NCBI GenBank assembly: GCA_026713605.1
Contig: JAPOOC010000007.1
Coordinates: forward strand, 59,418-123,417
Source: Candidatus Kaiserbacteria bacterium
GTDB lineage: Bacteria > Patescibacteriota > Minisyncoccia > Phycocordibacterales > JABAAK01
Length of the DNA: 64,000 nucleotides
Direction of reading: 5' to 3'
Part shown: piece after piece, positions 1-64,000 of the stretch
Layout: every line of letters begins with the position of its first letter
Numbering within the stretch: position 1 is the stretch's first letter
Made by a program: the position numbers and the translations under genes
Notes under the pieces: model-generated
Told to the model about the DNA's origin: nothing
The model's input: the letters and a program-made list of their open reading frames with translations, nothing else
The model's database searches: none

Positions 1-1
1 A

Positions 2-802
2 GGGGTGATCCGTTCGGCTTTTGTCCCTTTTTCTACAATCGGGACCGGCCCGAGCGTGCAGCGGTTTGAAGATAATATACGAGTTGCCACGAATAACAAA
101 AACCTCCTCTTCTTCATGCAGGTAATTGAAAATAAATCCGTCGGAGTGGTGGTAGATGTAGCAAACCCTTCAGAGACACGAGTGGTCTGGCGATCGGACT
201 TTACCTCGTGGATTCCGCGGTGGGGCAACAGTCCACGCATCACGCTACACACCCCGGTGACCAACCTTATGAAGGGGTTTGTATACCTCGTCGACCCAAA
301 AGGCATCCTGCCAAACGAGCAGTTTACCTCTTTGAACTCCGGCGGCTCTGCCTTTATGGACGCAACAACAGGATATTTTGCGGTTTTTGAGACAAAGGCG
401 GATAATTTTGCTGGAAAGACATACATTACTAATCGAGAACGGAGCACCATGGTTGACTTACCGATAACCCTGCCGGAAAAGTGTGACGCAGCGAATGGAA
501 TATTTATCTGCGCTGCACCGAGAGCCATTCCTGCTCGGACACTTTCCGGCTATGAAACAATGTTTCCTGATTCATGGTATCAGGGGGATATCACTTTCAG
601 TGATGTGATTGTTTCGGTAAATGCCGCAACCGGAGAGAAGCGATTACTGCTCTCGCCAGACCAAGAAGAAATCCAAATCCTTTCCGACAACGCCGTTTTT
701 GATATCATGCACCCACAACTAAGCCCAGACGGAGAGTTCCTATTCTTTGTGAACAAATATGATATGTCACTCTGGATGCTCCAAATAGAGGGCGGGGTGT
801 GA
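2..802 (+). CDS. C-terminal fragment of a PD40/TolB-like beta-propeller repeat protein (5' end outside window)
   Basis: ORF in frame from window start; repeated 'LSPDGEFLFF'/'LLSPDQEE' PD40-like motifs; GTG at position 5 is probably not the true start. Confidence 0.4.
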   Translation, partial: GVIRSAFVPFSTIGTGPSVQRFEDNIRVATNNKNLLFFMQVIENKSVGVVVDVANPSETRVVWRSDFTSWIPRWGNSPRITLHTPVTNLMKGFVYLVDPKGILPNEQFTSLNSGGSAFMDATTGYFAVFETKADNFAGKTYITNRERSTMVDLPITLPEKCDAANGIFICAAPRAIPARTLSGYETMFPDSWYQGDITFSDVIVSVNAATGEKRLLLSPDQEEIQILSDNAVFDIMHPQLSPDGEFLFFVNKYDMSLWMLQIEGGV

Positions 803-815
803 TACAATAACAACA

Positions 816-2495
816 ATGACTGTTGTCAATACGCCAATACAAGAATTTCAAAAGGATTTAAAGGAACACAAAGAAGAAGAAGAAGAGCGGTTAATGGGGT
901 ACCTCTCTGATAAGTACCACTACCCAACAATCCGCATCACGGACATACAGGTAAATCCTGACGCATTACAACTGGTAAAAGAGGTTGATGCACGAGAAGC
1001 AAAAATGGCGGCATATAAGCGCCTAAAAGGGGTGCTGACAATAGCGATAAATGAGCCGAATAATGAAAAACTCAAAGAAATACTCCGTGGAATAGAAGAA
1101 AAAGGATACTCACACGAACTAATGCTTGCATCAAACAAAACGCTGGAGCAGATATGGATGTATTATAAGGACATCGTTACCACGAGCGCGACCGCACCAG
1201 GAACACTATCCATCACGAACGAAGAATTGGAAGAAAAAGTAAAAAATATCCGTTCAGTTGATGCGGTCCGTGAAATGCTACGCGACCTAAAGAAAATGAG
1301 TCGGGCACGACGAATATCAAAAAATGTGGAGTATATTATAGCGACAGCGGTGGCGGTGAATGCATCAGACATACACATCGAACCATCGCCAGACGGCGGT
1401 GCTGTGCGGTATCGTATAGACGGCGTACTGACTGATATTGCTGATCTTGACGAGTTGGAATACAAGCAGATGGTTACACGAATGAAGCTGGTCTCCGGCA
1501 TGAAAATAACGGCAAAAGGAGCGCAGGATGGGGGATTTGTGGTACATCTCGCAAGAAGAACACTCAGTGTTCGTTCATCGGTAATACCAGAAGATGAGGG
1601 AGGGTCATTCGTGGTGCGACTACTTGACCCTAAAAATGTAATGCACAGCATTGAGAAATTGGGCATTCACCCGGTTGTGCTTGAGGTATTTATGAAACAT
1701 ATCAAGCGACCGAATGGAATGATTCTGAACACCGGACCAACTGGATCGGGAAAGACAACAACATTATATTCGTTTTTAAACGAAGTCAAAGGCGAACACA
1801 TCAAGACCGTTACGCTGGAAGATCCGATTGAGTACCGTCTTGAGGGAATAGTACAGACAGAGATTGATAAAGATTACTCTTTTGCCTCAGGGTTGCGGGC
1901 TATTCTGCGACAGGATCCAGATGTCATTTTAGTCGGTGAGATTCGTGATGCTGAGGTGGCCCAAGTAGCGGTACAGGCAGCACTAACTGGACACCTGGTA
2001 TTCTCAACATTGCACACAAACGACGCACTCGGAGCACTGCCACGACTACTACAATTTGAGGTGGATCCACAAGCGTTTTCACGGGCAATCAATATCGTTA
2101 TTGCACAACGGCTGGTGCGGCAAGTGTGTCCGAAGTGCTCAGAGCAACACCCACTAACCGACAGTCAAAAAGAGGTGATACAGCAAATGATAGAAAAATT
2201 TCCAGAGCGATACAAGGAGGATTTTGACTTCAGCGCCATCAAAAGACCAAGTGAGATGTCACAAAACTGCCAGGAGTGTAACAACGGGTATAAAGCGCGG
2301 ATCGGTGTATTTGAGGTGTTTGAGGTAAATGATGCTATAGAGCAGACCATACGGGAAGAAAGCGGAGTTGCCACACTGCGCGAGGAAGTGCGGAAACAGG
2401 GGTTGCCATGTATGGAAGATGACGCACTCTGGAAAGCGCTGAAGGGCATCACTTCTTTAGAAGAAATTGAGAGAGTTATCGGGGTGGTAGTGTGA
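816..2495 (+). CDS. pilB: Type II/IV secretion-family ATPase (GspE/PilB-like)
   Basis: Walker A GPTGSGKTTT, Asp/His boxes, tetracysteine CPKC...CQEC motif typical of PilB/GspE (not PilT/VirB11); 559 aa. Confidence 0.85.
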   Translation: MTVVNTPIQEFQKDLKEHKEEEEERLMGYLSDKYHYPTIRITDIQVNPDALQLVKEVDAREAKMAAYKRLKGVLTIAINEPNNEKLKEILRGIEEKGYSHELMLASNKTLEQIWMYYKDIVTTSATAPGTLSITNEELEEKVKNIRSVDAVREMLRDLKKMSRARRISKNVEYIIATAVAVNASDIHIEPSPDGGAVRYRIDGVLTDIADLDELEYKQMVTRMKLVSGMKITAKGAQDGGFVVHLARRTLSVRSSVIPEDEGGSFVVRLLDPKNVMHSIEKLGIHPVVLEVFMKHIKRPNGMILNTGPTGSGKTTTLYSFLNEVKGEHIKTVTLEDPIEYRLEGIVQTEIDKDYSFASGLRAILRQDPDVILVGEIRDAEVAQVAVQAALTGHLVFSTLHTNDALGALPRLLQFEVDPQAFSRAINIVIAQRLVRQVCPKCSEQHPLTDSQKEVIQQMIEKFPERYKEDFDFSAIKRPSEMSQNCQECNNGYKARIGVFEVFEVNDAIEQTIREESGVATLREEVRKQGLPCMEDDALWKALKGITSLEEIERVIGVVV

Positions 2496-2508
2496 GTAGT
2501 ATACGCGT

Positions 2509-3495
2509 ATGAACGACATTATTCCAGAAAACAAGCAGGCATTAAATCACTCACTAGACAGTTTGTTGCGTCCAAAAGTGTGGGATGAGTATATCGGGCA
2601 AGAGATGATAAAGAAGAACCTAAATATCCTCATAGCAGCAGCAAAAGAACGCGGACAAATGCCGGAACATATCCTGTTATACGGCCCAGCGGGACTCGGT
2701 AAGACAACATTGGCATATATCATCGGATCAGTATTAGAGGTGCCAGTACACACAACATCAGGACCAATGATAGAGCGAGCGGGAGATATTGTGTCACTTG
2801 CCTCAGCGATGGAAAATGGCGGAGTATTATTTATAGACGAGATACACCGTCTCAGTAAAAACATAGAAGAGGTACTATACCCCATTATGGAAAGTGGCAG
2901 TATTTCCATTATCGTCGGCAAGGGACCAACAGCTCGTTCAGTCGAGATCAACCTTCCACCAATTGTGATCATTGCAGCAACAACACAGGTGGGGAGGTTA
3001 TCAACGCCACTACGAACACGGTTTTCTGGAGGAGTAATGCGACTGATTCCATATACCGAGGATGAAATCGCACAAATTGCTATGCGGTCAGCGACAGTAT
3101 TAGATATTGACTTGCCGGAAGAGGCGGCAACCATCGTCGCGCAACGCGCTCGGAACACACCGCGGGTTGCCAATTACCTCCTCAAACGAGTGCGGGATTA
3201 CGCACAGATACACGGCACCGCTATTACCTCCGAACTTGTCCAAAAGGCCCTCTCTGAACGCGATATAGATGAACATGGACTCACCGCCGAAGATAGAGCG
3301 GTACTGAAAACCATCCGAGAAGCATTCAACGGAGGCCCTGTTGGCATCCAAGCCCTCGCTACCACACTCTCCGAAGACACTCGCACGGTAGAAGAGGTAT
3401 ACGAACCCTTTCTAGTACAAGCAGGATTCATAGAACGAACCCCTCGTGGCCGAAGCATTACCGAAAAAGGTATGCAGTATTTACAGTCACTGTAA
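2509..3495 (+). CDS. ruvB: Holliday junction branch migration helicase RuvB
   Basis: LLYGPAGLGKTTLA Walker A, FIDEIHRL, RuvB-like C-terminal winged helix; 328 aa. Confidence 0.9.
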   Translation: MNDIIPENKQALNHSLDSLLRPKVWDEYIGQEMIKKNLNILIAAAKERGQMPEHILLYGPAGLGKTTLAYIIGSVLEVPVHTTSGPMIERAGDIVSLASAMENGGVLFIDEIHRLSKNIEEVLYPIMESGSISIIVGKGPTARSVEINLPPIVIIAATTQVGRLSTPLRTRFSGGVMRLIPYTEDEIAQIAMRSATVLDIDLPEEAATIVAQRARNTPRVANYLLKRVRDYAQIHGTAITSELVQKALSERDIDEHGLTAEDRAVLKTIREAFNGGPVGIQALATTLSEDTRTVEEVYEPFLVQAGFIERTPRGRSITEKGMQYLQSL

Positions 3496-3541
3496 CAAGG
3501 GATTTTCATCAGCACCAGGCAGGTGGTATACTTTATACACT

Positions 3542-4072
3542 ATGGCTGGGCATAATAAGTGGTCAAAAATTAAACATAAGAAAGCGGGGACTGATGCGCA
3601 AAAAAGTAAGGTATTTGGACGATTAGCAAAAGTGTTGACGGTGGAGTCAAAGAATTGTGGCGGGGATCGAGGCAGTCCAGCACTGAAATCGGCCATTGAA
3701 CAGGCAAAAGCGGCAAATATGCCAGCACAGAACATCAATCGAGCAATTGAACGGGGGGTGGGAGGTAACGCAGAATCGCTGGAAACAATTACCTATGAAA
3801 TGTATGGTCCGGGTGGCTGCGCCCTGCTTATCAACGCACTGACTGATAATAAAAATCGAACGGCAGCAGAAATTCGGCATATTATTACCAAAAACGGGTA
3901 CACAGTTGGAACGCCAGGGTCAGCGGCATGGATATTCACAAAGCAGGAGGGACGCATTGTGCCGAGTACAACGGTATCGCTGTCAGAAGCGGATGCAAAA
4001 AAACTGGATGCGCTTGTGGCTGAGCTTGATGAACAAGAAGATACGCAAGAAATACTAACGAATAAAGTATAG
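3542..4072 (+). CDS. yebC: YebC/PmpR-family transcriptional regulator (short form)
   Basis: N-terminus MAGHNKWSKIKHKK matches YebC family; ORF track start 3446 trimmed to the internal Met that removes overlap with ruvB. Confidence 0.7.
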   Translation: MAGHNKWSKIKHKKAGTDAQKSKVFGRLAKVLTVESKNCGGDRGSPALKSAIEQAKAANMPAQNINRAIERGVGGNAESLETITYEMYGPGGCALLINALTDNKNRTAAEIRHIITKNGYTVGTPGSAAWIFTKQEGRIVPSTTVSLSEADAKKLDALVAELDEQEDTQEILTNKV

Positions 4073-4073
4073 T

Positions 4074-4562
4074 ATGAAAGTGCTTGCCATAGACCCGGGA
4101 TACGGACGCATAGGATTCGCCGTATTACTAAAAGAAGGCGGAAAAACCAACTTACTGTTTTCAGAATGCTTTGAGACCGAGAAGGAGACGGTATTTGAAG
4201 AACGGCTGAAAAAAATCGGTGACCGAATTCGAGATATTGCACAGGCACACCAGCCGGACTGCGCGGCGATAGAACGGTTGTTTTTCTCAAAAAATAAAAA
4301 GACCGCTCTGCAGACAGCAGAAGTGCGCGGGGTGTGTATATACACCACGAAAGAGTACAACTTGACCATAGCCGAGTACACGCCAAATCAGGTAAAGAAC
4401 GCAATTACCGGAAATAGTAATGCCACTAAAAGCGATGTCATTCGCATGGTGCCACGACTCATAACGCTGGATAGCAGAAAGCGGCACGACGACGAGTACG
4501 ATGCCATTGCCATCGGCATTACCCACCTCGTATCCGTGCCATACCTCGCTCAGCAGCAATAA
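4074..4562 (+). CDS. ruvC: Crossover junction endodeoxyribonuclease RuvC
   Basis: MKVLAIDPGYGRIGFAV N-terminus with catalytic Asp; 162 aa; conserved yebC-ruvC order. Confidence 0.85.
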   Translation: MKVLAIDPGYGRIGFAVLLKEGGKTNLLFSECFETEKETVFEERLKKIGDRIRDIAQAHQPDCAAIERLFFSKNKKTALQTAEVRGVCIYTTKEYNLTIAEYTPNQVKNAITGNSNATKSDVIRMVPRLITLDSRKRHDDEYDAIAIGITHLVSVPYLAQQQ

Positions 4563-4574
4563 ATAGAGTATCCT

Positions 4575-6914
4575 ATGAGTATCGTGAGAAAATTTCTTAC
4601 CGTGAAAAACAGCATACTTCTATCGCTTTCAGTCGCATTTTTTACCGCGGGATATGTAACCCTTTTCTACACTTTCACACCGCTCCCCGGCGTGGACATA
4701 CGCAATGTCGTGTCTAAGCAGTCCGTCATACTTACAGATCGCAATGATGAGTTTCTGTTTGATTTTTCCATAAACGAAAAAAGAACCTTTGTGCCGTACC
4801 AGGAAATATCAAAAAATATCATCAATGCGACCATCGCAATAGAAGACCATCTATTTTTTGAGCATAATGGTATTCGAGCTGACGCATTTTTACGCGCACT
4901 CATCAACAACATTCGCACCCTATCATTCAGTCAGGGTGGATCAACGATTACGCAGCAGGTCATTAAAAATGTGTTTCTCACGACAGAGAAAAAGATAGAA
5001 CGAAAAATGAAAGAGTTTCTCTTGGCAATTAAACTGGAGAAACAATTAGGTAAAGAGGAGATACTGGAAATGTACCTAAACACCATATCGTATGGTGGCG
5101 TGTCATACGGCGTGGCAGAAGCAAGCAAGTCGTTTTATGGAAAAGCACCGGATGAGCTGACAATCGCAGAGTCGGCATACCTCGCAGCAATCCCAAAGGC
5201 ACCGACATACTACTCACCGTACGGGAGGAATAGAAAAGCACTTGAAGCAAGAAAAAATCAGGTGCTACAACTAATGCTGGAACACAACCTCATAACAAGA
5301 GGCGAGTACCGTGAAGCGCGCGCAGAAGAGGTGTACTTTCAGAGCCAGAACGCATTCTCTATCCGAGCACCACACTTTGTCTTTTTCGTGAAAGAGCAGT
5401 TAGAAAAAGAACATGGGGCAGGACTGAAAAATCTTGAGGGGAAACAAGTTAAAACAACCATCGATATTGCTATGCAGGAGGAAATTGAGAAAATGATGCA
5501 GGAATTTGTAAAGACCGACCTAGAAAAGCAGTTTGCCGTCAGCAACATTGCATCTGTTGTGCTGTCGGCAAAAACAGGTGAGATTCTCTCGATGGTCGGA
5601 TCAAGGGATTTCTTTGATAATGCGGTGAATGGACGCGTAAACATCATCACCTCACTCCGGCAGCCGGGCTCAACCTTTAAACCAATAGCGTATGCAAAAG
5701 CAATTGAAAAAGGACTTACACCACAAACCATAGTGTACGATGTGCCGACGCAGTTTACCGCATTTTGTGACAAAGACCGATTTGAGAGTACGAAGAGTGG
5801 TTGCTACGCACCGGTCAACTACACAGGAAAGTTTGTGGGACCAGTATCACTGCGTGATGCACTCGCACAATCTATTAATGTGCCAGCGGTGAAGGTACTC
5901 TATATAGCAAATGTGGCAGAGGTCATTCAGCAGGCAAAAAAAATGGGCATCACCTCACTAACACAGGGGCAGAATCATTACGGACTAAGCTTAGTGCTCG
6001 GTGGTGCTGAAGTTACACCACTAGAGATAGCGCAAGCATACGGTGTATTTGCAAATGAGGGTATGCTTGCGCCATATGTGTGGCGATACGGAGAACAAAA
6101 GCAGGAAAAACGGGTGTTGGGGCGACAAACGGCACAAGACATCACTGACATGCTTTTTGATGACGATGCTCGAGCGCCAGTGTTCGGCAGAGGTTCGGCA
6201 CTACACATCACAAACCCGCCAGTTGCGGTGAAAACTGGCACCACAAATAACGCACGAGATATCTGGGTGATAGGGTATTCCCCAGACATAGTTGTATTGG
6301 TGTGGGCAGGGAACTCAGACAATACACCACTGGAAGATAACGCAGCTGGATTCTACCTTGCACCACTAATGAAAAACATCATCACGACAGTAGCAAAACA
6401 ATATGGCGAGCAGGGAACATACTTTACTCGGAACACGGTTCCCCCTAACCATGGTCCAGAAATATTATTCGGTGCGATAGACACTGACAACCCGCACACG
6501 ATACTCCACTATATCCAACGAAATAAACCAACGCGGCGTGCCGAAAATCCACTTGAAGAACCACAGTATGAACATTGGGAGTATGGCGTGCAGGACTGGC
6601 TTGAGCAGAACGATTTGCAAGAGGGTTATGATGGTCGCAGAAACAGCGCTGTAAAAAACTTTTCTGTCAAATCACCACGGTCAACGATATACCTAAACGA
6701 GATAACCACCATTGAGGTAACAAAAATACCGACACAAAATGTACAATACGAGTTCTATGTAAATGGCACGCTCATTGGGTCATCACGCTTGCCAATGTTA
6801 AGCTTTAATCCGGAAAAATTGCTAGACAAGAATGAGCGAGAAGCAGCTATTCGTGTTATTGCAAATACTGAAGAGGGGGTATATGTAGCCGAGGAGGTGT
6901 ATGAAATTGAGTAA
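4575..6914 (+). CDS. mrcA: Class A penicillin-binding protein (bifunctional GT51 transglycosylase / transpeptidase, PBP1A-like)
   Basis: N-terminal TM; GT51 motifs (IAIEDHLFFEHNG, RGGSTITQQ); transpeptidase SxxK (STFK), SxN, KTGT motifs; 779 aa. Confidence 0.85.
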   Translation: MSIVRKFLTVKNSILLSLSVAFFTAGYVTLFYTFTPLPGVDIRNVVSKQSVILTDRNDEFLFDFSINEKRTFVPYQEISKNIINATIAIEDHLFFEHNGIRADAFLRALINNIRTLSFSQGGSTITQQVIKNVFLTTEKKIERKMKEFLLAIKLEKQLGKEEILEMYLNTISYGGVSYGVAEASKSFYGKAPDELTIAESAYLAAIPKAPTYYSPYGRNRKALEARKNQVLQLMLEHNLITRGEYREARAEEVYFQSQNAFSIRAPHFVFFVKEQLEKEHGAGLKNLEGKQVKTTIDIAMQEEIEKMMQEFVKTDLEKQFAVSNIASVVLSAKTGEILSMVGSRDFFDNAVNGRVNIITSLRQPGSTFKPIAYAKAIEKGLTPQTIVYDVPTQFTAFCDKDRFESTKSGCYAPVNYTGKFVGPVSLRDALAQSINVPAVKVLYIANVAEVIQQAKKMGITSLTQGQNHYGLSLVLGGAEVTPLEIAQAYGVFANEGMLAPYVWRYGEQKQEKRVLGRQTAQDITDMLFDDDARAPVFGRGSALHITNPPVAVKTGTTNNARDIWVIGYSPDIVVLVWAGNSDNTPLEDNAAGFYLAPLMKNIITTVAKQYGEQGTYFTRNTVPPNHGPEILFGAIDTDNPHTILHYIQRNKPTRRAENPLEEPQYEHWEYGVQDWLEQNDLQEGYDGRRNSAVKNFSVKSPRSTIYLNEITTIEVTKIPTQNVQYEFYVNGTLIGSSRLPMLSFNPEKLLDKNEREAAIRVIANTEEGVYVAEEVYEIE

Positions 6915-7008
6915 CAGGAAAACCTACCAATCCGGTAATGAACACGGTAAAAAATGGACTTTTAAGCGGTGGGGATAATAAGACAGCACAAAGTTTTTTC
7001 GTGGTACA

Positions 7009-7614
7009 GTGCTACCAATGAGGACAGTACGCAAAAACCTGCTCACCTGCCTGGGTGTCGGCATCATTGCTATTGCAATCAGCGGTAGCTTGCTAACAGG
7101 AAGGGCGCAAGGTCAGAGCGGTGTGCAATGTGAATCATGGTTACAATCGTTACTAACCAGTCAAAACGGCATTCAATATATTTTAAGTAAAATCAGCAGT
7201 GTTGTTGCCGGAAAGAGTTATACCCAAACGGCAACACCACCAGAACAACAGGCACAAACACCAATAGAACCCGGTTTACAGGCAGTAAGTATCGGCACCA
7301 AAGTAACAGAAAAAAACAATGCCTATCATAAATTCGCATGGGTGTTAAGGGTAAAGAGCAACGCAGACAGCGGAAGATCATTCACAGCAAAAATACGGTG
7401 GATAGACGCTGACGGCTTTGTCATAGACGATGACATCGCATACAATCTGGTCATTGACGCTGGTGAGGAGAAGCAATTTACTGGGTATGCATTAGTTGAT
7501 GTTGCGGGGGCAGAAACTATCACATCGGTAAGCGCAGAAATTCCAAGGCGGTATGTAACCGCCATTGAAACAGTGCAGACCATCCAACCCATTACGGCAC
7601 AAGTTTCAAAATAG
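7009..7614 (+). CDS. Hypothetical membrane-anchored/secreted protein
   Basis: N-terminal hydrophobic segment then soluble domain; no recognised family. Confidence 0.45.
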   Translation: MLPMRTVRKNLLTCLGVGIIAIAISGSLLTGRAQGQSGVQCESWLQSLLTSQNGIQYILSKISSVVAGKSYTQTATPPEQQAQTPIEPGLQAVSIGTKVTEKNNAYHKFAWVLRVKSNADSGRSFTAKIRWIDADGFVIDDDIAYNLVIDAGEEKQFTGYALVDVAGAETITSVSAEIPRRYVTAIETVQTIQPITAQVSK

Positions 7615-7901
7615 CATCCGCTATGCAAAAAATACAGCGTTACCGTACATAGGTGTAGAGATCGGTCATACAGAGGGTCGGAACACCACCGTACCGAAGC
7701 CGAGAATCTAATAGATACAATGTTACACGCTAAGTACTCATTTTCAAGCAGGAAAGGGTTGAAAAAAGGTCGCTTTGTTGTTATACTTAATCATATGCGG
7801 TTGTGCAGGAAAACTTGGGCAGAATGCAATAATAGTGGGGGCAGTAGATACGATTTTAATAAGAAAATATTAGCAATATAAAATATAAGAGTTTTTAATC
7901 T

Positions 7902-9821
7902 ATGAGTAAAATAATAGGGATTGACCTCGGGACGACTAACTCAGCAGTAGCGGTAATGGAGTCAGCGGGTCCTGAAATTTTAGAAAACGCCGAAGGAGCA
8001 AGAACGACTCCTTCTGTTGTGGCTATCGCAAAAACAAAAGAGCGACTGGTGGGTGTTGCGGCGCGACGGCAGGCGGTAACAAATCCGACAAACACGGTAT
8101 ACGGCATCAAACGATTTGTCGGGCACGCATGTAATGATGCGGCGGTACAGGAAGATGTGAAGAACGCACCGTTTTCTGTAAAACAGGCAGCCAATGGCGG
8201 CGTGGCGGTGGTATTAGATGACAAGGAATACAGCCCAGAAGAGGTATCAGCTATGGTGCTGCGAAAACTGAAAGAAGATGCTGAGGCACGACTTGGTGGA
8301 AGCGTGACAGAAGCGGTCATTACGGTGCCGGCGTACTTCAATGACGCACAACGAAAGGCAACAAAAGATGCAGGGAAAATTGCAGGTCTTGAGGTAAAAA
8401 GGATCATCAATGAGCCGACTGCCGCAGCGCTTGCGTATGGGTTTGATAAAAAGAAGAATGAAAAAATCGCCGTATTTGACTTCGGTGGCGGTACTTTTGA
8501 TGTATCCATCCTGCAAGTTGGAGATGATGTGGTTGAGGTAAAATCAACAGGTGGAGATTCGCACCTCGGCGGACGGGACATTGATCGTGAGGTATTGAAC
8601 TATGTAATTGCAGAGTATAAGAAAGAGAGCGGAGTTGATTTGTCAGGGGATTCATTGGCGGTACAGCGACTTGATGAAGAGGTTGAGCGGGCAAAAAAAG
8701 AGTTGTCGCAGTCACAGGAGACAGAAATCAATATACCATTCATTACCTCCACTTCAGCAGGACCACAACACCTACTAATTAAACTGACACGGGCAAAGTT
8801 GGAAGAGTTGGCAAAAAAGTATGTAGACAAAGCATTAGAAATCACACGAGGTGTATTGACTGACGCATCCGCCGCGGTGTCTGATATTAATGAAGTCATT
8901 TTGGTCGGCGGGCAAACAAGAATGCCGGCAGTGATCAAGGCCGTCGAGGACTTATTCGGAAAACAGCCAAACCGATCCATCAACCCAGACGAAGTGGTGG
9001 CGCTGGGGGCGGCTATTCAGGGGGGCATTCTGAGTGGTGATGTGCGGGATGTGTTACTGCTGGATGTAACACCGTTATCACTTGGTATTGAAACACTCGG
9101 CGGTGTTGCAACAAAGGTGATTGAGAAGAACACCACACTACCAACGAGTGCATCGCAGGTATTTTCAACAGCGGCTGACAATCAAACCTCAGTCGAGATA
9201 CACATTGTACAAGGAGAACGATCTATGGCAACAGATAATAAAAGTTTAGGAAGGTTTATTCTGGACGGGATTGATACTGCGCCACGCGGCATGCCACAAA
9301 TTGAAGTTGAATTTGACTTAGATACAGACGGTATTTTGAAGGTAACCGCAAAAGACAAAAAAACAAACAAGACACAGTCCATACGAATAGAAGCACAGTC
9401 AGGGTTGTCAGACGAAGATATAGAGCGAATGAAACAAGATGCCGAGGCACACGCCGATGAGGATGTAAAGAAAAAAGAGCTGATTGAAGTGCGGAACATT
9501 GCGGAACAGGCGGTGTATGAAGGGGAAAAAATCGCAAAACAGGACAATCTGTCCGCTGATGCAAAGAAAGAGGTTGAGGACGCGTTAACAAAACTACGCA
9601 CCGAAAAAGAGAAGGATGACAAAGAGGCAATACAGCAGGCGGTAACAGAAGCATCAGGCATATTTGCAAAACATCGACAGGAAGCCGGCGGAGAACAGGA
9701 AGACAGTACTCCCAGTACTACTGACTCAGATGCCCCGAGTGCCACCACATCTGATAATGGCGACAGCGCCAGCAATGATGAAAAACCCAACGACGAAGCA
9801 GAAGAGCAAAAAGAGGGATAG
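7902..9821 (+). CDS. dnaK: Molecular chaperone DnaK (Hsp70)
   Basis: [18 protein letters not shown], canonical Hsp70 throughout; acidic C-terminal tail; 639 aa. Confidence 0.95.
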
Positions 9822-9838
9822 TCCTCTATACTATATAT

Positions 9839-10705
9839 ATGAAAGATTACTACAAGATGCTCGGCGTTGAAAGAGGTGCATCCCAGGAAGATATTCAAAA
9901 GGCGTTCCGAAAACTGGCACACCAGTATCACCCTGACAAAAAAAGGGGAGACATAAACAAATTTAAAGAGGTGAATGAGGCGTATCAAGTATTGAGCAAT
10001 CAACAGAAGCGAGCGCAGTATGATGCAGGGGTTGACCCGCGAAGCGGGGGAACGGGCGGTTTTGACACCTCCGGTTTCCGTGGCTTTGAAGGATTTGATT
10101 TTGGAAATATGGAGTTTAATTTTGGCGGTGCTTCCGGTGGCTTTGCAGACGCTATTAATCAAATGTTCCGCGGTGCCATGAATCGAGGGGCGGATGTACA
10201 AATTGATATAACTATTTCATTTGAGGAGTCCGTATTCGGAACGGCAAAGAACATCACCATACCATACCGAAGAAAAGCGTCGGAGACGGTTGAGATACAG
10301 GTGCCGGCAGGGATAGAGCCAGGGTCACGGCTACAATATCCAGGGCGGGGAGAGCCATCAAAAGATGGACAGTCATCCCCGGGTGATTTATTCATACAGA
10401 TACGAGTGCAAAAGCATCCAACTTTCGAGCGTCGTGGTGGCGATATCGTCTGCCCACTTTCACTCACTCCGAGCGAAGCATTGCTCGGGGCAACCAAAGA
10501 AATACAGGACATCCGCGGCAACACCCTCGCGGTGACTGTTCCTGAAATGAGTAAAGAGGGTACCCATATTATTTTCCAAGGCCGAGGTATCCCTCGCCCT
10601 GCTGGCAATGACCGCCTCATAATATTCTGCCACATTGTCTACCCAAAAAAATTGAGTAAAAAGGCAAAAGAGATGCTCAAGGAGCTACAAAAAGAGGGAT
10701 TTTAG
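9839..10705 (+). CDS. dnaJ: J-domain co-chaperone (DnaJ/CbpA-like, no Zn-finger domain)
   Basis: J domain with HPD motif (YHPDKK), G/F-rich linker, C-terminal substrate-binding domains; CxxCxGxG repeats absent; 288 aa. Confidence 0.8.
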
Positions 10706-10794
10706 CATAAAGTGCCATGCACAAACAAAGTAAAGCGCTACAAAATTTTTTCCTCCGCAACACGCCAGTATTGCGGCTGTGTCAGAGAGTTGAG

Positions 10795-10800
10795 AGTGGC
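10795..10800 (+). promoter_or_regulatory. Candidate -10 element (TATAAT) upstream of pilin gene
   Basis: Perfect TATAAT 15 nt upstream of the ATG; -35 unclear; possibly short-leader transcript. Confidence 0.3.
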
Positions 10801-10815
10801 GTATAATGAGGGTGT

Positions 10816-11637
10816 ATGACAAGTGCGCGCTTTCATGTTGCTGGGGGATTTACCTTGATTGAAGTATTGATTTCTGTTGCTATTATGGGGATTATTATAG
10901 GAATAGTATTTTTTAATTACGGAACTTTTACGAGTCGTTCACTGGTGCGAGTGCGGGCAACAGATTTGGGAGAATACATTCGATTCGCACAAGAGCAGGC
11001 GGGCGCAGCAGAGAGTTTTTCAACAAATACGGCACTGCCAACGGAAGGGTTTCAAGTGGTGCGATTGAAAGTGCGCGAAGGAGTACTGAAAAGCGTTCGG
11101 CTTGAAAAAGCACCAGGAGCATTCACAAGTTTTACAGAAGGGTCTAACTTCGCCTTAGGTCGGGACTCTATCGTGCCAGGATCAAGGCAGGTCGCACTAG
11201 AAACATCCGAACGGTACTTCATTGATGTGTGCTTTATTGATGAGGGGAACTCCCCGCAGTACACGCGAGAGCAAGTAACTTTGCAGGGCGATACAGGATG
11301 TGCAACCAATTCTATGTTGTGCAATGAGCCAAACCCGGTGGTAATAGGGTACAGTGCAGCACAGATAAAACGAAACAATTTTGATGCCCATTTTTCCGTT
11401 GAACAGCCAAGTCGAGAAGTACACACAAACATCATACCGGTAACGGTTTCCGGTGACAAAGAAACATACCAATATGCAGATACAAAACCGAACGGAGCAA
11501 CATCTCGGATGTCAGAAAAATATGAGGGAGTGCGTATTGTATTCATTACCGAAGAAGGGTACCGGCAAAGCATTGATGTGTTTCAAACAGGGCTGGTAGG
11601 ATTTCGGGCAACGGATTCAAGAGATGGATGTCAGTAG
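10816..11637 (+). CDS. Type IV pilin / pseudopilin-like protein
   Basis: Class III signal peptide: short basic leader then G-FTLIEVLISVAIMGIIIG (prepilin peptidase site and N-methylation motif). Confidence 0.7.
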   Translation: MTSARFHVAGGFTLIEVLISVAIMGIIIGIVFFNYGTFTSRSLVRVRATDLGEYIRFAQEQAGAAESFSTNTALPTEGFQVVRLKVREGVLKSVRLEKAPGAFTSFTEGSNFALGRDSIVPGSRQVALETSERYFIDVCFIDEGNSPQYTREQVTLQGDTGCATNSMLCNEPNPVVIGYSAAQIKRNNFDAHFSVEQPSREVHTNIIPVTVSGDKETYQYADTKPNGATSRMSEKYEGVRIVFITEEGYRQSIDVFQTGLVGFRATDSRDGCQ

Positions 11638-11699
11638 CAGGTGCCATCAACAAGTAAAAATAACCACTGGATGCCTTGCAAGGTTCTTACCTGAGTATA

Positions 11700-13622
11700 C
11701 TAAGAAGCAAAAATAACAGGAACGATAATGGGACGCTTCTTCATTTCTGAATAGAGGTAGTTTTGGGTCTCACGAACAAGATTTCGTTTAATGGCGTCCA
11801 AGTTTATCATTTTGTTGCGACGAAGGGATCGCTCCACAGAACGACGCGCTATCATACGAGACCGGTTAATGAGTGGCTGCGACTCTTTGAGGTACACAAA
11901 GCCACGAGAAATAATGTCAGGAGATTTTTTCACCTTTTTGAGCCGCTTATTGATAAGAACAATCACCACAAAAATACCCTCTTCTTTAAGGGTGATTCTG
12001 TCATTGAGGACAACATCTTGTGCGGTGCCGACAGCATTACCATCCACAACAACAACCTCTGTCGGCATAGTATAATCCTGCATCGTAATTGACTTACTGT
12101 CAGGACTGATATCCACAATAGATCCGTTGTTCGGAAGAATAATATTTTCTTCAGGCATACCAATATCACGAAGTATTTGGGCATGCGCAGAGAGCATAAA
12201 GTGGTAGCCGTGAATAGGAGTAAAAAATGTCGCATCAATATTCTCGTGGATCCACTTAAGTTCATCTCGGTTTGCATGCCCACTAGAGTGGACATCGCTG
12301 GTTTGGTAGGTAATAAGGTCAACACCAAGCTTAGAAAGACGATCTTTCAAATTCTGCACCGGCTCTTCATTGCCGGGAATAATTGAAGAGGAAAAAACAA
12401 CCGTGTCTCTGTTATCCAGCTTAAGATGCCGATGCGTGCCACGGGACATTCTGTCCATTGCAGTAAAATTGTCTCCCTGAGCACCAGTTGCAAGCACAAG
12501 AAGTTTCTCTTTCGGGTAATCCCCCATTTTTTCAACAGGAATAATGGCGGTGAGCGGAACTTTTAGCAGCCCCAACTCAGAAGCAATGGTGAGGTTGGTT
12601 ATCATTGACCTACCCTGCACTATCACTTTCCTGCCACTTTCAATAGCGTGCTCAATAATTCTGATAGTACGCTCTATCTGCGTTGAAAATGCGGAAAGAA
12701 TAACACGACCTTTGGTCTCTTTGATGATTTTACCAATGGTTTCCACCACGCGTTTCTCGGGGAGAGAAAAGCCAGGTCGCTCTGCGTTTGTTGAGTCCGC
12801 CATGGTGAGAAGAATATTTTTCTTCTTAATGGCGGCAAACTCCTTAACCTCCTCAGGGCCGACAACACCATCTTCGTGAGTAAGTTTAAGGTCACCAGTA
12901 AATACAATCGCGCCGAGCGGGGTATCTATAACAATACCCATTGCATCAGGGATGGTGTGGGTAACAGAAAAAAAAGTGAGGATAAGATTTTCACTAAGAG
13001 TGAGAACAGTGCTTTTCTCCACCTCGTGGTAAACGATGGGTTCCTTACTCTCAAATTCACTCTGTCTGTTTCTAATAAGTTCAATACTTAATTTCCGGGA
13101 AAAAATTGGAGGGTTACCAATTCTATTCAGAACAACTGATATACCGCCGATATGGTCAAGGTGGGCATGCGATATCACCAACCCTTTTATTTTTTCTTTT
13201 CGCTCCTCAAGGTATTGAATGTTTGGAACAATAAAATCAATACCGGGCGTGTCGTTCTGTGCAAACTTCATGCCACAATCAAGCAACAAAATTTCATCTT
13301 CATACTCAATACCATACATATTTTTCCCAATTTCTCCGACACCGCCAAAAAATAAAATACGGACAGCGTCTTTTTCCTGTCGCGGAATATTGAGTGTCGA
13401 CTCGGCATCGTAGTTGGTGGTGAGCTCACGCGACCCGATAAGTCCGCCTTGCCGTCGAAGTGGCTTTTGATAAAGTCCAGAGGAGACCTTTTGTTTTTTG
13501 ACATCACCTGATCCAGAGGTTTTTTTTGACGCACTCTTTTTGGAAGATGCCTTCTTGCCAGCACTGGTACGCTCGATCACTTTTTTAGTAGTTGTAGGTT
13601 TCTTTGTTTCTGCCATACGCAT
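11700..13622 (-). CDS. rnj: Ribonuclease J (metallo-beta-lactamase / beta-CASP), catalytically intact paralog
   Basis: HxHxDH motif VISHAHLDHIGG, downstream His/Asp motifs (SVTHTIPDA, FTGDLK), beta-CASP and C-terminal domain; basic Lys-rich N-terminal extension; 640 aa. Confidence 0.85.
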   Translation of the reverse strand: MRMAETKKPTTTKKVIERTSAGKKASSKKSASKKTSGSGDVKKQKVSSGLYQKPLRRQGGLIGSRELTTNYDAESTLNIPRQEKDAVRILFFGGVGEIGKNMYGIEYEDEILLLDCGMKFAQNDTPGIDFIVPNIQYLEERKEKIKGLVISHAHLDHIGGISVVLNRIGNPPIFSRKLSIELIRNRQSEFESKEPIVYHEVEKSTVLTLSENLILTFFSVTHTIPDAMGIVIDTPLGAIVFTGDLKLTHEDGVVGPEEVKEFAAIKKKNILLTMADSTNAERPGFSLPEKRVVETIGKIIKETKGRVILSAFSTQIERTIRIIEHAIESGRKVIVQGRSMITNLTIASELGLLKVPLTAIIPVEKMGDYPKEKLLVLATGAQGDNFTAMDRMSRGTHRHLKLDNRDTVVFSSSIIPGNEEPVQNLKDRLSKLGVDLITYQTSDVHSSGHANRDELKWIHENIDATFFTPIHGYHFMLSAHAQILRDIGMPEENIILPNNGSIVDISPDSKSITMQDYTMPTEVVVVDGNAVGTAQDVVLNDRITLKEEGIFVVIVLINKRLKKVKKSPDIISRGFVYLKESQPLINRSRMIARRSVERSLRRNKMINLDAIKRNLVRETQNYLYSEMKKRPIIVPVIFAS

Positions 13623-13634
13623 TATGTAATGTAA

Positions 13635-15416
13635 TTATTGGGTAAATATAACCGGAACAACAATCGGTCGCTTGTTGGTCTCATTTACCAAAAAGGTCTG
13701 CACCTCTTTTTGTATTGCCTTTTTCATCTTATCAATCTCAACCCTACCAGTTTCCTTCGCCTCTTTTTCAGCGGCTTTCTTGATAACGATACGGACACGG
13801 GCAATAAGGTCCTGTGACTCGCGTAAATAGATAAAGCCACGAGAAATAATGTCAGGAGATTTTTTAACCTCAAGGGTTTTTCGGTCAATAAAGACGATAA
13901 TAATAAAGATGCCTTCTTGTGAGAGAGTATTTCGGTCCTGCACGACAACATCCTGTACCGGAGAAAGAGTATGACCATCAACAGAGACGGCGGTAGTTTC
14001 CATTCGCTGCTTCTGTTTTTTAATAACCTTACCATCAGGGCTGACATCTATTATTGAACCATTTTCCGGCACAGCAAAAGAATCCTGCGACATGCCGAGT
14101 TCACGGAGTATGTGCGTATGTGCATTAAGCATGTAGTGATAACCTTGAACAGGGATGAAGAACTTCGCATTAAGAAGTTGGTGCATCCAGCGAAGCTCAC
14201 TCTTGTTGGCATGTCCGCTACCCTTAACATCGCTGGTATTGTACGATCGGGTAATCGCACCAAGGCGGGAAAGACGATCCTTAAGATTCTGTGTCGCTTG
14301 CGCATTCGCAGAAATCATCGGTGAAGGAAATATAATAGTATCTTTTGTGATAACAGAAGTGTGGCGGTAACTTTCACGAGATATGCTCTCCAACGCTTCA
14401 CAAATTTCATTTTCTTCAGCAGTAAAAGCAATAAACACCTCCTCAGAATCATCATCTTTTTTCATCTCCTGAATAGGAATAAGGGACTCCTTTGGCATTT
14501 GCATGATACCAAGTTCCGAGGCAGTTTGAAGGTTTTCCAAAAGCAACGCACCTTCCACATAAGTTTTTTTACCAGCCCGGAACGCTTTTTCCAATAGCAT
14601 TGCATTCCTCTTTATTTGAGACGGAAAGAGCGGTATCAGTACACGGTGCGGCGCTTCCTGCATCATCTGGTCAACCTCTTCAACTATCTCATGGTCGGTT
14701 ATGGCAAAGCCCGGGCGTTCTGATCCAACCGAATCAGCAAGAGAAAGAATAACATCTTTCTCTTTCGCCGCTTTGAACGCCTCCTCCTCTTCAGCACGAA
14801 TGATTTCCTTGTTGTGACTGACCTTAAGGTTGCCAGTATAAGCAATACAGCCAGAAGGGGTCTCTATAAGCACACCAAGCGTACTCGGCGCATTGTCGGC
14901 AATGCCAAAGAAGTGGAGGGTAACATCGTCGTTGACAACAACTGACTCCGCTTTTTCCACTTCGTGAAATGACACATGCAATGTTCCGCGGAGCGTATTC
15001 TGGTGGTTTTCTATAATGGCCTTAGTAAGTTTTCTGGTGTACAGCACAGGGTCTCCCAAAGCACGAGTAACATACGGAATAGCACCAATATGCTTCATAG
15101 AGGCATCTGTAACGATCAGCGCCTTGACATCTTGCTTCCTATCTTTGAGGTATTGGATATTCGGCATAACAGCATTGACACCAGGGGTGCTGCTCTCGCC
15201 GAACATAGTGCCACACTCCAATAGCACAATGGTGTTATTGTACTCAATGCCGTACATATTTTTGCCAATCTCTGATATGCCACCAAACACAAGCGTACGA
15301 ATCTCACCTTTGTTTGGTTTAGGAATAAATACTTTTTTTGGTTTTTTGGTGTCGACTGTTTTGCTTTTTATGTGTGACGGGCGTGATTGTCTGTAGTTTC
15401 TTTTTGGTATTGCCAT
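13635..15416 (-). CDS. Ribonuclease J paralog with degenerate catalytic motifs (probable pseudo-enzyme)
   Basis: Colinear with upstream RNase J but motif II is IVTDASMKHIGA (HxHxDH lost), and GIADNAPST / YTGNLK replace the His/Asp ligands; 593 aa. Confidence 0.8.
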   Translation of the reverse strand: MAIPKRNYRQSRPSHIKSKTVDTKKPKKVFIPKPNKGEIRTLVFGGISEIGKNMYGIEYNNTIVLLECGTMFGESSTPGVNAVMPNIQYLKDRKQDVKALIVTDASMKHIGAIPYVTRALGDPVLYTRKLTKAIIENHQNTLRGTLHVSFHEVEKAESVVVNDDVTLHFFGIADNAPSTLGVLIETPSGCIAYTGNLKVSHNKEIIRAEEEEAFKAAKEKDVILSLADSVGSERPGFAITDHEIVEEVDQMMQEAPHRVLIPLFPSQIKRNAMLLEKAFRAGKKTYVEGALLLENLQTASELGIMQMPKESLIPIQEMKKDDDSEEVFIAFTAEENEICEALESISRESYRHTSVITKDTIIFPSPMISANAQATQNLKDRLSRLGAITRSYNTSDVKGSGHANKSELRWMHQLLNAKFFIPVQGYHYMLNAHTHILRELGMSQDSFAVPENGSIIDVSPDGKVIKKQKQRMETTAVSVDGHTLSPVQDVVVQDRNTLSQEGIFIIIVFIDRKTLEVKKSPDIISRGFIYLRESQDLIARVRIVIKKAAEKEAKETGRVEIDKMKKAIQKEVQTFLVNETNKRPIVVPVIFTQ

Positions 15417-15430
15417 GAATCTGTAGTTAG

Positions 15431-17185
15431 TTAGTTCTCAACAAAAGGTTTCCACACTTTCTCTCGCTGTATATGCCACTTGTGCACATTGGTAAATCGA
15501 TCACTCGAATCCGTTATTCTGCCGAGTCGTCGCTGCCCTTTTTGCAAACCAACCCCTTCAACACGCTGCGGCAGTATATAGAGAAAGTGAGGCGAATAAA
15601 GAAAAATTGCCGGAACATTTTTCATCATCTCTACCTTGATAGCAGTATACACCATATCCCGCCAACTGTCATGAGGAGGTTGGGATAACTGCTCAAGAAA
15701 GCGCTGTGAGGGGGTTGATTGTTCAAGACCAGTAAGGAGGTCGTTAAGTATCGGACTTCCAAAGCTGGTGATTGAGGCAAGATTTTCCCGATCCCCAGAT
15801 TTCCACAAGGCAACCAAATCGTTCACCGTGTTGGCTTCATAACCATAGAGCATAGCATCAAATTCCTTTTTTTGTATAGTGTCGGAAACCTCTTTTTCTG
15901 TAATAGTATGTATCGTCACAGCAATGCCAAGTCGTCGCCATCCATCCGCAAGAATGTCCGCTATCTGTTGCGCCTCATCGATATTTGGAACAACAAAAGA
16001 GATCTTGAATGGGACGCCGTCTCGTTCACGGTATCCGGTGGCGGACTCAAATCTCCAGCCAATGTCTTCCAGTGTCTGCTTGATGTCTTCCAGCGGTACA
16101 ACCTGCTCTGGTAACATAACATCAGTTGGGAGAGGGTGTTGTATAGGGTTGGCATAGGTATGAAACACTTGGGAAATAATGGACTCCCGGGTAACCCACC
16201 GAGAAAGAACACTGCGAAGGAAAGAGTCCTGAAGGATCCGCCCGTCTTCGGCATTGAAGAATACACCAAAGACACGATTGGTGTTAGCGGTATGAAGTCG
16301 ACCCTGCTCTTCCTTTTTCTGTTTAAGAAGAGATCCCACTTCGCCACCAGCAATACCATAGACACTGTCTATGGTGCCAACTTCATATGCCCGGAGGAGG
16401 TCAACAACATCAACAAAAAAGTGCAGGGTAATTTTTTTAATAAAAGGTCTGCCAAGAACATAACTAGAAAACTCTTCCAAGGTTATGCTGGTGGGACGCT
16501 CGTCAAGAGTCACAGATTCCTGGCTGTACTTGTATGGTCCTGCACCGATGTGCACTCCTGACCCGTTGTAATTGCGCCGCTTGTCAGTCGGTATTTTTTT
16601 CCAGATGTGTTCAGGGAGAATGGGGATGGTAAATTGTCCAGGAAAATGGAGATTGCCTTCCGGAACAGTAACAATGAGTGTGATGTCATCCACCGCCTCA
16701 ACCGCAACGCCGACCCATGCTGCATGATGCGGACTCTTATATTTTTGCTCCTGTTGAAGCATGCCGACGGTATAAAGGACATCCGCTGTGGTTATGAGGG
16801 AGCCATCGTGAAACGATGCATGTTCTCTGAGTGTAAATAAGTATCGAGTCGGACTTTCTTGTTTCCACGACTGAGCAAGATGTGGAACGAAACCACCACT
16901 GAGATCACGCTGAAGCAAGCCAGCATGCATCAACGCCGCAATATCTTTCTCCGCAGCGTTATTTGCATAAAGAGGATTTTTATACACCGGCACACCAACA
17001 ACACCTTCATCAATTTCTCCGCGACGAATAGTTGTTTCATAGAGAAAGGTAGTGTTAAGGGCGGTAAGAAGAAACACAAGCTGGACAAAGAGAACACCCA
17101 TAAGGATGAGAATGATGCAGGCATCGGACGGAGGCAACTTTTTGTACATACCCGGATGAGGGCAAAATGATATGAACGACTTCAT
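15431..17185 (-). CDS. ABC transporter substrate-binding protein, family 5 (OppA/DppA-like), membrane-anchored
   Basis: SBP_bac_5 signature region (AQSWK...YLFTLREHASFHDGSLITTADVLYT); N-terminal TM; likely true start at the Met near 17149. Confidence 0.75.
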   Translation of the reverse strand: MKSFISFCPHPGMYKKLPPSDACIILILMGVLFVQLVFLLTALNTTFLYETTIRRGEIDEGVVGVPVYKNPLYANNAAEKDIAALMHAGLLQRDLSGGFVPHLAQSWKQESPTRYLFTLREHASFHDGSLITTADVLYTVGMLQQEQKYKSPHHAAWVGVAVEAVDDITLIVTVPEGNLHFPGQFTIPILPEHIWKKIPTDKRRNYNGSGVHIGAGPYKYSQESVTLDERPTSITLEEFSSYVLGRPFIKKITLHFFVDVVDLLRAYEVGTIDSVYGIAGGEVGSLLKQKKEEQGRLHTANTNRVFGVFFNAEDGRILQDSFLRSVLSRWVTRESIISQVFHTYANPIQHPLPTDVMLPEQVVPLEDIKQTLEDIGWRFESATGYRERDGVPFKISFVVPNIDEAQQIADILADGWRRLGIAVTIHTITEKEVSDTIQKKEFDAMLYGYEANTVNDLVALWKSGDRENLASITSFGSPILNDLLTGLEQSTPSQRFLEQLSQPPHDSWRDMVYTAIKVEMMKNVPAIFLYSPHFLYILPQRVEGVGLQKGQRRLGRITDSSDRFTNVHKWHIQREKVWKPFVEN

Positions 17186-17290
17186 TGTATTATAGTAAAT
17201 AAAAAAACCAACACATCATACTCTCTTGCAGTATACCGTGATTGTAAATCGGCTTGCATGAACTATAAACGGTATGTGGCAAGGTGTTGA

Positions 17291-17524
17291 CTAAATCGTT
17301 ACAAGTGGAAAAATAACGCTGGCGACAAAAAGTATCGCAATAACGAAAGTCGCTATAAACACTATTTTTTCTGAACCGCGTCGTTTCGCATTGCCGGTTT
17401 CAGAAATGTCACCACCACCAAACGCGCTACCAACATTAGCTTCACCTCGCTGCAGAAGGATGGCAATGATAAGTAAAATAGCACTGGTAACCTGTACCAC
17501 CTGGGTAATAAATTGAATACTCAT
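17291..17524 (-). CDS. secG: Preprotein translocase subunit SecG
   Basis: 77 aa, two TM helices flanking a Gly-rich loop (LLQRGEANVGSAFGGG), typical SecG. Confidence 0.7.
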   Translation of the reverse strand: MSIQFITQVVQVTSAILLIIAILLQRGEANVGSAFGGGDISETGNAKRRGSEKIVFIATFVIAILFVASVIFPLVTI

Positions 17525-17579
17525 AAGCGTAGATTATCCTCAGTATACCACAAAAGAAAATCAGACACCCAGATGCAAG

Positions 17580-17652
17580 AGCCATCTGCCGGATTTGAAC
17601 CGGCGACCTCTCCCTTACCATGGGAGTGCTCTACCGACTGAGCTAAGATGGC
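17580..17652 (-). tRNA. tRNA-Thr (anticodon GGU)
   Basis: Cloverleaf folds on reverse complement: acceptor GCCATCT/AGATGGC, anticodon loop AUGGUAA, T-loop TTCAAAT; CCA not encoded. Confidence 0.8.
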
Positions 17653-18372
17653 AATATGTGTAATTATAGTATACTCTGAAACAAGAAAAGGGATACGAGG
17701 GAGTACACAATAGCATTTGTAATCATAAGGTATTTGAAGAAGATAATAAAGAAGCCATCCAGTTTTCCACACAGCATTGTCAAAAGAACAATGTATGGTC
17801 TACTATATACAGTAGACAGGGAATGTATATTGCCTGAAGAAAAATTACAATTTCTAGGGAAGAAGCATTATGCAAACTTGAGGACTGCAAAAAGCAATCG
17901 TCAGTAAGGTGTAAATAGCTCTACCCAGAGGTAATAAAAAGGCACAAAAATAACCGCACGCATCTGCCATAACGCTGGCGCAACGCCAGATGGCAGAGCT
18001 TGGTTACCCTGCCAATTGATCCTTTGTGAGAAAAATATTTCTCACAAACTGTTCCTTAAAATTAACATTGTAAGAAAACTACAATGTAACACAACACACA
18101 CTACTGTTCAAAAGTACTTCCATGCACAAATGAGAAGTGCTCTAAGTAATTCAAACATCTTGAATTACAGCGTGGCCGAAAGCCACAAAAATGACAGCAA
18201 CAACAGAAGTGCTGTCTGTGGTCGAAAACCACCATGAAGGATGATCTGCTCGGGGCAGCAGCAATAGCATCCTTCTAAACACCACACTTTTTTCTTTTTT
18301 GAAAGAAAGCAAAGAGGGTGTTCTCATAACCCCTCGGTTAGACAAAGAGCGTTTTAATTTTTATATTACAAA

Positions 18373-18402
18373 CCTCGGTCAACCGAGGGGATATTATTTT
18401 TT
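18373..18402 (+). terminator. Candidate intrinsic terminator (CCTCGG-TCAA-CCGAGG plus U-rich tract) in the large intergenic region upstream of rpoD
   Basis: 6-bp GC stem followed by ATATTATTTTTT; an upstream CCCCTCGG (18340-18347) could pair alternatively with the 3' arm. Confidence 0.35.
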
Positions 18403-18604
18403 CAAACAATAGAATATTTTTTTGTCAATAATCGTAAAAAGCAAAGTATCAGATGAAAGAAAAGATTTTAAGCCGATAGGCAGAATAGGCAGAAAAAATG
18501 AGAAAATGTTTTCCAGAAGTTTTCCAGAAATGGCAGAGGTGTAAAAGAGGCGACATGATACAATAAAAACACAGTAATCGTAGCGATGCCTCCAAAAGAA
18601 AACA

Positions 18605-19951
18605 ATGAAAAAAAAGGTAAGTAAAAAAAGAAAATCAGCAGTTAAGCAGAAAGGGCGGATGGTAAAAAGACGCCCGGCGCGCAGTAAAAAGAAAAAGAGT
18701 GCCACCAAAAAAACAGGTCGAAAAACGCAACACACCAAACCGGTAGAAATACTCGAGGACTTGATTGACACCGCACAGCAGGAAAAAAATCTGTACAACT
18801 CAATTCCAGATAAGTACAAGAAAAAAATTAAAGCCATGGTCAACAAGTGTAAGAGCAAGGGATATGTCACATCAGAGGAAGTGTTAGAGTATGTCGGGCT
18901 AGAAGAGTGTGATAACACAGGTAATGTGTGGAGTTGCATTGAAGAAGTATTAAAAACAAGTTGTGTTGACTTGGTAGAAAACGAAGGGTTGTTACAGGAA
19001 GTTAACCTGGAATCAGACCCGCGATTCCCTGAATTTGATTCATCCTCATATGATTCTATACAAATGTATCTACGAGATATTGGAAGGTACCCATTGCTCA
19101 GCGCAAAAGAAGAACAAGAGCTCGGCAAGAAAATAATGGCGCGAAGGGACATACTGGAAAAGCGAGATAAAAAACGATTGACACCAGCAAAGGAAAGAAA
19201 GATTTTGAATGAAGGGCTGGAAGCGCGTAACAAACTGGCAACCGCTAACTTGCGATTAGTGGTTTCCATTGCAAAAAACTACGCCGGAAGAAGTCGGGAT
19301 CTAAGTTTGCTTGATCTAGTGCAGGAGGGATCAGAAGGGCTGTACAAAGCAGTTGATAAGTTTGAACCACAACGCGGATTCAAATTTTCAACCTATGCGA
19401 CATGGTGGATTAAACAATCAATTGTCCGAGGTTTGGCAGATAAGTCAAGAACAATTCGTATACCAGTACACATGTCTGAAACAACACAACGCTACCAAAA
19501 GGCGATGGTGCAGCTGGAAAAAGACCTAGGACGCACGCCAACAGTACAAGAGGTGGCAACCGAACTTGGCATTGACCCGGAAAAAGTATATATGATACGA
19601 AGAATATCACAGGACATTGTGCAGTTGGAACGACCGCTAGGCGGTAGCAACGATGAAGAGGGCAATACGCGCATATCTGACACCGTTGAAGATCACGATC
19701 AGGAAACACAGGAAAAAATGGTATCAAAGGACATCTTAAAAGATCAGATACAGGGCATCCTAAAAGATCTTTCGCCGCGAGAGCGGCAGGTAATAGAAAT
19801 GCGACACGGATTGGAGGATGGTATACAGCACACCTTAGAACAGATAGGGACAGAGCTCAAGGTAACCCGTGAGCGAGTGCGACAAATAGAATCCCGTGCA
19901 CTTGAAAAATTGCGAGCGCACACTGAAGTAAAAAAATTAGAGAGTTATTAA
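18605..19951 (+). CDS. rpoD: RNA polymerase sigma-70 factor RpoD
   Basis: Regions 1.2, 2 (YATWWIKQSI), 3, 4 (helix-turn-helix ELKVTRERVRQIE); Lys-rich N-terminal extension; 448 aa. Confidence 0.9.
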   Translation: MKKKVSKKRKSAVKQKGRMVKRRPARSKKKKSATKKTGRKTQHTKPVEILEDLIDTAQQEKNLYNSIPDKYKKKIKAMVNKCKSKGYVTSEEVLEYVGLEECDNTGNVWSCIEEVLKTSCVDLVENEGLLQEVNLESDPRFPEFDSSSYDSIQMYLRDIGRYPLLSAKEEQELGKKIMARRDILEKRDKKRLTPAKERKILNEGLEARNKLATANLRLVVSIAKNYAGRSRDLSLLDLVQEGSEGLYKAVDKFEPQRGFKFSTYATWWIKQSIVRGLADKSRTIRIPVHMSETTQRYQKAMVQLEKDLGRTPTVQEVATELGIDPEKVYMIRRISQDIVQLERPLGGSNDEEGNTRISDTVEDHDQETQEKMVSKDILKDQIQGILKDLSPRERQVIEMRHGLEDGIQHTLEQIGTELKVTRERVRQIESRALEKLRAHTEVKKLESY

Positions 19952-19977
19952 GGTGTACAGTAAACCTTGCATGGTCA

Positions 19978-21651
19978 GTGATGTGTCTATATACTATCGG
20001 TAGTATGGATCAAAAATGCGCAATGGCAGTATTACAATCAGGCAGCAATGTTTTTCTGACCGGTGAGCCCGGAGCAGGGAAGACCCACACCATCAGTAAC
20101 TATGTTGCGTGGCTACAGAAAAAAAGGAAAGAAGTTGCAGTAACAGCATCCACCGGTATTGCAGCAAGTCATATAGGAGGCAGGACGATACACTCGTGGA
20201 GTGGTATAGGGGTGAAAGAAACATTGGGGCAGGAGGACATTGAACAAATTATGCAAAAAGGGAGAAGTGTGCAACGAATGTCCGAGACAGAGGTGCTGAT
20301 TATCGATGAGGTGTCTATGCTGAGCGGCAAGATATTAGATGCACTAGATGTGTTGCTCCGCACAGCACGAATGGACACCCGCCCATTTGGTGGCGTGCAA
20401 ATTATACTCGTTGGCGATTTTTTCCAGCTACCACCAGTATCACGAGATAGCAATACGCCATATGCATTTACAGCAGAAGTATGGAGTCGGGCAGGGCTAC
20501 AGGTATGTTACCTTACCGAGCAACATCGACAGGAAGACAACGCATTTCTTGATCTATTGCGCGCAATACGGAACGGCACGCTATCCGACGAACATTACAC
20601 CCTCCTACAGGAGCAGGACAGCATTGCAAACGGCATGCAAGAGCCGACAATGCTCCATGCACACAACCGCGAAGTAGACCAAGACAACACTGCACGACTT
20701 GAAGCACTGTCGGGGGAGCGGCGCGTGTTCACTATGGAAAAAGATGGACCAAGGGCAGTGGTTGAGGCGATGGTGAAAGGGTGCATGTCGCCAGAAGTGT
20801 TGTCTATAAAAGAAGGTGCGGTAGTGATGTTCACAAAAAATGACCCGCAACAATCATTCGTCAACGGCACGCTGGGTACAGTAACTGGGTTTAGCCGAGA
20901 AGGTGATTTGCCAATCATAGAAACCTTTGATGGAAAAACCATCGTCGCCGAACATATGCTGTGGGAAATGCACGACGGCGGTGAGCGAATCGCCGCCCTC
21001 CGACAAGTGCCACTGCGACTCGCATGGTCTATCACCATACATAAAAGTCAGGGAGCGTCGCTGGACGCAGCAGAAATAAACCTCTCCCGGGTATTCGTGG
21101 AAGGGCAGGGGTATGTCGCACTTTCCCGGGTACGCAGCTTAGCGGGACTACGCCTTGTTGGTGGCATCACACCAAAATCACTGGCTATTGCACCAATGAT
21201 ACAAGAGCAAGACCGGTTATATAAACAGGCGAGTGAGCAGGCAGAAGTAGCATTTGCCGGCGCAACGCCTGAGGAAGTGCAGGGAGAAAGCGTTGCGACA
21301 ACAGCCCCCATAAGCAAGCCACTAAAAAAAGACACCTACACCACGACCTTAGAAATGCTCCAGGACGGAAAAACATTGGAAGAGATCGTCATCACTCGTG
21401 CCATCCAGGAGAAAACAATACTCACGCACATAGAAATACTGGTTGCAAACAATGCCTTGCAGAGCAGCGACATCAAACATCTCCTCCCAAAAAACTGGGA
21501 CGAAATATATCAAGAGATACACACAGCAATCAAAAAACACACCGACGAACGCCTCAAACCCCTCTACGAACACTGCGATGAAAAATATCCATACCCACTC
21601 ATAACCCTTGCCCGGGTCACGTATCGTCTTGAAAAAAACAACACTGCATAA
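19978..21651 (+). CDS. PIF1/RecD-family ATP-dependent DNA helicase
   Basis: Walker A GEPGAGKTH, helicase motifs (LIIDEVSM, ILVGDFFQLPPV), C-terminal HTH-like domain; 557 aa. Confidence 0.7.
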   Translation: MMCLYTIGSMDQKCAMAVLQSGSNVFLTGEPGAGKTHTISNYVAWLQKKRKEVAVTASTGIAASHIGGRTIHSWSGIGVKETLGQEDIEQIMQKGRSVQRMSETEVLIIDEVSMLSGKILDALDVLLRTARMDTRPFGGVQIILVGDFFQLPPVSRDSNTPYAFTAEVWSRAGLQVCYLTEQHRQEDNAFLDLLRAIRNGTLSDEHYTLLQEQDSIANGMQEPTMLHAHNREVDQDNTARLEALSGERRVFTMEKDGPRAVVEAMVKGCMSPEVLSIKEGAVVMFTKNDPQQSFVNGTLGTVTGFSREGDLPIIETFDGKTIVAEHMLWEMHDGGERIAALRQVPLRLAWSITIHKSQGASLDAAEINLSRVFVEGQGYVALSRVRSLAGLRLVGGITPKSLAIAPMIQEQDRLYKQASEQAEVAFAGATPEEVQGESVATTAPISKPLKKDTYTTTLEMLQDGKTLEEIVITRAIQEKTILTHIEILVANNALQSSDIKHLLPKNWDEIYQEIHTAIKKHTDERLKPLYEHCDEKYPYPLITLARVTYRLEKNNTA

Positions 21652-21675
21652 AGAAAATAAATATATCCATCGCCA

Positions 21676-22614
21676 CTATTGCGTATGGAGGGTGAGGTAG
21701 ATGTGCTCCACGGCCTTGACCGCATCACCAGCAGCGATGTTATTTTGGTGAAAGAGACCATCAGTGCAATCACCAGCTGCCCAAATGTTAGCGCAAGATG
21801 ACTGCTGTGTTTTTGGATCAACAGATACTCTGCCGACAGGGTCCAGGGTAACAAGGTCTTTAACAATGTCTGTTGAAGGAATAAGACCAATTTCAACAAA
21901 GATACCTTCAACGGCAAGGGTATGTTCCTCGCTATCTTTTTTATAGGTAAGTCCTTGCACCAATGATTCGCCAAATACCGTCGCTGTTTCCGCCTCGGTA
22001 ATGCCGGTCATATTCGGGTGTGAGAGCACCTTTTTAACAGTGATCGCATCTGCTTTACTATATTCAGCACTACGGTGCAGGAGCGTAACACTTTTTGCAT
22101 ACGCAAGGAGCTGCGCAGCGGTTTCAAAGCCAGCGTTACCGCCACCAATAACAGCAACATCTTTGCCCGCGAAAAGTGGGCCGTCACAAGAGGCGCAGTA
22201 GGTAAGTCCTTTGTGCTCAAACAGATCAGCACCCGGCACTGCCAACTTGCGTCTGGTGGAGCCAGTTGCCAGGAGAATGGTTTTTGCGGAGAGGGTGTCA
22301 CCATTTGCGAGCATAACGGTAAATACACCGCCCTCTTCCGTTATTGATGCTACTCGTGCCTCAACAACAGAAAACCAGTCGCCAACATATTCTTGCAAGT
22401 GAGCTTTAAATGATTCAGCAAGGTCAGCACCACTGATACTCGGTGTGCCGATCCAGTTTTTAATGTCAGCGGAGACAACGCTCTGACCACCAAACGATTC
22501 CGCAATCAACACAGTTTTCAACTGCTTCCGAGCTGCATATACTCCTGCTGCAGTACCCGCAGGACCGCCGCCGATAATAACTGTATCTAATACTTGTTCC
22601 AAAATTTTTTCCAT
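21676..22614 (-). CDS. trxB: Thioredoxin-disulfide reductase
   Basis: FAD motif VIIGGGPAG, redox-active CASCDG, NADPH motif; 312 aa; start overlaps 3' end of ftsZ by 28 nt. Confidence 0.85.
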   Translation of the reverse strand: MEKILEQVLDTVIIGGGPAGTAAGVYAARKQLKTVLIAESFGGQSVVSADIKNWIGTPSISGADLAESFKAHLQEYVGDWFSVVEARVASITEEGGVFTVMLANGDTLSAKTILLATGSTRRKLAVPGADLFEHKGLTYCASCDGPLFAGKDVAVIGGGNAGFETAAQLLAYAKSVTLLHRSAEYSKADAITVKKVLSHPNMTGITEAETATVFGESLVQGLTYKKDSEEHTLAVEGIFVEIGLIPSTDIVKDLVTLDPVGRVSVDPKTQQSSCANIWAAGDCTDGLFHQNNIAAGDAVKAVEHIYLTLHTQ

Positions 22615-23861
22615 CCTGGTTTTTTAGTATCCTGCTCAGCATCTGTCACATACTCATCATCAAGTAGTATAGCATCATCTGAGGTGTCCGCATCAAATGA
22701 GCCAGCACTGCCAGGAGCAGTATAGTCACTCAAGCGCTCAGGGACTGACGCTGGTCTTGGTGGTGGCGCAGGGGCGGACGACTGTATCGGCACAACTTTT
22801 TTAGGTGGTGCAGGTGCAGGCGATTGTGCCGGTGCAACAGGCACATCCTGCTCAGTATGCACAGCCGTATCAGAACTATCCTGCACCTCCGACTCTCGCT
22901 CTTTAAAGTCAGTCGCTATCAACGTAATACGCATCTCCCCTTGCTTCATGTCCTTGTCGGTAGAGGTGCCGAAAATAATCTTTGCGTTCGGATCAACGGC
23001 TCCAGAAATTTGCTCCGCAACAGTTTGAACTTCACGCATAGTAACATCCGATCGGGTGCGGGACGCAATAGAAAAGAGTGCCCGTTGCGCACCGTTGATA
23101 GACACTTCCAGCAGTGGAGAAGAAATAACCCGCGTAACCGCTATTTCCGCCTTGTTGGCGCCTCGACCTGACCCAAGACCAAGGAGTGATGCGCCAGAAT
23201 TCTCAAGGATTGCGCGAATATCAGCAAAGTCAATATTGATGTCTCCGGGCTTCATAATCAACTGAGCAATACCACTCACCGCCTGCGATAAAATCTCATC
23301 ACTCAGAGTGAATGCATCTGCCATAGTGGTATCATCAGCGGCAATGGTGAGAATGTTATCATTTGGTATTGTTACCATAGCATCAGTGGCTTGTGCCAAC
23401 TCAAGTAAGCCCTCTTCAGCAATCTGCTTCCGTTTACCGCCTTCAAAGGTGAAGGGCTTCGTAACAACTGAGACGGTAAGGATACCCAAATCCTGCGCCG
23501 CCTTCGCAATAACTGGTGCTGCCCCGGTACCAGTGCCACCTCCCATACCACAGGCGATAAAAATCATATCCGCACCCTTAATGACCTCGTTAATTTCAGA
23601 GAGCGACTCCTCAGCGGATGCCCTGCCGAGCATCGGATTCATGCCAGTACCAAGCCCCTGCGTTGAGCGTTTACCAAGGTGCACCTTTCGCTCCGCTTTT
23701 GATTGTTGTAAATCCTGCGAATCAGTGTTTGCAACAATAAACTCAACACCAGGTATACCAACCTTGATCATGTGGTTAGTAGCATTTTTTCCGGATCCAC
23801 CAATGCCGACAACACGGATTCTGGCAAAAGTTTCACTTTCCGGTGGAATGACTTTTTTCAT
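22587..23861 (-). CDS. ftsZ: Cell division GTPase FtsZ
   Basis: Tubulin signature GGGTGTG, T7 loop, Pro/Ala-rich C-terminal linker and conserved C-terminal peptide; 424 aa. Confidence 0.95.
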   Translation of the reverse strand: MKKVIPPESETFARIRVVGIGGSGKNATNHMIKVGIPGVEFIVANTDSQDLQQSKAERKVHLGKRSTQGLGTGMNPMLGRASAEESLSEINEVIKGADMIFIACGMGGGTGTGAAPVIAKAAQDLGILTVSVVTKPFTFEGGKRKQIAEEGLLELAQATDAMVTIPNDNILTIAADDTTMADAFTLSDEILSQAVSGIAQLIMKPGDINIDFADIRAILENSGASLLGLGSGRGANKAEIAVTRVISSPLLEVSINGAQRALFSIASRTRSDVTMREVQTVAEQISGAVDPNAKIIFGTSTDKDMKQGEMRITLIATDFKERESEVQDSSDTAVHTEQDVPVAPAQSPAPAPPKKVVPIQSSAPAPPPRPASVPERLSDYTAPGSAGSFDADTSDDAILLDDEYVTDAEQDTKKPGWKKFWNKY

Positions 23862-23916
23862 ATCGTACTATTACTATACACCCGCACACCAAAAACAGCA
23901 AATCATCCAACCAACA

Positions 23917-25119
23917 TCATCGCAATATCTTTAGTGCTGTGTGTAAAACCCCCATAATTTTCTCTAAAAAAGAGGGTTTCTCGTAGTACACAGCAGAACC
24001 ATGGTCCTGCCGAGCAACCGCACCACAGAGTGCCGCATATGCGGTGTGCCATGCTGTCTGATGGGTGTGTCGCTGACTTTGAATATGATACGGTGTTTTC
24101 GCATAAAATGAATGCAGACCAATCGCTTTTTCTACAAGCACATCCATAGCAGGGTAAAGCGACCCCTTCCCGAGCAACATAACACCACCAGGAAAATCTT
24201 TTTGAGCATCTATTTCCTTGAGGTAGGGAAGCAGGCATTTTTTTAAAGTGAGGGTAATTTTTTTATTAATCCGTTGCACATCTTGTTTTTTAAGCGGCGA
24301 ATCTTCAGTGGTAAGAGCCAACTTATACTGCTCCGCCTCCTCGGGCGAAACCTTTTTTAACAGCGCTATGGCATTCGTGATGGTGTTACCACCAAATGGC
24401 AAAACACGCACACCTGCCGGCACGCCGTTCTGGTATATGGTGATGTTGGTAAATTCAGTGCCAATATCACACACCACAACACCTTGCTCTTTCTGTCGAT
24501 CTGACAACAGCGCACCGTTAATAATCGCTGCTGGTTGCGCCATACGAATCGCCGCTATATGCTCAGCACTCTCCAGCAAGGCACCCAAAAAAGCCCCTGG
24601 CGCCAAGAGGTATACATAGGTCAAGTGCAACGACTTCGTCGCAGTAAACTCATACGGATCATACAAAATCTCCTCACCATCCGCAATGAGAGAGACAATG
24701 GCAAAATAGGCGCATTTTTTATGCCGATGTGTCCGATGGATGCGTTCTTGTATCTTTTCTTTCTGAGTAGCTAACCATTGCTCGGTAATGTGAACACTGC
24801 TTCTACTTTGTATATCCTGCAAACCGATTGTTTTCTTGAAAAAACAAATATCCGGATGGGTATAAGAGAGTAGCATCTCGTCAATGTCGTAACCCGAAAA
24901 AGAAGACAGTGCATCCAGCGCTCTGCGCATAGTGTGCGTAAGATTTTTTTTATGGGTGACGACACCCTGCCTTGATATTCCTTGCATAGGCACTGTCGCT
25001 CCCTGCAGCTCAAAAAATGGTTTAGACAACTGCACGGGCTCGCTATACGAACCAACCAACACTTTTATGTGCATATTGCCCACATCCATCGAAACGATGT
25101 TTCTTTCCCGCTGTTTCAT
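23917..25119 (-). CDS. ftsA: Cell division protein FtsA (actin-like ATPase)
   Basis: Actin/Hsp70-fold motifs, position immediately upstream of ftsZ; 400 aa. Confidence 0.85.
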   Translation of the reverse strand: MKQRERNIVSMDVGNMHIKVLVGSYSEPVQLSKPFFELQGATVPMQGISRQGVVTHKKNLTHTMRRALDALSSFSGYDIDEMLLSYTHPDICFFKKTIGLQDIQSRSSVHITEQWLATQKEKIQERIHRTHRHKKCAYFAIVSLIADGEEILYDPYEFTATKSLHLTYVYLLAPGAFLGALLESAEHIAAIRMAQPAAIINGALLSDRQKEQGVVVCDIGTEFTNITIYQNGVPAGVRVLPFGGNTITNAIALLKKVSPEEAEQYKLALTTEDSPLKKQDVQRINKKITLTLKKCLLPYLKEIDAQKDFPGGVMLLGKGSLYPAMDVLVEKAIGLHSFYAKTPYHIQSQRHTHQTAWHTAYAALCGAVARQDHGSAVYYEKPSFLEKIMGVLHTALKILR

Positions 25120-25133
25120 ACAATGTTCTCAGG

Positions 25134-25517
25134 TTATGTATACATTGTAATATATCTATCCTCCAGCATCTCCATTTGCACACCATGCCGATAGCCGAGA
25201 AGATGCAGCATGCCGTGGATACAGAGAAAGAGGATCTGCTTTTTTATTGAAATATGGTGCTTTTCCGCCGTTTTCGCTGCCAAAGTGGTATTGATGTAGA
25301 GTTCAGCCACACCACCCTCATTCGGCGGAAAGGTAAGGACATTTGCCGGAGCATCTTTCCCACGGTGTACCTTATTCAGTTTTTGTGAAAACGCATTACC
25401 AATACAGACAATATTAAGCGAGCAAGTTTTTGCAAGGAGGTCAGTGTAGAGGGCGGTCATAGCCATCCGTGGCACACGAACTGCCGTTTCATTAAAGACA
25501 TGCACCTGCCCAATCGC
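25134..25517 (-). CDS. ybeY: rRNA maturation endoribonuclease YbeY
   Basis: HGMLHLLGYRH zinc-binding H3 motif; start trimmed from ORF-track 25643 to the Met that avoids overlap with rpsU. Confidence 0.7.
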   Translation of the reverse strand, partial: AIGQVHVFNETAVRVPRMAMTALYTDLLAKTCSLNIVCIGNAFSQKLNKVHRGKDAPANVLTFPPNEGGVAELYINTTLAAKTAEKHHISIKKQILFLCIHGMLHLLGYRHGVQMEMLEDRYITMYT

Positions 25518-25524
25518 CGACATA

Positions 25525-25764
25525 CTACTTGCCGTGCGGTGTCGGTATTTTTCCTTCGCGCTGTGCTTTCTCATAGGTCGCCTGTTTTGTGAGCCGGTTA
25601 ATACAGTCCTTCCTTCTGATATTTTTTGACAACTTCCTGCCATAGAACCGTTTCTGTTTCACCGAAGTTTGAATACCCGATGAACGAAAATGCTTAAGAA
25701 AGCGACGATACAACGATGCCGCCCCTTCATTAGCATGTTTTTTCATTATAATACTATCTGCCAT
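25525..25764 (-). CDS. rpsU: 30S ribosomal protein S21-like
   Basis: Small, very basic; LYRRFLKHF...KQKRFYGRK resembles the S21 ALRRFKR...REFYEKP pattern. Confidence 0.5.
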   Translation of the reverse strand: MADSIIMKKHANEGAASLYRRFLKHFRSSGIQTSVKQKRFYGRKLSKNIRRKDCINRLTKQATYEKAQREGKIPTPHGK

Positions 25765-25792
25765 AGTGCTTATAGTATAGCAGGAAATGAGG

Positions 25793-25829
25793 TATAGAAA
25801 AAGAGGACACCTATTAGGTAGGTGTCCTC
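25793..25829 (-). terminator. Rho-independent terminator of the coiled-coil protein gene
   Basis: 11-bp stem GAGGACACCTA-TTAG-TAGGTGTCCTC followed on the minus strand by U5. Confidence 0.7.
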
Positions 25830-25849
25830 TGTGGTGGGACTAGGTGGCT

Positions 25850-27520
25850 TTACGCCACCAGGTAAGGGACAATCTCGGTGGTGCCGAGGTGTTCCGCGGT
25901 CTGCCCGGGGGGCAGAATGCGGATGCGGGAGTTGAAGCCACGGTCGACTTCAAACTCCTCGGAGAGGGTCTTTCCGACTGGAATCGTCCGGAACAGAACC
26001 TCTTCCTCTTCGTCGTCTCTGATCTGGACGGCGAAGGTAATCTCCGTCTCCTGTGGCAGACGGAGAGAGATTGCATAGTAGGCGACCTCGTCATCCCCTC
26101 CGAGACGACGAGGTTCAAGGACGCAGCCGGACGCCCGTAAGGCATCCTTTACTGCATCCTGCAGCTCGCCGCATTGCGCAACAAGTGCTGATTTCTCAGC
26201 ATTCGCCGCCTCAAGGGCGACGCCGAGCTCGGTATTCTGCCGCTCAGCAGCGACGAGGGCGGAGAAGCGACGCTCAGCAGCAACCGCTTCAACTTCTGCT
26301 GATTCAGCGACTTTCGCCGCCTCATCAGCAGAAACTCTCGCCGCCACTTGTGCGGCCTCTGCCGCATCAAGATCTGCGGTCAAGGCAGAAACTTGCGTTT
26401 CTGCGTGCCGCAGGTCAGCAGCGAGGCGACCGATTGCAACATCGGCTTTCCGTGCCTCGCCGTTGAGGCGGCTGAGCCCTTCCGACGCCTCATCGTGTGC
26501 CGCCTCGGCATCAGAGAGGGCACTCGCAAGACCGTCGGCATCAAGAACCTTGACACCGTTTTCAATGGCCTTCGCTGCCGCTTCGGACGCCTGTTTCGCC
26601 TCAGCGAGAGCGGCCTCCGATGTAAGGGCGGCTTTCGCCGCCTCTTCAACGGCCTCCCAAGCGCTCTCAGCACCGCTGATAGCGTCTTGGTGGGCACCTT
26701 GTAGGTGCCCTTGTTCCGCCTCGGCGGTCTGCAGGGTACCCTGCAGAGCTACCACCTGCTGCTTTGCAGCAGCAAGGTTTGCCGTCGAAGCAGCAAGATC
26801 CGCCGCAGCAAGATCCGCCACCTTGCGCTCTTCAAAAGCGCTAAGGCGGACTTGCACGCCGGCAGCGTGCGCTTCCGCGCGCTCCGCATGCTCCCGCAGC
26901 GGAGTCGCGACGGCTTCTGCCGTCGCTTGTGCGGTCTCGGCAGCGTGCCGCGCTTCCACCGCTTCAGCGGCCGTTTTCTCGGCAACCGCCAAAGCATCGT
27001 TAGATGCTTGGAGGGCGCCTTCGATTTTGGCGATCTTGTCGTCTGTCACCTTGGCTTCCGCCTTAGCGGTTTCAACCGCCTCCTTGGCGACTTGAAGGTC
27101 CTTCTCCAGACCTTCAACGGTCGCCTCAGCGGCGTCAAGATCCTCTTCGGAGGACTCTAAGTCCTCCTCAAGACCCTTGATGTTCTCAAGGGTCTTGGGA
27201 TCCGGCGCCATGAGCTGCAACACCGGACCCACCATGGCTGCGATGATGAATACCACCGCTTCCATCTGGCCGAACACCAAAGAAGGTGTCCAGCCAAATC
27301 CGACAAATCCAGCCGCCAGAAGTAGGGCGAGCAGACCAAGGATCCCCCCTCCCATGCGGGGGAAAAACGAGTTTTCGTAACTCCGCACCATGATCAGTGC
27401 GGAACTTAGCAGCAGCAAAGCTGCTGCTGATACTGTCTGGGTTTCCGCATCAAGTGCGGAAAAGGCCACGACGGTCACCGCAGTGAGCATCAAGGCTGCG
27501 ATCGCAATCATTCTCTTCAT
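25850..27520 (-). CDS. Polytopic membrane-anchored, Ala/Glu-rich coiled-coil protein (unknown function)
   Basis: Start set at MKRMIAIAAL with strong SD AGGAGG (ORF track extends to 27646); ~4 TM segments, ~380 aa heptad-like Ala/Glu/Lys repeats, small C-terminal domain; locally much higher GC than neighbours. Confidence 0.65.
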   Translation of the reverse strand: MKRMIAIAALMLTAVTVVAFSALDAETQTVSAAALLLLSSALIMVRSYENSFFPRMGGGILGLLALLLAAGFVGFGWTPSLVFGQMEAVVFIIAAMVGPVLQLMAPDPKTLENIKGLEEDLESSEEDLDAAEATVEGLEKDLQVAKEAVETAKAEAKVTDDKIAKIEGALQASNDALAVAEKTAAEAVEARHAAETAQATAEAVATPLREHAERAEAHAAGVQVRLSAFEERKVADLAAADLAASTANLAAAKQQVVALQGTLQTAEAEQGHLQGAHQDAISGAESAWEAVEEAAKAALTSEAALAEAKQASEAAAKAIENGVKVLDADGLASALSDAEAAHDEASEGLSRLNGEARKADVAIGRLAADLRHAETQVSALTADLDAAEAAQVAARVSADEAAKVAESAEVEAVAAERRFSALVAAERQNTELGVALEAANAEKSALVAQCGELQDAVKDALRASGCVLEPRRLGGDDEVAYYAISLRLPQETEITFAVQIRDDEEEEVLFRTIPVGKTLSEEFEVDRGFNSRIRILPPGQTAEHLGTTEIVPYLVA

Positions 27521-27750
27521 TTCTTTTCCTCCTGGCAAGCACTCGCTTGCCATCTTTATGCCCTCTTCTCTTTGAGGAGGGCGAAGTTCTTTGTAATTTG
27601 TAATGTTCAAAGCGGGGGATATGCACAAAACCCCTACCTCCATCACAAATTATACATAATGATATAATATCATAAAACAGCAAAAAACGCAAGTTTCAAA
27701 GCCACCCCAAAAACAGCAAAAACACCTCTATCTTGAGGGGTTTTAAGTAC

Positions 27751-27782
27751 AAAAAAAAACCAACACCTAAACCGGGTGTTGG
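27751..27782 (-). terminator. Rho-independent terminator (minus strand) downstream of hisS region
   Basis: CCAACACC-TAAACCG-GGTGTTGG hairpin followed on the minus strand by U9. Confidence 0.65.
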
Positions 27783-27800
27783 TTCTGTATCTAGACGCGC

Positions 27801-28004
27801 CTATTGAGCGGCGTCTATCTCCGTCGTGAGGAGTTCCTGCGCCTTCTCGGCGCGCGAGGCACCTGCCGAAATAAATTCGGCAAGCCCTCCAATGTCCCAC
27901 ACCTCATGGAGATGGTGGGGGTGATAGGGGCCACCTATTGCGACCCCTCCCAAACCACTGCGATCTGGTTCGAAGAGGATGGTGCCTTTAATCTCGAAAT
28001 GCAT
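27801..28004 (-). CDS. Hypothetical small protein between hisS and its terminator
   Basis: 67-aa ORF bracketed by hisS stop and a minus-strand terminator; no family recognised. Confidence 0.25.
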   Translation of the reverse strand: MHFEIKGTILFEPDRSGLGGVAIGGPYHPHHLHEVWDIGGLAEFISAGASRAEKAQELLTTEIDAAQ

Positions 28005-28108
28005 CCTCTCAATCTCCGGGCGGGTGGAGAAGATGAGGATTGACTCAGGGCCTAGATGGACCCTGAGCTCCTCAGCGATGAGGTGGTCCTCGCTACACCA
28101 AAAAACCC

Positions 28109-29287
28109 TTATTTTTTAAGGAATTCTCGGGCTGTTTGGAGGGATTCTTCGGTCAAATCTACCATTCTGGATGCCCTGGTATCAGTTTTTCGGATACAAA
28201 TTACATTATTTTCGGCCTCTTCCTGCCCAAAAACAATGGTGTAAGGGTACGATCGTGCCTCATCGTTAAGTTGGTCAGCAACCCTGGTATAGTGGAGGCG
28301 GTGAGCCACGGGGATATTTGCCTCATAGAGCTGAGAGATGACACCGAGAGAACGCAGGCGCGCTGTTTCACCAGTGTGAAAAAAGAACGCTTTTGGCTTT
28401 CTTGGACGAGATTTTGGCTGATGCGTGCCAACCGCTTTTTCGGGGAGGGTAATGGTTATTGAGGTGGTCGGTATTTTGCGACGGTAAAGGTGGTAGGGCA
28501 GGGTGTCATAGCGGGCACCACGAGCATACAACGGCGAGTGCTCATCATTGATTTCAAAAGCGGTGTGAATCCCGTACCGGGTAAGTTCAACAACATCGGG
28601 TGCGAGTTCATAGGGTAGCTGGTGTGCTTCCAGATATTCTATAACCCGCTCAAAATGTTGCCGCGCCTTTTCTGAGAGCAGTCGTAGTGTCGGCGTGATG
28701 TACTCCGACACACCAACATGCTCGGGAGCATACAGACGAGGGTGCACTTCACAAACTCTGTCTTCGCCGAGGAGTTTTTGACATGCGGGATCTATGTTTT
28801 TCTTCACCTTGCGGAGTGTCTTCGCCAACTTTGAGAAATAGAGTTTTGAATCGTCAGCAGTACCCATCGAGTTAATGCGAATGCGATAGGCATCCGACTT
28901 CAGTGAGCGAAAGATGTGGCTGGCACAGGAGAGGAGCAAGGCCTCAGCATACGAATCGCGCACCCCCACAACAGTAAGCGTAAAGTAGGTATCACCAGGT
29001 TTTTTTGATCGAGTAACCGCTGACTTAGTGTCTTTATCTACATTGCTGTGAAAGAGAAACATCGGCTCATACTCATAGGTATGCAGTGCCCGTTCAAAAT
29101 AGAACCGTAATATGAGAGAGAGATGCTGTAAATGCGCTTCAGTCGGTTTTTTGTGCATCGTAATTTTCGTACGCTTCATGCGTCTGTAATCTTTAAACAC
29201 TTCGTTAATTGGTCCAAAACCGTAAAGACCGGCAATCTTATGTGCCTTATCAAAGAATTTTTCAGGGGTGATAGTAAAGGACCGCAT
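28109..29287 (-). CDS. hisS: Histidine--tRNA ligase
   Basis: Class II aaRS motifs 1-3 and HisRS-specific regions; 392 aa. Confidence 0.85.
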   Translation of the reverse strand: MRSFTITPEKFFDKAHKIAGLYGFGPINEVFKDYRRMKRTKITMHKKPTEAHLQHLSLILRFYFERALHTYEYEPMFLFHSNVDKDTKSAVTRSKKPGDTYFTLTVVGVRDSYAEALLLSCASHIFRSLKSDAYRIRINSMGTADDSKLYFSKLAKTLRKVKKNIDPACQKLLGEDRVCEVHPRLYAPEHVGVSEYITPTLRLLSEKARQHFERVIEYLEAHQLPYELAPDVVELTRYGIHTAFEINDEHSPLYARGARYDTLPYHLYRRKIPTTSITITLPEKAVGTHQPKSRPRKPKAFFFHTGETARLRSLGVISQLYEANIPVAHRLHYTRVADQLNDEARSYPYTIVFGQEEAENNVICIRKTDTRASRMVDLTEESLQTAREFLKK

Positions 29288-29298
29288 AATACAATATA

Positions 29299-29958
29299 TT
29301 ATAACACATGAGATGGGTACAGGTCAACATTTCCCGGCAACACCGCCGCCTCATCAAAAGGGTAGAGGCGCAACACCACCCGTCCGATGATGCGATCTTT
29401 CGTGAGCGCCCCCCACACCCGAGAATCCAAGCTGTTCATCCGGTTGTCACCAAGGATGAGGTACTGATCGCCACCTAATTGTATGGTCTGATTTTTATAC
29501 AACGGCAATTGCTCCTGATTAATATACGGCTCGTGCAGGGTGAAAGAGGTGTTATCAGCGGTGGTAACCTCAATAGTAGTATCAGAAAGCCGAATGTGCT
29601 CATTTGGGAGCCCAATGATTCGTTTTAAGAGGTGTTTCCCTGGTTCAATAGGACTTTTTGCGACTATCACATCAAATCGTTGTGGATCTTCCAAAAAACG
29701 ATAAGAAAACGCATCAATAATAAGATAATCACCCGCTATAAGCGATGACGATTCGGAAGCAGCAACAAAAGAGGCATTAAATGATGGATACATTGATATA
29801 CCGTTTACCAGAAAAGGGCGGAAACCAAAGAACCATACAAAAATAGCGGATACGATGCCAGCAGTCATAACAATTGTTTTAGTTATGTCTACCCCATACC
29901 ACCCCGCCTTCTTTGCTGTGGCAGTGTTCTGTGTTACTGTGTTGTTCATATACACCAA
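29299..29958 (-). CDS. lepB: Signal peptidase I
   Basis: N-terminal TM, catalytic Ser box GISMYPSF, Lys box, GDNRMNSLDSR box; 219 aa. Confidence 0.85.
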   Translation of the reverse strand: MVYMNNTVTQNTATAKKAGWYGVDITKTIVMTAGIVSAIFVWFFGFRPFLVNGISMYPSFNASFVAASESSSLIAGDYLIIDAFSYRFLEDPQRFDVIVAKSPIEPGKHLLKRIIGLPNEHIRLSDTTIEVTTADNTSFTLHEPYINQEQLPLYKNQTIQLGGDQYLILGDNRMNSLDSRVWGALTKDRIIGRVVLRLYPFDEAAVLPGNVDLYPSHVL

Positions 29959-30235
29959 GTAAACAGGTAACAGTATAGCATAGAAATCACCCTAAATCAG
30001 GAATTCTGTCAAGTTGGGGAGCGTTACATTCAATATTTAATTGCAACACCAGTCAGTTTTGAGTATGGCTACATGCAAGAAATACAGGGAAAAGAAGTTG
30101 CCGTGAGCAACTTGTTACCTATGAGTGTTGCTACACCGAGCGAAAGACACCACGACGCTGTTTGTTTGCACCACCGGTAGCGGGTTGCCTCCTGTGCGAC
30201 GATAAGTTGCACAAAAGGTACTATACTACCACTGT

Positions 30236-30778
30236 ATGGACTTCTTATTTCTGGGATTAGGAAACCCGCCAGAGTATCACGGCACACGGCATAACATCGG
30301 CAAAGATTTAGTTGAGGGATTAGCGTGTAAAGACGGTTGCAAATGGCACTATGTAGCAAAAGGGAGGGTTGCTTCTCTGCTACTCGGCCCACACCACATT
30401 ACCTGCATGGTAAGTGATGGCTTTATGAACGAAACAGGACAGGATATGCGTGAAGCATTATTGGAGATTGAGCCAAAACGACTGGTGGTGGTACACGACG
30501 AAATTGCACTACCGGTTGGATCAATTCGCCTAGCGTATAACAAAAGCCCAGGCGGACATAATGGCGTTGCGTCAGTCGCAGAGGTACTACACACCAACGC
30601 ATTCTTTCGTTTGCGAATAGGGGTTGGAAAAGACGGCAAGGATCTCAAAAAGTATGTGTTAGAAAAAATACCGCCACATGCCATGGATACCATTGTCAGC
30701 ACCGTACACAAAACACTGCCAGGCATACTGCTCAACCAACTACCGGCGCACGAAGCATTGCGCAAGGAAGTGTCCTAA
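30236..30778 (+). CDS. pth: Peptidyl-tRNA hydrolase
   Basis: FLFLGLGNPPEYHGTRHNIG N-terminal signature with catalytic His; 180 aa. Confidence 0.9.
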   Translation: MDFLFLGLGNPPEYHGTRHNIGKDLVEGLACKDGCKWHYVAKGRVASLLLGPHHITCMVSDGFMNETGQDMREALLEIEPKRLVVVHDEIALPVGSIRLAYNKSPGGHNGVASVAEVLHTNAFFRLRIGVGKDGKDLKKYVLEKIPPHAMDTIVSTVHKTLPGILLNQLPAHEALRKEVS

Positions 30779-30792
30779 CAGGCAAGATGGCA

Positions 30793-31929
30793 CTACGCCG
30801 ACCCTCCCACCGTCTGAGCACCTGATCCTGCGCCTGAACGATATCGATCTTCTGGAACTAAGGTAAGTTTCTGCTCACGCGGCTCAAGGTTAGTGATAAC
30901 AAATTCGTATGTCTTACCGATTTCCAATGAATTTCGGAGGTCATTCTCGTCAGCAAAATTTGAAATATGCACCAAACCCGAAACGCCGGCCTTGATGGAC
31001 GCAAACGCGCCGAACGCGCCATACTTAATCACCACACCAGAAACCGTATCGCCGACCTTGTGCCGCTCATGGATCTCTTCCCACGGATTCTTGTGCAACT
31101 CCTTAAAAGAAAACGAATACTTATCGCCCTCAACATCAATAATTTTCACTTGCACCTGATTGCCGACCGTGCAGAACTTTCTCGGATCATCGACCAGCCC
31201 CCAATCCATCTCAGAGATATGCACCAATCCCTCAACAGCATTATCAATCGTAACAAAAACACCAAAATCAACCACGCCAGTAACAATACCATTCTTAACA
31301 TCCCCTACCTTGTAGTCCTCTTTTTGCTTACGAGACACCCCTTCAGATTTTTTGTGGGCCACACCATCTTTGTGTTCTGAAAAAATAATAGTGTCATTGT
31401 CGGGGTCAACACTCTCTATAGTAACCATCATCTTGGTGTCCACAAATTTTTTAAGTTCATTTAAAATACTATCTTTGTCACGGCTCAGCACCTTCGGATA
31501 TTTTTCCTCGGTAAGTTGTGATGCAGGCAAAAAGCCACGGACACCATTCCACTCTATCACCAGTCCACCGCGGTTCGCACTTTTGACCGTCACCTCATAG
31601 ACCTGCCCACTCTGCAACGATGCCTCTGCTTCACCCCAAATAAACGCTTTCCGCGCCTCTTTAAGCGAGAGGTCAATATAGCCATCCGGCGTTTCTAGTG
31701 CAATAATTTGTGCCGAAATGGCATCGCCGACATGGGTTTTGCGCAGAATATCCTTCGCAACAGAAAATTCTCTGCCATAGATAATGCCAGTACCGACCGG
31801 GGAAAGATCCACATACACAACCGACCGATCAACAGCAACAACAATCCCCTCCACCACATCACCGACAGCGTAGGTTTCAGGTGTTTTAACGGTTGCATTC
31901 TCTGTTTCTGTTGTAGTTGTGACAGACAT
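30793..31929 (-). CDS. rpsA: 30S ribosomal protein S1 (four S1 domains)
   Basis: Four tandem S1 OB-fold repeats (G-x-V...HISE patterns); 378 aa. Confidence 0.85.
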   Translation of the reverse strand: MSVTTTTETENATVKTPETYAVGDVVEGIVVAVDRSVVYVDLSPVGTGIIYGREFSVAKDILRKTHVGDAISAQIIALETPDGYIDLSLKEARKAFIWGEAEASLQSGQVYEVTVKSANRGGLVIEWNGVRGFLPASQLTEEKYPKVLSRDKDSILNELKKFVDTKMMVTIESVDPDNDTIIFSEHKDGVAHKKSEGVSRKQKEDYKVGDVKNGIVTGVVDFGVFVTIDNAVEGLVHISEMDWGLVDDPRKFCTVGNQVQVKIIDVEGDKYSFSFKELHKNPWEEIHERHKVGDTVSGVVIKYGAFGAFASIKAGVSGLVHISNFADENDLRNSLEIGKTYEFVITNLEPREQKLTLVPEDRYRSGAGSGAQTVGGSA

Positions 31930-32241
31930 AGTGTGTTAGGTAGGTATAATAAATTTGAGTATAGTAAACTTTGGCAATAAACGCCAGAAACAGTATACCG
32001 TATATTTTTTACGGAAACGGAAAACCGCCGACCAGCACGAAAAAGTTGTGTACTACAAGTAAAGTACTCACCAATACGGTACAATACCCAAGACAAAAAA
32101 GCAAATACATCCCAAAAAAAAGAAACACACTGCCGCCTTTGTCAACATTGCGGATACTGAAAAAATTTGGCATAGTAGTAAGTAGGAAGGTGTATAATTT
32201 CGTGTTATGCTGATGGTATAGTAGTACTATCTCTATATATT

Positions 32242-32847
32242 ATGGAAATCCATCAGACAGCAACCACCGGCGTTGCTTTAAAATTTAGCGAGGGCATTGT
32301 TGCCGTGAATCCTCCTGAAAAAAGTAAGGGTCCTTCTCCCACAATCATCCTCTCCACCTATCCGGTACCAGTTGGTGGATGGATGAGCACACACAAAACA
32401 GACAGTGGGGAACAGTGTCTGTTTCAAAATGCCGGCGAGTATGAAAAAGAGGGAATCTATATCCGAGGGTTTGGCGGTGAGACAGAAATACAAGGGGTGC
32501 AGGTGCAAACAACCGCATGGTGTATAGACGCAGAGGGAATTCGAGTGTTTATATTGGGTGACAGTATGGAGCAGAAAGACATCACGCAAGCCATGTCTGA
32601 TGCCGGTGACATTGATGTACTCATCCCTTTTTGTGTTACCACAAAGGACAAGCGAATAGATGCAGTCGGCATTGCCAGCGTTGCCGCTGCAACACAGGCG
32701 CAACGAATCGTACCAATCGGCGATAACGAGGCATTGAAAAAAAAATTGGCAAAAGAGTTGGGTGATGCAGAAGAGATAACTGGTAAATATGTACTGAAAA
32801 AGAAAGAATTGCTAGAGGCGAAAGCAAAGGTAATCCTCTTTTTGTAA
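32242..32847 (+). CDS. Hypothetical protein, possibly small MBL-fold metal-dependent hydrolase
   Basis: 201 aa; weak resemblance to UPF0173-type MBL-fold proteins; no catalytic motif confirmed. Confidence 0.4.
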   Translation: MEIHQTATTGVALKFSEGIVAVNPPEKSKGPSPTIILSTYPVPVGGWMSTHKTDSGEQCLFQNAGEYEKEGIYIRGFGGETEIQGVQVQTTAWCIDAEGIRVFILGDSMEQKDITQAMSDAGDIDVLIPFCVTTKDKRIDAVGIASVAAATQAQRIVPIGDNEALKKKLAKELGDAEEITGKYVLKKKELLEAKAKVILFL

Positions 32848-32860
32848 AACAAAATAATGT

Positions 32861-33001
32861 ATGCATCCTGAAGAATTCCTCAAGCAGCAAAAAGAGCGGA
32901 ATAAGAAAAAGAAGAAGCGGATAATAACCGCCTGTGTGGTGATCTGCATAATGTGGGTACCCATCGCACTCTTTTTATATAAACCCTCTTTTCTATTTTA
33001 A
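32861..33001 (+). CDS. Candidate 46-aa tail-anchored small membrane protein (below ORF-track cutoff)
   Basis: ATG-initiated ORF MHPEEFLKQQKERNKKKKKR + one TM (IITACVVICIMWVPIALFLY) in the intergenic gap before gyrA. Confidence 0.25.
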   Translation: MHPEEFLKQQKERNKKKKKRIITACVVICIMWVPIALFLYKPSFLF

Positions 33002-33063
33002 GAAGGAGAGATGCCGATAGCCACAATAGGCGATAGGGTAATGTGATATACTGCCAATAAGCT

Positions 33064-35514
33064 ATGGCAGAAGACACAGCAAACCAACATTCCAAGATTT
33101 TCAATAAGGATATTACCGAAGAGATGCGAAGCGCATATTTGGATTATGCGATGTCCGTCATCACGGCCCGCGCGCTACCTGATGTGCAGGATGGACTGAA
33201 GCCGGTGCAACGCCGTATCCTCTATGCAATGTTTAGTATGGGGTTACGGCACGCCGCGAAGACCCGCAAATCAGCGACGGTGGTCGGTGAGACCCTCGGT
33301 AAATATCACCCGCACGGTAACCTGGCGGTGTACGAAGCAATGGCGAAGATGACGCAGAATTTTGTTACCCGATACCCACTGGTAACCGGACAGGGGAACT
33401 TTGGCTCCATAGACGGCGACCCGCCTGCGGCAGAACGATACACCGAAGCGAAGATGTCTGCATACGCGGAAAAGATGATGGAGGATATTGAAAAAAAGAC
33501 GGTGGACTTCACGCCAAACTATGAAAACACCCTTGAGGAGCCAAAAGTGCTGCCAGCAAAAGCGCCAAATTTACTCGTAAACGGAACGCTCGGCATTGCC
33601 GTTGGTATGGCAACTGACATTCCACCACACAACCTGCGGGAAGTGTGCGACGCACTGATATGCCTGATTGAAAACCCTGACGCTTCAACAGAAGATCTGC
33701 TGCAGCACATCAAAGGACCTGATTTTCCAATGGGCGCAATCGCATACGATAAAAAAGCAATAGCACAGGCATACGCAACTGGGCGAGGTGGTGTACTGGT
33801 ACGAGGTGAGGTTGAGATTGTAGAAGGCAAAAAAGGAGTGAGCTTGCTCATCAGTTCCATCCCTTACCGAGTGAACAAAGCCCGACTGATTGAAAAGATA
33901 GGAGAATTGGTACGCAACAAAAAAATAGAAGGCATCAAAGACCTTCGCGACGAGTCAACAGACGACATACGAATTGCCATTGAGTTGAAAGCAAACGCAC
34001 AGCCACACCGGTTGCAAAATGCACTCTACAAGCACACCCAACTTGAGGAAACATATCACTACAACATCGTTGGATTACTAAACGGCATACCACAGACCCT
34101 AACCTTGCACCAGCTCCTGCAAGCATACATAGACCACCGGCGGGTGATCGTTGAGCGGGCAATCAAGTTTGACCTTACTCGCGCAAAAGATCGGGCACAC
34201 ATAGTAGAAGGGTTGAAAGAAGCACTGGATCACATAGACAAGATCATCACGCTCATCCGAAAATCACGAGAAGTGAGCGACGCGCGAAAAGCATTAATGA
34301 AAGCGTTCAAATTTTCTGAAGTACAGGCAAACGCTATTTTAGAAATGCGACTACAGAAACTTGCCGGACTAGAGCGGAAAAAGGTGGAAGACGAATTAGA
34401 AAACCTGCAGAAGACCATCAAGCGGCTTGAGGGCATTTTACAAAGTAAGAAAAAAATTGACGAAGAGGTTAAAAAAGGAATACAGGAGGTGAAAGAATTG
34501 TTTGGGGATGACCGCCGCACCAAAATCATAAGCCAGGCACACAACGCAGTAGCAGACGAAGACCTCATCCCTGAAAAGCGGTGCATCATTATGATCACCG
34601 GTGGCGGATACATCAAACGCACCACAAATGATGAGTATAAACGACAGCGACGAGGTGGCGTCGGCACGAAAGGGGCAGAGTTAAAGGAGGAGGACTTCAC
34701 CACCATCTCCATCAGCGCGAGCTCACACGACATACTCTACTTCTTCACCGACAAAGGGAAAGTGTACCAGCTGAAAGCATACGAGATACCTGAAGCAAGG
34801 CGAACCGGTGCCGGACGAGCGCTTGTCAACTTTATCGAAATAGATGCAGACGAGCGGGTAACCTCCATTGTGCCAGTGGCAGAGGACACAAAGAAAAATG
34901 CCTACCTTTTCTTTGCAACACAAGATGGGACAATTAAAAAAGTAGCGATAAGCCAGTTTGAAAATATCCGTAAGACCGGCATCATCGCCATTTCGCTTGA
35001 TCGTGGTGACCAATTAGTAAACACCATGTTCTGCGCAAACGAAGATACGATTATACTGGTAAGCAGGGACGGCAAGGCAATTCGGTTCAGTGCAAAAGAA
35101 GTGCGAGCATCTGGCAGATCCGCGAAGGGGGTTCGAGGGATACGACTTGGCAAAGAAGACGCTGTCATCGGTGCGCTGGTAATACCAGCAGATACAAAGA
35201 TGAGAAGCCGTCTGCTGACCATCAGTGAGAAAGGGTACGGCAAGCAAACAAAAGCTGATTCATTTAAAATACAAAAACGCGGTGGCAGTGGCATAAAAGC
35301 TGCCGAAGTGGCAACAAAAACCGGAAAAATTGTCGGTATCCACATACTGCTTGAAAAAACAGATGACGAGTTGATAACGATGTCCAAGAAAGGACAGATG
35401 GTACGGATGGCAACGAATGAAATCCCTGAACGCGGACGACAAACACAGGGGGTGCGGGTTATGAAACTGAAAGGAGATGATATACTGACGGCAAGCACCA
35501 TGGTGCAACAATAA
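33064..35514 (+). CDS. gyrA: DNA gyrase subunit A
   Basis: Catalytic Tyr region AMFSMGL, QRDR ([13 protein letters not shown]), C-terminal beta-pinwheel repeats with GyrA box; 816 aa. Confidence 0.95.
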
Positions 35515-35527
35515 TCGTCAGTGTCGT

Positions 35528-36844
35528 ATGAACAAACAAAATTTTCAAATTATCATCTATGTCATATTCGGGCTGTTAATCCTTGTCGGCTTTGGTAGTT
35601 TAGCGCTCTATGGTTTCCTAAAAAAGAATGAACAGTCATCATCACAGGGAAAGGGGTCACAAGAACGAGAACGCATTGAGATTGTTGTGTGGGGAACACT
35701 GGGTAGCGACAAAGCAAATACTATTTTCAAAAACTTGCATGGCAGTGCGGACAAAGGGTATAGCACGGTGCAGTACCGAGAAAAGAACACCGACTCCTTA
35801 GAAGATGAATTTGCCCGTGCTGTTGCCTACGATGAGTGGGTGCCAGACCTACTATTGCTGGAGGCATCCGAGGTGCTTGCGCTGGAGCACACTGCCCTCA
35901 GAACCATTCCGTTCGGATATGACCCAGTAACCACCGCCGCGGAGTACCAAAACTTATTCACGCCGACAACACACCTCTTCCTACGATCAGACGGCTATAT
36001 CGCACTACCGGTGTTGGCAGACAGTGTAGTGCTGTACTACAACGAAGGTTTGCGCCGGCAACAAAATCTACGCCAACTACCGAAAGTGTGGAAGGACTTC
36101 ACCGAAAAAGAGTATCAAGAAATCGCAAGCGAATATAGAAAAAATGACAAAGCGATAGCACCATTCGGCGCATACGGCAATTACACCAACGCACCATACC
36201 TATTCACAGCACTAATGCTACAAGCGCAAGAATTCGGCACCGCAGCACCATCGACGGCAGATCTCATTTCATTCTACACAAACTTCGCCTCACTGCGATC
36301 ACCAGTGCAGACATGGAGTGAATCTTTTTTAAATGCGCGAAGCATGTTCATCGGCAATCAGCTCTTATTTTACCCAGGATTTATTAGTGAATATCAGGGG
36401 TTGCAACAGGCAAACCCAAATATCGTAATCCAGGCAGCACCACTACCACAACTATCCGCCGACAGCACCATAGTCACACCAACAAAAATCTATGCCCTCG
36501 CCATCCCAGAAAAAGGCAGGCATGTGGGACCAGCGCACCGAGTACTATTTGACGCAGCAACCGTTATACAGCAGATCGCAACAGATATTTTTAAAGCAAC
36601 CACAATGCCACCACCGTTGAACAGCTTAAACAGGGAATCAGGCGCAGAGACAGAGGAAGGGGAGGCATTCTTCAATACCATCACGGCAACGGAGCAGGTA
36701 TTTCTAGACACCCTCTTTACTGGTAGAAGTGTATCCCTCACACCAGAGACAAAAACAACCATACGAGACACACTAAAAAGTGTCATCATCGGAACCCACA
36801 CTGCAGACCAAGGTGCGCGGACAATGCAGAACCTTTTTGAGTAA
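35528..36844 (+). CDS. Hypothetical membrane-anchored extracytoplasmic protein (possible family-1 solute-binding fold)
   Basis: N-terminal TM then 410-aa soluble domain; no firm motif. Confidence 0.45.
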   Translation: MNKQNFQIIIYVIFGLLILVGFGSLALYGFLKKNEQSSSQGKGSQERERIEIVVWGTLGSDKANTIFKNLHGSADKGYSTVQYREKNTDSLEDEFARAVAYDEWVPDLLLLEASEVLALEHTALRTIPFGYDPVTTAAEYQNLFTPTTHLFLRSDGYIALPVLADSVVLYYNEGLRRQQNLRQLPKVWKDFTEKEYQEIASEYRKNDKAIAPFGAYGNYTNAPYLFTALMLQAQEFGTAAPSTADLISFYTNFASLRSPVQTWSESFLNARSMFIGNQLLFYPGFISEYQGLQQANPNIVIQAAPLPQLSADSTIVTPTKIYALAIPEKGRHVGPAHRVLFDAATVIQQIATDIFKATTMPPPLNSLNRESGAETEEGEAFFNTITATEQVFLDTLFTGRSVSLTPETKTTIRDTLKSVIIGTHTADQGARTMQNLFE

Positions 36845-36894
36845 ATAGCCACCCGCCGTCACAAACAAAAACGCCATGCTACAATCAAGGTAGT

Positions 36895-37275
36895 ATGTTG
36901 TACACAACTATACTGACAGCGTTCACCCCCACTGCACATGCGGAATGCGGAGCCGGCGTTATTTTCTGCAACCCATTGGAATACGACACTGTCGGTGAAT
37001 TGTTGCTGGCATTAACAGACGGCATCACCATTATATTGATGCCCATCATCGTCCTCGCCATCGCCTACATCGGTTTCCGCATGGTACTCGCCGGAAAAGA
37101 AAAAAATGCCGACTACAGTAAGTGGAAAGACGCATTTGGGTGGTCACTGGTCGGCTTATTCCTTGTCCTTGGCGCGCGGGGCATTCTCTTTGTAATTCAA
37201 AACACCATCAACGATGTATTAGGAGATGAGTACCAGGTGGAGGTTGTAGAAAAAGCGCTGGAAGAGCAAGAATAA
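36895..37275 (+). CDS. VirB2/TrbC-like pilin paralog 1 (signal peptide, Cys pair, two TM helices)
   Basis: Signal peptide ...TPTAHA, ectodomain with 2 Cys, TM-(K/E-rich loop)-TM with conserved Trp in TM2; 126 aa. Confidence 0.5.
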   Translation: MLYTTILTAFTPTAHAECGAGVIFCNPLEYDTVGELLLALTDGITIILMPIIVLAIAYIGFRMVLAGKEKNADYSKWKDAFGWSLVGLFLVLGARGILFVIQNTINDVLGDEYQVEVVEKALEEQE

Positions 37276-37280
37276 AGAAT

Positions 37281-37628
37281 ATGAAAAAAAGTGTATATAC
37301 AAAAATACTGGCAATACCTCTGATCTGCAGTATGGCAGCGGGCGCAAGCAAAGCATACGCCCAGCCAACATGGGAGAATCTCTCGCTCAAAGGTATCGTA
37401 GACCTCGCCATCCAAGCGCTTGGCGGAGTACTTATACCACTTGCGGTAACAATCCTCTTCTTCGTATTTATATACGGCATCGTACTCTATATGCGCGCCG
37501 TAAGCAAAGGTGACAGCAACATGGCAGACCTCGCCAAGAAGCGCCTCCTCTATGGCATCATCGTCCTCTTCGCCGTTTCATCCCTTTGGGGCTTCGTGTA
37601 CCTCCTCCGCAACTTGTTCACCGGATAA
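37281..37628 (+). CDS. VirB2/TrbC-like pilin paralog 2
   Basis: Signal peptide ...SKAYA, then TM - basic loop (SKGDSNMADLAKKR) - TM with Trp; 115 aa. Confidence 0.5.
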   Translation: MKKSVYTKILAIPLICSMAAGASKAYAQPTWENLSLKGIVDLAIQALGGVLIPLAVTILFFVFIYGIVLYMRAVSKGDSNMADLAKKRLLYGIIVLFAVSSLWGFVYLLRNLFTG

Positions 37629-37632
37629 AGAA

Positions 37633-37665
37633 AACACCTAACACGACGATGGCGTGTTAGGTGTT
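37633..37665. terminator. 13-bp perfect palindrome between convergent genes (candidate bidirectional terminator, no U-tract)
   Basis: AACACCTAACACG-ACGATGG-CGTGTTAGGTGTT. Confidence 0.4.
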
Positions 37666-37683
37666 CAAAGGTAATAAAGATTG

Positions 37684-38232
37684 TTAAAAATGTTTCCCCC
37701 ACGAGAGCTTTCTCACCTCTCGCTTCAAATACTCTCCACAGCAAAGCGTTGCTCTACAGTGGGAGTGGGGGATCACATTACGGATACGCCGCTCTTTCTG
37801 CAACTGCCTCACCAGTGCATCCAGAGAGGCAACCTGTGCTTTAGTCGGCCGATGCTTTGAGAAGTCACCAGCCAAGCATACCGCAACGGAATGCTTGTTG
37901 ACACGCCAGTTACCGGCGTGGTGACCAACATCATCCGGGTCACGAACCTTCCACACCTTGCCGTTCGGTGTGATCAGGTAATGATAGGCAATGTGCAATC
38001 CGGCACTCTTGCCCATCTTCCGAAATTTCCGTCTGTGCAGACGGCTAATTTCTGCCGTCACCTGCTTGATGTCATTGCTTGCCACACCAGCGGTGTGGTG
38101 CACCACAATAGTCGTGATGGCACGGCGCGTACCACCAAGTAATGAATCGCCTCCTCTGCGCGCACCGCCACAGCCATACAGCCAAAAAGCGGTGGCAATA
38201 CAAAACAGGAAAAAGAAAACAAATTTCCTCAT
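37684..38232 (-). CDS. N-acetylmuramoyl-L-alanine amidase (Amidase_2/PGRP domain) lipoprotein
   Basis: Start set at MRKFVFFFLFCIATAFWLYGC (lipobox LYGC); Amidase_2 motifs VVHHTAGV...HHAGNW...HSVAVCLAGDF; 182 aa. Confidence 0.8.
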   Translation of the reverse strand: MRKFVFFFLFCIATAFWLYGCGGARRGGDSLLGGTRRAITTIVVHHTAGVASNDIKQVTAEISRLHRRKFRKMGKSAGLHIAYHYLITPNGKVWKVRDPDDVGHHAGNWRVNKHSVAVCLAGDFSKHRPTKAQVASLDALVRQLQKERRIRNVIPHSHCRATLCCGEYLKREVRKLSWGKHF

Positions 38233-38299
38233 ATTGAGAACCTCCTCGAATTCAAACCCACACCATGTACTTACATAATAAAGCAAAGATAGATGGTGT

Positions 38300-38742
38300 G
38301 TCAATAAAAAAGCGCACAATGGATTAGTATGCCCATGTGTGCGCTAAAAGAAGAATACCCCGACACAGTGTCGGGGTATTATGGTTGATCCAATTATAAT
38401 TTACTCTTTACTTCCCTGCACGATGGCTGGTCGATAGAAAGTGCGAGGTCAGTGGCGTTGGCGCGCCCTTCCTGATGCACTTAGCAAGGGAGTTTTTTTC
38501 AAATATAAAAATTCAATCACGGGAATAAGTGAGCCAGAGAACCATCACTTATTGATCACCTATGATCTAGGATCTGACGGGGAGCATGATCTTCTCCATC
38601 TGAGGATCTTTCGGTGCAAAGCCATGAGCACCTATTCAATCATCAGCAGACAGGAAAACCATCTCGGCATCAAATCCTGTGGTAGGGAGCAGGGTCCTGA
38701 AACGCAGGATTACCTCACGTCTCCCGACCACTGATAGCACTA
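38300..38742 (-). ncRNA. Candidate ~440-nt non-coding transcript defined by promoter and twin terminators
   Basis: Minus-strand promoter TTGACA (38772-38777) - 17 nt - TATAGT (38749-38754); two consecutive minus-strand intrinsic terminators at 38356-38383 and 38311-38343 (the latter followed by U6AUU); no ORF >20 aa on that strand; many internal hairpins. Confidence 0.4.
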
Positions 38743-38748
38743 TAGCAC

Positions 38749-38777
38749 TTGCCGTTCTTTTTGTCAACCCTATGATA
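38749..38777 (-). promoter_or_regulatory. Near-consensus sigma-70-type promoter on the minus strand
   Basis: -35 TTGACA, 17-nt spacer, -10 TATAGT (read on minus strand). Confidence 0.5.
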
Positions 38778-38879
38778 TAACTACACTACCAGCAAGATTA
38801 TTTGTAAAATATGCGGTAGAAAAGCAAAGGATTTTTAAGAAAATCACCCGCAATTTTTTCCACATACCTGTTTCAAGAT

Positions 38880-39458
38880 GTGAAAAAGCAGGGTATACTC
38901 AAAATAAGTATGAGTAGTATACACAACCGCAAAACAATAAGCAAGGTCTTGTACGGTGCGGGCATTATCATCATAAGCATAGCATTCCTTTTCACTACCT
39001 CACAGTATGTAGCACATGCCCATACAGGCACAAACTTTGCAGCCATTGAACACTGTGCGGGATCTGACACACATGTACACCCATCAGTAAGTGATACACC
39101 CATATGTAGCGGGACTTTAACCTATGCAATAAGCAACTTTTACGAAGGGGCAAATGTGTTTGCGGCTCTCCTACAGACATTGGTAGGCATTGTGGTAACC
39201 GCCGCATTCTTTTACTTTTTCTGGAATTTGGTCAAATATATCCGAGATGAGGAAGGGAAAGACGAGGCAAAAACCAAGATGGGCTATTCATTAGGGGCAA
39301 TTTTTGTCATTGTAACGCTGTGGGGCATTATTGCCTTTGTGCGGGGAATTTTAGGAATTAATACCGAAGATGCAGTTAACACTATTGATATACCCAGAGT
39401 AAACTTCATTAAGGATGATGGCACGGTAATAGAAGAGATTACAGTAGAAGAAGAATAG
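38880..39458 (+). CDS. VirB2/TrbC-like pilin paralog 3
   Basis: Long signal/TM leader ...VAHAHT, ectodomain with 2 Cys, TM (AAFFYFFWNLVKYIR) - charged loop - TM (LGAIFVIVTLWGII); true start may be Met at 38910. Confidence 0.5.
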   Translation: MKKQGILKISMSSIHNRKTISKVLYGAGIIIISIAFLFTTSQYVAHAHTGTNFAAIEHCAGSDTHVHPSVSDTPICSGTLTYAISNFYEGANVFAALLQTLVGIVVTAAFFYFFWNLVKYIRDEEGKDEAKTKMGYSLGAIFVIVTLWGIIAFVRGILGINTEDAVNTIDIPRVNFIKDDGTVIEEITVEEE

Positions 39459-39467
39459 TTCGTAACC

Positions 39468-39821
39468 ATGCTAATATTCTCGTACGGTACGGTTTTTGCA
39501 GACACAGCGAATGAAAGCTCTGCGTTGCAAGAGGTAAATAGGGTGCTGAACCTATTTGATAGTTTTTCTGTAGTGATAGAAGTGCTGATCGTCATAGTCA
39601 CAATCCTTGTTTTCTTGTACTTTTTCTGGGGTTTAGTAGAGTATATTCGCAAAAACGATGCGACACTTGAGGAGGCAAAAAAAAAGATTGCGTGGGGAGT
39701 GTTAGGGATATTTGTATTAGTGAGTATGTGGGGACTGATTTACTCCCTCCGCATCTCAGTGCTCGGCTCAAAAGACACCCCAGATCCAAATATAGAATTC
39801 CGAAAAGTAGAGTCGCTCTAA
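39468..39821 (+). CDS. VirB2/TrbC-like pilin paralog 4
   Basis: TM (LVFLYFFWGLVEYIR) - loop (KNDATLEEAKKK) - TM (IAWGVLGIFVLVSMWGLI); closest to paralog 3. Confidence 0.5.
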   Translation: MLIFSYGTVFADTANESSALQEVNRVLNLFDSFSVVIEVLIVIVTILVFLYFFWGLVEYIRKNDATLEEAKKKIAWGVLGIFVLVSMWGLIYSLRISVLGSKDTPDPNIEFRKVESL

Positions 39822-39850
39822 CCGCATAAAACCCGGTATACTAAACCTAT

Positions 39851-40156
39851 ATGCTCACATACGCCCTCTCAGCAAAAGAAATAGCCAACAACCTCTTTGA
39901 CCACATCGTCAACCCGCTAATGGCAGGCATGCTCTTCATCGCCATCCTCTTTTTCATCATCATCGCGGTAAAACTCATAGCTGGCGCAGAATCAACGGAA
40001 AGAAAAGACCTCTTCACCAAGCTCGGCTGGAGTATTGCTGGCATTTTCATCATCACCTCCGTCTGGACCATCATCGCTTTTGTCAGCAGGGTAGCAGAGT
40101 CAGACATCAAAACATCCCTATACCACTCCGCAGAAATCGCACCACAGTTGACATAA
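39851..40156 (+). CDS. VirB2/TrbC-like pilin paralog 5
   Basis: TM (MLFIAILFFIIIAVKLIAG) - loop (AESTERKDLFTK) - TM (LGWSIAGIFIITSVWTII); 101 aa. Confidence 0.5.
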   Translation: MLTYALSAKEIANNLFDHIVNPLMAGMLFIAILFFIIIAVKLIAGAESTERKDLFTKLGWSIAGIFIITSVWTIIAFVSRVAESDIKTSLYHSAEIAPQLT

Positions 40157-40229
40157 CCACTTTTTCTTGGTACACTCTATCCCAAGTTTGACCTTTTAGA
40201 ATTGAAACCGCGGGCCACAGCGCCCGCAT

Positions 40230-40739
40230 ATGGAGGAAAGAATGAAAAAGTTAATGAGAAACCTAGCCATGGCAGTAGTCATGGCAGCGGCGATACTCGC
40301 CGCTGGCTGCGGGACCACCACTGAGGTGGTAGAGGTCCCGGTAGAGATTACGACCTCTCCCACGGAAACGACGGAAGTTGTTGAGATCCCGAACAGGGAG
40401 CTCGACTTAAGCGTTACGGTCGACCAGGCCGTAACAATCACCGCCGCGACGGCGGTTGGCCTCCAGCACCACCAGGCCCCGGAGATCGGCAAAATCGACT
40501 CCCGGACCAAGCGTCCGGTGAAACTCACAGTGATCGGGTCGGACTCGCTTCACGCAAAATCCGATTCGCGCGTAATCGGAGCCCCCAAACACGGGTTCCG
40601 GATCGGCGAGGACACATTGGTCAACCTTGGCGACACGGACCGGGAAACCGATGTTCGCGTCAGGGCGAACTTTGACCACCAGTATTCTGGCGGGTCAAAG
40701 GTTATAGGAGCCCCCAAACCGGCGCTCAAAGTCGACTAA
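40230..40739 (+). CDS. Lipoprotein with internal duplicated module
   Basis: Lipobox AAGC after signal peptide; duplicated VIGAPK(H/P)(G/A)(F/L)(R/K)(I/V) C-terminal modules; GC-rich. Confidence 0.55.
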   Translation: MEERMKKLMRNLAMAVVMAAAILAAGCGTTTEVVEVPVEITTSPTETTEVVEIPNRELDLSVTVDQAVTITAATAVGLQHHQAPEIGKIDSRTKRPVKLTVIGSDSLHAKSDSRVIGAPKHGFRIGEDTLVNLGDTDRETDVRVRANFDHQYSGGSKVIGAPKPALKVD

Positions 40740-40762
40740 CCCTTTCCCCTTTCCCTATCGCT

Positions 40763-40812
40763 CTGAGAAAATGCATAGTTTTCTATGTTTTCTCAGGGCG
40801 ATTTTTTATTGC
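40763..40812 (+). terminator. Rho-independent terminator of lipoprotein gene
   Basis: Long hairpin CTGAGAAAATGCATAG-TTT-CTATGTTTTCTCAG then GGCGATTTTTTATT. Confidence 0.65.
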
Positions 40813-40869
40813 CCAAAATAAAAAATGGTACACAGGTTTCACTTGCATTGGGGTGATGCTTATAAAAAT

Positions 40870-40897
40870 TTGACAAATCATTTTTTTTGAGTATCAT
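40870..40897 (+). promoter_or_regulatory. Candidate promoter for 40929 gene
   Basis: TTGACA - 16 nt - TATCAT, then SD AGGAGA 9 nt before ATG. Confidence 0.45.
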
Positions 40898-40928
40898 AAC
40901 TGTTGGCTGGTCTTAGGAGAATACAAGA

Positions 40929-41792
40929 ATGACTTTTTTGAAGAGAATCGCAACTTTCGCCGCAACTTTCGCAGTCGTGCTCGCACTCACAGCTCCGACC
41001 TTCGCCGTTGATGGCGTGTCCTTTGGGACAACCGCCACCGAGGAAACCGCCGAGGCCGCTGAGGCCGCTCAGGCCGACGAGAAGTCGGGTAACGGCGTCA
41101 ACGACATTGACGTTGACTACAAATCAGAGATAAAATTCGAGGAAGGCGCCATTGGCACCTTCGAGGGTACCAAGGACGCTGCAAAAACCATCGCAGCGAT
41201 CAACGATCCTGCAATAAAGCGCTACGCCCTTCAGGGCATAGTGTACTCCCAAGGTCAGATGAGTGTAGAAAACGCCTACCGGGAACTCCAAGACGGAGAC
41301 CGGAAGGCGATCAATGCAGCGATCAGCTCCAACGACAAGATCGTTAGAGCGCTCACGATTGCAGCATCAGACGCAACTCTGCCGTTGGCGAAGGTGGATC
41401 GTATCCTTCAAAGTATTGAGGGATATGCGATGGCAAACACGTACCTGCTTGCCAAGTTAGGAACGACCAAGGTCGTTTCGAACGAAGGCGGCACCACCCC
41501 CAACCCCTTCAACGAGGGGAATGGACTTGACCTTGCGCATGTAATCGTGTTTGCAGGTCTCGTGATTCTCGCTTGGATCGCGGGAAACAGAGTCCTTGCA
41601 TGGGCGAAGGTCCAGAAGGAAAAGTTGGCTGCAAAGAAAAAAGCCAAAGAAGCCGAAGAAACCGCCGCGAAAGACGCGCTTCGCGAGAAGCGCGCCCGCG
41701 AAACCGGCGGCACCTCACGCAACCGCAACCGCAACCGCAACCGAAACCGCGGTGCGGAAGAAGCAGCCACCTCCGAGGTGGTAGAAGCTTAG
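40929..41792 (+). CDS. Secreted surface protein with C-terminal TM anchor and (Asn-Arg)n cytoplasmic tail
   Basis: Signal peptide ...APTFAVDG; C-terminal TM LAHVIVFAGLVILAWIAG; tail KKKAKEAEE...NRNRNRNRNRG. Confidence 0.55.
   Translation: MTFLKRIATFAATFAVVLALTAPTFAVDGVSFGTTATEETAEAAEAAQADEKSGNGVNDIDVDYKSEIKFEEGAIGTFEGTKDAAKTIAAINDPAIKRYALQGIVYSQGQMSVENAYRELQDGDRKAINAAISSNDKIVRALTIAASDATLPLAKVDRILQSIEGYAMANTYLLAKLGTTKVVSNEGGTTPNPFNEGNGLDLAHVIVFAGLVILAWIAGNRVLAWAKVQKEKLAAKKKAKEAEETAAKDALREKRARETGGTSRNRNRNRNRNRGAEEAATSEVVEA
41719..41748 (+). repeat. Hexanucleotide microsatellite (CAACCG)x4-5 inside the 40929 CDS
   Basis: caaccgcaaccgcaaccgcaaccgaaaccg encodes NRNRNRNRNR. Confidence 0.8.
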
Positions 41793-41835
41793 ATCTTTCA
41801 TCGGCACCTCCCTCCCAGAGGTTCGGTGCCACTAC

Positions 41836-41868
41836 ATGCCTCCTGCATTTGCAGGAGGCATTTTTTTA
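41836..41868 (+). terminator. Rho-independent terminator
   Basis: ATGCCTCCTGCA-TT-TGCAGGAGGCAT followed by T7. Confidence 0.8.
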
Positions 41869-42091
41869 TACACTAAAAAACCTTGAAACAAAAGGACATT
41901 TTGAATATACGGGCTATACGGGTACACTACCGACAGGGTGCCAGCAAAACAATTTGACAAAATCTACTTAAAATGGTATATTATAAAAAGAAATCGCTTT
42001 CTGTGCGATCCATATAAAATAATACTCATCGTTATTTTATATGGGTCGCGCACATAACGGCGACTCAATAGTTTACAATTCAAAAAAAAAA

Positions 42092-42132
42092 CTCCCGCAA
42101 CAGCGGGAATAAATTCCCGCTGTTGCGGGGGA
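42092..42132. promoter_or_regulatory. ~19-bp GC-rich perfect hairpin immediately 5' of the SD of gene 42142 (A10 upstream, so also a terminator-like structure when read on the minus strand)
   Basis: CTCCCGCAACAGCGGGAA-TAAA-TTCCCGCTGTTGCGGGGG, then GAGGAAGAAAAATG. Confidence 0.5.
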
Positions 42133-42141
42133 GGAAGAAAA

Positions 42142-43902
42142 ATGAAATTTTTTTTAATGATTGTTGGCGTGGCATTAGTAATTTCCCCGTTCGCCTTGAA
42201 GGCGTGGAACGGGGAAGAGGTTCCCATCCCCGGACTCAACGGCCTCATTGAGGCCATCCGCGACGACGCCACCGAGGCCGACGAAGCAACCGAAGAGGCC
42301 ACTAAAGCGGCCGAGAGAGAGGGAGAACTTTCCTTCTCCCGCATGATGCTGGAGCGGGATGTGAAGCGGATTTCGGCGTTTGAGAACGCCGACGGGTACT
42401 TGGTTACCCGCAGCGACGAGGAGTACAAAGACCTCGCCGCCGCCCTCTCTCGCTTCCGCCTCACCTCTGATAGTGCCAAGAAGGCACTTGATGAGGCGAG
42501 GGGGAAGAGGGGGTACCCCCTCTTTTTCTCCATCGCCCTCGGCGAGGCGGTGGAGGAAGAACCCTTCCTCCAAGTTGTCGGAACGGCGACGATCGAGTGG
42601 TGCAGGTCACGAGAAGAGGCCTATCCGCTCCCCAAAGGTGTGAATTGGTTTACGGTCGGGGCGAACCCGCTCGTGACCCGCGGAGAAATCGAAACTCCCT
42701 CGTTCAGAACAATGAGGGAATTCGTCGCGGCGGAAATCGCTCCCATCGTCGACTCTGCCGACGGTGAGGCGTTAGTCGCCGCCGCAATAGCGGGGAGAAA
42801 GGCGGACCTCGAATTTTTCGGAGTCCAAACGGCCCCCGGGATCATGTCTGCCAAGATTTGGCGGACATATAAAGGGGAAACGGAGGAGCGCATCCCCGCG
42901 GTGCGGTTCCTCCCGTTCATAGAGTCGCGTGCAATCAGCACGCATCCGGCCCATGCCGAGGTGAGGTACAAGTTCGCCGAGGCAATAGACCTCGACCCCG
43001 ACCGCCTCGAAGAGGCGTTGAAGGGGGTGGTCGAAAAGACCGATTCCCGCCGGGCACTCGTCACCTACTGGCCACACCGGCAGGAGCTGAGGGTAGAAGT
43101 GCCCTCAGCATTCACCGACGTGGTGATACGTGTACTCTCTCCAGAGTCCTTGTGGAGAGAGGCCTACAGGGTCGCTTCGGCGACCATGGGCGTTCAGGCG
43201 TCCATCCCTGATCTTGAATTGGAGATCTTAGAAGACCTTGGTCGATATCATGTCGATCAGGGTAAGAAGATCCACCACCACGAGGACTTCCCCGAGAGGT
43301 TTGTGTGTTTGACGCAGGAGAGTAAGTCAGGTGTTGAGGGTAAGATTATTTCTTACCGAGACGCCCAAACACTCCTCCCACGGGAGGGAATCTTGAACGC
43401 TGCCCAACTGCAGGCAGCAATCCAACGAGTGTTGGATCAAGATCCTGAGAGGTCACATTTCGAGTTTGGGTGCCTCCAAACGAGAGAAGAGATCATGGAT
43501 CTCTTCTCTCAGTATCAGTCGGGTTTTGAAAACCCAGCTGACGCATTCCCGTGCCATATGGGATATGACTACACGACGCGTCGTGTAATCATGTTCCAGC
43601 GGATTCAGCAGGACAGACCTGCTGAAACTGCGGACGCCGTCGGGGGAGAGAAACCCTTGGCGTCATACGGAGTAAAAAACTTCAGCGAAAAATCTCTCAA
43701 GGAATTGAGAGAAATGATCGCTGAAGAACACGGAATCACCCTCGCCATCGACGGAGGCGAGGCGAGGTCCTTGGCCTTGAGTATAATAAAGGCCAAAGGT
43801 CTCCCCGTCAAGATACGGGGAGACAAAATTGAGGGCGGTCACGCCCTCATCCATGTAATTTCCTCAAAGAAAATTAGCATGGATGTGGTTGCAGATGAGT
43901 AG
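42142..43902 (+). CDS. Large secreted protein of unknown function
   Basis: Signal peptide MKFFLMIVGVALVISPFALKA; 586 aa; GC-rich; no recognised family. Confidence 0.6.
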   Translation: MKFFLMIVGVALVISPFALKAWNGEEVPIPGLNGLIEAIRDDATEADEATEEATKAAEREGELSFSRMMLERDVKRISAFENADGYLVTRSDEEYKDLAAALSRFRLTSDSAKKALDEARGKRGYPLFFSIALGEAVEEEPFLQVVGTATIEWCRSREEAYPLPKGVNWFTVGANPLVTRGEIETPSFRTMREFVAAEIAPIVDSADGEALVAAAIAGRKADLEFFGVQTAPGIMSAKIWRTYKGETEERIPAVRFLPFIESRAISTHPAHAEVRYKFAEAIDLDPDRLEEALKGVVEKTDSRRALVTYWPHRQELRVEVPSAFTDVVIRVLSPESLWREAYRVASATMGVQASIPDLELEILEDLGRYHVDQGKKIHHHEDFPERFVCLTQESKSGVEGKIISYRDAQTLLPREGILNAAQLQAAIQRVLDQDPERSHFEFGCLQTREEIMDLFSQYQSGFENPADAFPCHMGYDYTTRRVIMFQRIQQDRPAETADAVGGEKPLASYGVKNFSEKSLKELREMIAEEHGITLAIDGGEARSLALSIIKAKGLPVKIRGDKIEGGHALIHVISSKKISMDVVADE

Positions 43903-44163
43903 TTTCGTCTGCAATCCCACGCCCAACAGAGCGTGAACAGAATCTGTTATAGTTTGAGGGGTTCTATTAAAAAAACTCCTTCTATCGCAAACTGATACCG
44001 TTTGCCTGATGAGTCCATGGTAGGACGAAATAGATACATTGACAATCTTGGAAGCAGCATAGTCCACATATCATGATAGTACTACGGTCATGGTATGTGG
44101 GCTATGGTGCCCAAAAAAAACGCCGCCGAGGGTTTCGGTGGCATGATCTGGTTGAAGTTACAC

Positions 44164-44185
44164 CCCGGCTCCGCCGGGAAAGGAG
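44164..44185 (+). promoter_or_regulatory. Conserved 5'-UTR hairpin + SD motif (copy 1)
   Basis: CCCGGCTCCGCCGGG hairpin then AAAGGAG, ATG 6 nt later; near-identical to 48436-48457. Confidence 0.5.
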
Positions 44186-44191
44186 CAAAAA

Positions 44192-44743
44192 ATGAAAGGT
44201 TTAATTTTCATCATCACGGCAGCTATGGCACTGCTCATGACCACGGTCGCCGACGCAGAGTCGGCAAGTAGCATCTCGGTCTGGCGGGTAGAACCACCCG
44301 CCAAGGAAAAAACCAGAAAAACATACACCGTCCCTGAGACGGATGTTAATATCACGATCGAAGACAAGATCGTGGTTGAAAGTGGGGGCGTGGTGCTTGA
44401 CGCACCACGCCCAAAGGACCCGAAAGAAATGATACGGGTGACCGCAGACCTTACGGCTGCGGTCATGCAGCGGGTCGCCGTCAAAGCGGAGACGCCTCCC
44501 AAGGAGGAAACATCCCCTAAAGAGGTCCCAGCTGAGAAGGTGGAACCGACACCCACGGCCCCGGCAACTCCAAAGGTAGACGCTCGCGATAGCAGCGTCT
44601 ACTATGCCGAGGGGAATGTCAATGTGCACAACAACAATGTGCACATTGGCGGCGGGAAAGGGAAGCGGAAGATAACCGTCCGTCGGCGGTACTTCCGAAC
44701 TGAACCCGCCGTCCGGGGGTTTGGCGCAGTCGGGCTGCGCTAA
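44192..44743 (+). CDS. Secreted protein of unknown function
   Basis: Signal peptide MKGLIFIITAAMALLMTTVADA; Pro/Glu/Thr-rich linker; 183 aa. Confidence 0.55.
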   Translation: MKGLIFIITAAMALLMTTVADAESASSISVWRVEPPAKEKTRKTYTVPETDVNITIEDKIVVESGGVVLDAPRPKDPKEMIRVTADLTAAVMQRVAVKAETPPKEETSPKEVPAEKVEPTPTAPATPKVDARDSSVYYAEGNVNVHNNNVHIGGGKGKRKITVRRRYFRTEPAVRGFGAVGLR

Positions 44744-44760
44744 CCCGCAAGGTCTTTGAT

Positions 44761-44799
44761 GGCACCGATTCAGCAATGAATCGGTGCCATTTATTTTTT
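44761..44799 (+). terminator. Rho-independent terminator
   Basis: 12-bp stem GGCACCGATTCA-GCAA-TGAATCGGTGCC then ATTTATTTTTT. Confidence 0.85.
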
Positions 44800-44819
44800 A
44801 AGGGTGTATCCCACAAAAA

Positions 44820-44848
44820 TTGCCAAAACAGGAGAAGTGGGGTATAAT
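44820..44848 (+). promoter_or_regulatory. Candidate promoter for 44885 gene
   Basis: TTGCCA - 17 nt - TATAAT. Confidence 0.5.
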
Positions 44849-44884
44849 ATAAAGTAAATTGATGTTTACGAAGGGGGGAAGGAA

Positions 44885-45481
44885 ATGAAGTTCCTTGCAC
44901 TGCTACTAGCAATCTCCTCGCTATCATTTGCCAGCGCAGAAGCAAACGATAGCGCGGTGTTTCTAACGCTACCTGGCTTTGAGGAAAAAGTCGGTGTGGC
45001 GTTTGACGCGAAAGAGGTAGAGATGGTCGCAGTGTACCGTGGTAACAATCTCTACCTCCGCCCACTCAGCAGGAAATTGCGACTGCTGCTGGGAAAAGAA
45101 AAGGCAGTCGCCACCAAAACCCTCTCTCTGCCAAACCTCATCAGGGATGAGGCGGCACGAGGGAAGGGGGAAACCCCCGCACTGCTGATCTCCGAGCGGG
45201 CATTTGGTAAGCCCGCCGACACCTTCCTTTTGCGTGTGAAAGGGAAGGTGATCAGTGGGAGGTTTCCCAAGGAAAAGGGTAACCAGTCCCAAGTAGGGGT
45301 GGCACTCTTCATGGGGAAGAAAGGGGTGCACCTCTACTGCCTCTACGTCTCAGAAGAAAGTGTAGAGGTTAACTTCCGCACACTCACCGAGCGGCAGTAC
45401 AAAGCTGCGAAGAAGAGTGTTGCGGAGAAGTTGAAGGCCGCCGGGCAGAAAAAGGCGGCAAAAAAGGTGGGTGACCTTTAG
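44885..45481 (+). CDS. Secreted protein of unknown function
   Basis: Signal peptide MKFLALLLAISSLSFASAEA; 198 aa; strong SD GGGGGGAAGGAAATG. Confidence 0.55.
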   Translation: MKFLALLLAISSLSFASAEANDSAVFLTLPGFEEKVGVAFDAKEVEMVAVYRGNNLYLRPLSRKLRLLLGKEKAVATKTLSLPNLIRDEAARGKGETPALLISERAFGKPADTFLLRVKGKVISGRFPKEKGNQSQVGVALFMGKKGVHLYCLYVSEESVEVNFRTLTERQYKAAKKSVAEKLKAAGQKKAAKKVGDL

Positions 45482-45485
45482 CACA

Positions 45486-45529
45486 AACAGCATACCGTTG
45501 TAAAACGGTGTGCTGTTTTTATTTTTCTG
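45486..45529 (+). terminator. Rho-independent terminator
   Basis: AACAGCATACCGTT-GTAA-AACGGTGTGCTGTT then TTTTATTTTT. Confidence 0.8.
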
Positions 45530-45550
45530 TGGCAAAATATCAGTAATCCA

Positions 45551-45624
45551 GGCGTGGTAGCCAAGTGGTAAGGCAGGGGTTTGCAAAACCTCTATACGCG
45601 GGTTCGATTCCCGCCCACGCCTCC
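45551..45624 (+). tRNA. tRNA-Cys (anticodon GCA)
   Basis: Acceptor GGCGTGG/CCACGCC, anticodon loop UUGCAAA, T-arm GCGGG-TTCGATT-CCCGC. Confidence 0.85.
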
Positions 45625-45634
45625 TGTGCATAAT

Positions 45635-45662
45635 TTGACTTTTCATGGTAGATTGATACACT
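45635..45662 (+). promoter_or_regulatory. Candidate promoter for 45669 gene
   Basis: TTGACT - 16 nt - TACACT immediately after tRNA-Cys. Confidence 0.4.
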
Positions 45663-45668
45663 AATTTT

Positions 45669-46292
45669 ATGGTTACCTATGCACAAGAGGTGGCAGAAAC
45701 GCTCGCCACATCAGGTGGGTCGGAGGGTTTATTTATCCTGAGTATCATAATAAACATCATCGCTTTGGCATTCGGATCTGGCAGATTGTTCAATGAAATA
45801 AAAAATACAAAATCTGAAGTTGCAAGCATGAGCGGGCGATTAGACAAGCAAGGAGAAAAGATAGATCGGGTGGCAGAAGGGCTTGCCGAAATCCGCGGAT
45901 CTTTTCTTGTGTTCAAAGAAGCGGTTGCCACACAGCAGTCAAGTCCGTTAACCTTAACAAAGCGGGGTGAAGAAATTTTACAGAAAAGTGGTGGCGATAC
46001 CATACTGAAAAACCTCTTTGAAGATCTGTACTCGCGATTTGAAGGAGTCACAAATGCGTATGATATACAGCGAAGGGCGAGGCAGGTGATCGAGGATTTG
46101 TTTGATGAAGGAGAAAAATTAGAGTTAGTGAAAAATTATCTGTATAACGAAAAAGAGAATCACAAAACGGTTGTGGATGTGTTGGGGATTGAGCTACGAG
46201 ATATGGTATTTGAACGACGAGGTATGCCGATAAAAAAACGGGAAAAAGAGCCAGAGCCATCCGTTGTGCGGGATGAGGTGCAGAGAGTATAG
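45669..46292 (+). CDS. Hypothetical single-pass membrane protein
   Basis: One TM (LFILSIIINIIALAF) then coiled-coil-like soluble region; 207 aa. Confidence 0.45.
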   Translation: MVTYAQEVAETLATSGGSEGLFILSIIINIIALAFGSGRLFNEIKNTKSEVASMSGRLDKQGEKIDRVAEGLAEIRGSFLVFKEAVATQQSSPLTLTKRGEEILQKSGGDTILKNLFEDLYSRFEGVTNAYDIQRRARQVIEDLFDEGEKLELVKNYLYNEKENHKTVVDVLGIELRDMVFERRGMPIKKREKEPEPSVVRDEVQRV

Positions 46293-46446
46293 GGGATTTG
46301 CACGACCTCAAATTTTTAACCTGACCATTGTTTATTGCTTGTCAAGAAGAGAGAAAACCACACGCCTTACAAGGATGTAGGATGAAATCGGGCGGTGCGA
46401 TTCCTTTTTGGGAAATGGATTGCGGTTGCGGTTGCTTTGGCACACC

Positions 46447-46746
46447 TCATGGCAAAATCTCCTTCGCAAGGGTAAAGCGAACGGTGGGGGCGATGCGGAG
46501 AGCGGTGTGCTTTTTAAGGTATTCGCGACAAACAGATTCTTTGCGCTTGAGGAACGCAAGTGCCTGTTCTTGCTGCTCCTTTGGAAAAACAGAGCAGTAG
46601 ACCGTAACGGTTGTTCCGGCTTTGTTGAGATCAATATACGATATCGTAATAAATGGCTCAGCGTTGGCATGTTCTCTGAGGAAATGCGCTATTGCCTGGT
46701 GCAGTATGGTATGCACCCTGCCGGTGCGAAACGGGTTCTTTTGCAT
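46447..46746 (-). CDS. rbfA: Ribosome-binding factor A
   Basis: Start trimmed to internal Met to abut infB; KH-like RbfA pattern (RVHTILHQAIAHFL...VTVYCSV...); conserved infB-rbfA order. Confidence 0.6.
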   Translation of the reverse strand: MQKNPFRTGRVHTILHQAIAHFLREHANAEPFITISYIDLNKAGTTVTVYCSVFPKEQQEQALAFLKRKESVCREYLKKHTALRIAPTVRFTLAKEILP

Positions 46747-46756
46747 AGGGGAGGTA

Positions 46757-48250
46757 TTATGGGGTTGCTGCCGTGGGAAGGGCGAGTACCGTATCACCCA
46801 CCTTTACTGCGCCATCGCCGCGAATGCGCATTGCAAATTGTGCTTTCTCACCAGATACCGTTTCTTGCGATTTGTTTCGCTGCTCAATGGACTCAACAAT
46901 AAATCGCCCAACGACCTCCTTGTTTCGCAGAACAGCAATATGCTGCTCAACAGCAAACGAGCCGTGCTGTATCTGCGCACCAACGATGGAGATACGCTGC
47001 GATGACTGCTCTTCAAAGATGCGAATAATCGCTGCGGCACCGGTCGGGTTTTGCACCTCATACCCTTCTCGTTTTTGCTTTGACAGAGTGGTTGCCCATT
47101 GGGTAACCTCGTAGATGGTGGGGAAGAGGTGAAGGGCAATACCACTTCGTTCAGCGAGCTGTTTTGCCCGCTGGTCAGCATTCGTGTGAAAGCCGAGTAC
47201 TTGCCCGCCATCTTCCGCAAGCGCAAGACGGACATCCTCTTCAGTGATGTCGCCCACACTACTTTTGATAACAGTGAACTGCACGCCGTCAGAGGCAACC
47301 GCGGCAATCGCCTGCTGTATAGAAGAAAGTCCAGATGCGGTGTCCGACCGCAAGACAAGCGGGATGACTATTTGTTTTGAGCTATCCGCTACTCGGTTGG
47401 GACCGCCAGACGATTGTTGCGCTTCTGCCGTTTCCAACGCTTCTTTTTTGGTAGCACAGAGGAACACCGGATGACCGACGGGTGGAACAGCGTCAAAGCC
47501 CGCAACTTGGATCGGCATAGATGGTTTTGCATCCAACACGGTGTTGCCTCGATCATCTTTCATAATACGCAACGGAGCAATAGTAGCGCCAACACGAATA
47601 TACTTACTCTGTTCCAGCGTACCTTGCAACACAATAACCGTGCCAGTGATACCAATTTTCGGATCAACCACCGCTTCAACAAGGATGCCAACTGAACCAT
47701 CTTGACGGTCTTCTATGATTTCATACACATCAGTCGTGAGGAAGATAAGCTCTATCAAATCACTAATACCCTCACCGGTAATAGAAGACACACCAATCCA
47801 TGGCACCGACCCGCCAAGCCCTTCAAGGAGCACCCCATGCTGCAACACGGTCTGCTTCGCCCGCTCTATATTTGCCTGCGGCTTATCAAGCATCGTAAAA
47901 ACAATAATATGAGGCAACTGCTTTTCCTGTATCGTTGCATACGCCTCCGCGGTCTGTTCCTTCCACCCCTCTTCCGAGGACACGACCAAGAGGGCAATAT
48001 CAGCAAGATCAAGGCCATGTTCCCGCACCATAGAAAACGCCTCATGCCCAGGGGTATCTATAATAGTCGCCCGCCGCTCCGCCCCCTCATACTGCGCGTG
48101 CAACTCATATGCCCCAATATGCTGGGTAATATCACCTGCCTCAGACAAAGCAGCATCCGCCTTACGGAGGGCATGCTGGAGGGTTGATTTACCGTGGTCT
48201 ATATGACCCACGACGGCGATAATTGGGGGTCGTTTTTGTGTTGTAGCCAT
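46757..48250 (-). CDS. infB: Translation initiation factor IF-2 (minimal form lacking N-terminal domains)
   Basis: G-domain starts at residue ~10 (VGHIDHGKSTL, DTPGHEAF, NKxD), domains II-IV; only 497 aa. Confidence 0.85.
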   Translation of the reverse strand: MATTQKRPPIIAVVGHIDHGKSTLQHALRKADAALSEAGDITQHIGAYELHAQYEGAERRATIIDTPGHEAFSMVREHGLDLADIALLVVSSEEGWKEQTAEAYATIQEKQLPHIIVFTMLDKPQANIERAKQTVLQHGVLLEGLGGSVPWIGVSSITGEGISDLIELIFLTTDVYEIIEDRQDGSVGILVEAVVDPKIGITGTVIVLQGTLEQSKYIRVGATIAPLRIMKDDRGNTVLDAKPSMPIQVAGFDAVPPVGHPVFLCATKKEALETAEAQQSSGGPNRVADSSKQIVIPLVLRSDTASGLSSIQQAIAAVASDGVQFTVIKSSVGDITEEDVRLALAEDGGQVLGFHTNADQRAKQLAERSGIALHLFPTIYEVTQWATTLSKQKREGYEVQNPTGAAAIIRIFEEQSSQRISIVGAQIQHGSFAVEQHIAVLRNKEVVGRFIVESIEQRNKSQETVSGEKAQFAMRIRGDGAVKVGDTVLALPTAATP

Positions 48251-48367
48251 ACATACCAGTATACCAAAATATAGGAAAATAGAGGGATTTTTGGGATGTT
48301 TGGGTATATAGTAGAAGAAATACCCATAAAACCCTTATTTCATAAGGTTTTTTATAATAACACAAGA

Positions 48368-48396
48368 TTGACAATATAGCAAATATAAGCCATAAT
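48368..48396 (+). promoter_or_regulatory. Candidate promoter for 48464 gene
   Basis: TTGACA - 17 nt - CATAAT. Confidence 0.5.
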
Positions 48397-48435
48397 ACAT
48401 ATAGTGTATTTTTTGGAATCTTAACTTTATTTTAT

Positions 48436-48457
48436 CCCGGCTCTGCCGGGAAAGGGG
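48436..48457 (+). promoter_or_regulatory. Conserved 5'-UTR hairpin + SD motif (copy 2)
   Basis: CCCGGCTCTGCCGGG hairpin then AAAGGGG, ATG 6 nt later. Confidence 0.5.
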
Positions 48458-48463
48458 AAAGAA

Positions 48464-49489
48464 ATGAAAACCTTCTTATTTTTCTGCCTCGCCGTGTCCC
48501 TAGGTGCATTCCTGGGGCTGTTCGACGGCGAGGCACCCACATCTCCCTCTCCCAGCAGGGAGGGGAGAATTGCCACCACCATCAAGAGAATTGAGCGGGT
48601 GGTGGTAAAGACAAGGCGTCAAAAAAAGGCGCCAGCAAAACTCCCTGCCAGCGAGCGGGGGGTAGTCGGTGCGGCCAAAAAGATAGGGCCGCACACCAGC
48701 ATCCCAGAAGAGGTGTTGGTGGGGATTGCCGAACAGGAAACACAGTTCGGCAAAAACTTCGGAAAAGCGGGGCGCGCGCTCAATCGCGCGCGCTCAATCA
48801 AGGAGCAAGCGCTCCTTGCGTTTGTCGCGGCGGAAAGAGGGGTGTCCATTGAGCAAATGGAGACATCCACTTCTGCGGCGTTCGGGCTGACACAGGCCAG
48901 ACCGTCGCTATATCTTGCCCATTGCGGGCTGGAGGTGCAGTTCGGAAAAACCCCAACCGTCCTTCTGCACGGGACACAGGCATACCGCAGTATGTCCCGC
49001 GCAGAAAGATCCGCTGGGATCAGAGAGATCCAGCGGAAGTTGGGGATGAAAAAAGTTGATGGGCTGATCGGCCCGTCAACATTAGAGGCGATCGAGGAAA
49101 AGGTCGGTCGCAGGGCTTTTGACAAGGTAGCGAAATACCTCCTGGTCAAAAAGTACTATGGTAACCACGTGAAATTGGTTACCAGCAAAGAGCGCGACAA
49201 GGTTTTTCAAAGAATCTGTCGCGCGGAAAGAAGAGATCCGGTGAGAACGAAGTATTTCTTGCCAGACCTCTGGAACCCGGTGCACGCTCTGGCATACACC
49301 AGCGTGCATCTGGAGGACGACCTCCGCATAGCGAAGAGATCGTCCAAGCGGGAAGATTCCGCAGTAGATGTGGCAATTGCCGCGTATTACTGTGGAATCA
49401 AATCTGCCCTGAACCGCAACCCTGACGGGCTGTGGTATCAGAGGCAAGTGAAGGCAAAGGCAGGGAAATTTAAAACTGTCTTTGCTTAA
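48464..49489 (+). CDS. Secreted cell-wall-associated protein with PG_binding_1-like peptidoglycan-binding domain
   Basis: Signal peptide; IREIQRKLGMKKVDGLIGPSTLEAI resembles PGBD helix-pair motif; 341 aa. Confidence 0.5.
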   Translation: MKTFLFFCLAVSLGAFLGLFDGEAPTSPSPSREGRIATTIKRIERVVVKTRRQKKAPAKLPASERGVVGAAKKIGPHTSIPEEVLVGIAEQETQFGKNFGKAGRALNRARSIKEQALLAFVAAERGVSIEQMETSTSAAFGLTQARPSLYLAHCGLEVQFGKTPTVLLHGTQAYRSMSRAERSAGIREIQRKLGMKKVDGLIGPSTLEAIEEKVGRRAFDKVAKYLLVKKYYGNHVKLVTSKERDKVFQRICRAERRDPVRTKYFLPDLWNPVHALAYTSVHLEDDLRIAKRSSKREDSAVDVAIAAYYCGIKSALNRNPDGLWYQRQVKAKAGKFKTVFA

Positions 49490-49495
49490 ACAACA

Positions 49496-49533
49496 GGGGC
49501 GGGCGCTTTGCGCCCGCCCCATTACTATTTTTA
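49496..49533 (+). terminator. Rho-independent terminator
   Basis: GGGGCGGGCGC-TTTG-CGCCCGCCCC then ATTACTATTTTT. Confidence 0.8.
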
Positions 49534-49581
49534 CAGACAAACCAAATCCACCCCAATTTTTATACGATATACTACCACTAT

Positions 49582-50394
49582 ATGAGCGATATACATGTAG
49601 ACAAACTGAACAACTCACAGTTGATACTGCTGGTGCTATTGATATCGCTGGTAGTGTCTGCAGCAGTGGCAGTAGCAACACTATCAGTAGTGTATGAACG
49701 ATTAGCATTAGCACCAGGCGCTGAAACAGAGTCGCAGCCGACGGTCATCAGGCAGACGATCAATAGAATTATTGAGCGAGAGCCAGCATCAGGATCCGGC
49801 ATCACAAATACGCAGAGCACAGCAGGGATGCTGACACTAGACACCATTGAGCAGGCACTCGTGCAACTCTACTTCGGCTCGCAACCGTTCACCCACGGTA
49901 TGTATATTTCACCGAACGGACACATCTTCGCAGCAGAAACGCTAGACCCACAACGACGATACAGCGTGCTGGATGAGGCAGGAAATCCAACCTTCTTTTC
50001 ACTGCTACACAACGGGGAGAAGTATGCGCTGTTGGCTCCGGTAGATACCGATACATACACGACACAACACTATGTACCACTAGAACACAGCTCGGACATA
50101 CTACTCGGACAGACCGTGGTGGTATTCGGCGGATCAGGGGAGCGCGCGCAACTGCACACCGGCATCGTCTCGCAGAAGAAGAAAGTCGCGGGTGAAACCT
50201 CCTCATTTCGGGTGTCAATCAACGCATCAGAAATCACCACTACCTCCGCCGTATTCATAGAAAACTCATTTGTCGGATTCGCGCAACCGTATACTGACTG
50301 GATAGCACTCCCCAGCAGCACCGTTACCACCTACGCAACAAAACAACAAGCAGGGGAAAACACAACCACACCACCTGCAGAATCACCACAATAG
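49582..50394 (+). CDS. Membrane-anchored hypothetical protein (possible degenerate trypsin-like fold)
   Basis: N-terminal TM; weak GxSGx-like segment (FGGSGE); no firm assignment. Confidence 0.4.
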   Translation: MSDIHVDKLNNSQLILLVLLISLVVSAAVAVATLSVVYERLALAPGAETESQPTVIRQTINRIIEREPASGSGITNTQSTAGMLTLDTIEQALVQLYFGSQPFTHGMYISPNGHIFAAETLDPQRRYSVLDEAGNPTFFSLLHNGEKYALLAPVDTDTYTTQHYVPLEHSSDILLGQTVVVFGGSGERAQLHTGIVSQKKKVAGETSSFRVSINASEITTTSAVFIENSFVGFAQPYTDWIALPSSTVTTYATKQQAGENTTTPPAESPQ

Positions 50395-50431
50395 CACAAA
50401 GGTGTAAAGTGGTTGAAACGGCAGATGGGGT

Positions 50432-53149
50432 GTGGTACCATGTTCACTATATATGTCATCGTTCCAGCAATTTACCGCAAAGGCAAAAGAGGCCTTTCGA
50501 ATGGCACAAGAACTCGCCGTTGACAACGGGCATCAGAACATCAGTCCGGTGCATCTATTCACCGCGCTCGTCGGACAAGAGGACGGGATTGTACAGCCAG
50601 TACTACAAAAATTAAACATTGACCCATATGCCCTCTACAACCAGGCAATCGGGCTGTTAGAATCCCGCGCCTCATCATTTGACATAGAGGGGTCGCCAAT
50701 AGTACAGCTCTACCCGACGCCTGAACTGGCAATCGTGCTTGAACACTCAGGAAAAATCGCAAGCGCACTGAAAGAAAAGCACATTTCAACAGAACACCTC
50801 TTCCTCGCGGTACTGGAGAAGCCAGGCATTCTCCGGGGCTTACTAGAGGGATACGGACTACACGCAAAAGAGGTGCACGAGACAATTATGCATCTGCGAA
50901 AAGAAAACAAGCAAGAGACACCCCAGACAAAAGCAAAAAGTTTAGAAAAATACGGACGCAATCTCACACAGCTCGCACGCGAAAACAAGTTGGATCCAGT
51001 CATCGGACGGGATGAAGAGACCGCACGGGTTATCCAAATACTATCCCGCAGAACAAAAAACAACCCCATCCTCATCGGAGAGGCAGGAACCGGAAAGACA
51101 GCGATAGGCGAAGGGCTGGCACAACGCATCATATCCGGTGATGTGCCAGAATCCATGCGCTCCAAAGAACTATACAGCTTAGATGTAGTGTCCATGCTGG
51201 CAGGAACAAAGTTTCGGGGAGAGTTTGAAGACCGCCTGAAAAAGGTGATGAAAGAGGTAGAAGATGCAAAAGATAAATACATTTTATTTGTAGATGAAAT
51301 ACACTCACTGGTCGGCACTGGAAACGCCGAAGGGACTATGGATGCCGCAAACATCCTAAAGCCAGCACTTGCCCGCGGACAAATGCGAATGATTGGCGCA
51401 ACCACCCTGAAAGAGTACCAGCAGCACATTGAGAAAGACGGCGCGCTGACACGACGGTTTCAGCCGGTGTATGTCTCTGAACCCTCCATCGAAGATGCAA
51501 TTTCTATTCTGCGCGGACTACGGGAGCGCTATGAGGTGTATCACGGCGTACGCATCACCGACGCGGCGATTGTTGCGGCGGCACAACTGAGCAGCCGATA
51601 CATCACAGAACGATTTTTACCAGACAAAGCAATTGACTTGGTGGACGAAGCAGCATCGTTAATGCGAGTATCACTGGAGAATAAGCCACCTGAGCTAGAT
51701 GTAGCACACCGCAAAGTTATGCAGCTTGAGATTGAAATGGAAGCAGTAAAGAAGGATTACGAGGCAACAAAAGATGACGACACAAAAAAGCGAATACAGC
51801 AACTAGAGAAAGAAGTGGCAGATGTAAAAGAGCAGAGCAGAGAGCTGGAAGTTCGCTGGAAGAACGAAAAAGAGACCATTGAGCAAATTAAAGAGTTACA
51901 AACCAACCTCGAGCGGAAACGCCACGAAGGGGAAGAGGCAGAAAGCAAGGCAGATTTCACTCGAGCGGCAGAGATTCGATACAAAGATATTCCACTAATT
52001 GAAAGCAAGTTTAAAAAAGCACAAGCGCGCTTAAAGCGACTGCAAAAAAATAGAAAGATACTGCGGGAAGAAGTAACCGAAGAAGACATCGCGCATGTCA
52101 TCGCTCGATGGACAGGCGTGCCAGCAACAAGAATGCTTGAAAGCGAGGCAAAGAAGTTAACCAGAATGGAAGCAGAACTGAAAAAGCAAATTATCGGACA
52201 AGATGAATCCATAGAAAAGATAGCATCAGCGATCAAGCGATCCCGCGCCGGCATCGCAAACCCAAACCGACCAGTCGGCTCATTCCTCTTTCTCGGCCCA
52301 ACCGGCGTAGGAAAGACCGAACTCGCAAAACAACTCGCGCAGTACATGTTTGATGATGAAAAAGCATTGGTACGATTTGACATGTCCGAATACATGGAAC
52401 GACACACCGTGTCAAAGATGATCGGCGCGCCTCCCGGCTATGTCGGCTATGAAGAGGCAGGCAAACTAACCGAAGCAGTCCGCCACCGACCGTATTCAAT
52501 CGTGCTATTTGATGAAATAGAGAAAGCACACCCTGATGTATTCAATGTACTCTTGCAGGTATTGGATGACGGACGACTAACGGACAGCAAAGGGCGAACA
52601 GTAAATTTCAAAAACACCGTCGTCATCCTCACCTCCAATGTCGGCTCTGAAAAATTAATCAATATGAACCAAATCGGATTTGAGGAGGCAGTAAAAAAAT
52701 CTGAAGAGCAATCAAAGCAATATGATGAAGTGCGAAACCGAGTAATGGACACACTACAGAAATCATTCAGACCAGAGTTCCTAAACCGCCTTGACGAAAT
52801 TATCGTCTTCAGACCACTGGACAAAACAAGTGTCAGAAAAGTAGTAACACTCCTGGTAAACGAAGCAATACAACGACTCGCCGAGCGGGAAGTCACCGTC
52901 ACTGTTGACCGTGCGGTCTATGAGAAAATCGGCAAAGAAGGATACCACGCCGAATATGGCGCACGACCCCTCCGCAGAAAAATCCAAACCGACCTACTCA
53001 ACCCACTCGCCAACGCCATCATTGAAGGCAACCTCGGCAAGGGGTCAAGTGTTCATGTGCGTATTGAGAAAGGAGAATACCAATTTGACACCACCAAAAA
53101 ACGCACCAAAAAAACAAAAGCCAAAAAACCAGAAGGAGTTTTGGTATAA
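50432..53149 (+). CDS. clpB: Chaperone disaggregase ClpB
   Basis: Clp N domain, two AAA+ modules (GEAGTGKTA; GPTGVGKTE), long middle coiled coil, sensor motifs; 905 aa. Confidence 0.95.
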   Translation: MVPCSLYMSSFQQFTAKAKEAFRMAQELAVDNGHQNISPVHLFTALVGQEDGIVQPVLQKLNIDPYALYNQAIGLLESRASSFDIEGSPIVQLYPTPELAIVLEHSGKIASALKEKHISTEHLFLAVLEKPGILRGLLEGYGLHAKEVHETIMHLRKENKQETPQTKAKSLEKYGRNLTQLARENKLDPVIGRDEETARVIQILSRRTKNNPILIGEAGTGKTAIGEGLAQRIISGDVPESMRSKELYSLDVVSMLAGTKFRGEFEDRLKKVMKEVEDAKDKYILFVDEIHSLVGTGNAEGTMDAANILKPALARGQMRMIGATTLKEYQQHIEKDGALTRRFQPVYVSEPSIEDAISILRGLRERYEVYHGVRITDAAIVAAAQLSSRYITERFLPDKAIDLVDEAASLMRVSLENKPPELDVAHRKVMQLEIEMEAVKKDYEATKDDDTKKRIQQLEKEVADVKEQSRELEVRWKNEKETIEQIKELQTNLERKRHEGEEAESKADFTRAAEIRYKDIPLIESKFKKAQARLKRLQKNRKILREEVTEEDIAHVIARWTGVPATRMLESEAKKLTRMEAELKKQIIGQDESIEKIASAIKRSRAGIANPNRPVGSFLFLGPTGVGKTELAKQLAQYMFDDEKALVRFDMSEYMERHTVSKMIGAPPGYVGYEEAGKLTEAVRHRPYSIVLFDEIEKAHPDVFNVLLQVLDDGRLTDSKGRTVNFKNTVVILTSNVGSEKLINMNQIGFEEAVKKSEEQSKQYDEVRNRVMDTLQKSFRPEFLNRLDEIIVFRPLDKTSVRKVVTLLVNEAIQRLAEREVTVTVDRAVYEKIGKEGYHAEYGARPLRRKIQTDLLNPLANAIIEGNLGKGSSVHVRIEKGEYQFDTTKKRTKKTKAKKPEGVLV

Positions 53150-53154
53150 CCCAC

Positions 53155-53392
53155 ACAACCTCCATGGGATTACTCCCGCTGGTTCCTAAGACCAGTGCGT
53201 CTACCCGCGCCGGCAATCTCTGATTGACGCTGACTATCAGTCGCCGCCTGTGGCGGAATTGCTTGTGCCGAGGAGAGGGCTTGAACCTCCATGGGATTAC
53301 TCCCGCTGGTTCCTAAAACCAGTGCGTCTACCCGTGCCGGCAATCTCTGATTGACGCTGACTATCAGTCGCCACCTGTGGCGGAATTGCTTG
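53155..53392 (-). repeat. Two tandem ~126-bp units, each = 3' two-thirds of tRNA-Leu(UAG) fused to a palindrome-bearing spacer
   Basis: Units at 53155-53206(+spacer) and 53266-53332(+spacer) match the anticodon/variable/T-arm/3' acceptor of the adjacent full tRNA but lack the 5' acceptor and D-stem; 4 SNPs between units. Confidence 0.8.
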
Positions 53393-53478
<86 letters not shown>

Positions 53479-53479
53479 G

Positions 53480-53552
53480 TCCGCCCGCTAGGACTCGAAC
53501 CTAGGACCCACCGGTTAAGAGCCGGTTGCTCTACCAACTGAGCTACGGGCGG
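53480..53552 (-). tRNA. tRNA-Lys (anticodon CUU)
   Basis: RC: CCGCCCG-TA-GCTC-AGTTGGTA-GAGC-A-ACCGG-CTCTTAA-CCGGT-GGGTC-CTAGG-TTCGAGT-CCTAG-CGGGCGG-A. Confidence 0.85.
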
Positions 53553-53630
53553 AGGGAATCTTTTTCATTCTTGTGAATGATGTCTCCAGTATGCCACAAA
53601 ACCAATGTAAAATTGCTATACTACACTATA

Positions 53631-53711
53631 GCCGGAGTGGCGGAACTGGTATACGCGCACGACTTAAAATCGTGTACCTCTGGTATGCGGGTTCGACTCC
53701 CGCCTCCGGCA
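53631..53711 (+). tRNA. tRNA-Leu (anticodon UAA), long variable arm
   Basis: GCCGGAG-TG-GCG-GAACTGGTATA-CGC-G-CACGA-CTTAAAA-TCGTG-variable-GCGGG-TTCGACT-CCCGC-CTCCGGC-A. Confidence 0.85.
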
Positions 53712-53961
53712 CTTGTTAGTTCCGCCACCCGTGGCGTCTAGTATTCTGCACCAATCAGAGATTGGTGGCACGGGTATACGCGCACGACTTAAAATCGTGT
53801 ACCTCTGGTATGCGGGTTCGACCCCCGCCTCCGGCACTTGTTAGTTCCGCCACCCGTGGCGTCTAGTATTCTGCACCAATCAGAGATTGGTGGCACGGGT
53901 ATACGCGCACGACTTAAAATCGTGTACCTCTGGTATGCGGGTTCGACTCCCGCCTTCGGCA
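53712..53961 (+). repeat. Two tandem ~120-bp units, each = conserved spacer + 3' two-thirds of tRNA-Leu(UAA)
   Basis: Spacer CTTGTTAGTTCCGCCACCCGTGGCGTCTAGTATTCTGCACCAATCAGAGATTGGTG then GCACGGGTATACGCGCACGACTTAAAATCGTG...CCTCCGGCA; second unit carries an acceptor SNP (CCTTCGGCA). Confidence 0.8.
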
Positions 53962-54125
53962 CAGCAAAAAACACCACACCCCCACAAAATTACTTCATTA
54001 ACAGCATCGTTTTCCCACCACCACCCTTTTCTCCATCCCACACTTCGCAAGGTAACAAAGCGGGGGATCACCACCTGTCCTCACTAGAACTTAGGTATAA
54101 TTTTCAATGTTATACTTTAAATATC

Positions 54126-55364
54126 ATGTCAGTTACTCAAGTGGGTGTAAAAACAGATGGTCAGAGATTCCTCTTTGGCGATGTTTATCCTGATCTAAGT
54201 GTGAAACCAAAAAATATTGAAACAGAAGGTATAAAATATATTGGTTCAAAAAAAGAGATACTTCCTAAAATTTTGCTAATACTTGCATTATTAAGAAAGC
54301 AAACCAGCATCAAAACTATTTTAGACGGCTTTTCTGGTTCAACGAGAGTCACGCAAATGCTAGCAAAAAGTGGTTTTGATGTACTATCAAACGATACTGC
54401 CATTTACTCAAGAATCTTTGCAGAATGTTATTTAATGACAAAGAAAAATAAAGAATATTATGCCAAGAAAATTGAAAAGTTAAATGTTTTAGAAGGTAAG
54501 AGCGGCTGGTTTTCAAAACATTACGGAGGAACTGATAATGACGGGTTGTCAGTGGGGGATGATGGAAAGAAAAAGATGTGGCAATTACATAATACAAAAA
54601 AGCTTGATGCAGTACTAGAAGCCATACATGCAGAACAAGATGAGCAGGATAAAAATGTACTCCTCACCTCCCTAATTTTAGGACTTGATAAGGTTGACAG
54701 CTCTCTCGGGCATCAAGTTTCGTATCTTAAAGAGTGGGCAAAGAGGTCTTATAATGAGTTAGCGTTAAAAGTTCCCAATTATTTTATCAACAGCGGGAAT
54801 CATGCGGTTTATAATAAAGACATTTTTGAATTAATTAATGAAATTGACGTTGATGTGGCGTATTATGATCCGCCCTACTGTTCAAATAATGAAAAAATGC
54901 CAGCATCGCGTGTCAGATATAATTCTTATTACCATATATGGACATCAATTTGTTTAAATGATATTCCAGAAGTTTTTGGCGCATGTAACCGAAGATTAGA
55001 TACCAGTGATAAAACGGCGATATCAGTATTTGAAGAATTTAGAAAAGATACAGAAACAGATGATTATATCACCACCTTGAAAATAAAGGAATTGATACAA
55101 AAAACTAGTGCAAAGTTTATTATATTCTCATATTCAAGCAGTGGTCGTACAGATAAAAAAAGTTTTAAAAGAATATTAAATGAGTTGGGATTAAATTTTT
55201 TATTCTATGAATTTAATTACAAAAAAAATATTATGCACGCCTTAAAGTCCACCAATGAATGGGTAAATGAGCAGGGGAATAGGGAATACTTGATTGTCAT
55301 AGATAAATATGGAGTGCTTGACTTGGAAAAAGTAGAAAAAGGATTAACATCCACACCTCTTTAA
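54126..55364 (+). CDS. Dam-family (D12 class, alpha-type) N6-adenine DNA methyltransferase
   Basis: N-terminal IKYIGSKKEILPKIL (Dam motif X), motif I ILDGFSGSTRV, motif IV YYDPPY; AT-rich codon usage; start trimmed from ORF-track 53838, which runs into the tRNA repeat array. Confidence 0.8.
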   Translation: MSVTQVGVKTDGQRFLFGDVYPDLSVKPKNIETEGIKYIGSKKEILPKILLILALLRKQTSIKTILDGFSGSTRVTQMLAKSGFDVLSNDTAIYSRIFAECYLMTKKNKEYYAKKIEKLNVLEGKSGWFSKHYGGTDNDGLSVGDDGKKKMWQLHNTKKLDAVLEAIHAEQDEQDKNVLLTSLILGLDKVDSSLGHQVSYLKEWAKRSYNELALKVPNYFINSGNHAVYNKDIFELINEIDVDVAYYDPPYCSNNEKMPASRVRYNSYYHIWTSICLNDIPEVFGACNRRLDTSDKTAISVFEEFRKDTETDDYITTLKIKELIQKTSAKFIIFSYSSSGRTDKKSFKRILNELGLNFLFYEFNYKKNIMHALKSTNEWVNEQGNREYLIVIDKYGVLDLEKVEKGLTSTPL

Positions 55365-56129
55365 AAACCTTTTTAATTCTGACTCACCAAAAAGAGATAG
55401 TTCTTTTATGGCCAATAAAAATTTTTGGTTCACCTCATACTCTCCTTCAAAGAGTACATCCAAAATATCTTTCGCTTTATGTGTTTTTGTCCAGATACCT
55501 CTTTGTAATGCATTTGCTGTAGTTCCACCATATCTTGCTTCAAATATATAATTTCCTTTTGCATCCAAAAATTCATATATCGGATGCTTCCTTCTTCCGT
55601 TGGGATTAACTTTTTTAATTTTGCTCAACTTTCTTAACGCCGCATCCGTGTCAATAACGCACACCCTAAACCTGTTTTCCTTTTGATTATATAGAAAACA
55701 TAAAACATGTATGGCAAGAAGTTCCTTCAAAATAGGCAGAACAGATTTTTTATCCACCCGTTTCTTTTCCGCAGAAAGTTTTGATAATTTGTTAAACAAC
55801 CTATTTTCTTTATCCGTTCTTATCTGCAACGGACCATTGTCACCATAATTTTTAAGCGACAGGAAAAACTTCTTGCCAGACCTCTTCTCTTGTATCTCCA
55901 AATCCTCTTCACTTTCTTTTGCTCTGAATTTCTCTTTTCCTATATGTGTTGAATTAAATTTTGTTAAATATTTATTTATGTAATGGTCAAACAAAACTTC
56001 AGCCATGTCGCCGTGTGTCTTATTACCAAACTCCCTGAAAGAAAATATATTGTTAAAAAATGTATCACTTTTTGGATTTTCTCTGAAGTTTTTCTTTAAT
56101 TCTGTAAAAAAATTCATAAAATAAACCAC
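55344..56129 (-). CDS. Hypothetical protein convergent with and overlapping the MTase 3' end; candidate cognate type II restriction endonuclease
   Basis: 261 aa, Lys-rich, AT-rich; 21-bp 3' overlap with MTase; possible D...(D/E)xK-like segment (VIDTDAALRK) but not verified. Confidence 0.35.
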   Translation of the reverse strand: MVYFMNFFTELKKNFRENPKSDTFFNNIFSFREFGNKTHGDMAEVLFDHYINKYLTKFNSTHIGKEKFRAKESEEDLEIQEKRSGKKFFLSLKNYGDNGPLQIRTDKENRLFNKLSKLSAEKKRVDKKSVLPILKELLAIHVLCFLYNQKENRFRVCVIDTDAALRKLSKIKKVNPNGRRKHPIYEFLDAKGNYIFEARYGGTTANALQRGIWTKTHKAKDILDVLFEGEYEVNQKFLLAIKELSLFGESELKRFLKRCGC

Positions 56130-56142
56130 TTACCCTACAAGG

Positions 56143-56225
56143 TGCGCCGGGCAGGATTCGAACCTGCGGAGCCTTTCGGCGATGGGTTTACAGCCCATTG
56201 CAATTGACCACTCTGCCACCGACGC
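56143..56225 (-). tRNA. tRNA-Tyr (anticodon GUA), long variable arm
   Basis: RC: GCGTCGG...ATGGG-CTGTAAA-CCCAT-long variable arm-GCAGG-TTCGAAT-CCTGC-CCGGCGC-A. Confidence 0.8.
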
Positions 56226-56285
56226 GATACGGTAAGTATAGCACTTTTTTGAAAAGTGAATGGGGAATGTGGTATACTGAAGTAT

Positions 56286-56441
56286 ATGTCACAAGATAAC
56301 CTTATCAGGATGAAGTGCGAAGAAACAGGGGATATCGGGTATGTTACCCGCAAAAACAAGAAGCAAAATCCAGACCCAATAGAATTAATGAAATACAACC
56401 CAAAACTTCGCAAGCATACCAAGTACAAGGAGGCCAAATAA
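56286..56441 (+). CDS. rpmG: 50S ribosomal protein L33
   Basis: MSQDNLIRMKCEETGDIGYVTRKNKKQNPDPIELMKYNPKLRKHTKYKEAK matches L33 pattern; start trimmed from 56256. Confidence 0.7.
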   Translation: MSQDNLIRMKCEETGDIGYVTRKNKKQNPDPIELMKYNPKLRKHTKYKEAK

Positions 56442-56490
56442 CGCGCAAAATACCGCAAAAATGAGGGGTGTGTGGTGTATACTGGCAAAG

Positions 56491-57210
56491 ATGGCAGGAA
56501 CAGTATATGTAGTCGGAACACCAATTGGAAATCTGGGAGATATGACAACGCGGGGGGTGGAGACACTGCAAAAAGTAGATACTATATTTTGTGAAGACAC
56601 CCGCGTAACAAAAAAATTATTAGCACGCTACAAGATTGACACATCGTGTGTGTCATACCACTCGTTTAGCGGATTTGGGAAAATCGCGCAGGCAATCAAA
56701 TTGTTACAGCAAGAAAAAGATATCGCACTTGTCTCTGATGCCGGCACACCGACCATCTCAGATCCGGGGGTAAAGCTTGTTCGACACATTCGTGAGAAGC
56801 TGGGTGAAGCAACAGACATTCGCACCGTACCCGGCGCGTCAGCGGTCACCGCCGCACTGTCTATTTCCGGCGCACCAAGCTCATCATTTTTGTTCTTGGG
56901 ATTTCTCCCGCGCAAAAAAGGACGCAAAACACTTTTTAAAGAAATTGCCGAAGAAAAACGAACAGTCGTATGCTACGAAGCGCCGCACCGACTACTCAAA
57001 ACCCTCACCGCACTACAGGAGTCCCTAGACCCCACCCGAGAAGTCATCGTCGCCCGGGAGATGACGAAAGTATACGAACAGGTTATCACCGGAACAGCAG
57101 CAGAAGTGTTGGCGCACTACACAACACACTCAGACGAGGTACGCGGCGAGGTCGTAATCATTATTTCTGGCTTACACAGGACGCAAAGTGTGCAAAAGTT
57201 TCGCAGGTGA
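56491..57210 (+). CDS. rsmI: 16S rRNA (cytidine1402-2'-O)-methyltransferase RsmI
   Basis: Tetrapyrrole-methylase fold N-terminus VYVVGTPIGNLGDMTTRGVETLQKVDTIFCEDTR; start trimmed to MAGTVYVV. Confidence 0.8.
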   Translation: MAGTVYVVGTPIGNLGDMTTRGVETLQKVDTIFCEDTRVTKKLLARYKIDTSCVSYHSFSGFGKIAQAIKLLQQEKDIALVSDAGTPTISDPGVKLVRHIREKLGEATDIRTVPGASAVTAALSISGAPSSSFLFLGFLPRKKGRKTLFKEIAEEKRTVVCYEAPHRLLKTLTALQESLDPTREVIVAREMTKVYEQVITGTAAEVLAHYTTHSDEVRGEVVIIISGLHRTQSVQKFRR

Positions 57211-57237
57211 TGGTATCGCGGGCGATACTACTACCAT

Positions 57238-58209
57238 ATGAACAAAAGGAAGAGAGGCGGAAGGAGGGAAAGAGGCACCACCACCGCTCTCCGCATGCCA
57301 AATAGCGAGCGAAGGGTTCCAGTTGAAAACCCAGACAGGAACAAAAAGCAAAAGGAGGAGAAGCAGGATACCACCCGCAAGCAAGAGGAGTTAGGAGCAG
57401 AGGTATTTTTTGAAAAGCATGGGAGCAAAATATACATAAAGCCGCAAGGTTTTTTCAGGATACGAGAAAAGTGGGATGCTGCCCGCAAGGAATATGCAAA
57501 GGGAGGCAGGGAAGTGGAGCACCTCCTAAAGCAGTTTCCCAAGTGGGTAAGGAATATTCACAACCTCCCCGAAACGCTCAAGCCACTCATACAGAATGAA
57601 GAGAGCGACCATGAGGATTTTCTATACTTCCTGCAAAAACAAGGATTTATCAATCCCGAAAATATAGAGCAGTTTCTTGAGAAAGAGAGCGAGGAGGCAA
57701 AGCAGGAAGCATGCATAGAAAAAGAGTTGCAGGAAATGGAAAGAAAAAGGGCTGAGGAAGAAGAGAAGAAAGAGCGGGCGGAGATGCTGAAAAGAAAAAT
57801 TTTGGAAGAATTAACGGAAACATACTTTGTGCAACCAAAAGAAGTATATATAACCGAACACCCACCATACGCAAGCCCAAACATTGTTCGGATCGACAGG
57901 GATAAGTGGGGAAAAGAGATGCCTGAGTGGGGGAGGATACAGGACATCGCAACAACCACCAGATCTATATACACAGAAGCGGTCATTGTGGGGGATGCCG
58001 TGCATATCATGGACATCAACCAGTACGGCACAGGACTAGACGCAATAGATGCCTTCGCTGCCGACCATGAGGGAGGCAAGTTTGTCACTTTGCATTTCTA
58101 CGAAAAAGGGGAGACAGTACGAGAGACCCGTACCGCCACAAGATTCAAAGAAACGCACTCCTCTTTAATCATTCACGACCCAGAAGCACACATCAGTGGT
58201 AAGGAATGA
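57238..58209 (+). CDS. Hypothetical Lys/Glu-rich protein
   Basis: Basic N-terminus (KRKRGGRRERG), central coiled-coil-like KE-rich region; 323 aa; no family recognised. Confidence 0.45.
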   Translation: MNKRKRGGRRERGTTTALRMPNSERRVPVENPDRNKKQKEEKQDTTRKQEELGAEVFFEKHGSKIYIKPQGFFRIREKWDAARKEYAKGGREVEHLLKQFPKWVRNIHNLPETLKPLIQNEESDHEDFLYFLQKQGFINPENIEQFLEKESEEAKQEACIEKELQEMERKRAEEEEKKERAEMLKRKILEELTETYFVQPKEVYITEHPPYASPNIVRIDRDKWGKEMPEWGRIQDIATTTRSIYTEAVIVGDAVHIMDINQYGTGLDAIDAFAADHEGGKFVTLHFYEKGETVRETRTATRFKETHSSLIIHDPEAHISGKE

Positions 58210-58243
58210 GGAATACAAAATGATTACGGTATACTAAACTTGT

Positions 58244-58441
58244 ATGATACATCGCCTCATATTCATCACAAGCGTTTTATTACTATCATTTCCATTCGTG
58301 GGAGTGCCGGGGGAATGGAAGGTGTGGGTGGCATTCGGAATAGGAACGCTCTTTTTCATATACTCCATTTACAGCGCGACACAGCATATCTCCGAAAAGG
58401 AGGTAGAGAGTAACACAGAAACAAGCACTGAAAAAAAATAA
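58244..58441 (+). CDS. Small two-TM membrane protein
   Basis: 65 aa, two hydrophobic helices, stop 6 nt before the ATPase gene start. Confidence 0.4.
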   Translation: MIHRLIFITSVLLLSFPFVGVPGEWKVWVAFGIGTLFFIYSIYSATQHISEKEVESNTETSTEKK

Positions 58442-58447
58442 TAACAT

Positions 58448-61090
58448 ATGGCATACGATCCTGAAAGAATAGTAAATATAGGGGAATTAGAGAAGCGGGG
58501 AAAGACCGTGTGCTTCGGCATCAAGGAAAAAGATCGGTCACGCCACATCTATGTCATCGGGCAAACAGGTACCGGTAAATCAACACTGCTGGAGATGCTA
58601 GCAATGCAAGACATTCGTAACGGCACGGGACTGATTTTTATGGATCCGCACGGACAATCAGTTGAAGCACTGCTGAACTATGTAACCCATGAACATATGG
58701 ACAAAATTATTTACTTCGCGCCACAGCATCAGGAGAAACCAATCGGGCTGAATATCATGGAAGACATCGGGTACGACAAGCGACACCTGGTAGTAAGCAG
58801 TTTGATGGCATCGTTTGAAAAAATTTGGGGAGCAGGCACATGGTCAGACCGAATGGCGTATATTCTGCAGAACACCCTACTTGCGCTGATTGAGTACCCG
58901 GACACAACATTGCTTGATGTGGGACGGATGTACTCCAGCAAAGATTTTCGTGAAAAGGTGGTCGCCAACCTAAAAGACCCGCAGGTACGAAAATACTGGG
59001 TTGAGGAATTCGCAAACTATACAGAGCGGTACGCACAGGAAGCAACGCCCTCCATTCAGAACAAACTCGGGCAATTCACCTCCAATCCACTGATGCGAAA
59101 TATTATCGGGCAAAAAGAATCAGCATTTAATTTTCGGGAACTGATGGACGAGGGGAAGATACTGCTGGTGAACTTATCAAAAGGACAGATTGGTGAAAAT
59201 AACGCGCGCATGCTCGGTGTGCTGTTTACAACAAAGATCTATCTGGCGGCACTGTCAAGAAGTGATATGACGAAAGCAGAGCTGGAGGCAGCAAATCCCT
59301 GCAACTTCTTTGTTGACGAGTTTCAATCATTCGCAAACTCATCCTTTTCCGACATTCTTTCCGAGGCGCGAAAGTATAAGTTGAACCTCATAATGGCACA
59401 CCAATATCTAGGACAACTCTATTCTGACGATTCCGGGAGCGGTGACGCGATTCGGGATGCGGTATTCGGCAATGTGGGAACCTTTGTGTCTTTCCGAGTC
59501 GGTCCAGTTGATGCGGAGATTATTGCAAAACAGTTTGCGCCAGATATCATGGAGGAAGATTTGGTCGCATTGCCGAGATACCACATATATCTCACGCTGA
59601 ATATTGATGGCGCAGGGTCCATGCCGTTCTCCGCAAGAACTTTTTATGAACCAGCACCAGAAAATGAGTCACTGGAGCAAGAAGTAATACAGCGGACGAT
59701 GGACACCTACGGCGTGGATCGGGAGATAGTAGAAAAGTTGGTTGAAGACAACCTTGCAGAAGATGCTCGCGCGAGCGAAGCGGAAAAGAAAGGCGGGCAA
59801 AAAGGAGGGAAGCAGCAAGGGTGGGGGAAGAAGTCAGGAGGAGGAGGCAACGCAAAAGGCGGGCAGAAGCAACAGGGCGGGCAGAAAGGAGAGGAAAATC
59901 ACATGCCACTAAAAGGACTACTGCAACAAGCGATACAGCAACAAGGGACAGCAAAACCAAAAAAACAGATTGAGCGAAGTACGGAAAACAAAAAAGTTAC
60001 AGAAAGGCAGAAAGCCATGCCAGTCAGCATGCTCAAAACAGAGGGTGAGAGCAAAGAAGTAGGGCAGGAAAAAGGCGAAGAGCAGGATGAAAAACAAAAG
60101 AAGCCACTACTCGGAAAACTGTTCACCCGCAAAAGTGCGACACAGGAGGAAACAGGAGAAAAGACAGACAGAGATACAGCACCGCCAGCGGCAAGAGAGC
60201 AACAACCACCAGTAAAACAAGTACAAACAAAAACACCTCCTCAAAGACCAGAGCAAGAGAGGGACAAGCAAGGCGCAGAACACCGACAGCAAAGACAAAA
60301 ACCAAACAGAGAACAAGACCCTAAGCCGCCAGCAAGAGACGAGCCACAGATGCGCAATCCGAAATCACAGAAACCAGTCCGCAGAGGGCAGGGCAGGCAG
60401 GAAGAACAAGCGCCAAAAGAAATCACCCAAAAACACACGCAAAACAACAACACCGAAAGACCACGAAGACCAAGAGCCAGGCGCACTGACCAAAGAGAAA
60501 AAACCACCACGCGTCACGCCAAGCAACAAGAGAGGTCGCACGAACTACAACAGAAGAGCAGAGAGGTCGCCAGAGGGGAAAAAAATAGCCCACAAGGCCA
60601 AAAAAAGCAACACGAAAGAAGAAGGAGGAGTGGAGAAAAAAATACAAAACAGCAAAACACCCCACAAAAATCAACCATACCGGCAACAAGGCAGAAAAAA
60701 AACAAATCTGCAAAGATACACGAAAAAAGCGACACACCAAACCGTCAGGAAAAGAGCAGAGAACACGCACCACAGCAACGGGCAGAAAAACAGCCACAGC
60801 CAGCCAGCCAGGCGCAACGACTACCATCTGGCGTACTGACCGGCACGGTATCACGAAGCATGGCGACACAGCAAAACGCAGAAAATAAGCAACAAGAAAC
60901 ACCGCAACAGCAGAACAGACCACAGCCAATCAACACGAATGGCGGGCTGGGTGACCTCGTGAAATCAGCAAAAGCAAGCGGACTACGAAAAGACCTCAAG
61001 GTCGCTCCAAAAAAAGAAAAACAAGCACCACCAGTTAGCTACGAAGAGGGCTGGGTCGCCATCGGCGACCTCAGTAAAGTTCCCGAATAA
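58448..61090 (+). CDS. VirD4/TraG-like (FtsK/HerA superfamily) P-loop ATPase with ~400-aa disordered K/Q/E/R-rich C-terminal tail
   Basis: Walker A VIGQTGTGKSTLL, Walker B FFVDEFQSF, conserved AHQ...; no N-terminal TM; tail is low complexity (GGQKGGKQQGWGKK..., QERDKQGAEHRQQRQKP...). Confidence 0.6.
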   Translation: MAYDPERIVNIGELEKRGKTVCFGIKEKDRSRHIYVIGQTGTGKSTLLEMLAMQDIRNGTGLIFMDPHGQSVEALLNYVTHEHMDKIIYFAPQHQEKPIGLNIMEDIGYDKRHLVVSSLMASFEKIWGAGTWSDRMAYILQNTLLALIEYPDTTLLDVGRMYSSKDFREKVVANLKDPQVRKYWVEEFANYTERYAQEATPSIQNKLGQFTSNPLMRNIIGQKESAFNFRELMDEGKILLVNLSKGQIGENNARMLGVLFTTKIYLAALSRSDMTKAELEAANPCNFFVDEFQSFANSSFSDILSEARKYKLNLIMAHQYLGQLYSDDSGSGDAIRDAVFGNVGTFVSFRVGPVDAEIIAKQFAPDIMEEDLVALPRYHIYLTLNIDGAGSMPFSARTFYEPAPENESLEQEVIQRTMDTYGVDREIVEKLVEDNLAEDARASEAEKKGGQKGGKQQGWGKKSGGGGNAKGGQKQQGGQKGEENHMPLKGLLQQAIQQQGTAKPKKQIERSTENKKVTERQKAMPVSMLKTEGESKEVGQEKGEEQDEKQKKPLLGKLFTRKSATQEETGEKTDRDTAPPAAREQQPPVKQVQTKTPPQRPEQERDKQGAEHRQQRQKPNREQDPKPPARDEPQMRNPKSQKPVRRGQGRQEEQAPKEITQKHTQNNNTERPRRPRARRTDQREKTTTRHAKQQERSHELQQKSREVARGEKNSPQGQKKQHERRRRSGEKNTKQQNTPQKSTIPATRQKKNKSAKIHEKSDTPNRQEKSREHAPQQRAEKQPQPASQAQRLPSGVLTGTVSRSMATQQNAENKQQETPQQQNRPQPINTNGGLGDLVKSAKASGLRKDLKVAPKKEKQAPPVSYEEGWVAIGDLSKVPE

Positions 61091-61167
61091 CACCCACCAC
61101 AAGCATCTTCAGCAATCTCTGCTGCATGGTATACTAACAAAAGAGCAAAAAGAGAAATCAAGATGTT

Positions 61168-61401
61168 TCATAGCATCTTCAATATCCTCGCCCAAGCAGG
61201 ATAACCCTTCATTTTGCAGAAGTCACCGAGTTTTGTTTCAAAAGGTATATCCATGGCAATCCCGTATTTTTTTGCAATAACACCAACTTTCGTATCATAA
61301 TTGTACACCTCCTTCACCAAGCTCTTTTTTCTTGCTCCACTCGCACCAGTTTTTTTTACTATTTGCGCTACCTTCTTTTTCATGTCAAAAGTATACCACA
61401 C
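61168..61401 (-). CDS. Hypothetical small basic protein
   Basis: 77-aa ORF between the ATPase gene and ileS; no family recognised. Confidence 0.3.
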   Translation of the reverse strand: MWYTFDMKKKVAQIVKKTGASGARKKSLVKEVYNYDTKVGVIAKKYGIAMDIPFETKLGDFCKMKGYPAWARILKML

Positions 61402-61454
61402 ATCAAATCTTTCAAGAGATTTCTATACAATGCGTGTGGTACAATACCGATATT

Positions 61455-64000
61455 ATGATTGAAAAAAAGGGTGAAAATCGGGAGACGGTCGCTAGTCGGG
61501 AAGAGCGGATGTTACGATTTTGGCGGGAACATGCCATTTTTGAAAAAAGTGAGGGAAGAGAGAAAAAAACTTTGTTACAGCGAGTGGTGCAGAGCATAGT
61601 GCCAAAAAGGAAATTTATATTCTACGACGGCCCACCATTTGCAACCGGACTGCCACATTTCGGCAATATTTTGGCAAGTATTGTGAAAGATGCAGTGCCA
61701 CGGTACAAGACCATGCGGGGATATCAGGTGCGTCGCCGATGGGGGTGGGATTGCCATGGGTTACCACTTGAGGTGGAGATGGAAAAAAAAATCGGCACCA
61801 AAACAAAGCGAGATATTGAGGAGTATGGCATAGAACAATTCAACCGTGGTATCCGAGACACCATTTTCACCTATGCGGATGAGTGGAAAAAAATTATTCC
61901 ACGAATTGGTCGGTGGGTGGATATGGATAACGATTATCGCACACTCAACACGGCATACATAGAGTCAGTGTGGTCGGTATTCCGTCGGCTGCATACCCGC
62001 GGGTTCGTGAGTAATGGTTTTAAATCATTGCATCTCTGCCCCCGATGCTCAACCGCCATCTCAAATGCAGAAGTTGCAGATAATTATGAGGCACTGACTG
62101 ATACGGCGGTCTATGTTCTGTTCCCGCTGAAGGATGATTCGAACACACACCTCGTCGCATGGACGACAACACCATGGACGCTATTCGGCAATGTCGCCCT
62201 CGGTGTAGATGAAAAGATGGAATACACCGTCATAGAAAAAGAGGGAAAGAAATACATCCTCCACCAAAGTGCAGCAGACAACATAGACGGCGGCACTGCC
62301 ACAGGAACAAAAAAAGGGTCTGAATTAATCGGGAAAGAGTACCTGCCACCATTTGACTATCTCTACGCCAAAGATGAAGAGTTGGTGAAAGCAAAGTTAT
62401 GGCGAGTGCAAAAAGTATCGTACATTGAGGAGGAGGTCGGCACTGGCATTGTGCACCTCGCCCCGGCATACGGAGCGGAAGATATGGAAACCGCACGGCA
62501 AGAAGGGTTGCCAATTCGACATCACATCACAAAAGATGGCGAGTTTATGCCACAAATAGAAGGGTACGCCGGCTTGCGCCCCAAAGAAGCAGGAAACCCA
62601 AAAACAGTGGATGAAAAAATACTGCAAGATTTACAAAATAAAGAACTATTGCTCCGCAGTGAGCCAATAGAACACACCTATCCGGTGTGCTGGCGCTGTA
62701 AAACACCCCTCCTAAACTACGCTGCGAATTCGTGGTTTGTGCATGCAGAGCAATATAAAAACCGCATGGTAGCAGAAAACAAAAAGGTTAGTTGGGTACC
62801 AAAACACATCCGAGATGGCCGATTTGGCAACTGGCTGAGTGATGCGCGGGAATGGGCAGTATCCCGAGACCGCTTTTGGGGCGCACCGATACCAGCGTGG
62901 AAGGTTGAGAAAACAGGAGAACACATTATTGTCGGATCGTTAGAAGAGATGTTCCAAAAAATGCGACCAAGAAATCAGTACTTGTTTGTACGGCACGGAC
63001 AATCAGTAAGCAATGAGAAAGGTGTGCTGAACTGCAAAAAAGAAGCTGGTGACGGACTGACCGAAAAAGGAAAAGAGCAGGCGGCAGAAACCGCACGAAA
63101 ATTAAAAGATAAAAAACCAACAGTGATTTTTTACTCACCCCTGACTCGTACACGAGAAACAGCAGAATACATCGCAAAAGAAACCGGCGCAAAAATGATT
63201 GAGGAGCCACTACTGACTGAATTACAGGTGCCGAGTATGCACAATCGACCAGTGCGTGAGTTATGGAAAGAGATTCGTGAAGCCGGCGCATTCCGTGATC
63301 TCAGTAGAAACATAGACGGCGGTGAATCATTTGTAGAGGTGTATGAGCGGATACTACAATTTTTTGAAAAGGTGGATCAACAGTATAAAGACACAAACAT
63401 TGTGGTGGTCACACACCGTGCAGTTATCAATATGGCACGCTCAATCGCGCCGACACACGACCTGTTCAAGAAGCGCTACAAGAAGAACACTATACTCAAG
63501 TCAACCAACAATGCAAGCATGCACACTATTCGTTACACACATATACAACGCGATGAAAACAAAGAAGTTGACCTGCACCGACCATATATTGACGAAGTGG
63601 TGCTGTATGACACGGACGGAAACCCAGCATATCACACCAAGGAGGTGTTTGACTGCTGGTTTGAATCAGGTGCAATGCCATACGGGTCACATCACTACCC
63701 GTTTGAGAATACATGGTCATTCAACCCAACCTTGCGACGCGGCTTCCCAGCGCATTTCATTTGTGAAGGGTTAGATCAAACTCGCGGGTGGTTTTACAGT
63801 TTGATGGCAATCGGTGTAGGGGCATTTGATCAAGCACCATACCGCAAAGTAATAGTAACCGGCTTAATTCGCGCTGCAGACGGAAAGAAGATGAGCAAAA
63901 GTTTGCAGAACTATACTGACCCGATGAAACTCATTGAACAATACGGAGCAGATGCACTACGGCACTATCTCCTCGGTTCGCCAGTAGTGCGCGGAGAAGA
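61455..64000 (+). CDS. ileS: Isoleucine--tRNA ligase (type 2, eukaryote-like), 3' end outside window
   Basis: Hand translation: FYDGPPFATGLPHFGN (HIGH region), WDCHGLP, zinc motif YPVCWRCKTPL, KMSKS at 63888; absent from the ORF track because there is no in-window stop. Confidence 0.9.
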   Translation, partial: MIEKKGENRETVASREERMLRFWREHAIFEKSEGREKKTLLQRVVQSIVPKRKFIFYDGPPFATGLPHFGNILASIVKDAVPRYKTMRGYQVRRRWGWDCHGLPLEVEMEKKIGTKTKRDIEEYGIEQFNRGIRDTIFTYADEWKKIIPRIGRWVDMDNDYRTLNTAYIESVWSVFRRLHTRGFVSNGFKSLHLCPRCSTAISNAEVADNYEALTDTAVYVLFPLKDDSNTHLVAWTTTPWTLFGNVALGVDEKMEYTVIEKEGKKYILHQSAADNIDGGTATGTKKGSELIGKEYLPPFDYLYAKDEELVKAKLWRVQKVSYIEEEVGTGIVHLAPAYGAEDMETARQEGLPIRHHITKDGEFMPQIEGYAGLRPKEAGNPKTVDEKILQDLQNKELLLRSEPIEHTYPVCWRCKTPLLNYAANSWFVHAEQYKNRMVAENKKVSWVPKHIRDGRFGNWLSDAREWAVSRDRFWGAPIPAWKVEKTGEHIIVGSLEEMFQKMRPRNQYLFVRHGQSVSNEKGVLNCKKEAGDGLTEKGKEQAAETARKLKDKKPTVIFYSPLTRTRETAEYIAKETGAKMIEEPLLTELQVPSMHNRPVRELWKEIREAGAFRDLSRNIDGGESFVEVYERILQFFEKVDQQYKDTNIVVVTHRAVINMARSIAPTHDLFKKRYKKNTILKSTNNASMHTIRYTHIQRDENKEVDLHRPYIDEVVLYDTDGNPAYHTKEVFDCWFESGAMPYGSHHYPFENTWSFNPTLRRGFPAHFICEGLDQTRGWFYSLMAIGVGAFDQAPYRKVIVTGLIRAADGKKMSKSLQNYTDPMKLIEQYGADALRHYLLGSPVVRGE

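What the first reader, a model, noticed from the sequence alone, without database searches (positions are those of the whole stretch)
11700..15416. Tandem RNase J paralogs, the second catalytically degenerate
Two colinear RNase J genes sit head-to-tail. The first keeps the beta-lactamase HxHxDH motif (HAHLDH) and downstream His/Asp ligands. In the second the equivalent positions read DASMKH, ...DNAPS... and ...TGNLK, so most metal ligands are substituted. This suggests a non-catalytic RNase J2-like partner, more extreme than B. subtilis J2 which keeps the motifs. Both carry lysine-rich N-terminal extensions.
Basis: seen in the sequence. Interest (0 to 1): 0.55.

Follow-up and report, generated by a model that had tools for sequence, protein, structure and literature searches.

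The report
Dead RNase J copy beside live one
A candidate-phyla-radiation bacterium (labelled Candidatus Kaiserbacteria) encodes, directly upstream of its normal RNA-degrading enzyme RNase J, a well-conserved duplicate that has lost six of the seven side chains that bind the catalytic metal ions, so it most likely acts as a non-cutting partner subunit, as in the known RNase J1/J2 and CPSF73/CPSF100 pairs.

Summary
Two minus-strand genes 12 nt apart encode RNase J paralogs that are 42% identical over 561 residues with one 1-residue gap in the beta-CASP domain. The downstream gene (13622..11700) keeps every metal ligand. The upstream gene (15416..13635) has B. subtilis J1 H74→D, H76→S, D78→K, H142→D, D164→N and H390→Q. 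It keeps only H79 and the motif-B His.

This is not an error or a pseudogene. Thirty-three protein clusters share the substitution pattern, dN/dS is about 0.04-0.05, and the C-terminal dimerisation domain is as conserved as in the active enzyme. SecG–SBP_bac_5–degenerate J–catalytic J synteny holds in all seven relatives examined.

The copy arose by tandem duplication inside Patescibacteria. It is not an ortholog of Firmicutes RNase J2. Other CPR lineages carry similar dead copies, once in the reverse gene order.

The best reading is a non-catalytic subunit that forms hetero-oligomers with the adjacent active RNase J; the physical interaction is inferred, not shown. This is a new, more extreme and independently evolved variant of a known kind, of moderate interest.

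The parts
17291..17524 (-). secG-like gene (77 aa), first gene of the conserved SecG-SBP-RNase J block
   Evidence: ORF. PF03840 SecG sits at the same position in relatives L081, L082, L084, L085 and L086. tblastn SecG hits lie upstream of the SBP gene in many loci.
15431..17185 (-). SBP_bac_5-like gene (584 aa, hydrophobic N-terminal segment), 14 nt upstream of the degenerate RNase J
   Evidence: ORF. PF00496 was called at this position in all relatives. A homolog lies directly upstream of RNase J in 81 of 86 loci.
13635..15416 (-). degenerate (predicted non-catalytic) RNase J paralog, 593 aa
   Evidence: AF2 model pLDDT 77; the best Foldseek hits are all RNase J structures.
15090..15107 (-). 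degenerate motif 2, D104-A-S106-M-K108-H109, in place of HxHxDH
   Evidence: Translation; alignment to 3ZQ4; clade counts.
14895..14897 (-). D174 codon at the motif 3 His position (B. subtilis H142)
14829..14831 (-). N196 codon at the motif 4 Asp position (B. subtilis D164, the bridging ligand)
14211..14225 (-). retained phosphate-loop / motif B segment K398-G-S400-G-H402 (HxSGH in active enzymes)
   Evidence: Across the 33 clusters the positions read K/R 33/33, S 29/33 and H 33/33.
14145..14147 (-). Q424 codon at the motif C His position (B. subtilis H390)
13623..13634 (-). 12-nt intergenic spacer between the two RNase J genes (no terminator; co-transcription inferred)
11700..13622 (-). catalytic RNase J, 640 aa (public aa), with an ~85-aa Lys-rich N-terminal extension
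   Evidence: TIGR00649 scores 458.5 bits against a cut-off of 400. All ligands are intact.
13152..13169 (-). intact motif 2, H152-A-H-L-D-H157
   Evidence: Translation.

Best explanation
The upstream gene encodes an RNase J pseudo-enzyme. It is a full-length, correctly folded RNase J (MBL core, beta-CASP domain and C-terminal dimerisation domain), but its two-metal centre has been dismantled, so it cannot perform the canonical two-metal RNA hydrolysis. It arose by tandem duplication of rnj inside the ancestral SecG-SBP_bac_5-rnj block of a Paceibacteria/Kaiserbacteria lineage. It is co-transcribed with the active RNase J. Most likely it assembles with the active enzyme through the conserved C-terminal domain into a hetero-dimer or hetero-tetramer that has one active and one dead site. 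Its retained basic/Ser/His phosphate loop and RNA channel would let it hold or present RNA 5' ends and so tune the substrate choice or activity of the active subunit. This matches what has been proposed for Firmicutes RNase J2 with J1, and what is known for CPSF100 with CPSF73. Shown here: ligand loss, conservation, purifying selection, synteny, and an origin independent of J2. Inferred: lack of activity, co-transcription, hetero-oligomerisation and the specificity-factor role.
For: Ligand loss holds after correct alignment: 6 of 7 ligands are replaced. All 33 degenerate-clade clusters lack at least five ligands, while 87 of 87 catalytic-type relatives keep all of them. The fold is intact: AF2 mean pLDDT 77 and pTM 0.72, and every top Foldseek hit is an RNase J structure, including the RNJ2-RNJ1 integrative model 9a5v. 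The gene is under purifying selection: dN/dS is about 0.04-0.05 against 0.03-0.04 for the catalytic neighbour, and dN is nearly equal (0.089-0.10 against 0.090-0.098) in close comparisons. Forty-seven percent to 85% identity is retained across the clade, with 75 invariant columns. The C-terminal (dimerisation) domain is as conserved or more conserved in the degenerate clade (0.75-0.88) than in the catalytic clade (0.66-0.80). The C-terminal domain is required for RNase J dimerisation (PMC4477667). The phosphate loop is retained: K/R 33/33, S 29/33, His 33/33. The pair is always adjacent to an active RNase J, with 1-12 nt gaps, in seven relatives (L081-L086, L090). The precedent is B. subtilis J2, which acts through contact with J1 and not through its catalytic site.
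Against: No direct evidence of a complex exists, because the tools here cannot model hetero-oligomers. The B. subtilis inter-subunit salt bridge R544-D449 is not recognisable: R544 aligns with Lys in both paralogs, and D449 aligns with Pro or Thr (my mapping). Staphylococcal J2 shows residual, largely metal-independent activity that depends on H80 and E166 (PMC11815676), so ligand loss alone does not prove zero activity. A sister lineage with the same neighbourhood (L089, a 511,782-bp contig) manages with a single RNase J, so the dead copy is not universally required.
Confidence: 0.6

Rival explanations
1. The degenerate protein is a stand-alone RNA-binding protein. For example, it could be a 5'-end binder that protects transcripts from, or competes with, the active RNase J, working as a homodimer rather than as a subunit of a mixed complex.
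For: The phosphate loop, the RNA-channel scaffold and the Lys/Arg-rich N-terminus are retained. The conserved C-terminal domain would support homodimers equally well. In fungi, inactive RNase II-like pseudonucleases act as RNA-binding proteins (PMC8097288, abstract).
Against: The gene is strictly adjacent to the active gene, with tight spacing, in every lineage examined, and this holds even where the gene order is reversed (L087, 4-nt overlap). That pattern is what is expected for subunits made in stoichiometric amounts. Characterised paralog pairs in this family (J1/J2, CPSF73/100, IntS11/9) all heterodimerise.
Confidence: 0.2
2. The degenerate paralog is still a nuclease or other hydrolase. 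It would use a remodelled site made of oxygen ligands (D104, D/E174, N196, Q424) plus H109, either binding Mg2+/Ca2+ or working by a metal-independent acid-base mechanism like the one proposed for S. aureus J2.
For: The replacements are non-random and partly conserved: D at H74 in 27/33 clusters, S at H76 in 28/33, Q at H390 in 30/33, H79 kept in 29/33. S. aureus J2 activity depended mainly on H80 and E166 and tolerated H76A and H144A.
Against: Three of the seven positions vary freely within the clade. The D78 position is K/T/Q/S/N. The H142 position is D/E/S/K/G/A/N. The D164 position is N/S/A/P/G. This is incompatible with a conserved metal site. The carboxylate equivalent to E166/D164, which is critical in J2, is absent in all 33 clusters. 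Lys at the D78 position in 19/33 clusters would place a positive charge in the metal pocket.
Confidence: 0.1
3. The feature is an artefact or a decaying pseudogene: a sequencing or assembly error in the motif region, or a recent duplicate drifting neutrally.
For: None was found beyond the loss of the motifs itself.
Against: The identical protein is recorded from three contigs and several archives (P0001). Intact ORFs of 570-660 aa with the same substitutions occur in 33 clusters down to 42% identity. dN/dS is about 0.05.
Confidence: 0.01

Closest known systems
Firmicutes RNase J2 (RnjB) paired with RNase J1 (B. subtilis, Staphylococcus, Streptococcus, Enterococcus)
   Same: A second, full-length RNase J paralog with impaired catalytic motifs coexists with a fully active one. 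J2 forms a complex with J1, and its catalytic site is dispensable for its in vivo role in B. subtilis. Motif C His is Q in S. epidermidis J2, as it is here.
   Different: J2 keeps the site-1 ligands (H74/H76/H142 equivalents), still binds one Mn and has weak activity. The protein here has lost both sites. rnjA and rnjB are unlinked in B. subtilis (my own knowledge), whereas these two genes are adjacent. The protein is not orthologous to J2: it groups with Patescibacteria RNase J, and phmmer scores show no preference for J2 (J1 263/257 bits against J2 254 bits).
CPSF73/CPSF100 and IntS11/IntS9 (eukaryotic beta-CASP nuclease / pseudo-nuclease heterodimers)
   Same: An active MBL/beta-CASP nuclease is paired with a paralog that has lost its zinc ligands and acts as a structural or regulatory partner (stated in the discussion read). 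Integrator beta-CASP subunits are recovered as distant fold matches.
   Different: These are eukaryotic 3'-end endonuclease complexes, their heterodimer forms through different C-terminal domains, and they share no common duplication event with the pair here. Homology is only at the level of the beta-CASP superfamily (about 14% identity).
Long-form RNase Z (Trz1/ELAC2)
   Same: An active and an inactive MBL domain work together.
   Different: The two halves are fused in one polypeptide. It is a tRNA 3'-processing enzyme and has no beta-CASP domain.
Other degenerate RNase J paralogs in Patescibacteria found here (L053, L087, L088; P0126, P0127, P0131, P0134, P0152)
   Same: They are also adjacent to an intact RNase J and downstream of the SBP_bac_5 gene, and they have lost most ligands.
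   Different: Their substitution patterns differ (for example ITNSSLEN, LTNSRLEH, ISRAHPSH). The gene order is reversed in L087. One group branches separately in the NJ tree, so some of these are probably independent events. None is described in the literature searched.

Membership tests
RNase J family (TIGR00649 / NF047419; MBL + beta-CASP + RNase_J_C) | Three-domain architecture, colinear with solved RNase J structures | tested here: met
   Both proteins align end to end with 3ZQ4/6K6S (E=4e-77 for the degenerate protein, about 1e-124 for the catalytic one). Pfam finds RNase_J_b_CASP and RNase_J_C in both. The top Foldseek hits of the AF2 model of the degenerate protein are all RNase J.
RNase J family (TIGR00649 / NF047419; MBL + beta-CASP + RNase_J_C) | Score above the curated family cut-off (TIGR00649, 400 bits) | tested here: not met
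   The catalytic paralog scores 458.5 bits and passes. The degenerate paralog scores 343.3 bits and fails. Neither reaches the J1 'exception' model cut-off of 820 bits. The 'not met' status refers to the degenerate paralog.
RNase J family (TIGR00649 / NF047419; MBL + beta-CASP + RNase_J_C) | Metal-binding motifs 2 (HxHxDH), 3 (H), 4 (D) and C (H) | tested here: not met
   In the degenerate paralog 6 of 7 ligands are replaced, and Pfam finds no Lactamase_B hit. In the catalytic paralog all are present.
RNase J family (TIGR00649 / NF047419; MBL + beta-CASP + RNase_J_C) | 5'-3' exo- and endoribonuclease activity | not testable with these tools
   Requires biochemistry.
Firmicutes RNase J2 (RnjB) orthologous group | Descent from the J1/J2 duplication of Firmicutes | tested here: not met
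   In the NJ tree the degenerate clade (bootstrap 91) is sister to its own partner catalytic clade (bootstrap 70) and nested among Patescibacteria RNase J, away from BsuJ1/SepJ1/SepJ2. Seventy-nine of 80 other Paceibacteria loci have a single rnj in the same SBP-rnj context. NJ with long branches is a weak method.
Firmicutes RNase J2 (RnjB) orthologous group | Site-1 ligands (H74, H76, H142) and one bound metal retained; only site 2 degenerate | tested here: not met
   J2 reads HGHDEN (B. subtilis) or HGHEHA with TTHSIPD and YTGEFK (S. epidermidis). The protein here reads DASMKH, IADNAPS and YTGNLK.
Pseudo-enzyme partner of an active paralog (CPSF100 / IntS9 / J2 type; a functional class, not a homology family) | Catalytic residues lost while the fold is kept | tested here: met
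Pseudo-enzyme partner of an active paralog (CPSF100 / IntS9 / J2 type; a functional class, not a homology family) | Maintained by purifying selection over a long time | tested here: met
   dN/dS is about 0.04-0.05, although dS is saturated. Thirty-three clusters span down to 42% identity.
Pseudo-enzyme partner of an active paralog (CPSF100 / IntS9 / J2 type; a functional class, not a homology family) | Physical complex with the active paralog that modifies its activity | not testable with these tools
   Support is indirect only: invariant adjacency and a conserved C-terminal dimerisation domain.

The most novel reading that the evidence does not exclude
Patescibacteria have repeatedly (at least two or three times) and independently of Firmicutes turned a tandem duplicate of RNase J into an obligate, fully metal-free subunit. 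Their main RNA-decay enzyme would then be an asymmetric hetero-oligomer with one live and one dead site, a bacterial convergence on the CPSF73/CPSF100 design. The dead subunit's retained K/R-x-S-G-H loop would act as a dedicated 5'-end sensor that delivers substrates to the live subunit.
Probability: 0.35. Interest if true: 0.6.

Novelty: new variant of a known kind. Interest (0 to 1): 0.42.

Why it matters
Whether RNase J2-type paralogs act as nucleases or as non-catalytic cofactors has been debated for 15 years. A 2026 preprint argues for the cofactor role in B. subtilis. Here evolution has run the clean experiment: it removed essentially the whole metal centre while keeping the rest of the protein under selection as strong as on the active enzyme, always next to that enzyme. 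This supports the idea that an asymmetric active/dead RNase J pair has a selectable function of its own. It also supplies a naturally inactive protein for structural and biochemical work. Finally, public annotation labels both proteins simply 'ribonuclease J', which overstates the nuclease complement of these reduced genomes.

Tried and rejected
It was still useful as a control set.

2. dN/dS: synonymous sites are saturated (dS 1.2-2.7, undefined for deeper pairs). The ratios are therefore only order-of-magnitude estimates.

3. I mapped the B. subtilis J1/J2 interface salt bridge R544-D449 onto the two paralogs. R544 aligns with Lys in both, and D449 aligns with Pro (degenerate) or Thr (catalytic). 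This is uninformative for or against heterodimerisation.

4. The promoter and terminator scan of 11000-18700 gave counts no higher than shuffled controls, and no obvious Shine-Dalgarno sequence lies in the 12- and 14-nt spacers. Co-transcription rests on spacing and synteny alone.

5. Rfam found only tRNAs in the window and no regulatory RNA near the operon.

6. Literature searches for RNase J in Patescibacteria/CPR and for RNase J pseudo-enzymes found no description of these proteins. The library is incomplete, so this is absence of evidence only.

7. The pseudogene or sequencing-error explanation is rejected.

8. Orthology with Firmicutes J2 is rejected.
Full report
**1. What is there**

The region holds two ORFs on the minus strand. 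They are 15416..13635 (593 aa) and 13622..11700 (640 aa; the public gene call is 638 aa, P0052). A 12-nt spacer separates them.
- They follow a 584-aa SBP_bac_5-like gene (17185..15431, 14-nt gap), a secG-like gene (17524..17291) and a tRNA-Thr.
- The source names attached to the identical public proteins say 'ribonuclease J [Candidatus Kaiserbacteria bacterium]' for both.
- The 'first' gene of the finding (11700-13622) is therefore the downstream gene in transcription. The degenerate copy is transcribed first.

**2.

The two proteins are 42% identical (69% positives) over 561 residues, with one single-residue gap located in the beta-CASP domain.
- Pfam finds Lactamase_B, RNase_J_b_CASP and RNase_J_C in the 640-aa protein, but only RNase_J_b_CASP and RNase_J_C in the 593-aa protein.
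- With NCBIfam, the 640-aa protein passes the RNase J subfamily cut-off (TIGR00649, 458.5 against 400 bits). The 593-aa protein does not (343.3 bits).
- The phmmer alignment to B. subtilis J1 (PDB 3ZQ4) has no gap from residue 11 through motif 2. It gives H74→D104, H76→S106, D78→K108, H79=H109, H142→D174, D164→N196, H368=H402 and H390→Q424, and motif 1 D37→E67.
- I checked the codons by direct translation.
- Assignment of these residues as the two-zinc ligands rests on the cited motif (74-HGHEDH-79), on the two-metal mechanism described in PMC4477667, and on my knowledge of the T. thermophilus and B. subtilis structures.
- An AF2 model built with a 21-sequence alignment has mean pLDDT 77 and pTM 0.72. 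Its best PDB matches are all RNase J, with core TM about 0.8.

**3. It is not an error or a decaying gene**

A search of the 5.8-billion-protein collection found 33 clusters (P0001-P0031, P0057, P0071) with the same kind of degeneration.

| Position (B. subtilis J1) | Residues in the 33 degenerate clusters |
|---|---|
| H74 | D 27, E 2 |
| H76 | S 28, A 3 |
| D78 | K 19, T 6, Q 3, S 2, N 1 |
| H79 | H 29, Y 2 |
| H142 | D 14, E 10, others 8 |
| D164 | N 25, S 4, others 3 |
| H390 | Q 30, K 2, E 1 |

- All 87 catalytic-type relatives in the same list keep every ligand.
- Against two relatives with 83% amino-acid identity, dN/dS is 0.04-0.05 for the degenerate gene, 0.03-0.04 for the catalytic gene and 0.04-0.13 for the SBP gene.
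- In those close comparisons dN is nearly equal for the two RNase J genes (dS is saturated, so these are rough values).
- At greater depth the degenerate copy evolves about 1.6 times faster (dN 0.31-0.32 against 0.19-0.20; amino-acid identity 59/51/42/43% against 74/68/64/64% in L081-L084).

**4. What is kept and what is lost**

Column conservation (26 degenerate against 39 partner catalytic sequences) is lower in the degenerate clade through the MBL and beta-CASP domains. In the C-terminal domain it is equal or higher (0.75-0.88 against 0.66-0.80).
- The C-terminal domain is what D. radiodurans RNase J needs in order to dimerise (PMC4477667).
- The loop that recognises the 5'-monophosphate and carries motif B (HxSGH; D. 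radiodurans H377 and S379) is retained as [K/R]-x-S-G-H. The basic residue is present in 33/33 clusters, Ser in 29/33 and His in 33/33.
- Positions conserved in both clades but with different residues include B. subtilis S330→P, S332→P, Q301→E and H390→Q.
- Three of the former ligand positions vary freely within the clade. That argues against a rebuilt metal site.

**5. Context and origin**

In seven relatives spanning the whole degenerate clade the order is SBP_bac_5 – degenerate J – catalytic J, with gaps of a few nucleotides, and secG lies upstream in most (L081-L086, L090).
- In 80 loci from other Paceibacteria, 79 have a single, intact RNase J.
- An SBP_bac_5 homolog lies directly upstream of RNase J in 81 of all 86 loci then in hand (the 80 control loci plus the six paired loci L081-L086). 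SBP–rnj is therefore ancestral, and the extra copy is an in-situ tandem duplicate.
- L089, a 511,782-bp contig from a lineage at the base of the partner catalytic clade, has the same neighbourhood with one RNase J.
- In a neighbour-joining tree (576 columns, 100 bootstraps) the degenerate clade (bootstrap 91) is sister to its partner catalytic clade (bootstrap 70). Both sit inside Patescibacteria RNase J and away from B. subtilis J1 and S. epidermidis J1/J2.
- phmmer scores of the degenerate protein show no preference for J2 (263 and 257 bits to J1, 254 bits to J2).
- The protein is therefore not an RnjB ortholog. NJ with such unequal rates is weak evidence for the exact branching point.

**6. 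The phenomenon is wider**

A profile of the degenerate clade, searched against 1.84 billion 50%-identity representatives, gives only two clusters of this clade (P0029 and P0057, 918 and 867 bits, next best 583). The top 150 hits nevertheless contain other RNase J homologs with broken motifs (P0126, P0127, P0131, P0134, P0152, P0164, P0180, P0187, P0191).

Three of these were placed in context:
- L053: SBP – degenerate (ITNSSLEN…) – catalytic.
- L088: SBP – degenerate – catalytic.
- L087: SBP – catalytic – degenerate, the reverse order, with a 4-nt overlap.

One group (L053, P0126, P0127, P0131, P0134) branches separately from the Kaiserbacteria-type clade. Repeated origin is likely but not proven.

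**7. Comparison with what is known**

- The 2026 preprint on B. subtilis (10.64898/2026.05.27.728192) reports that J2's motif is already partly degenerate (HGHDEN). It also reports that an H76A mutant behaves like wild type for the tested targets, that contact with J1 through R544 is required, and that J2 is best seen as a specificity cofactor. It draws the parallel with CPSF73/CPSF100 and long RNase Z.
- S. epidermidis J2 reads HGHEHA, keeps the motif 3 His, has Glu at motif 4 and Gln at motif C. S. aureus J2 binds one Mn and keeps weak activity that depends on H80 and E166 (PMC11815676).
- The protein here goes further, because both metal sites are gone, including the carboxylate that is critical in J2.
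- The concept is therefore known. What is new is an independent, more complete and operon-linked instance in Patescibacteria. I found no description of it in the searchable literature.

**8. Mechanism proposed**

- Shown: a folded RNase J without a metal centre, conserved like an essential protein, and always encoded next to the active enzyme.
- Inferred: it is co-transcribed with the active enzyme (spacing only). It pairs with the active RNase J through the C-terminal domain to give an asymmetric oligomer. It uses its retained phosphate loop, RNA channel and basic N-terminus to bind RNA, so that it modulates which substrates the live subunit degrades.
- Confidence: about 0.9 that it is a functional non-catalytic protein, and about 0.6 that it works as a subunit of a mixed complex.
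- Rivals: a stand-alone RNA binder or competitor (0.2), a remodelled active site (0.1), an artefact or pseudogene (0.01).

**9. Verdict**

Three corrections apply: the strand and gene order, the state of the B. subtilis J2 motif, and analogy rather than orthology with J2. This is a new variant of a known kind, of moderate interest (0.42).

Noticed in passing
window 15431-17524 (-); loci L001-L090: The gene order secG – SBP_bac_5-like (with a hydrophobic N-terminus) – RNase J is conserved across Paceibacteria. An SBP homolog lies directly upstream of rnj in 81 of 86 loci. Why a solute-binding-protein-like gene is so tightly linked to the main RNase is unexplained.
   Followed up: partly
window 13368-13622 (-), residues ~49-77 of the catalytic RNase J: The Lys-rich N-terminal extension of the catalytic enzyme contains a short motif (G49, L50, K53, G63, R65, L67, S75, T76, L77). 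It is at least 95% conserved in the partner catalytic clade and has no counterpart in the degenerate paralog. It could be a docking peptide.
   Followed up: no
L053 4088-7689; L087 3122-6537; L088 626-3679: Other Patescibacteria lineages carry different degenerate RNase J copies next to an intact one. In L087 the dead copy is downstream and overlaps the live gene by 4 nt. Further degenerate representatives (P0127, P0131, P0134, P0164, P0180, P0187, P0191) were not placed in context.
   Followed up: partly
L089 (contig of 511,782 bp), 3274-6911: A lineage at the base of the partner catalytic clade has the same GroES/EL…SBP–rnj–HhH-GPD neighbourhood but only one, intact RNase J. This is either the state before the duplication or a secondary loss.
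   Followed up: no
PDB 6K6W alignment: S. epidermidis RNase J2 has Gln at the motif C His position (PVQGEF). This is the same replacement that is 30/33 conserved in the Patescibacteria degenerate clade (PVQGYH), an apparently convergent H→Q change.
   Followed up: no
window 53631-53962 (+) and 54001-56000: ARAGORN calls three tandem tRNA-Leu(taa) genes about 123 nt apart, but Rfam confirms only the first at gathering score. The next 2 kb has unusually low G+C (0.337, against about 0.46 for the window).
   Followed up: no
window 26001-28000: There is a local G+C peak (0.572) with negative GC skew. It was not examined.
   Followed up: no
window 17653-18604: A stretch of about 950 nt without a convincing ORF lies between tRNA-Thr and the sigma-70 gene (18605-19951, +). 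It contains a perfect GC-rich hairpin at 18373-18388 that reads as a terminator on both strands. Rfam finds no family there.
   Followed up: no
window 10816-11637 (+): The gene convergent with the catalytic RNase J starts MTSARFHVAGGFTLIEVLISV…, a prepilin-type N-terminal methylation motif. Relatives L085 and L086 have clusters of N_methyl (pilin-like) genes at the same side of the operon.
   Followed up: no

Follow-up and report, generated by a model that had tools for sequence, protein, structure and literature searches.

A VirB2-like array of five pilin-family genes, with an intervening amidase gene and a candidate structured RNA, in a Candidatus Kaiserbacteria genome

Positions 36895-40156 of the DNA analysed here, a 64-kb stretch that we call the window, carry a VirB2-like pilin array of five open reading frames (pilins A to E), all on the + strand. 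We read the locus, with a probability of about 0.7, as a Patescibacteria VirB2 array whose five anciently duplicated PF18895 (T4SS_pilin) genes feed a T4SS filament or conduit. Much of bacterial diversity falls within the Patescibacteria, whose members live attached to other cells; the present host is a Candidatus Kaiserbacteria MAG, placed in the class Paceibacteria of that group (GTDB). The cluster is real, but as a member of a documented array type it is ordinary. Its classification is already explained, and only the structured RNA gene within the array, which carries no annotation, is new. What the locus adds to the known arrays is the one-to-one orthology of its five genes and the presence of this RNA gene with an invariant promoter.

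The five pilin genes and their family

Pilin A (126 aa, 36895..37275) consists of a 16-aa leader ending in AHA before EC, an ectodomain with two cysteines, a two-helix hairpin and an acidic tail. It corresponds to MCY4577142.1, named 'pilin' by NCBI, and its AlphaFold2 model places helices at residues 33-66 and 74-108, with a pLDDT of 81-91 over the hairpin. Pilin B (115 aa, 37281..37628) starts 5 nt past the end of A and joins a canonical signal peptide to the hairpin. Pilin C (38880..39458) is 192 aa long from a GTG start, or 182 aa from an alternative internal ATG, and has a long signal peptide, an ectodomain of ~45 aa containing His and Cys, a hairpin and an acidic tail. Pilin D (117 aa, 39468..39821), which NCBI lists as 'hypothetical protein OXB96_01775', has an 11-aa leader and a hairpin, and pilin E (101 aa, 39851..40156) has a hairpin, no leader, and an N-terminus that is 82% conserved among orthologues. 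Hydropathy profiles give each of the five two hydrophobic segments with a short K/E-rich loop between them, and each product is predicted to be a small helical hairpin of the inner membrane whose short cytoplasmic loop is positively charged. An earlier note on this DNA had described five such ORFs, and all of them are found at the coordinates it gave. The shared architecture that it proposed holds for the two transmembrane segments and the loop; the cleavable leader that it added is missing from E and is clearly canonical only in B and C, the leaders of A and D both being without a basic n-region. Its two ectodomain cysteines in two ORFs are those of A and C, its FFxFFWxLVxYIR motif in the first transmembrane segment occurs in C and D and not in the other three, and its conserved tryptophan in the second is present in B-E and absent from A.

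All five proteins match PF18895 (E 2e-9 to 4e-4), and three of them do so above the gathering threshold of 26.6 bits (A, 37.7; D, 30.3; E, 27.9 bits). Pilins B (23.0 bits, E 8.6e-5) and C (20.7 bits, E 4.4e-4) score below that threshold but remain significant, and BLASTP joins each of them to D at ~1e-14. The links found by BLASTP across genomes are B-D (1e-14), C-D (5e-14), E-C (2e-11) and A-E (1e-5), so that, judged by sequence similarity, the five ORFs are paralogues beyond chance. A search of the window in six-frame translation with a profile of the five brought up nothing else, the next match scoring 7.7 bits. The family of this type is very large, with 29,964 cluster representatives at E<=1e-3. 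TrbC/VirB2 (PF04956), the profile suggested earlier as a check, is the second-best match of pilin A at 22.4 bits, below its gathering threshold of 27.9 bits; E scores 15.2 bits and B, C and D do not match, so none of the five reaches that threshold, and it is PF18895 that all five match instead.

Solved VirB2, TraA or TrbC pilins were retrieved neither by sequence-profile nor by fold searches. The two-helix hairpin is a generic fold, and fold searches do not separate a pilin from other hairpins of this sort. The assignment to VirB2/TrbC-type pilins, rather than to holins or type IV pilus pilins as the earlier note had already argued, is nevertheless supported by the PF18895 matches of all five proteins, the NCBI name 'pilin', the lack of any PHROG holin match and the VirB2 arrays described in the literature. 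The genuine T4P pilin that the note placed at 10816 was confirmed by its N_methyl domain.

The array sits on the core chromosome, with gyrA on one side and infB on the other, and this placement is fixed in many genomes. Synteny of the block was seen at loci L001-L009, L041 and L043, and an orthologous array is present in the complete genome of a relative (OY764332.1; 696,550 bp). The genes fall into two groups resembling transcription units, A-B and C-D-E, with a convergent amidase gene and a small RNA gene between them. No phage genes lie near the block.

A fixed gene set and competing readings of it

One-to-one orthologues of all five genes occur in at least six related genomes, where the set is fixed in copy number, order and identity. 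Orthologues are 41-86% identical (A 62-80%, B 68-84%, E 66-86%), compared with 16-37% among the five paralogues within the window. Conservation among orthologues is 61-88% in the hairpins and 21-50% in the leaders and tails. Pilin C combines a hairpin conserved at 80% with an ectodomain at 32% and a tail at 26%, and Cys-rich C-terminal extensions are present in some pilin orthologues and absent from others. One-to-one orthology together with conserved hairpins and variable termini therefore argues, at the level of sequence, for five distinct, subfunctionalised subunits and not for a rapidly varying repertoire. Fixed orthologous types of this kind can be treated as distinct subunits in filament modelling or imaging, and the stretches likely to be exposed and to face the host are the variable termini.

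The favoured reading as a T4SS-feeding array implies a pathway in which the pilins would be inserted into the membrane by Sec or YidC so that both termini face outwards, and signal peptidase would trim the leaders where they are present. A VirB4-powered T4SS of the monoderm type (MPF-FATA-like), encoded elsewhere in the genome, would then extract them to build a surface filament or a conduit for contact with host cells. The five types may be distinct subunits of this structure, perhaps a major one accompanied by several minor or tip subunits, and their variable termini would be exposed outside; the amidase may open the wall locally. Against this reading, the literature consulted reports no visualised pilus of this family from any Patescibacterium.

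Alternatively, the five proteins may be genuine PF18895 members that build no extracellular pilus but stay in the membrane as structural subunits, the five types forming one hetero-oligomer, be it the channel of a monoderm T4SS or some unrelated complex of the envelope. We regard this as unlikely. In its favour, T4SSs of the Gram-positive type generally lack pili (PMC12102498; PMC10633639), and the array has no linked virB4 in the window. One-to-one conservation of five paralogues also fits the fixed stoichiometry of machine parts, and the inability of fold searches to tell a pilin from any other hairpin works in favour of this reading as well. The family similarity, however, is to pilins (PF18895, with TrbC second-best), and variable termini around a conserved hairpin suit surface exposure better than they suit a buried channel subunit.

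Less probable still is a role of the paralogues in antigenic or host-range variation, as a repertoire from which one pilin or another would be expressed or swapped in. Such a role has been proposed for the VirB2 paralogues of Bartonella and Anaplasma and suggested for Patescibacteria (PMC12102498), and it would agree with the hypervariable ectodomain and tail of pilin C and the changing Cys-rich extensions. The arrays of Bartonella and Anaplasma phagocytophilum are likewise tandem and divergent and belong to host-dependent bacteria. Whereas those arrays are read as variation repertoires, the Kaiserbacteria set is fixed and orthologous across genomes, and recent duplications, repeats and silent cassettes are absent from the 64-kb window, a pattern of subfunctionalised subunits. 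The antigenic variation raised in the earlier note is thus in conflict with the strict orthology of the five genes across relatives. The holin-endolysin alternative that it named, here a lysis cassette or bacteriocin/immunity cluster left by a prophage, can be set aside: small two-TM proteins do resemble class II holins, and the amidase does match phage families, but no PHROG holin family is matched by any of the five, the block has gyrA-infB synteny on the core chromosome and no phage neighbours, the amidase carries its own export signal and lipobox and so needs no holin, and a related array (L042) persists without the amidase.

Known arrays and the secretion machinery

VirB2 arrays have been described in 383 Patescibacteria assemblies as sets of 2-11 genes with ~25% identity, some of them with a non-pilin gene in between (Quinonero-Coronel et al. 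2025, PMC12102498). They are defined as at least two PF04956/PF18895 pilin genes in a Patescibacteria genome, in tandem or one non-pilin gene apart (PMC12102498), an arrangement that A-B, the amidase gene and C-D-E display in Candidatus Kaiserbacteria. The likeness extends to PF18895 membership, divergent tandem paralogues, a non-pilin interruption, a chromosomal location, no relaxase nearby and an ultra-small monoderm host; the difference is that the interruption here is made of an Amidase_2 gene and a structured RNA gene. The 'Sec secreted array' of TM7x is counted among the same arrays (PMC12102498). In Southlakia epibionticum, the sole genetically tractable species of Patescibacteria, the T4SS and the pilin array are essential (PMC10633639); in strain ML1 the essential array belongs to the T4SS locus SEML1_0006-0019 (Wang et al. 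2023, PMC10633639; PMC12857230). That array lies inside the virB4 cluster, whereas ours lies between gyrA and infB.

Compared with the VirB2/TrbC/TraA pilins of PF04956 (Agrobacterium T-pilin, RP4 TrbC, F TraA), the Kaiserbacteria proteins are likewise small, with a leader in most copies, two helices, a basic loop and both termini predicted outside, and A gives the weak TrbC match described above. They differ in scoring below the PF04956 threshold, in matching no solved pilin, in coming from a monoderm host and in having no adjacent virB3 or virB4; pilin E also differs from known VirB2 pilins in lacking a leader. The Mbov_0395 family of Mycoplasma ICEs (NF045849) is similarly made of pilin-like two-TM proteins from a wall-less or monoderm system of the MPF-FATA type. 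All five pilins match it weakly, at 16-28 bits, below its curated cut-off of 40, and hence are not members.

The large ORFs of the 64-kb window include no VirB4, VirB6, VirB3 or VirB8, no virB4 lies within ~20 CDS of the pilin genes, and the array has no T4SS gene in the 36 kb before it or the 24 kb after it. The link between the array and a T4SS in this genome is therefore one that we infer. These results fit the earlier suggestion that the core machinery lies beyond the window. One long ORF considered as a VirB4, at 61.4-64.0 kb, was rejected because its sequence marks it as an aminoacyl-tRNA synthetase, most likely IleRS. A VirB4 is encoded in 2,417 of 3,035 Patescibacteria assemblies, in Paceibacteria usually near dnaA. 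Only 1,135 of 1,948 assemblies have a pilin gene in the vicinity of virB4, and in the other 813 the two are apart (PMC12102498). In the portion of Table S1 of that study available to us, VirB4 is entered as 'Yes' in 7 of the 11 Kaiserbacteria rows, and 4 of the 11 are without it. The locus thus serves as a Paceibacteria example of a pilin array separate from the secretion ATPase genes.

The VirD4/TraG-like ATPase noted earlier at 58.4 kb (58448..61090, + strand) is borne out as a P-loop protein by TrwB_AAD_bind (29.9 bits, GA 20.5) and DUF87 (37.8 bits). Its connection to the array does not hold up. The protein begins at the P-loop, without an N-terminal transmembrane segment to anchor it; the P-loop domain spans residues ~1-400 and is followed by a tail of ~480 aa rich in K, Q, E and R. 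TraG-D_C scores below GA, the NCBIfam TraD/VirD4 models are all far below their cut-offs, and the alignment to TrwB (1e9r; E 2e-4) covers the P-loop region only. The gene is 18 kb from the array among housekeeping genes, and T4CP homologues are near-universal in Patescibacteria and seldom linked to virB4. By its sequence, then, the protein is soluble and a distant relative of VirD4, and its gene has no link to the array.

The amidase gene, the candidate RNA and the downstream genes

The gene between pilins B and C (37684..38232, - strand) encodes an Amidase_2/PGRP-type N-acetylmuramoyl-L-alanine amidase (PF01510, 79.6 bits) of 182 aa from its ATG, in an ORF that reaches further, to a TTG at 38319. 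Its signal peptide ends in LYGC, a probable lipobox, which makes it the probable lipoprotein that the earlier note had named. The protein aligns to PGRP and T7 lysozyme chains, including the HH...H...C positions, and its match to phage amidase/endolysin families (phrog_822, E 4e-22) is at the level of the domain. The gene converges on A-B, a 14-bp hairpin between the stops of pilin B and the amidase (37632..37666) being a probable bidirectional terminator, and is separated from pilin C by a gap of 650 bp. A promoter-like site lies at 38304-38275. The amidase gene occupies a like position and strand at L001-L006, L008, L009, L041 and L043. The VirB1-like enzyme inside the cluster that the earlier note envisaged does lie within it, as VirB1-type hydrolases are encoded within pilin/T4SS clusters, but on the minus strand, with a promoter-like site of its own and with no counterpart in the array at L042, so that an array of this kind can exist without it and a VirB1-like role is only a suggestion. 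Wall hydrolases of the VirB1 type, those of monoderms included, are lytic transglycosylases or CHAP enzymes, whereas the Kaiserbacteria enzyme belongs to the zinc amidases of PGRP/T7-lysozyme type.

Inside the same gap we find a candidate unannotated structured RNA of ~385 nt (38345..38732, - strand) with a terminator hairpin at 38380-38354. To our knowledge, almost no non-coding RNAs are known from Patescibacteria. The folding energy is low (MFE z = -4.66), and an alignment of six sequences supports 72 pairs, 22 of them changed on both sides; shuffles gave 10.0 +/- 2.1 such pairs (0/500), and slid controls 2-5. Nothing in Rfam 15 matched at gathering score, a permissive search gave only chance-level matches (E >= 0.55), and ARAGORN reported no tmRNA; a ydaO c-di-AMP riboswitch, T-box, RNase P, tmRNA, 6S and SRP were accordingly rejected as identities for want of Rfam or ARAGORN support. 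A covariance model of the 3' domain matches only a subclade made up of the window, L003/L031, L009, L008, L007 and L041, and a pattern scan of metagenomes found nothing.

Upstream of the RNA lies a sigma-70 promoter with an extended -10, GGGTTGACAA-N14-TGCTATAGTG (38738..38770, - strand; score 11/12), which is the only block invariant across all aligned gaps, occurring once per locus at a constant position. It is kept at L004, L005, L006, L034 and L043, where the sequence downstream of it is unalignable. The pattern is found also before unrelated sequences in many phyla, and is therefore a consensus strong promoter by itself, not a marker of the RNA. Adjoining it on the + strand is the equally invariant TGATATAAC, which may serve as the extended -10 element of the pilin C-D-E operon, with which the RNA promoter stands back-to-back. 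With its conserved promoter and covariation, the RNA offers a concrete candidate, open to testing, for a regulatory or structural RNA specific to the lineage. One possibility, rather doubtful when taken as a whole, is that the five paralogues, far from virB4, form a fixed hetero-oligomeric surface structure of major and minor or tip subunits with hypervariable termini, and that the RNA represents a new class, either a stable sRNA or a terminator-containing amidase leader that would couple wall remodelling to pilin expression.

Beyond the array, on the + strand at 40230..46292, follow six syntenic, fast-evolving proteins (169, 287, 586, 183, 198 and 207 aa) predicted to be secreted or membrane-anchored, none of which matches a family in Pfam, NCBIfam or PHROG. 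The 586-aa protein has only 6 homologues and a poor AlphaFold2 model (pLDDT 52). These genes possibly belong to the same surface module as the pilins; their counterparts in relatives are of like size and stand at the matching position.

Five genes of the T4SS pilin family

The five plus-strand ORFs that the earlier note had read as paralogous VirB2/TrbC-like pilin genes all lie exactly where it placed them, and are arranged as two units, A (36895-37275) with B (37281-37628), and C (38880-39458) with D (39468-39821) and E (39851-40156). In each product a short, K/E-rich loop joins two strongly hydrophobic segments; pairwise identity within the set is 16-37%, and cross-genome BLASTP connects the members significantly (B-D 1e-14, C-D 5e-14, E-C 2e-11, A-E 1e-5). 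Searching the window in all six frames with a profile of the five sequences uncovered no further copy, the next best match scoring 7.7 bits. Some of the finer features first ascribed to these proteins need revision: signal-peptide leaders are canonical in B and C, but those of A and D measure just 16 and 11 aa and E has none, and the FFxFFW motif, described as frequent in the first transmembrane segment, occurs in C and D only.

All five proteins match the same Pfam family, PF18895 ('Type IV secretion system pilin'), with A, D and E exceeding its gathering threshold and B and C falling under it (E 8.6e-5 and 4.4e-4, respectively). The TrbC/VirB2 family proper (PF04956) appears as the second match of A, but below threshold, and a search of NCBIfam returned weak matches to a Mycoplasma ICE pilin-like family and nothing more. 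The array is already partly annotated in GenBank (locus tags OXB96_017xx), where gene A is labeled 'pilin' and D and E are 'hypothetical'. The family itself is very large, with 29,964 cluster representatives (50% identity) at E<=1e-3, and PF18895 is reported to be the dominant Pfam domain among freshwater-specific protein clusters, owing to the Patescibacteria (bioRxiv 10.1101/2025.04.23.650224). Many database proteins of 200-820 aa carry 2-8 tandem pilin modules per polypeptide (e.g. P0116, P0120, P0128 and P0172); such proteins could be true poly-pilin fusions, or could result from gene calls that read through densely packed arrays.

A retained five-gene set and its likely role

Pilin arrays of this kind are a published class. 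For 3,035 Patescibacteria genomes, which they searched with both PF04956 and PF18895, Quinonero-Coronel et al. 2025 (PMC12102498) reported VirB2-like genes near virB4 in just 1,135 of 1,948 assemblies, and VirB4 itself in 2,417 of 3,035; among 11 Kaiserbacteria rows read in Table S1 of that study, 7 carry a 'Yes' for VirB4. The array of Southlakia epibionticum sits within an essential T4SS locus (PMC10633639), whereas VirB4, VirB6, VirB3 and VirB8 all went undetected in the 64-kb window studied here. Kaiserbacteria belong to the GTDB class Paceibacteria, in which the usual site of virB4 is near dnaA/dnaN, and these two genes lie outside the window. The VirB2-type interpretation agrees with both the PF18895 matches and the published arrays, and we put at roughly 70% the probability that A-E are a VirB2-like pilin array serving a Patescibacteria T4SS. 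According to this model, the pilins would be inserted into the membrane and their leaders cleaved, after which a distant VirB4-type machine would extract and polymerize them into a heteromeric filament serving host contact, with the neighboring amidase opening the wall locally. Alternatively, A-E might remain in the membrane as subunits of the machine, a role that we consider unlikely.

The array occupies a syntenic block that runs gyrA, an SBP-like gene, A, B, the amidase gene on the minus strand, a gap, C, D and E, followed by genes for five or six unannotated secreted proteins, a tRNA gene and infB. This order was seen in related contigs of 0.49-0.85 Mb, including the closed genome OY764332.1. 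Each pilin has one orthologue per genome, with identities of 62-80% for A, 68-84% for B, 41-71% for C, 41-66% for D and 66-86% for E, and GyrA is 84-91% identical in the same genomes. Conservation is concentrated in the hairpins formed by the two hydrophobic helices and their charged loop (61-88%), as against 21-50% in leaders and C-tails; pilin C is hypervariable in its ectodomain (32%) and tail (26%), and its counterparts in relatives have gained Cys-rich extensions. In the VirB2 topology of F and T pili, the termini are outside and the loop faces the cytoplasm or lumen. Variable termini around a conserved core would be surface-exposed in A-E, and would fit this topology.

The presence of exactly one orthologue per genome for each pilin indicates that the five-gene set is older than the compared genomes and that all copies have been kept. 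This retention argues for five non-redundant subunits rather than a fast-turnover repertoire, and leaves little weight to the earlier suggestion of antigenic variation. The novelty that remains lies in a set of five subunits that is fixed, lies apart from virB4 and has a candidate RNA gene embedded in it. Immediately beyond E, six syntenic genes (40230-46292; G+C higher, 0.51-0.54) encode fast-evolving proteins that are predicted to be secreted or membrane-anchored and have no family match. The 586-aa member has six homologues only, and the 287-aa member ends in a transmembrane anchor and an RNRNRNRNRNR tail.

The amidase and a candidate structured RNA

As first proposed, the cluster contains an Amidase_2 gene (37684-38232, minus strand; 79.6 bits), which is convergent with A-B. 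Its product aligns with PGRP and T7-lysozyme amidases, His/His/Cys zinc positions included, and is probably a lipoprotein, its signal peptide ending in the probable lipobox LYGC. Read as an endolysin, the amidase had suggested a holin-endolysin lysis cassette, a view now left with little weight since none of the five PF18895-matching proteins matches a PHROG holin family. The amidase appears to be an accessory insertion rather than an obligatory part of the array because the pilin genes of a related 121-kb contig (L042, 5001-7639) form an uninterrupted row behind gyrA and the SBP-like gene, with no amidase gene; that locus also lacks the RNA promoter described below, so amidase and RNA look like a joint insertion. 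For the VirB1-like role once assigned to the amidase, a secreted protein encoded 8 kb downstream of the array (48464-49489) is the closer analogue, with weak SLT_2 lytic-transglycosylase and PG_binding_3 matches, both sub-threshold. Promoter-like sites precede A (36858-36885) and the amidase gene (38304-38275), and a 14-bp hairpin (37632-37666) separates the stop codons at which B and the amidase gene converge.

Within the 650-bp gap between the amidase gene and C, the sole block invariant across the aligned genomes is GGGTTGACAA-N14-TGCTATAGTG on the minus strand, a perfect -35 and extended -10. It heads a minus-strand element at 38345-38770, in which a stretch of about 385 nt follows the consensus promoter (TTGACA / 17 nt / TGcTATAGT) and ends in a terminator, a hairpin and then a T-run (38380-38354). 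The adjoining invariant TGATATAAC on the plus strand could be the extended -10 of the C-D-E operon. The 385-nt stretch (38345-38732) folds at -135.6 kcal/mol versus -107.6 +/- 6.0 for shuffled sequences (z = -4.66). An alignment of six distinct homologues supports 72 consensus pairs, with 93% of cells paired; 22 of the 72 pairs changed on both sides with pairing kept, a number that none of 500 column shuffles reached (10.0 +/- 2.1), and slid-register controls gave 2-5. Neither Rfam 15 nor ARAGORN has a match at this position, and no conserved ORF is evident in the region. The element is thus most likely an unannotated structured RNA, which we keep as a candidate because its support comes from six sequences only, some of which are close relatives of one another.

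With a covariance model built on the 3' domain, the RNA was recovered in a subclade only. At five related loci (L004, L005, L006, L034 and L043) the same promoter occupies the same place, but the roughly 350 nt downstream cannot be aligned with the RNA of the window and yielded no match to its covariance model. This would mean either very fast evolution of the RNA or another RNA under the same promoter. The candidate may stand alone as an sRNA, or may form a terminator-containing leader to the amidase gene; the T-run of L006 stops about 40 nt short of the amidase start.

Chromosomal surroundings

The window is core chromosome, with genes for PilB, RuvB, PBP1, DnaK/DnaJ, a type IV pilin, two RNase J proteins, sigma-70, Pif1, FtsZ/FtsA, LepB, S1, GyrA, IF-2, ClpB and RsmI. 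The VirD4/TraG-like ATPase that the earlier note had mentioned alongside the array (58448-61090, plus strand, 880 aa) does contain a nucleotide-binding domain of the TrwB type that exceeds the Pfam threshold, but it starts right at the P-loop without a transmembrane anchor, its match to TrwB is confined to the P-loop surroundings, and it scores far under every curated TraD/VirD4 cut-off. Its C-terminal tail of about 480 aa is low-complexity and K/Q/E/R/P-rich, with local AT skew up to 0.86. The gene says little about the array, since Patescibacteria genomes have about two T4CP homologues each, seldom near virB4 (PMC12102498), and that of Southlakia is non-essential.

Several other loci deserve mention. 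The two RNase J paralogues are adjacent (11700-15416, minus strand), and the second has no detectable metallo-beta-lactamase domain match. A 598-aa protein (25850-27646, minus strand) that combines four N-terminal transmembrane segments with a long coiled coil rich in Ala and Glu has no family match; it lies in a G+C 0.57 patch, and relatives have a similar-sized gene at the same position. In a tRNA cluster at 53392-56225, ARAGORN calls three tandem tRNA-Leu(taa) genes, of which Rfam confirms only one; next to the cluster is a stretch of low G+C (0.34) with genes for a D12 N6-adenine methyltransferase and an unannotated protein of 261 aa, tRNA-Tyr marks the end, and the region looks like an integrated restriction-modification islet. 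Finally, a large aminoacyl-tRNA synthetase gene (61401-64000, plus strand), truncated where it runs off the window end, is apparently that of IleRS judging by sequence, and its product appears to bear an inserted histidine-phosphatase domain (PGAM-like, 'RHG').

Follow-up and report, generated by a model that had tools for sequence, protein, structure and literature searches.

The 64,000-nt stretch of DNA analysed here (the window) comes from a Candidatus Kaiserbacteria / Paceibacterota (CPR) bacterium. On its minus strand, a promoter (P1), a structured RNA, two terminators (T1 and T2) and a second promoter (P2) succeed one another ahead of an amidase gene, the downstream neighbour of the RNA, which is annotated on 8 contigs with a length of 182 aa. 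All elements named in the original prediction are present in the minus-strand sequence, with small errors that are corrected below where they arise. The features of the locus, most of them predicted, are as follows.

38739..38767, minus strand: promoter P1, with -35 TTGACA at 38767-38762, extended -10 TG at 38747-38746 and -10 TATAGT at 38744-38739
38346..38735, minus strand: type-A structured RNA (alignment column 1 is 38735, predicted start ~38732, predicted 3' end in the T1 U-tract)
38346..38380, minus strand: terminator T1, a 12-13-bp stem followed by CUUCUUUU, 98% paired (helix 17)
38305..38344, minus strand: terminator T2, GCGCACA(CAUGG)..(CCAU)UGUGCGC followed by UUUUUUAUU
38275..38304, minus strand: promoter P2 of the amidase, TTGACA-18-TATTAT, its -35 abutting the T2 U-tract
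38248..38266, minus strand: conserved motif AUGGUGUGGGUUUGAAUUC in the amidase 5'UTR, adjoining the RNA and outside it
37684..38232, minus strand: Amidase_2 N-acetylmuramoyl-L-alanine amidase gene (Pfam PF01510, E 2.2e-22)
38441..38734, plus strand: spurious antisense ORF of 97 aa, without a Pfam match and uncalled on any identical contig

The comparison covers 17 syntenic loci plus L058, that is 18 loci of which 13 are distinct, making 14 distinct sequences with that of the window. The amidases of these 14 loci are only 49-87% identical. Every one of the loci has a near-identical P1 (differing in one locus by one -10 base) followed by an ORF-free, strongly folding transcript of 300-470 nt. 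This non-coding DNA is kept in genomes of 0.65-0.85 Mb.

Promoter, terminators and coding potential

P1 is a predicted promoter that agrees with the sigma-70 consensus at 11 of 12 positions, with an extended -10 TG in addition, and its 17-nt spacer ends in TGC. The pattern TTGACA-N16-19-TATAGT has a single match in the 64-kb window, against 0.02 expected by chance. Only seven promoters in the window score at least 11/12, and P1 is the sole extended -10 promoter without an ORF ahead among its seven strongest promoter matches. Each of the 17 syntenic loci besides the window holds exactly one copy of TTGACAAA-N11-14-TGCTATAGTG-NNNN-CAG, and L058 carries the same promoter with one base changed in the -10 (TATATT). 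P1 is thus a sigma-70-type promoter that is near-consensus, evolutionarily near-invariant and directed into an ORF-free region. The original prediction had described its hexamers and spacer correctly, placing them at 38777..38749, 10 nt off. Among the 40 loci found by a metagenome scan with the P1 motif none was related (most were mRNA promoters, and one short RNA family was unrelated), and the scan gave no new members; its four matches in viral contigs were likewise unrelated.

At the other end of the RNA, the T1 stem is formed by AAUACCCCGACAC/GUGUCGGGGUAUU (38380-38354), which precede CUUCUUUU, with a minimum free energy (MFE) of -18.6 kcal/mol and z -5.6; 6 of its 11 pairs are changed on both sides among relatives. 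The T2 hairpin (38344-38312, followed by UUUUUUAUU) has an MFE of -17.4 kcal/mol and z -5.2, and was missed by a simple terminator scanner because of its long loop. A second hairpin with a U-run is present in P2-bearing loci, namely the window, L006, L008, L009, L010, L014 and L059. The two consecutive intrinsic terminators that had been proposed are therefore confirmed as stable hairpins with U-runs. Transcription would start near 38732 and stop at T1 (end at ~38346) or T2 (~38306), which gives a transcript of ~387 or ~425 nt, shorter than the ~440 nt first suggested.

This transcript is unlikely to be translated. On the sense strand the longest ORF has 31 aa when alternative start codons are allowed, and 43 aa when the start is placed inside the -35 hexamer. 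No ORF is conserved on either strand, the longest ones differing in strand, frame, position and length among the 14 homologues. Gene callers left the gap empty on nearly all contigs. The antisense ORF at 38441..38734, already suspected to be spurious, is broken in every relative and has no Pfam match. A protein-coding reading of the region was accordingly rejected.

The fold of the type-A RNA

Eight of the 14 loci, including that of the window, share an RNA body designated type A. These eight distinct sequences are alignable throughout and form a narrow family. The window's RNA has an MFE of -135.6 kcal/mol (z -4.35, against -2.96 for the antisense strand) and is organised in five covarying helical domains: H1, the rod H2, H3, and H5, which encloses H4. 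Their parts are listed below.

38679..38731, minus strand: H1, 5' branched hairpin with outer stem GUGGU..ACCAC, GGGAG/CUCCC and a CCUG/CAGG tip
38569..38678, minus strand: H2, irregular rod of 110 nt
38620..38625, minus strand: AUGGCU in the H2 apical loop, 5' partner of candidate pseudoknot PK1
38515..38567, minus strand: H3, with outer stem, internal loop GGUGAUCA, inner stem and a 16-nt loop ending in CUGGCUC
38554..38557, minus strand: GAUC (GGUC in relatives), 5' partner of candidate pseudoknot PK2
38494..38514, minus strand: A/U-rich unpaired linker GAAUUUUUAUAUUUGAAAAAA (GAAUUCUUAUUUUUGAAAUU in relatives), a conserved unpaired block in alignments A3 and A7
38484..38493, minus strand: 5' strand of H5, ACUCCCUUGC, pairing with 38410-38419
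38441..38480, minus strand: H4 hairpin with a conserved 7-nt loop (CGACCAU in relatives), helices 15 and 16 being 97% and 100% paired
38421..38440, minus strand: C/A-rich conserved strand UUUCUAUCGACCAGCCAUCG, holding AGCCAU (38428-38423), the 3' partner of PK1
38410..38419, minus strand: 3' strand of H5, GCAGGGAAGU
38387..38390, minus strand: GAUC (GACC in relatives), 3' partner of PK2

Covariation across the eight type-A sequences, a check that the original prediction had called for, is strong. In the curated alignment A7, which was fitted to the structure, with manual placement of H5 and of the H2-loop register of the window, so that pairing counts are inflated, 94.3% of the cells in 116 pairs are paired (38-45% in slid controls) and 61 of the 116 pairs are changed on both sides, compared with 13-15 in slid controls and 28.8 in shuffled ones, none of 500 shuffles reaching the observed number. 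An unfitted, MAFFT-only alignment of seven sequences still gave 73 predicted pairs, 40 of them with compensatory changes. For the rod H2, which each of the eight sequences forms independently, a covariance-model alignment has 94.5% of cells paired over 36 pairs (slid controls 36-52%) and 24 of these changed on both sides, a value reached by 0 of 500 shuffles. With the H2 covariance model (R1), a single copy was detected in each type-A locus and a single one in the window. An RNA-internal pattern had seven matches in viral contigs, all due to chance, since R1 finds nothing in them.

The remaining domains contribute to the same picture. Helices 1 and 2 of H1 have 92% and 100% of their cells paired and include six pairs changed on both sides; an alternative RNAalifold fold of H1, obtained from a re-blocked alignment, was dropped, as the compensatory changes sit in the fold that was kept. 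In H3, 10 of the 16 pairs of helices 10 and 12 are changed on both sides, and the CUGGCUC at the end of its loop is near-invariant. The hand-aligned H5 (helices 13-14) shows such changes in 7 of 10 pairs. A separate covariance model for the H4/H5 module was abandoned, given that MAFFT aligns the H5 strands inconsistently and that distant bodies share no sequence. The hairpin GGUGC..GCACC noticed at the outset is real and corresponds to the tip of H2. The other one, GAUCA-UAGG-UGAUC, does exist in the sequence, but its formation is less likely, though not refuted, because it shares nucleotides with the 5' strand of H3, and the outer pairs of H3 covary.

Two candidate long-range pseudoknots, each resting on conserved complementarity plus one compensatory event in the window's sequence, may complete the fold. 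At PK1 the relatives have UGGUUGGUUG pairing with CGACCAACCA, and the window has a compensating C-G. PK2 (helix 11) is paired in 32 of 32 cells, with an A-U in the window replacing a G-C. PK1 would join the tip of H2 to the C/A-rich strand between H4 and H5, and PK2 the internal loop of H3 to the 3' tail, the two long-range pairings thereby compacting the fold. Either complementarity could be used inside a single molecule or to link separate ones. The 5' and 3' ends form no closing stem, the former being the local hairpin H1 and the latter the terminator.

Known RNA families and comparable systems

The 4227 covariance models of Rfam 15 were run both at gathering threshold and at E <= 10. At gathering threshold they recognised only six tRNAs in the whole window, all elsewhere (ARAGORN reports eight tRNAs and no tmRNA in the window). 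At E <= 10, positions 38200-38900, which include the 5'UTR motif AUGGUGUGGGUUUGAAUUC, gave only chance-level matches of 11-22 bits against thresholds of 40-130, and the same was observed for nine relatives (L006, L007, L009, L012, L013, L015, L016, L017 and L058). Some of these chance-level matches (rli31, rimP leader, trpB motif) fall on the terminators. The ydaO/c-di-AMP model, which had been singled out for checking, and every other riboswitch model were silent. Literature searches on non-coding RNAs of CPR, Patescibacteria or Kaiserbacteria turned up no account of such an RNA. The RNA matches no described family and probably represents a new one, here named type A. Of the two readings initially offered, that of a novel structured RNA is well supported by covariation and by the lack of an Rfam match and of a tmRNA.

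The arrangement of the locus resembles that of a stable-RNA unit: a consensus-like promoter with extended -10, no ORF, and a pair of intrinsic terminators in a row that would insulate the gene behind them. Tandem terminators occur in units of this kind (rRNA, tRNA, ssrS-type). The type-A product, however, lies outside the known stable RNA classes. The closest general resemblance is to OLE, GOLLD, ROOL and raiA, orphan large structured non-coding RNAs of bacteria that are all in Rfam and whose models have no match in the window or the nine relatives. Like them, the type-A RNA is several hundred nucleotides long and untranslated, is confined to one lineage, folds into several covarying domains with candidate long-range pairings and shows no obvious function. 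It differs from them in its occurrence in CPR bacteria, its helix layout, its near-invariant consensus promoter and its tandem terminators, and is smaller than GOLLD, ROOL and OLE.

A housekeeping ribozyme or ribonucleoprotein RNA that has diverged (RNase P RNA, tmRNA or SRP RNA) would account for the size, the strong promoter, the pseudoknots and the single copy. This identity can hardly be correct: none of the corresponding Rfam models (RF00010 and RF00011 among them) matches at E <= 10 in ten homologues, and ARAGORN detects no tmRNA. The unpaired ends leave no P1-type pairing of RNase P, and inspection by eye of the RNA sequence reveals no P4 consensus (GGAAAGUCC), T-arm or SRP helix-8 motif. 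Moreover, close relatives carry a different body at this place, and an essential RNA of universal occurrence would hardly be exchanged in this way.

A highly diverged functional analogue of 6S/Ms1 RNA, abundant and RNA-polymerase-binding, with position and fold conserved and sequence not, is also improbable. Ms1 and 6S themselves had to be found through synteny and structure, and their position and promoter are reported to be conserved where the sequence has diverged past recognition between lineages (PMC9130861), much as synteny and promoter are kept here around bodies unrecognisable from one lineage to another. The type-A RNA has a promoter stronger than any other in the region, a structured, stable and presumably abundant transcript with the long rod H2, and a protein gene directly downstream, as 6S RNA genes are often co-transcribed with such a gene, e.g. 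ygfA (PMC9130861). The fold argues in the opposite direction. A 6S RNA is an end-closed rod of ~160-200 nt with a large central bubble; here the ends form no closing stem, H2 contains small internal loops only, and the ~390-nt RNA has about twice the 6S length and four further domains. RF00013 has no match at E <= 10.

Taken together, these data are best explained by an independent gene in Candidatus Kaiserbacteria whose product is an abundant structured non-coding RNA from a family not described before, a reading to which we assign a probability of roughly 0.6. P1 would drive the synthesis of a discrete, highly accumulating RNA of ~387-425 nt. This RNA would act in trans, its most likely role being to bind proteins or to serve as a scaffold. 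Its contact sites may be elements that are unpaired and near-invariant: (U)CUGGCUC in the loop of H3, the linker GAAUUCUUA, CGACCAU in the loop of H4, and the motif UAAGUGGACC. Few bacterial RNAs are both large and endowed with a complex conserved fold, and those whose function was solved have usually turned out to be ribozymes, elaborate regulators or the cores of ribonucleoproteins. To our knowledge, almost no non-coding RNAs have been characterised in CPR/Patescibacteria, whose genomes are of ~0.7 Mb. In genomes this small, it is therefore improbable that a ~0.5-kb region with a strong promoter and a covarying fold with candidate pseudoknots lies idle. A covariance model for annotating such genomes can be built from the alignment and structure.

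The amidase gene and the exchange of RNA bodies

The second of the initial readings, a cis-regulatory leader (riboswitch or attenuator), supposes that the fold senses a ligand or factor, e.g. a cell-wall signal, and sets the read-through of T1/T2 into the amidase gene. Cell-wall hydrolase genes are known to be preceded by structured leaders, ydaO among them, and the type-A RNA shares with ydaO leaders the same-orientation position upstream of a peptidoglycan amidase and the intrinsic terminator at its end. In all 14 distinct loci the RNA lies upstream of the amidase in the same orientation. This invariable linkage would also fit a cis role, but it is in part an ascertainment effect, every homologue having been reached via the amidase gene.

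P2 speaks against such a leader. It had been recognised from the start as a second promoter-like element after T2, with a spacer given as 17 nt that is in fact 18, and it is near-consensus and conserved in the window and seven relatives (L006, L008, L009, L010, L014, L059 and L013). Lying behind the tandem terminators, it would bypass any control by the leader. In addition, there is no conserved antiterminator: the best upstream partners of the T1 arms (-8.5 to -15 kcal/mol) fall at a different position in each of eight sequences for either arm. Pairing between the RNA and the amidase 5'UTR was limited to non-specific G-rich/C-rich duplexes at varying positions. The silence of all Rfam riboswitch models weighs on the same side. 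So does size, as ~340 nt precede the terminator, far more than in ydaO leaders, and we know of no riboswitch aptamer as large.

In the window's genome, the leader reading is hence unlikely, because a conserved antiterminator is absent and the amidase is preceded by a conserved promoter of its own. The sequence suggests that amidase transcription is there independent of the RNA, a leak through the terminators making up at most a minor part of it. No P2 was seen in L007, L012, L015, L016, L017 and L058. For relatives such as L015, L016, L017, L058 and L007 the leader reading keeps some probability, because these combine the lack of an evident P2 with a terminator 20-60 nt before the amidase ribosome-binding site.

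The stand-alone RNA gene must also be reconciled with the six loci whose bodies show no detectable similarity to type A. Neither a search of these bodies with the type-A profile (nhmmer) nor an all-against-all blastn among them found any similarity, and yet all six fold far better than shuffles (z -3.0 to -5.1). It follows that the type-A fold is not indispensable at the locus. Unrelated RNA bodies thus stand behind the same promoter even where the flanks are ~88% identical, a pattern that represents an unusual mode of evolution for a structured RNA locus. The dissimilar tract extends beyond the RNA, spanning also the N-terminal domain of a pilin-like gene and the amidase signal peptide. Complementarity between the RNA and the divergent pilin-like mRNA amounted to 11-14-nt chance repeats only.

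Such a mosaic could be taken to mean that the RNA has no specific function, the region being a fast-recombining spacer between the variable pilin-like gene and the amidase, with P1 mainly feeding read-through and the structure being incidental. Besides the exchange of bodies between ~88% identical flanks, the reach of the dissimilar tract into both neighbouring genes is what such a spacer would predict. The proposal is nonetheless very improbable in view of the 61 type-A pairs that change on both sides with pairing kept, of the strong folding of the six other bodies as well, and of the retention of 300-470 non-coding nucleotides in such small genomes.

A function for the exchange itself is conceivable, if rather improbable. 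Tentatively, the type-A RNA may represent a new CPR-specific class of large pseudoknotted RNA (a ribonucleoprotein scaffold, ribozyme or self-assembling RNA) embedded in a fast-recombining host-interaction module, in which types B to E would be functional alleles under diversifying selection. The components of this module would be the variable pilin-like N-terminal domain, the fixed strong promoter, the exchangeable structured RNA and the secreted amidase. The mosaic pattern could in this way inform how the surface and host-interaction modules of episymbionts diversify.

A predicted minus-strand transcription unit upstream of the amidase gene

Reading of the minus strand across 37900-39100 gives the layout listed below, in which about 390 nt without a convincing ORF separate the promoter of the RNA gene (P1) from the first of two tandem intrinsic terminators (T1, T2), with the promoter of the downstream amidase gene (P2) following.

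Features of the predicted transcription unit
38767-38739 (-): P1, TTGACA 38767-38762, 17-nt spacer with TGC at its end, TATAGT 38744-38739; sequence reading and scanner
38380-38354 (-): T1, perfect 12-13-bp hairpin, then CUUCUUUU; sequence reading and scanner
38344-38312 (-): T2, hairpin, then UUUUUUAUU; sequence reading
38304-38275 (-): P2, TTGACA-18-TATTAT; sequence reading and scanner
35-40 nt (-): amidase 5'UTR with GAGGAGG, then ATG
38232-37684 (-): amidase gene, 182 aa

The promoter/terminator scanner picked up P1, P2 and T1, and missed T2 solely because of its long loop; folded in isolation, the two terminators reach -18.6 kcal/mol (T1, z -5.6) and -17.4 kcal/mol (T2, z -5.2). TTGACA-N16-19-TATAGT occurs once in the 64 kb, against 0.02 occurrences expected, and no more than seven promoters of the window score 11/12 or better. 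The original prediction of an orphan promoter, two consecutive terminators and an ORF-free transcript is confirmed, with minor corrections: its P1 coordinates were 10 nt too high, the spacer of P2 is 18 nt instead of 17, and the predicted transcript runs for about 387 nt if it ends at T1 and about 425 nt if it ends at T2, rather than about 440 nt.

On the opposite strand, a 97-aa antisense ORF, already suspected of being spurious, has no Pfam match. No gene was called in the gap on five contigs bearing the identical region, gene callers place ORFs there in three loci only, on differing strands and at differing positions, and our own ORF listing gave no reading frame common to 14 distinct sequences. 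As for known RNAs, Rfam 15 at the gathering threshold found only tRNAs elsewhere in the window, and a search of 701 nt around the RNA at E <= 10 returned only chance-level matches to the terminators; ARAGORN found no tmRNA. For the minus strand the folding energy is -135.6 kcal/mol (z -4.35), and the plus strand has z -2.96.

Relatives and the conserved fold of the type-A RNA

Contigs with an identical amidase are also identical in the gap and are therefore uninformative. Diverged loci (designated by L numbers) came from a genome scan with the amidase (L006, L007) and from contig look-ups (L008-L017, L058, L059), a protein search with the amidase having given 14 homologues of 63-80% identity. 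All are syntenic, with an opposite-strand pilin-like gene, a 570-760-bp gap, the amidase, more pilin-like genes, a solute-binding protein gene and gyrA, and in each the gap opens with the same promoter, TTGACAAA-N12/13-TGCTATAGTG-NNNN-CAG (-10 TATATT in L058). Eight distinct sequences, on which the structured body termed type A rests, can be aligned over the full transcript with a mean column identity of 67% (the window, L006, L008, L009, L010, L014, L059 and L015; the RNA region of L011 is identical to that of L010). Metagenome and viral scans yielded no additional members.

Helical domains (H1-H5) and other elements of the type-A RNA in the window
38731-38679 (-): H1, 5' branched hairpin
38678-38569 (-): H2, rod with apical loop UCAUGGCUUU
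38568 (-): junction, single unpaired A
around 38568 (-): conserved CUAG, the last two H2 bases, the junction A and the first H3 base
38567-38515 (-): H3, internal loop GGUGAUCA and a 16-nt loop with near-invariant CUGGCUC at its end
38514-38494 (-): unpaired A/U-rich linker
38493-38484 paired with 38419-38410 (-): H5, surrounding H4 and the C/A-rich strand
38480-38441 (-): H4, conserved 7-nt loop
38440-38421 (-): C/A-rich strand, UUUCUAUCGACCAGCCAUCG
38409-38381 (-): tail, containing GGAUC

RNAalifold on a plain MAFFT alignment, which serves as the unfitted control, gives 73 pairs, 40 of them with compensatory changes. When the sequences are folded one by one, the stretch between H1 and CUAG forms a 110-125-nt rod (H2) in every one, and a covariance model of H2 built from three sequences (R1) matches exactly once per type-A locus, including once in the window, and nowhere in the other loci. 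On the R1 alignment 94.5% of H2 cells are paired, with 24 of 36 pairs changed on both sides; slid controls reach 36-52% paired, and none of 500 shuffles attains the observed values. The full alignment, biased towards the structure, combines MAFFT blocks for H1, H3, H4 and T1 with the R1 alignment for H2; the placement of H5 and of one loop's register was done by hand, and gaps were entered as N to keep the columns fixed in the tool. This partly hand-made alignment supports 116 pairs with 94.3% of cells paired (38-45% with the partner slid), 61 pairs being changed on both sides, against 13-15 slid and 28.8 shuffled, and 0 of 500 shuffles match it on any of five measures. Covariation and the absence of an Rfam match together support the predicted novel structured RNA.

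Two long-range pseudoknot pairings, PK1 and PK2, are plausible candidates for tertiary contacts. For PK1, six sequences show 9-10 bp of complementarity between the H2 loop UGGUUGGUUG and CGACCAACCA; L015 retains GUUGG/CCAAC, and the window has AUGGCU/AGCCAU, where a U-to-C change in the loop is matched by A-to-G in the strand (95.5% of cells paired). For PK2, the partners are GGUC in the internal loop of H3 and GACC in the tail (GAUC with GAUC in the window; 32/32 cells paired). With one compensatory event each, the pairings are plausible, not proven, and the complementarities could also act between molecules. Between H3 and the A/U-rich linker, an extra 20-31-nt hairpin in L009 (2660-2695), L014 (2690-2715) and L059 (same position) marks a variable expansion site of the RNA.

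Independent gene, amidase leader or known RNA

The RNA is predicted to be independent, trans-acting and, by inference, abundant, a reading to which we assign a probability of about 0.6. The original prediction also considered a riboswitch-like leader, and a cis-regulatory role (riboswitch or attenuator) would fit the invariable linkage of RNA and amidase, though every locus was reached via the amidase, as well as the relatives lacking an evident P2, whose terminator directly precedes the amidase ribosome-binding site and whose amidase probably depends on read-through. In the window, however, the tandem terminators are followed by the near-consensus P2, which is kept in L006, L008, L009, L010, L014, L059 and L013; no conserved alternative partner that could act in antitermination exists for either arm of T1, and no riboswitch model matches, which makes gating of the amidase unlikely in this genome. 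The RNA is also, to our knowledge, far larger than riboswitch aptamers. Between P2 and the ribosome-binding site, the amidase 5'UTR carries the motif AUGGUGUGGG(G)UUUGAAUUC (window 38248-38266, -), which has no Rfam match, is absent from L059 and is kept in L006, L008, L009, L010, L014 and also L013, whose upstream RNA is unalignable.

Among known RNAs, the locus shows the same evolutionary signature as Ms1/6S RNAs, which keep their synteny and fold, have a protein gene downstream and retain no similarity in sequence from one genus to another (PMC9130861); the end-to-end rod with central bubble that defines 6S is, however, absent from type A. RNase P RNA, tmRNA and SRP RNA were ruled out by models, missing hallmark motifs and the replaceable body. 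The RNA comes closest to the orphan large structured RNAs (OLE, GOLLD, ROOL, raiA), and type A, which belongs to none of these, is a new family within this known category of bacterial RNAs, noteworthy for its size, covariation strength, candidate pseudoknots, CPR host and mosaic locus evolution.

Mosaic evolution and genomic surroundings

The bodies of L007, L012, L058, L013, L016 and L017 have no similarity to type A (nhmmer) or to each other (blastn), except for the promoter and for the initial 35-40 nt in L007, L012 and L058. All six fold much better than dinucleotide shuffles (z -3.0 to -5.1), and the RNA region has no Rfam match in L007, L012, L058, L013 and L017, nor in L006, L009 and L015.

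RNA type does not track the flanking genes. Over 3.5 kb of DNA that begin 48 nt into the amidase, the type-A locus L014 and the non-type-A locus L007 share 88.6% identity, and their amidase proteins are 87% identical, yet L007 4003-4938 and L014 1983-3058 hold unrelated RNA bodies behind an identical promoter. The dissimilar tract, in which the promoter alone matches, runs from the conserved pilin-like core to amidase codon 16-19, thus including the pilin-like N-terminal domain and the first 16-19 amidase codons; L012 and L008 behave likewise over the same tract, with flanks about 79% identical. The pilin-like N-terminal domain co-segregates with RNA type, being ..SIHN..SQH.AHAH..EHC..H.HP..ICGGT.. 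in all type-A loci and a different domain, common to all three, in L007, L012 and L058. One possible explanation is recombination of the entire tract in the form of deeply diverged alleles; the other is a promoter that stays in place while the RNA body behind it is exchanged as cargo.

Downstream lies the gene for an N-acetylmuramoyl-L-alanine amidase of the Amidase_2 type (PF01510, E 2e-22). T4SS_pilin proteins (PF18895) are encoded by the divergent gene upstream (38880-39458, +) and by four more small genes close by, so that five such genes flank RNA and amidase, in one group of two and one of three on opposite sides (36895-37628 and 38880-40156), an arrangement kept in all relatives; a solute-binding protein gene and gyrA come next. 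The mechanical ORF of the divergent gene begins at GTG 38880; in relatives the start is M(N/D)SIHN, and on contig L002 the gene is called at 182 aa, so the true start is probably ATG 38910. Its N-terminal domain bears a His/Cys-rich motif (HAH..EHC..HxHP..IC.GT) common to all type-A loci. The exact amidase sequence carries the NCBI label Candidatus Kaiserbacteria, and the closest species-representative genomes, with chromosomes of 0.66-0.70 Mb, are MAGs assigned to Candidatus Paceibacterota.

An unrelated transcript of about 85 nt, AGAUUCCGAGGCUUAAGCAUGGAAACAUGACUUCGGCGUUGGAAU..GGGGGGUACCGUAAGGCACCCCCCUUCUUUU, without an Rfam family at the gathering threshold, recurs behind the same promoter consensus in metagenome contigs L020, L037, L038, L044, L047 and L054, where it adjoins tRNA clusters and consists of a hairpin and a GC-rich terminator. 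In the window, ARAGORN places a tandem array of three tRNA-Leu(TAA) genes, spaced about 123 nt apart, at 53631-53962 (+); the first copy alone reaches the Rfam tRNA gathering score, and the second and third may be degenerate or may be variants whose long arm is unusual.
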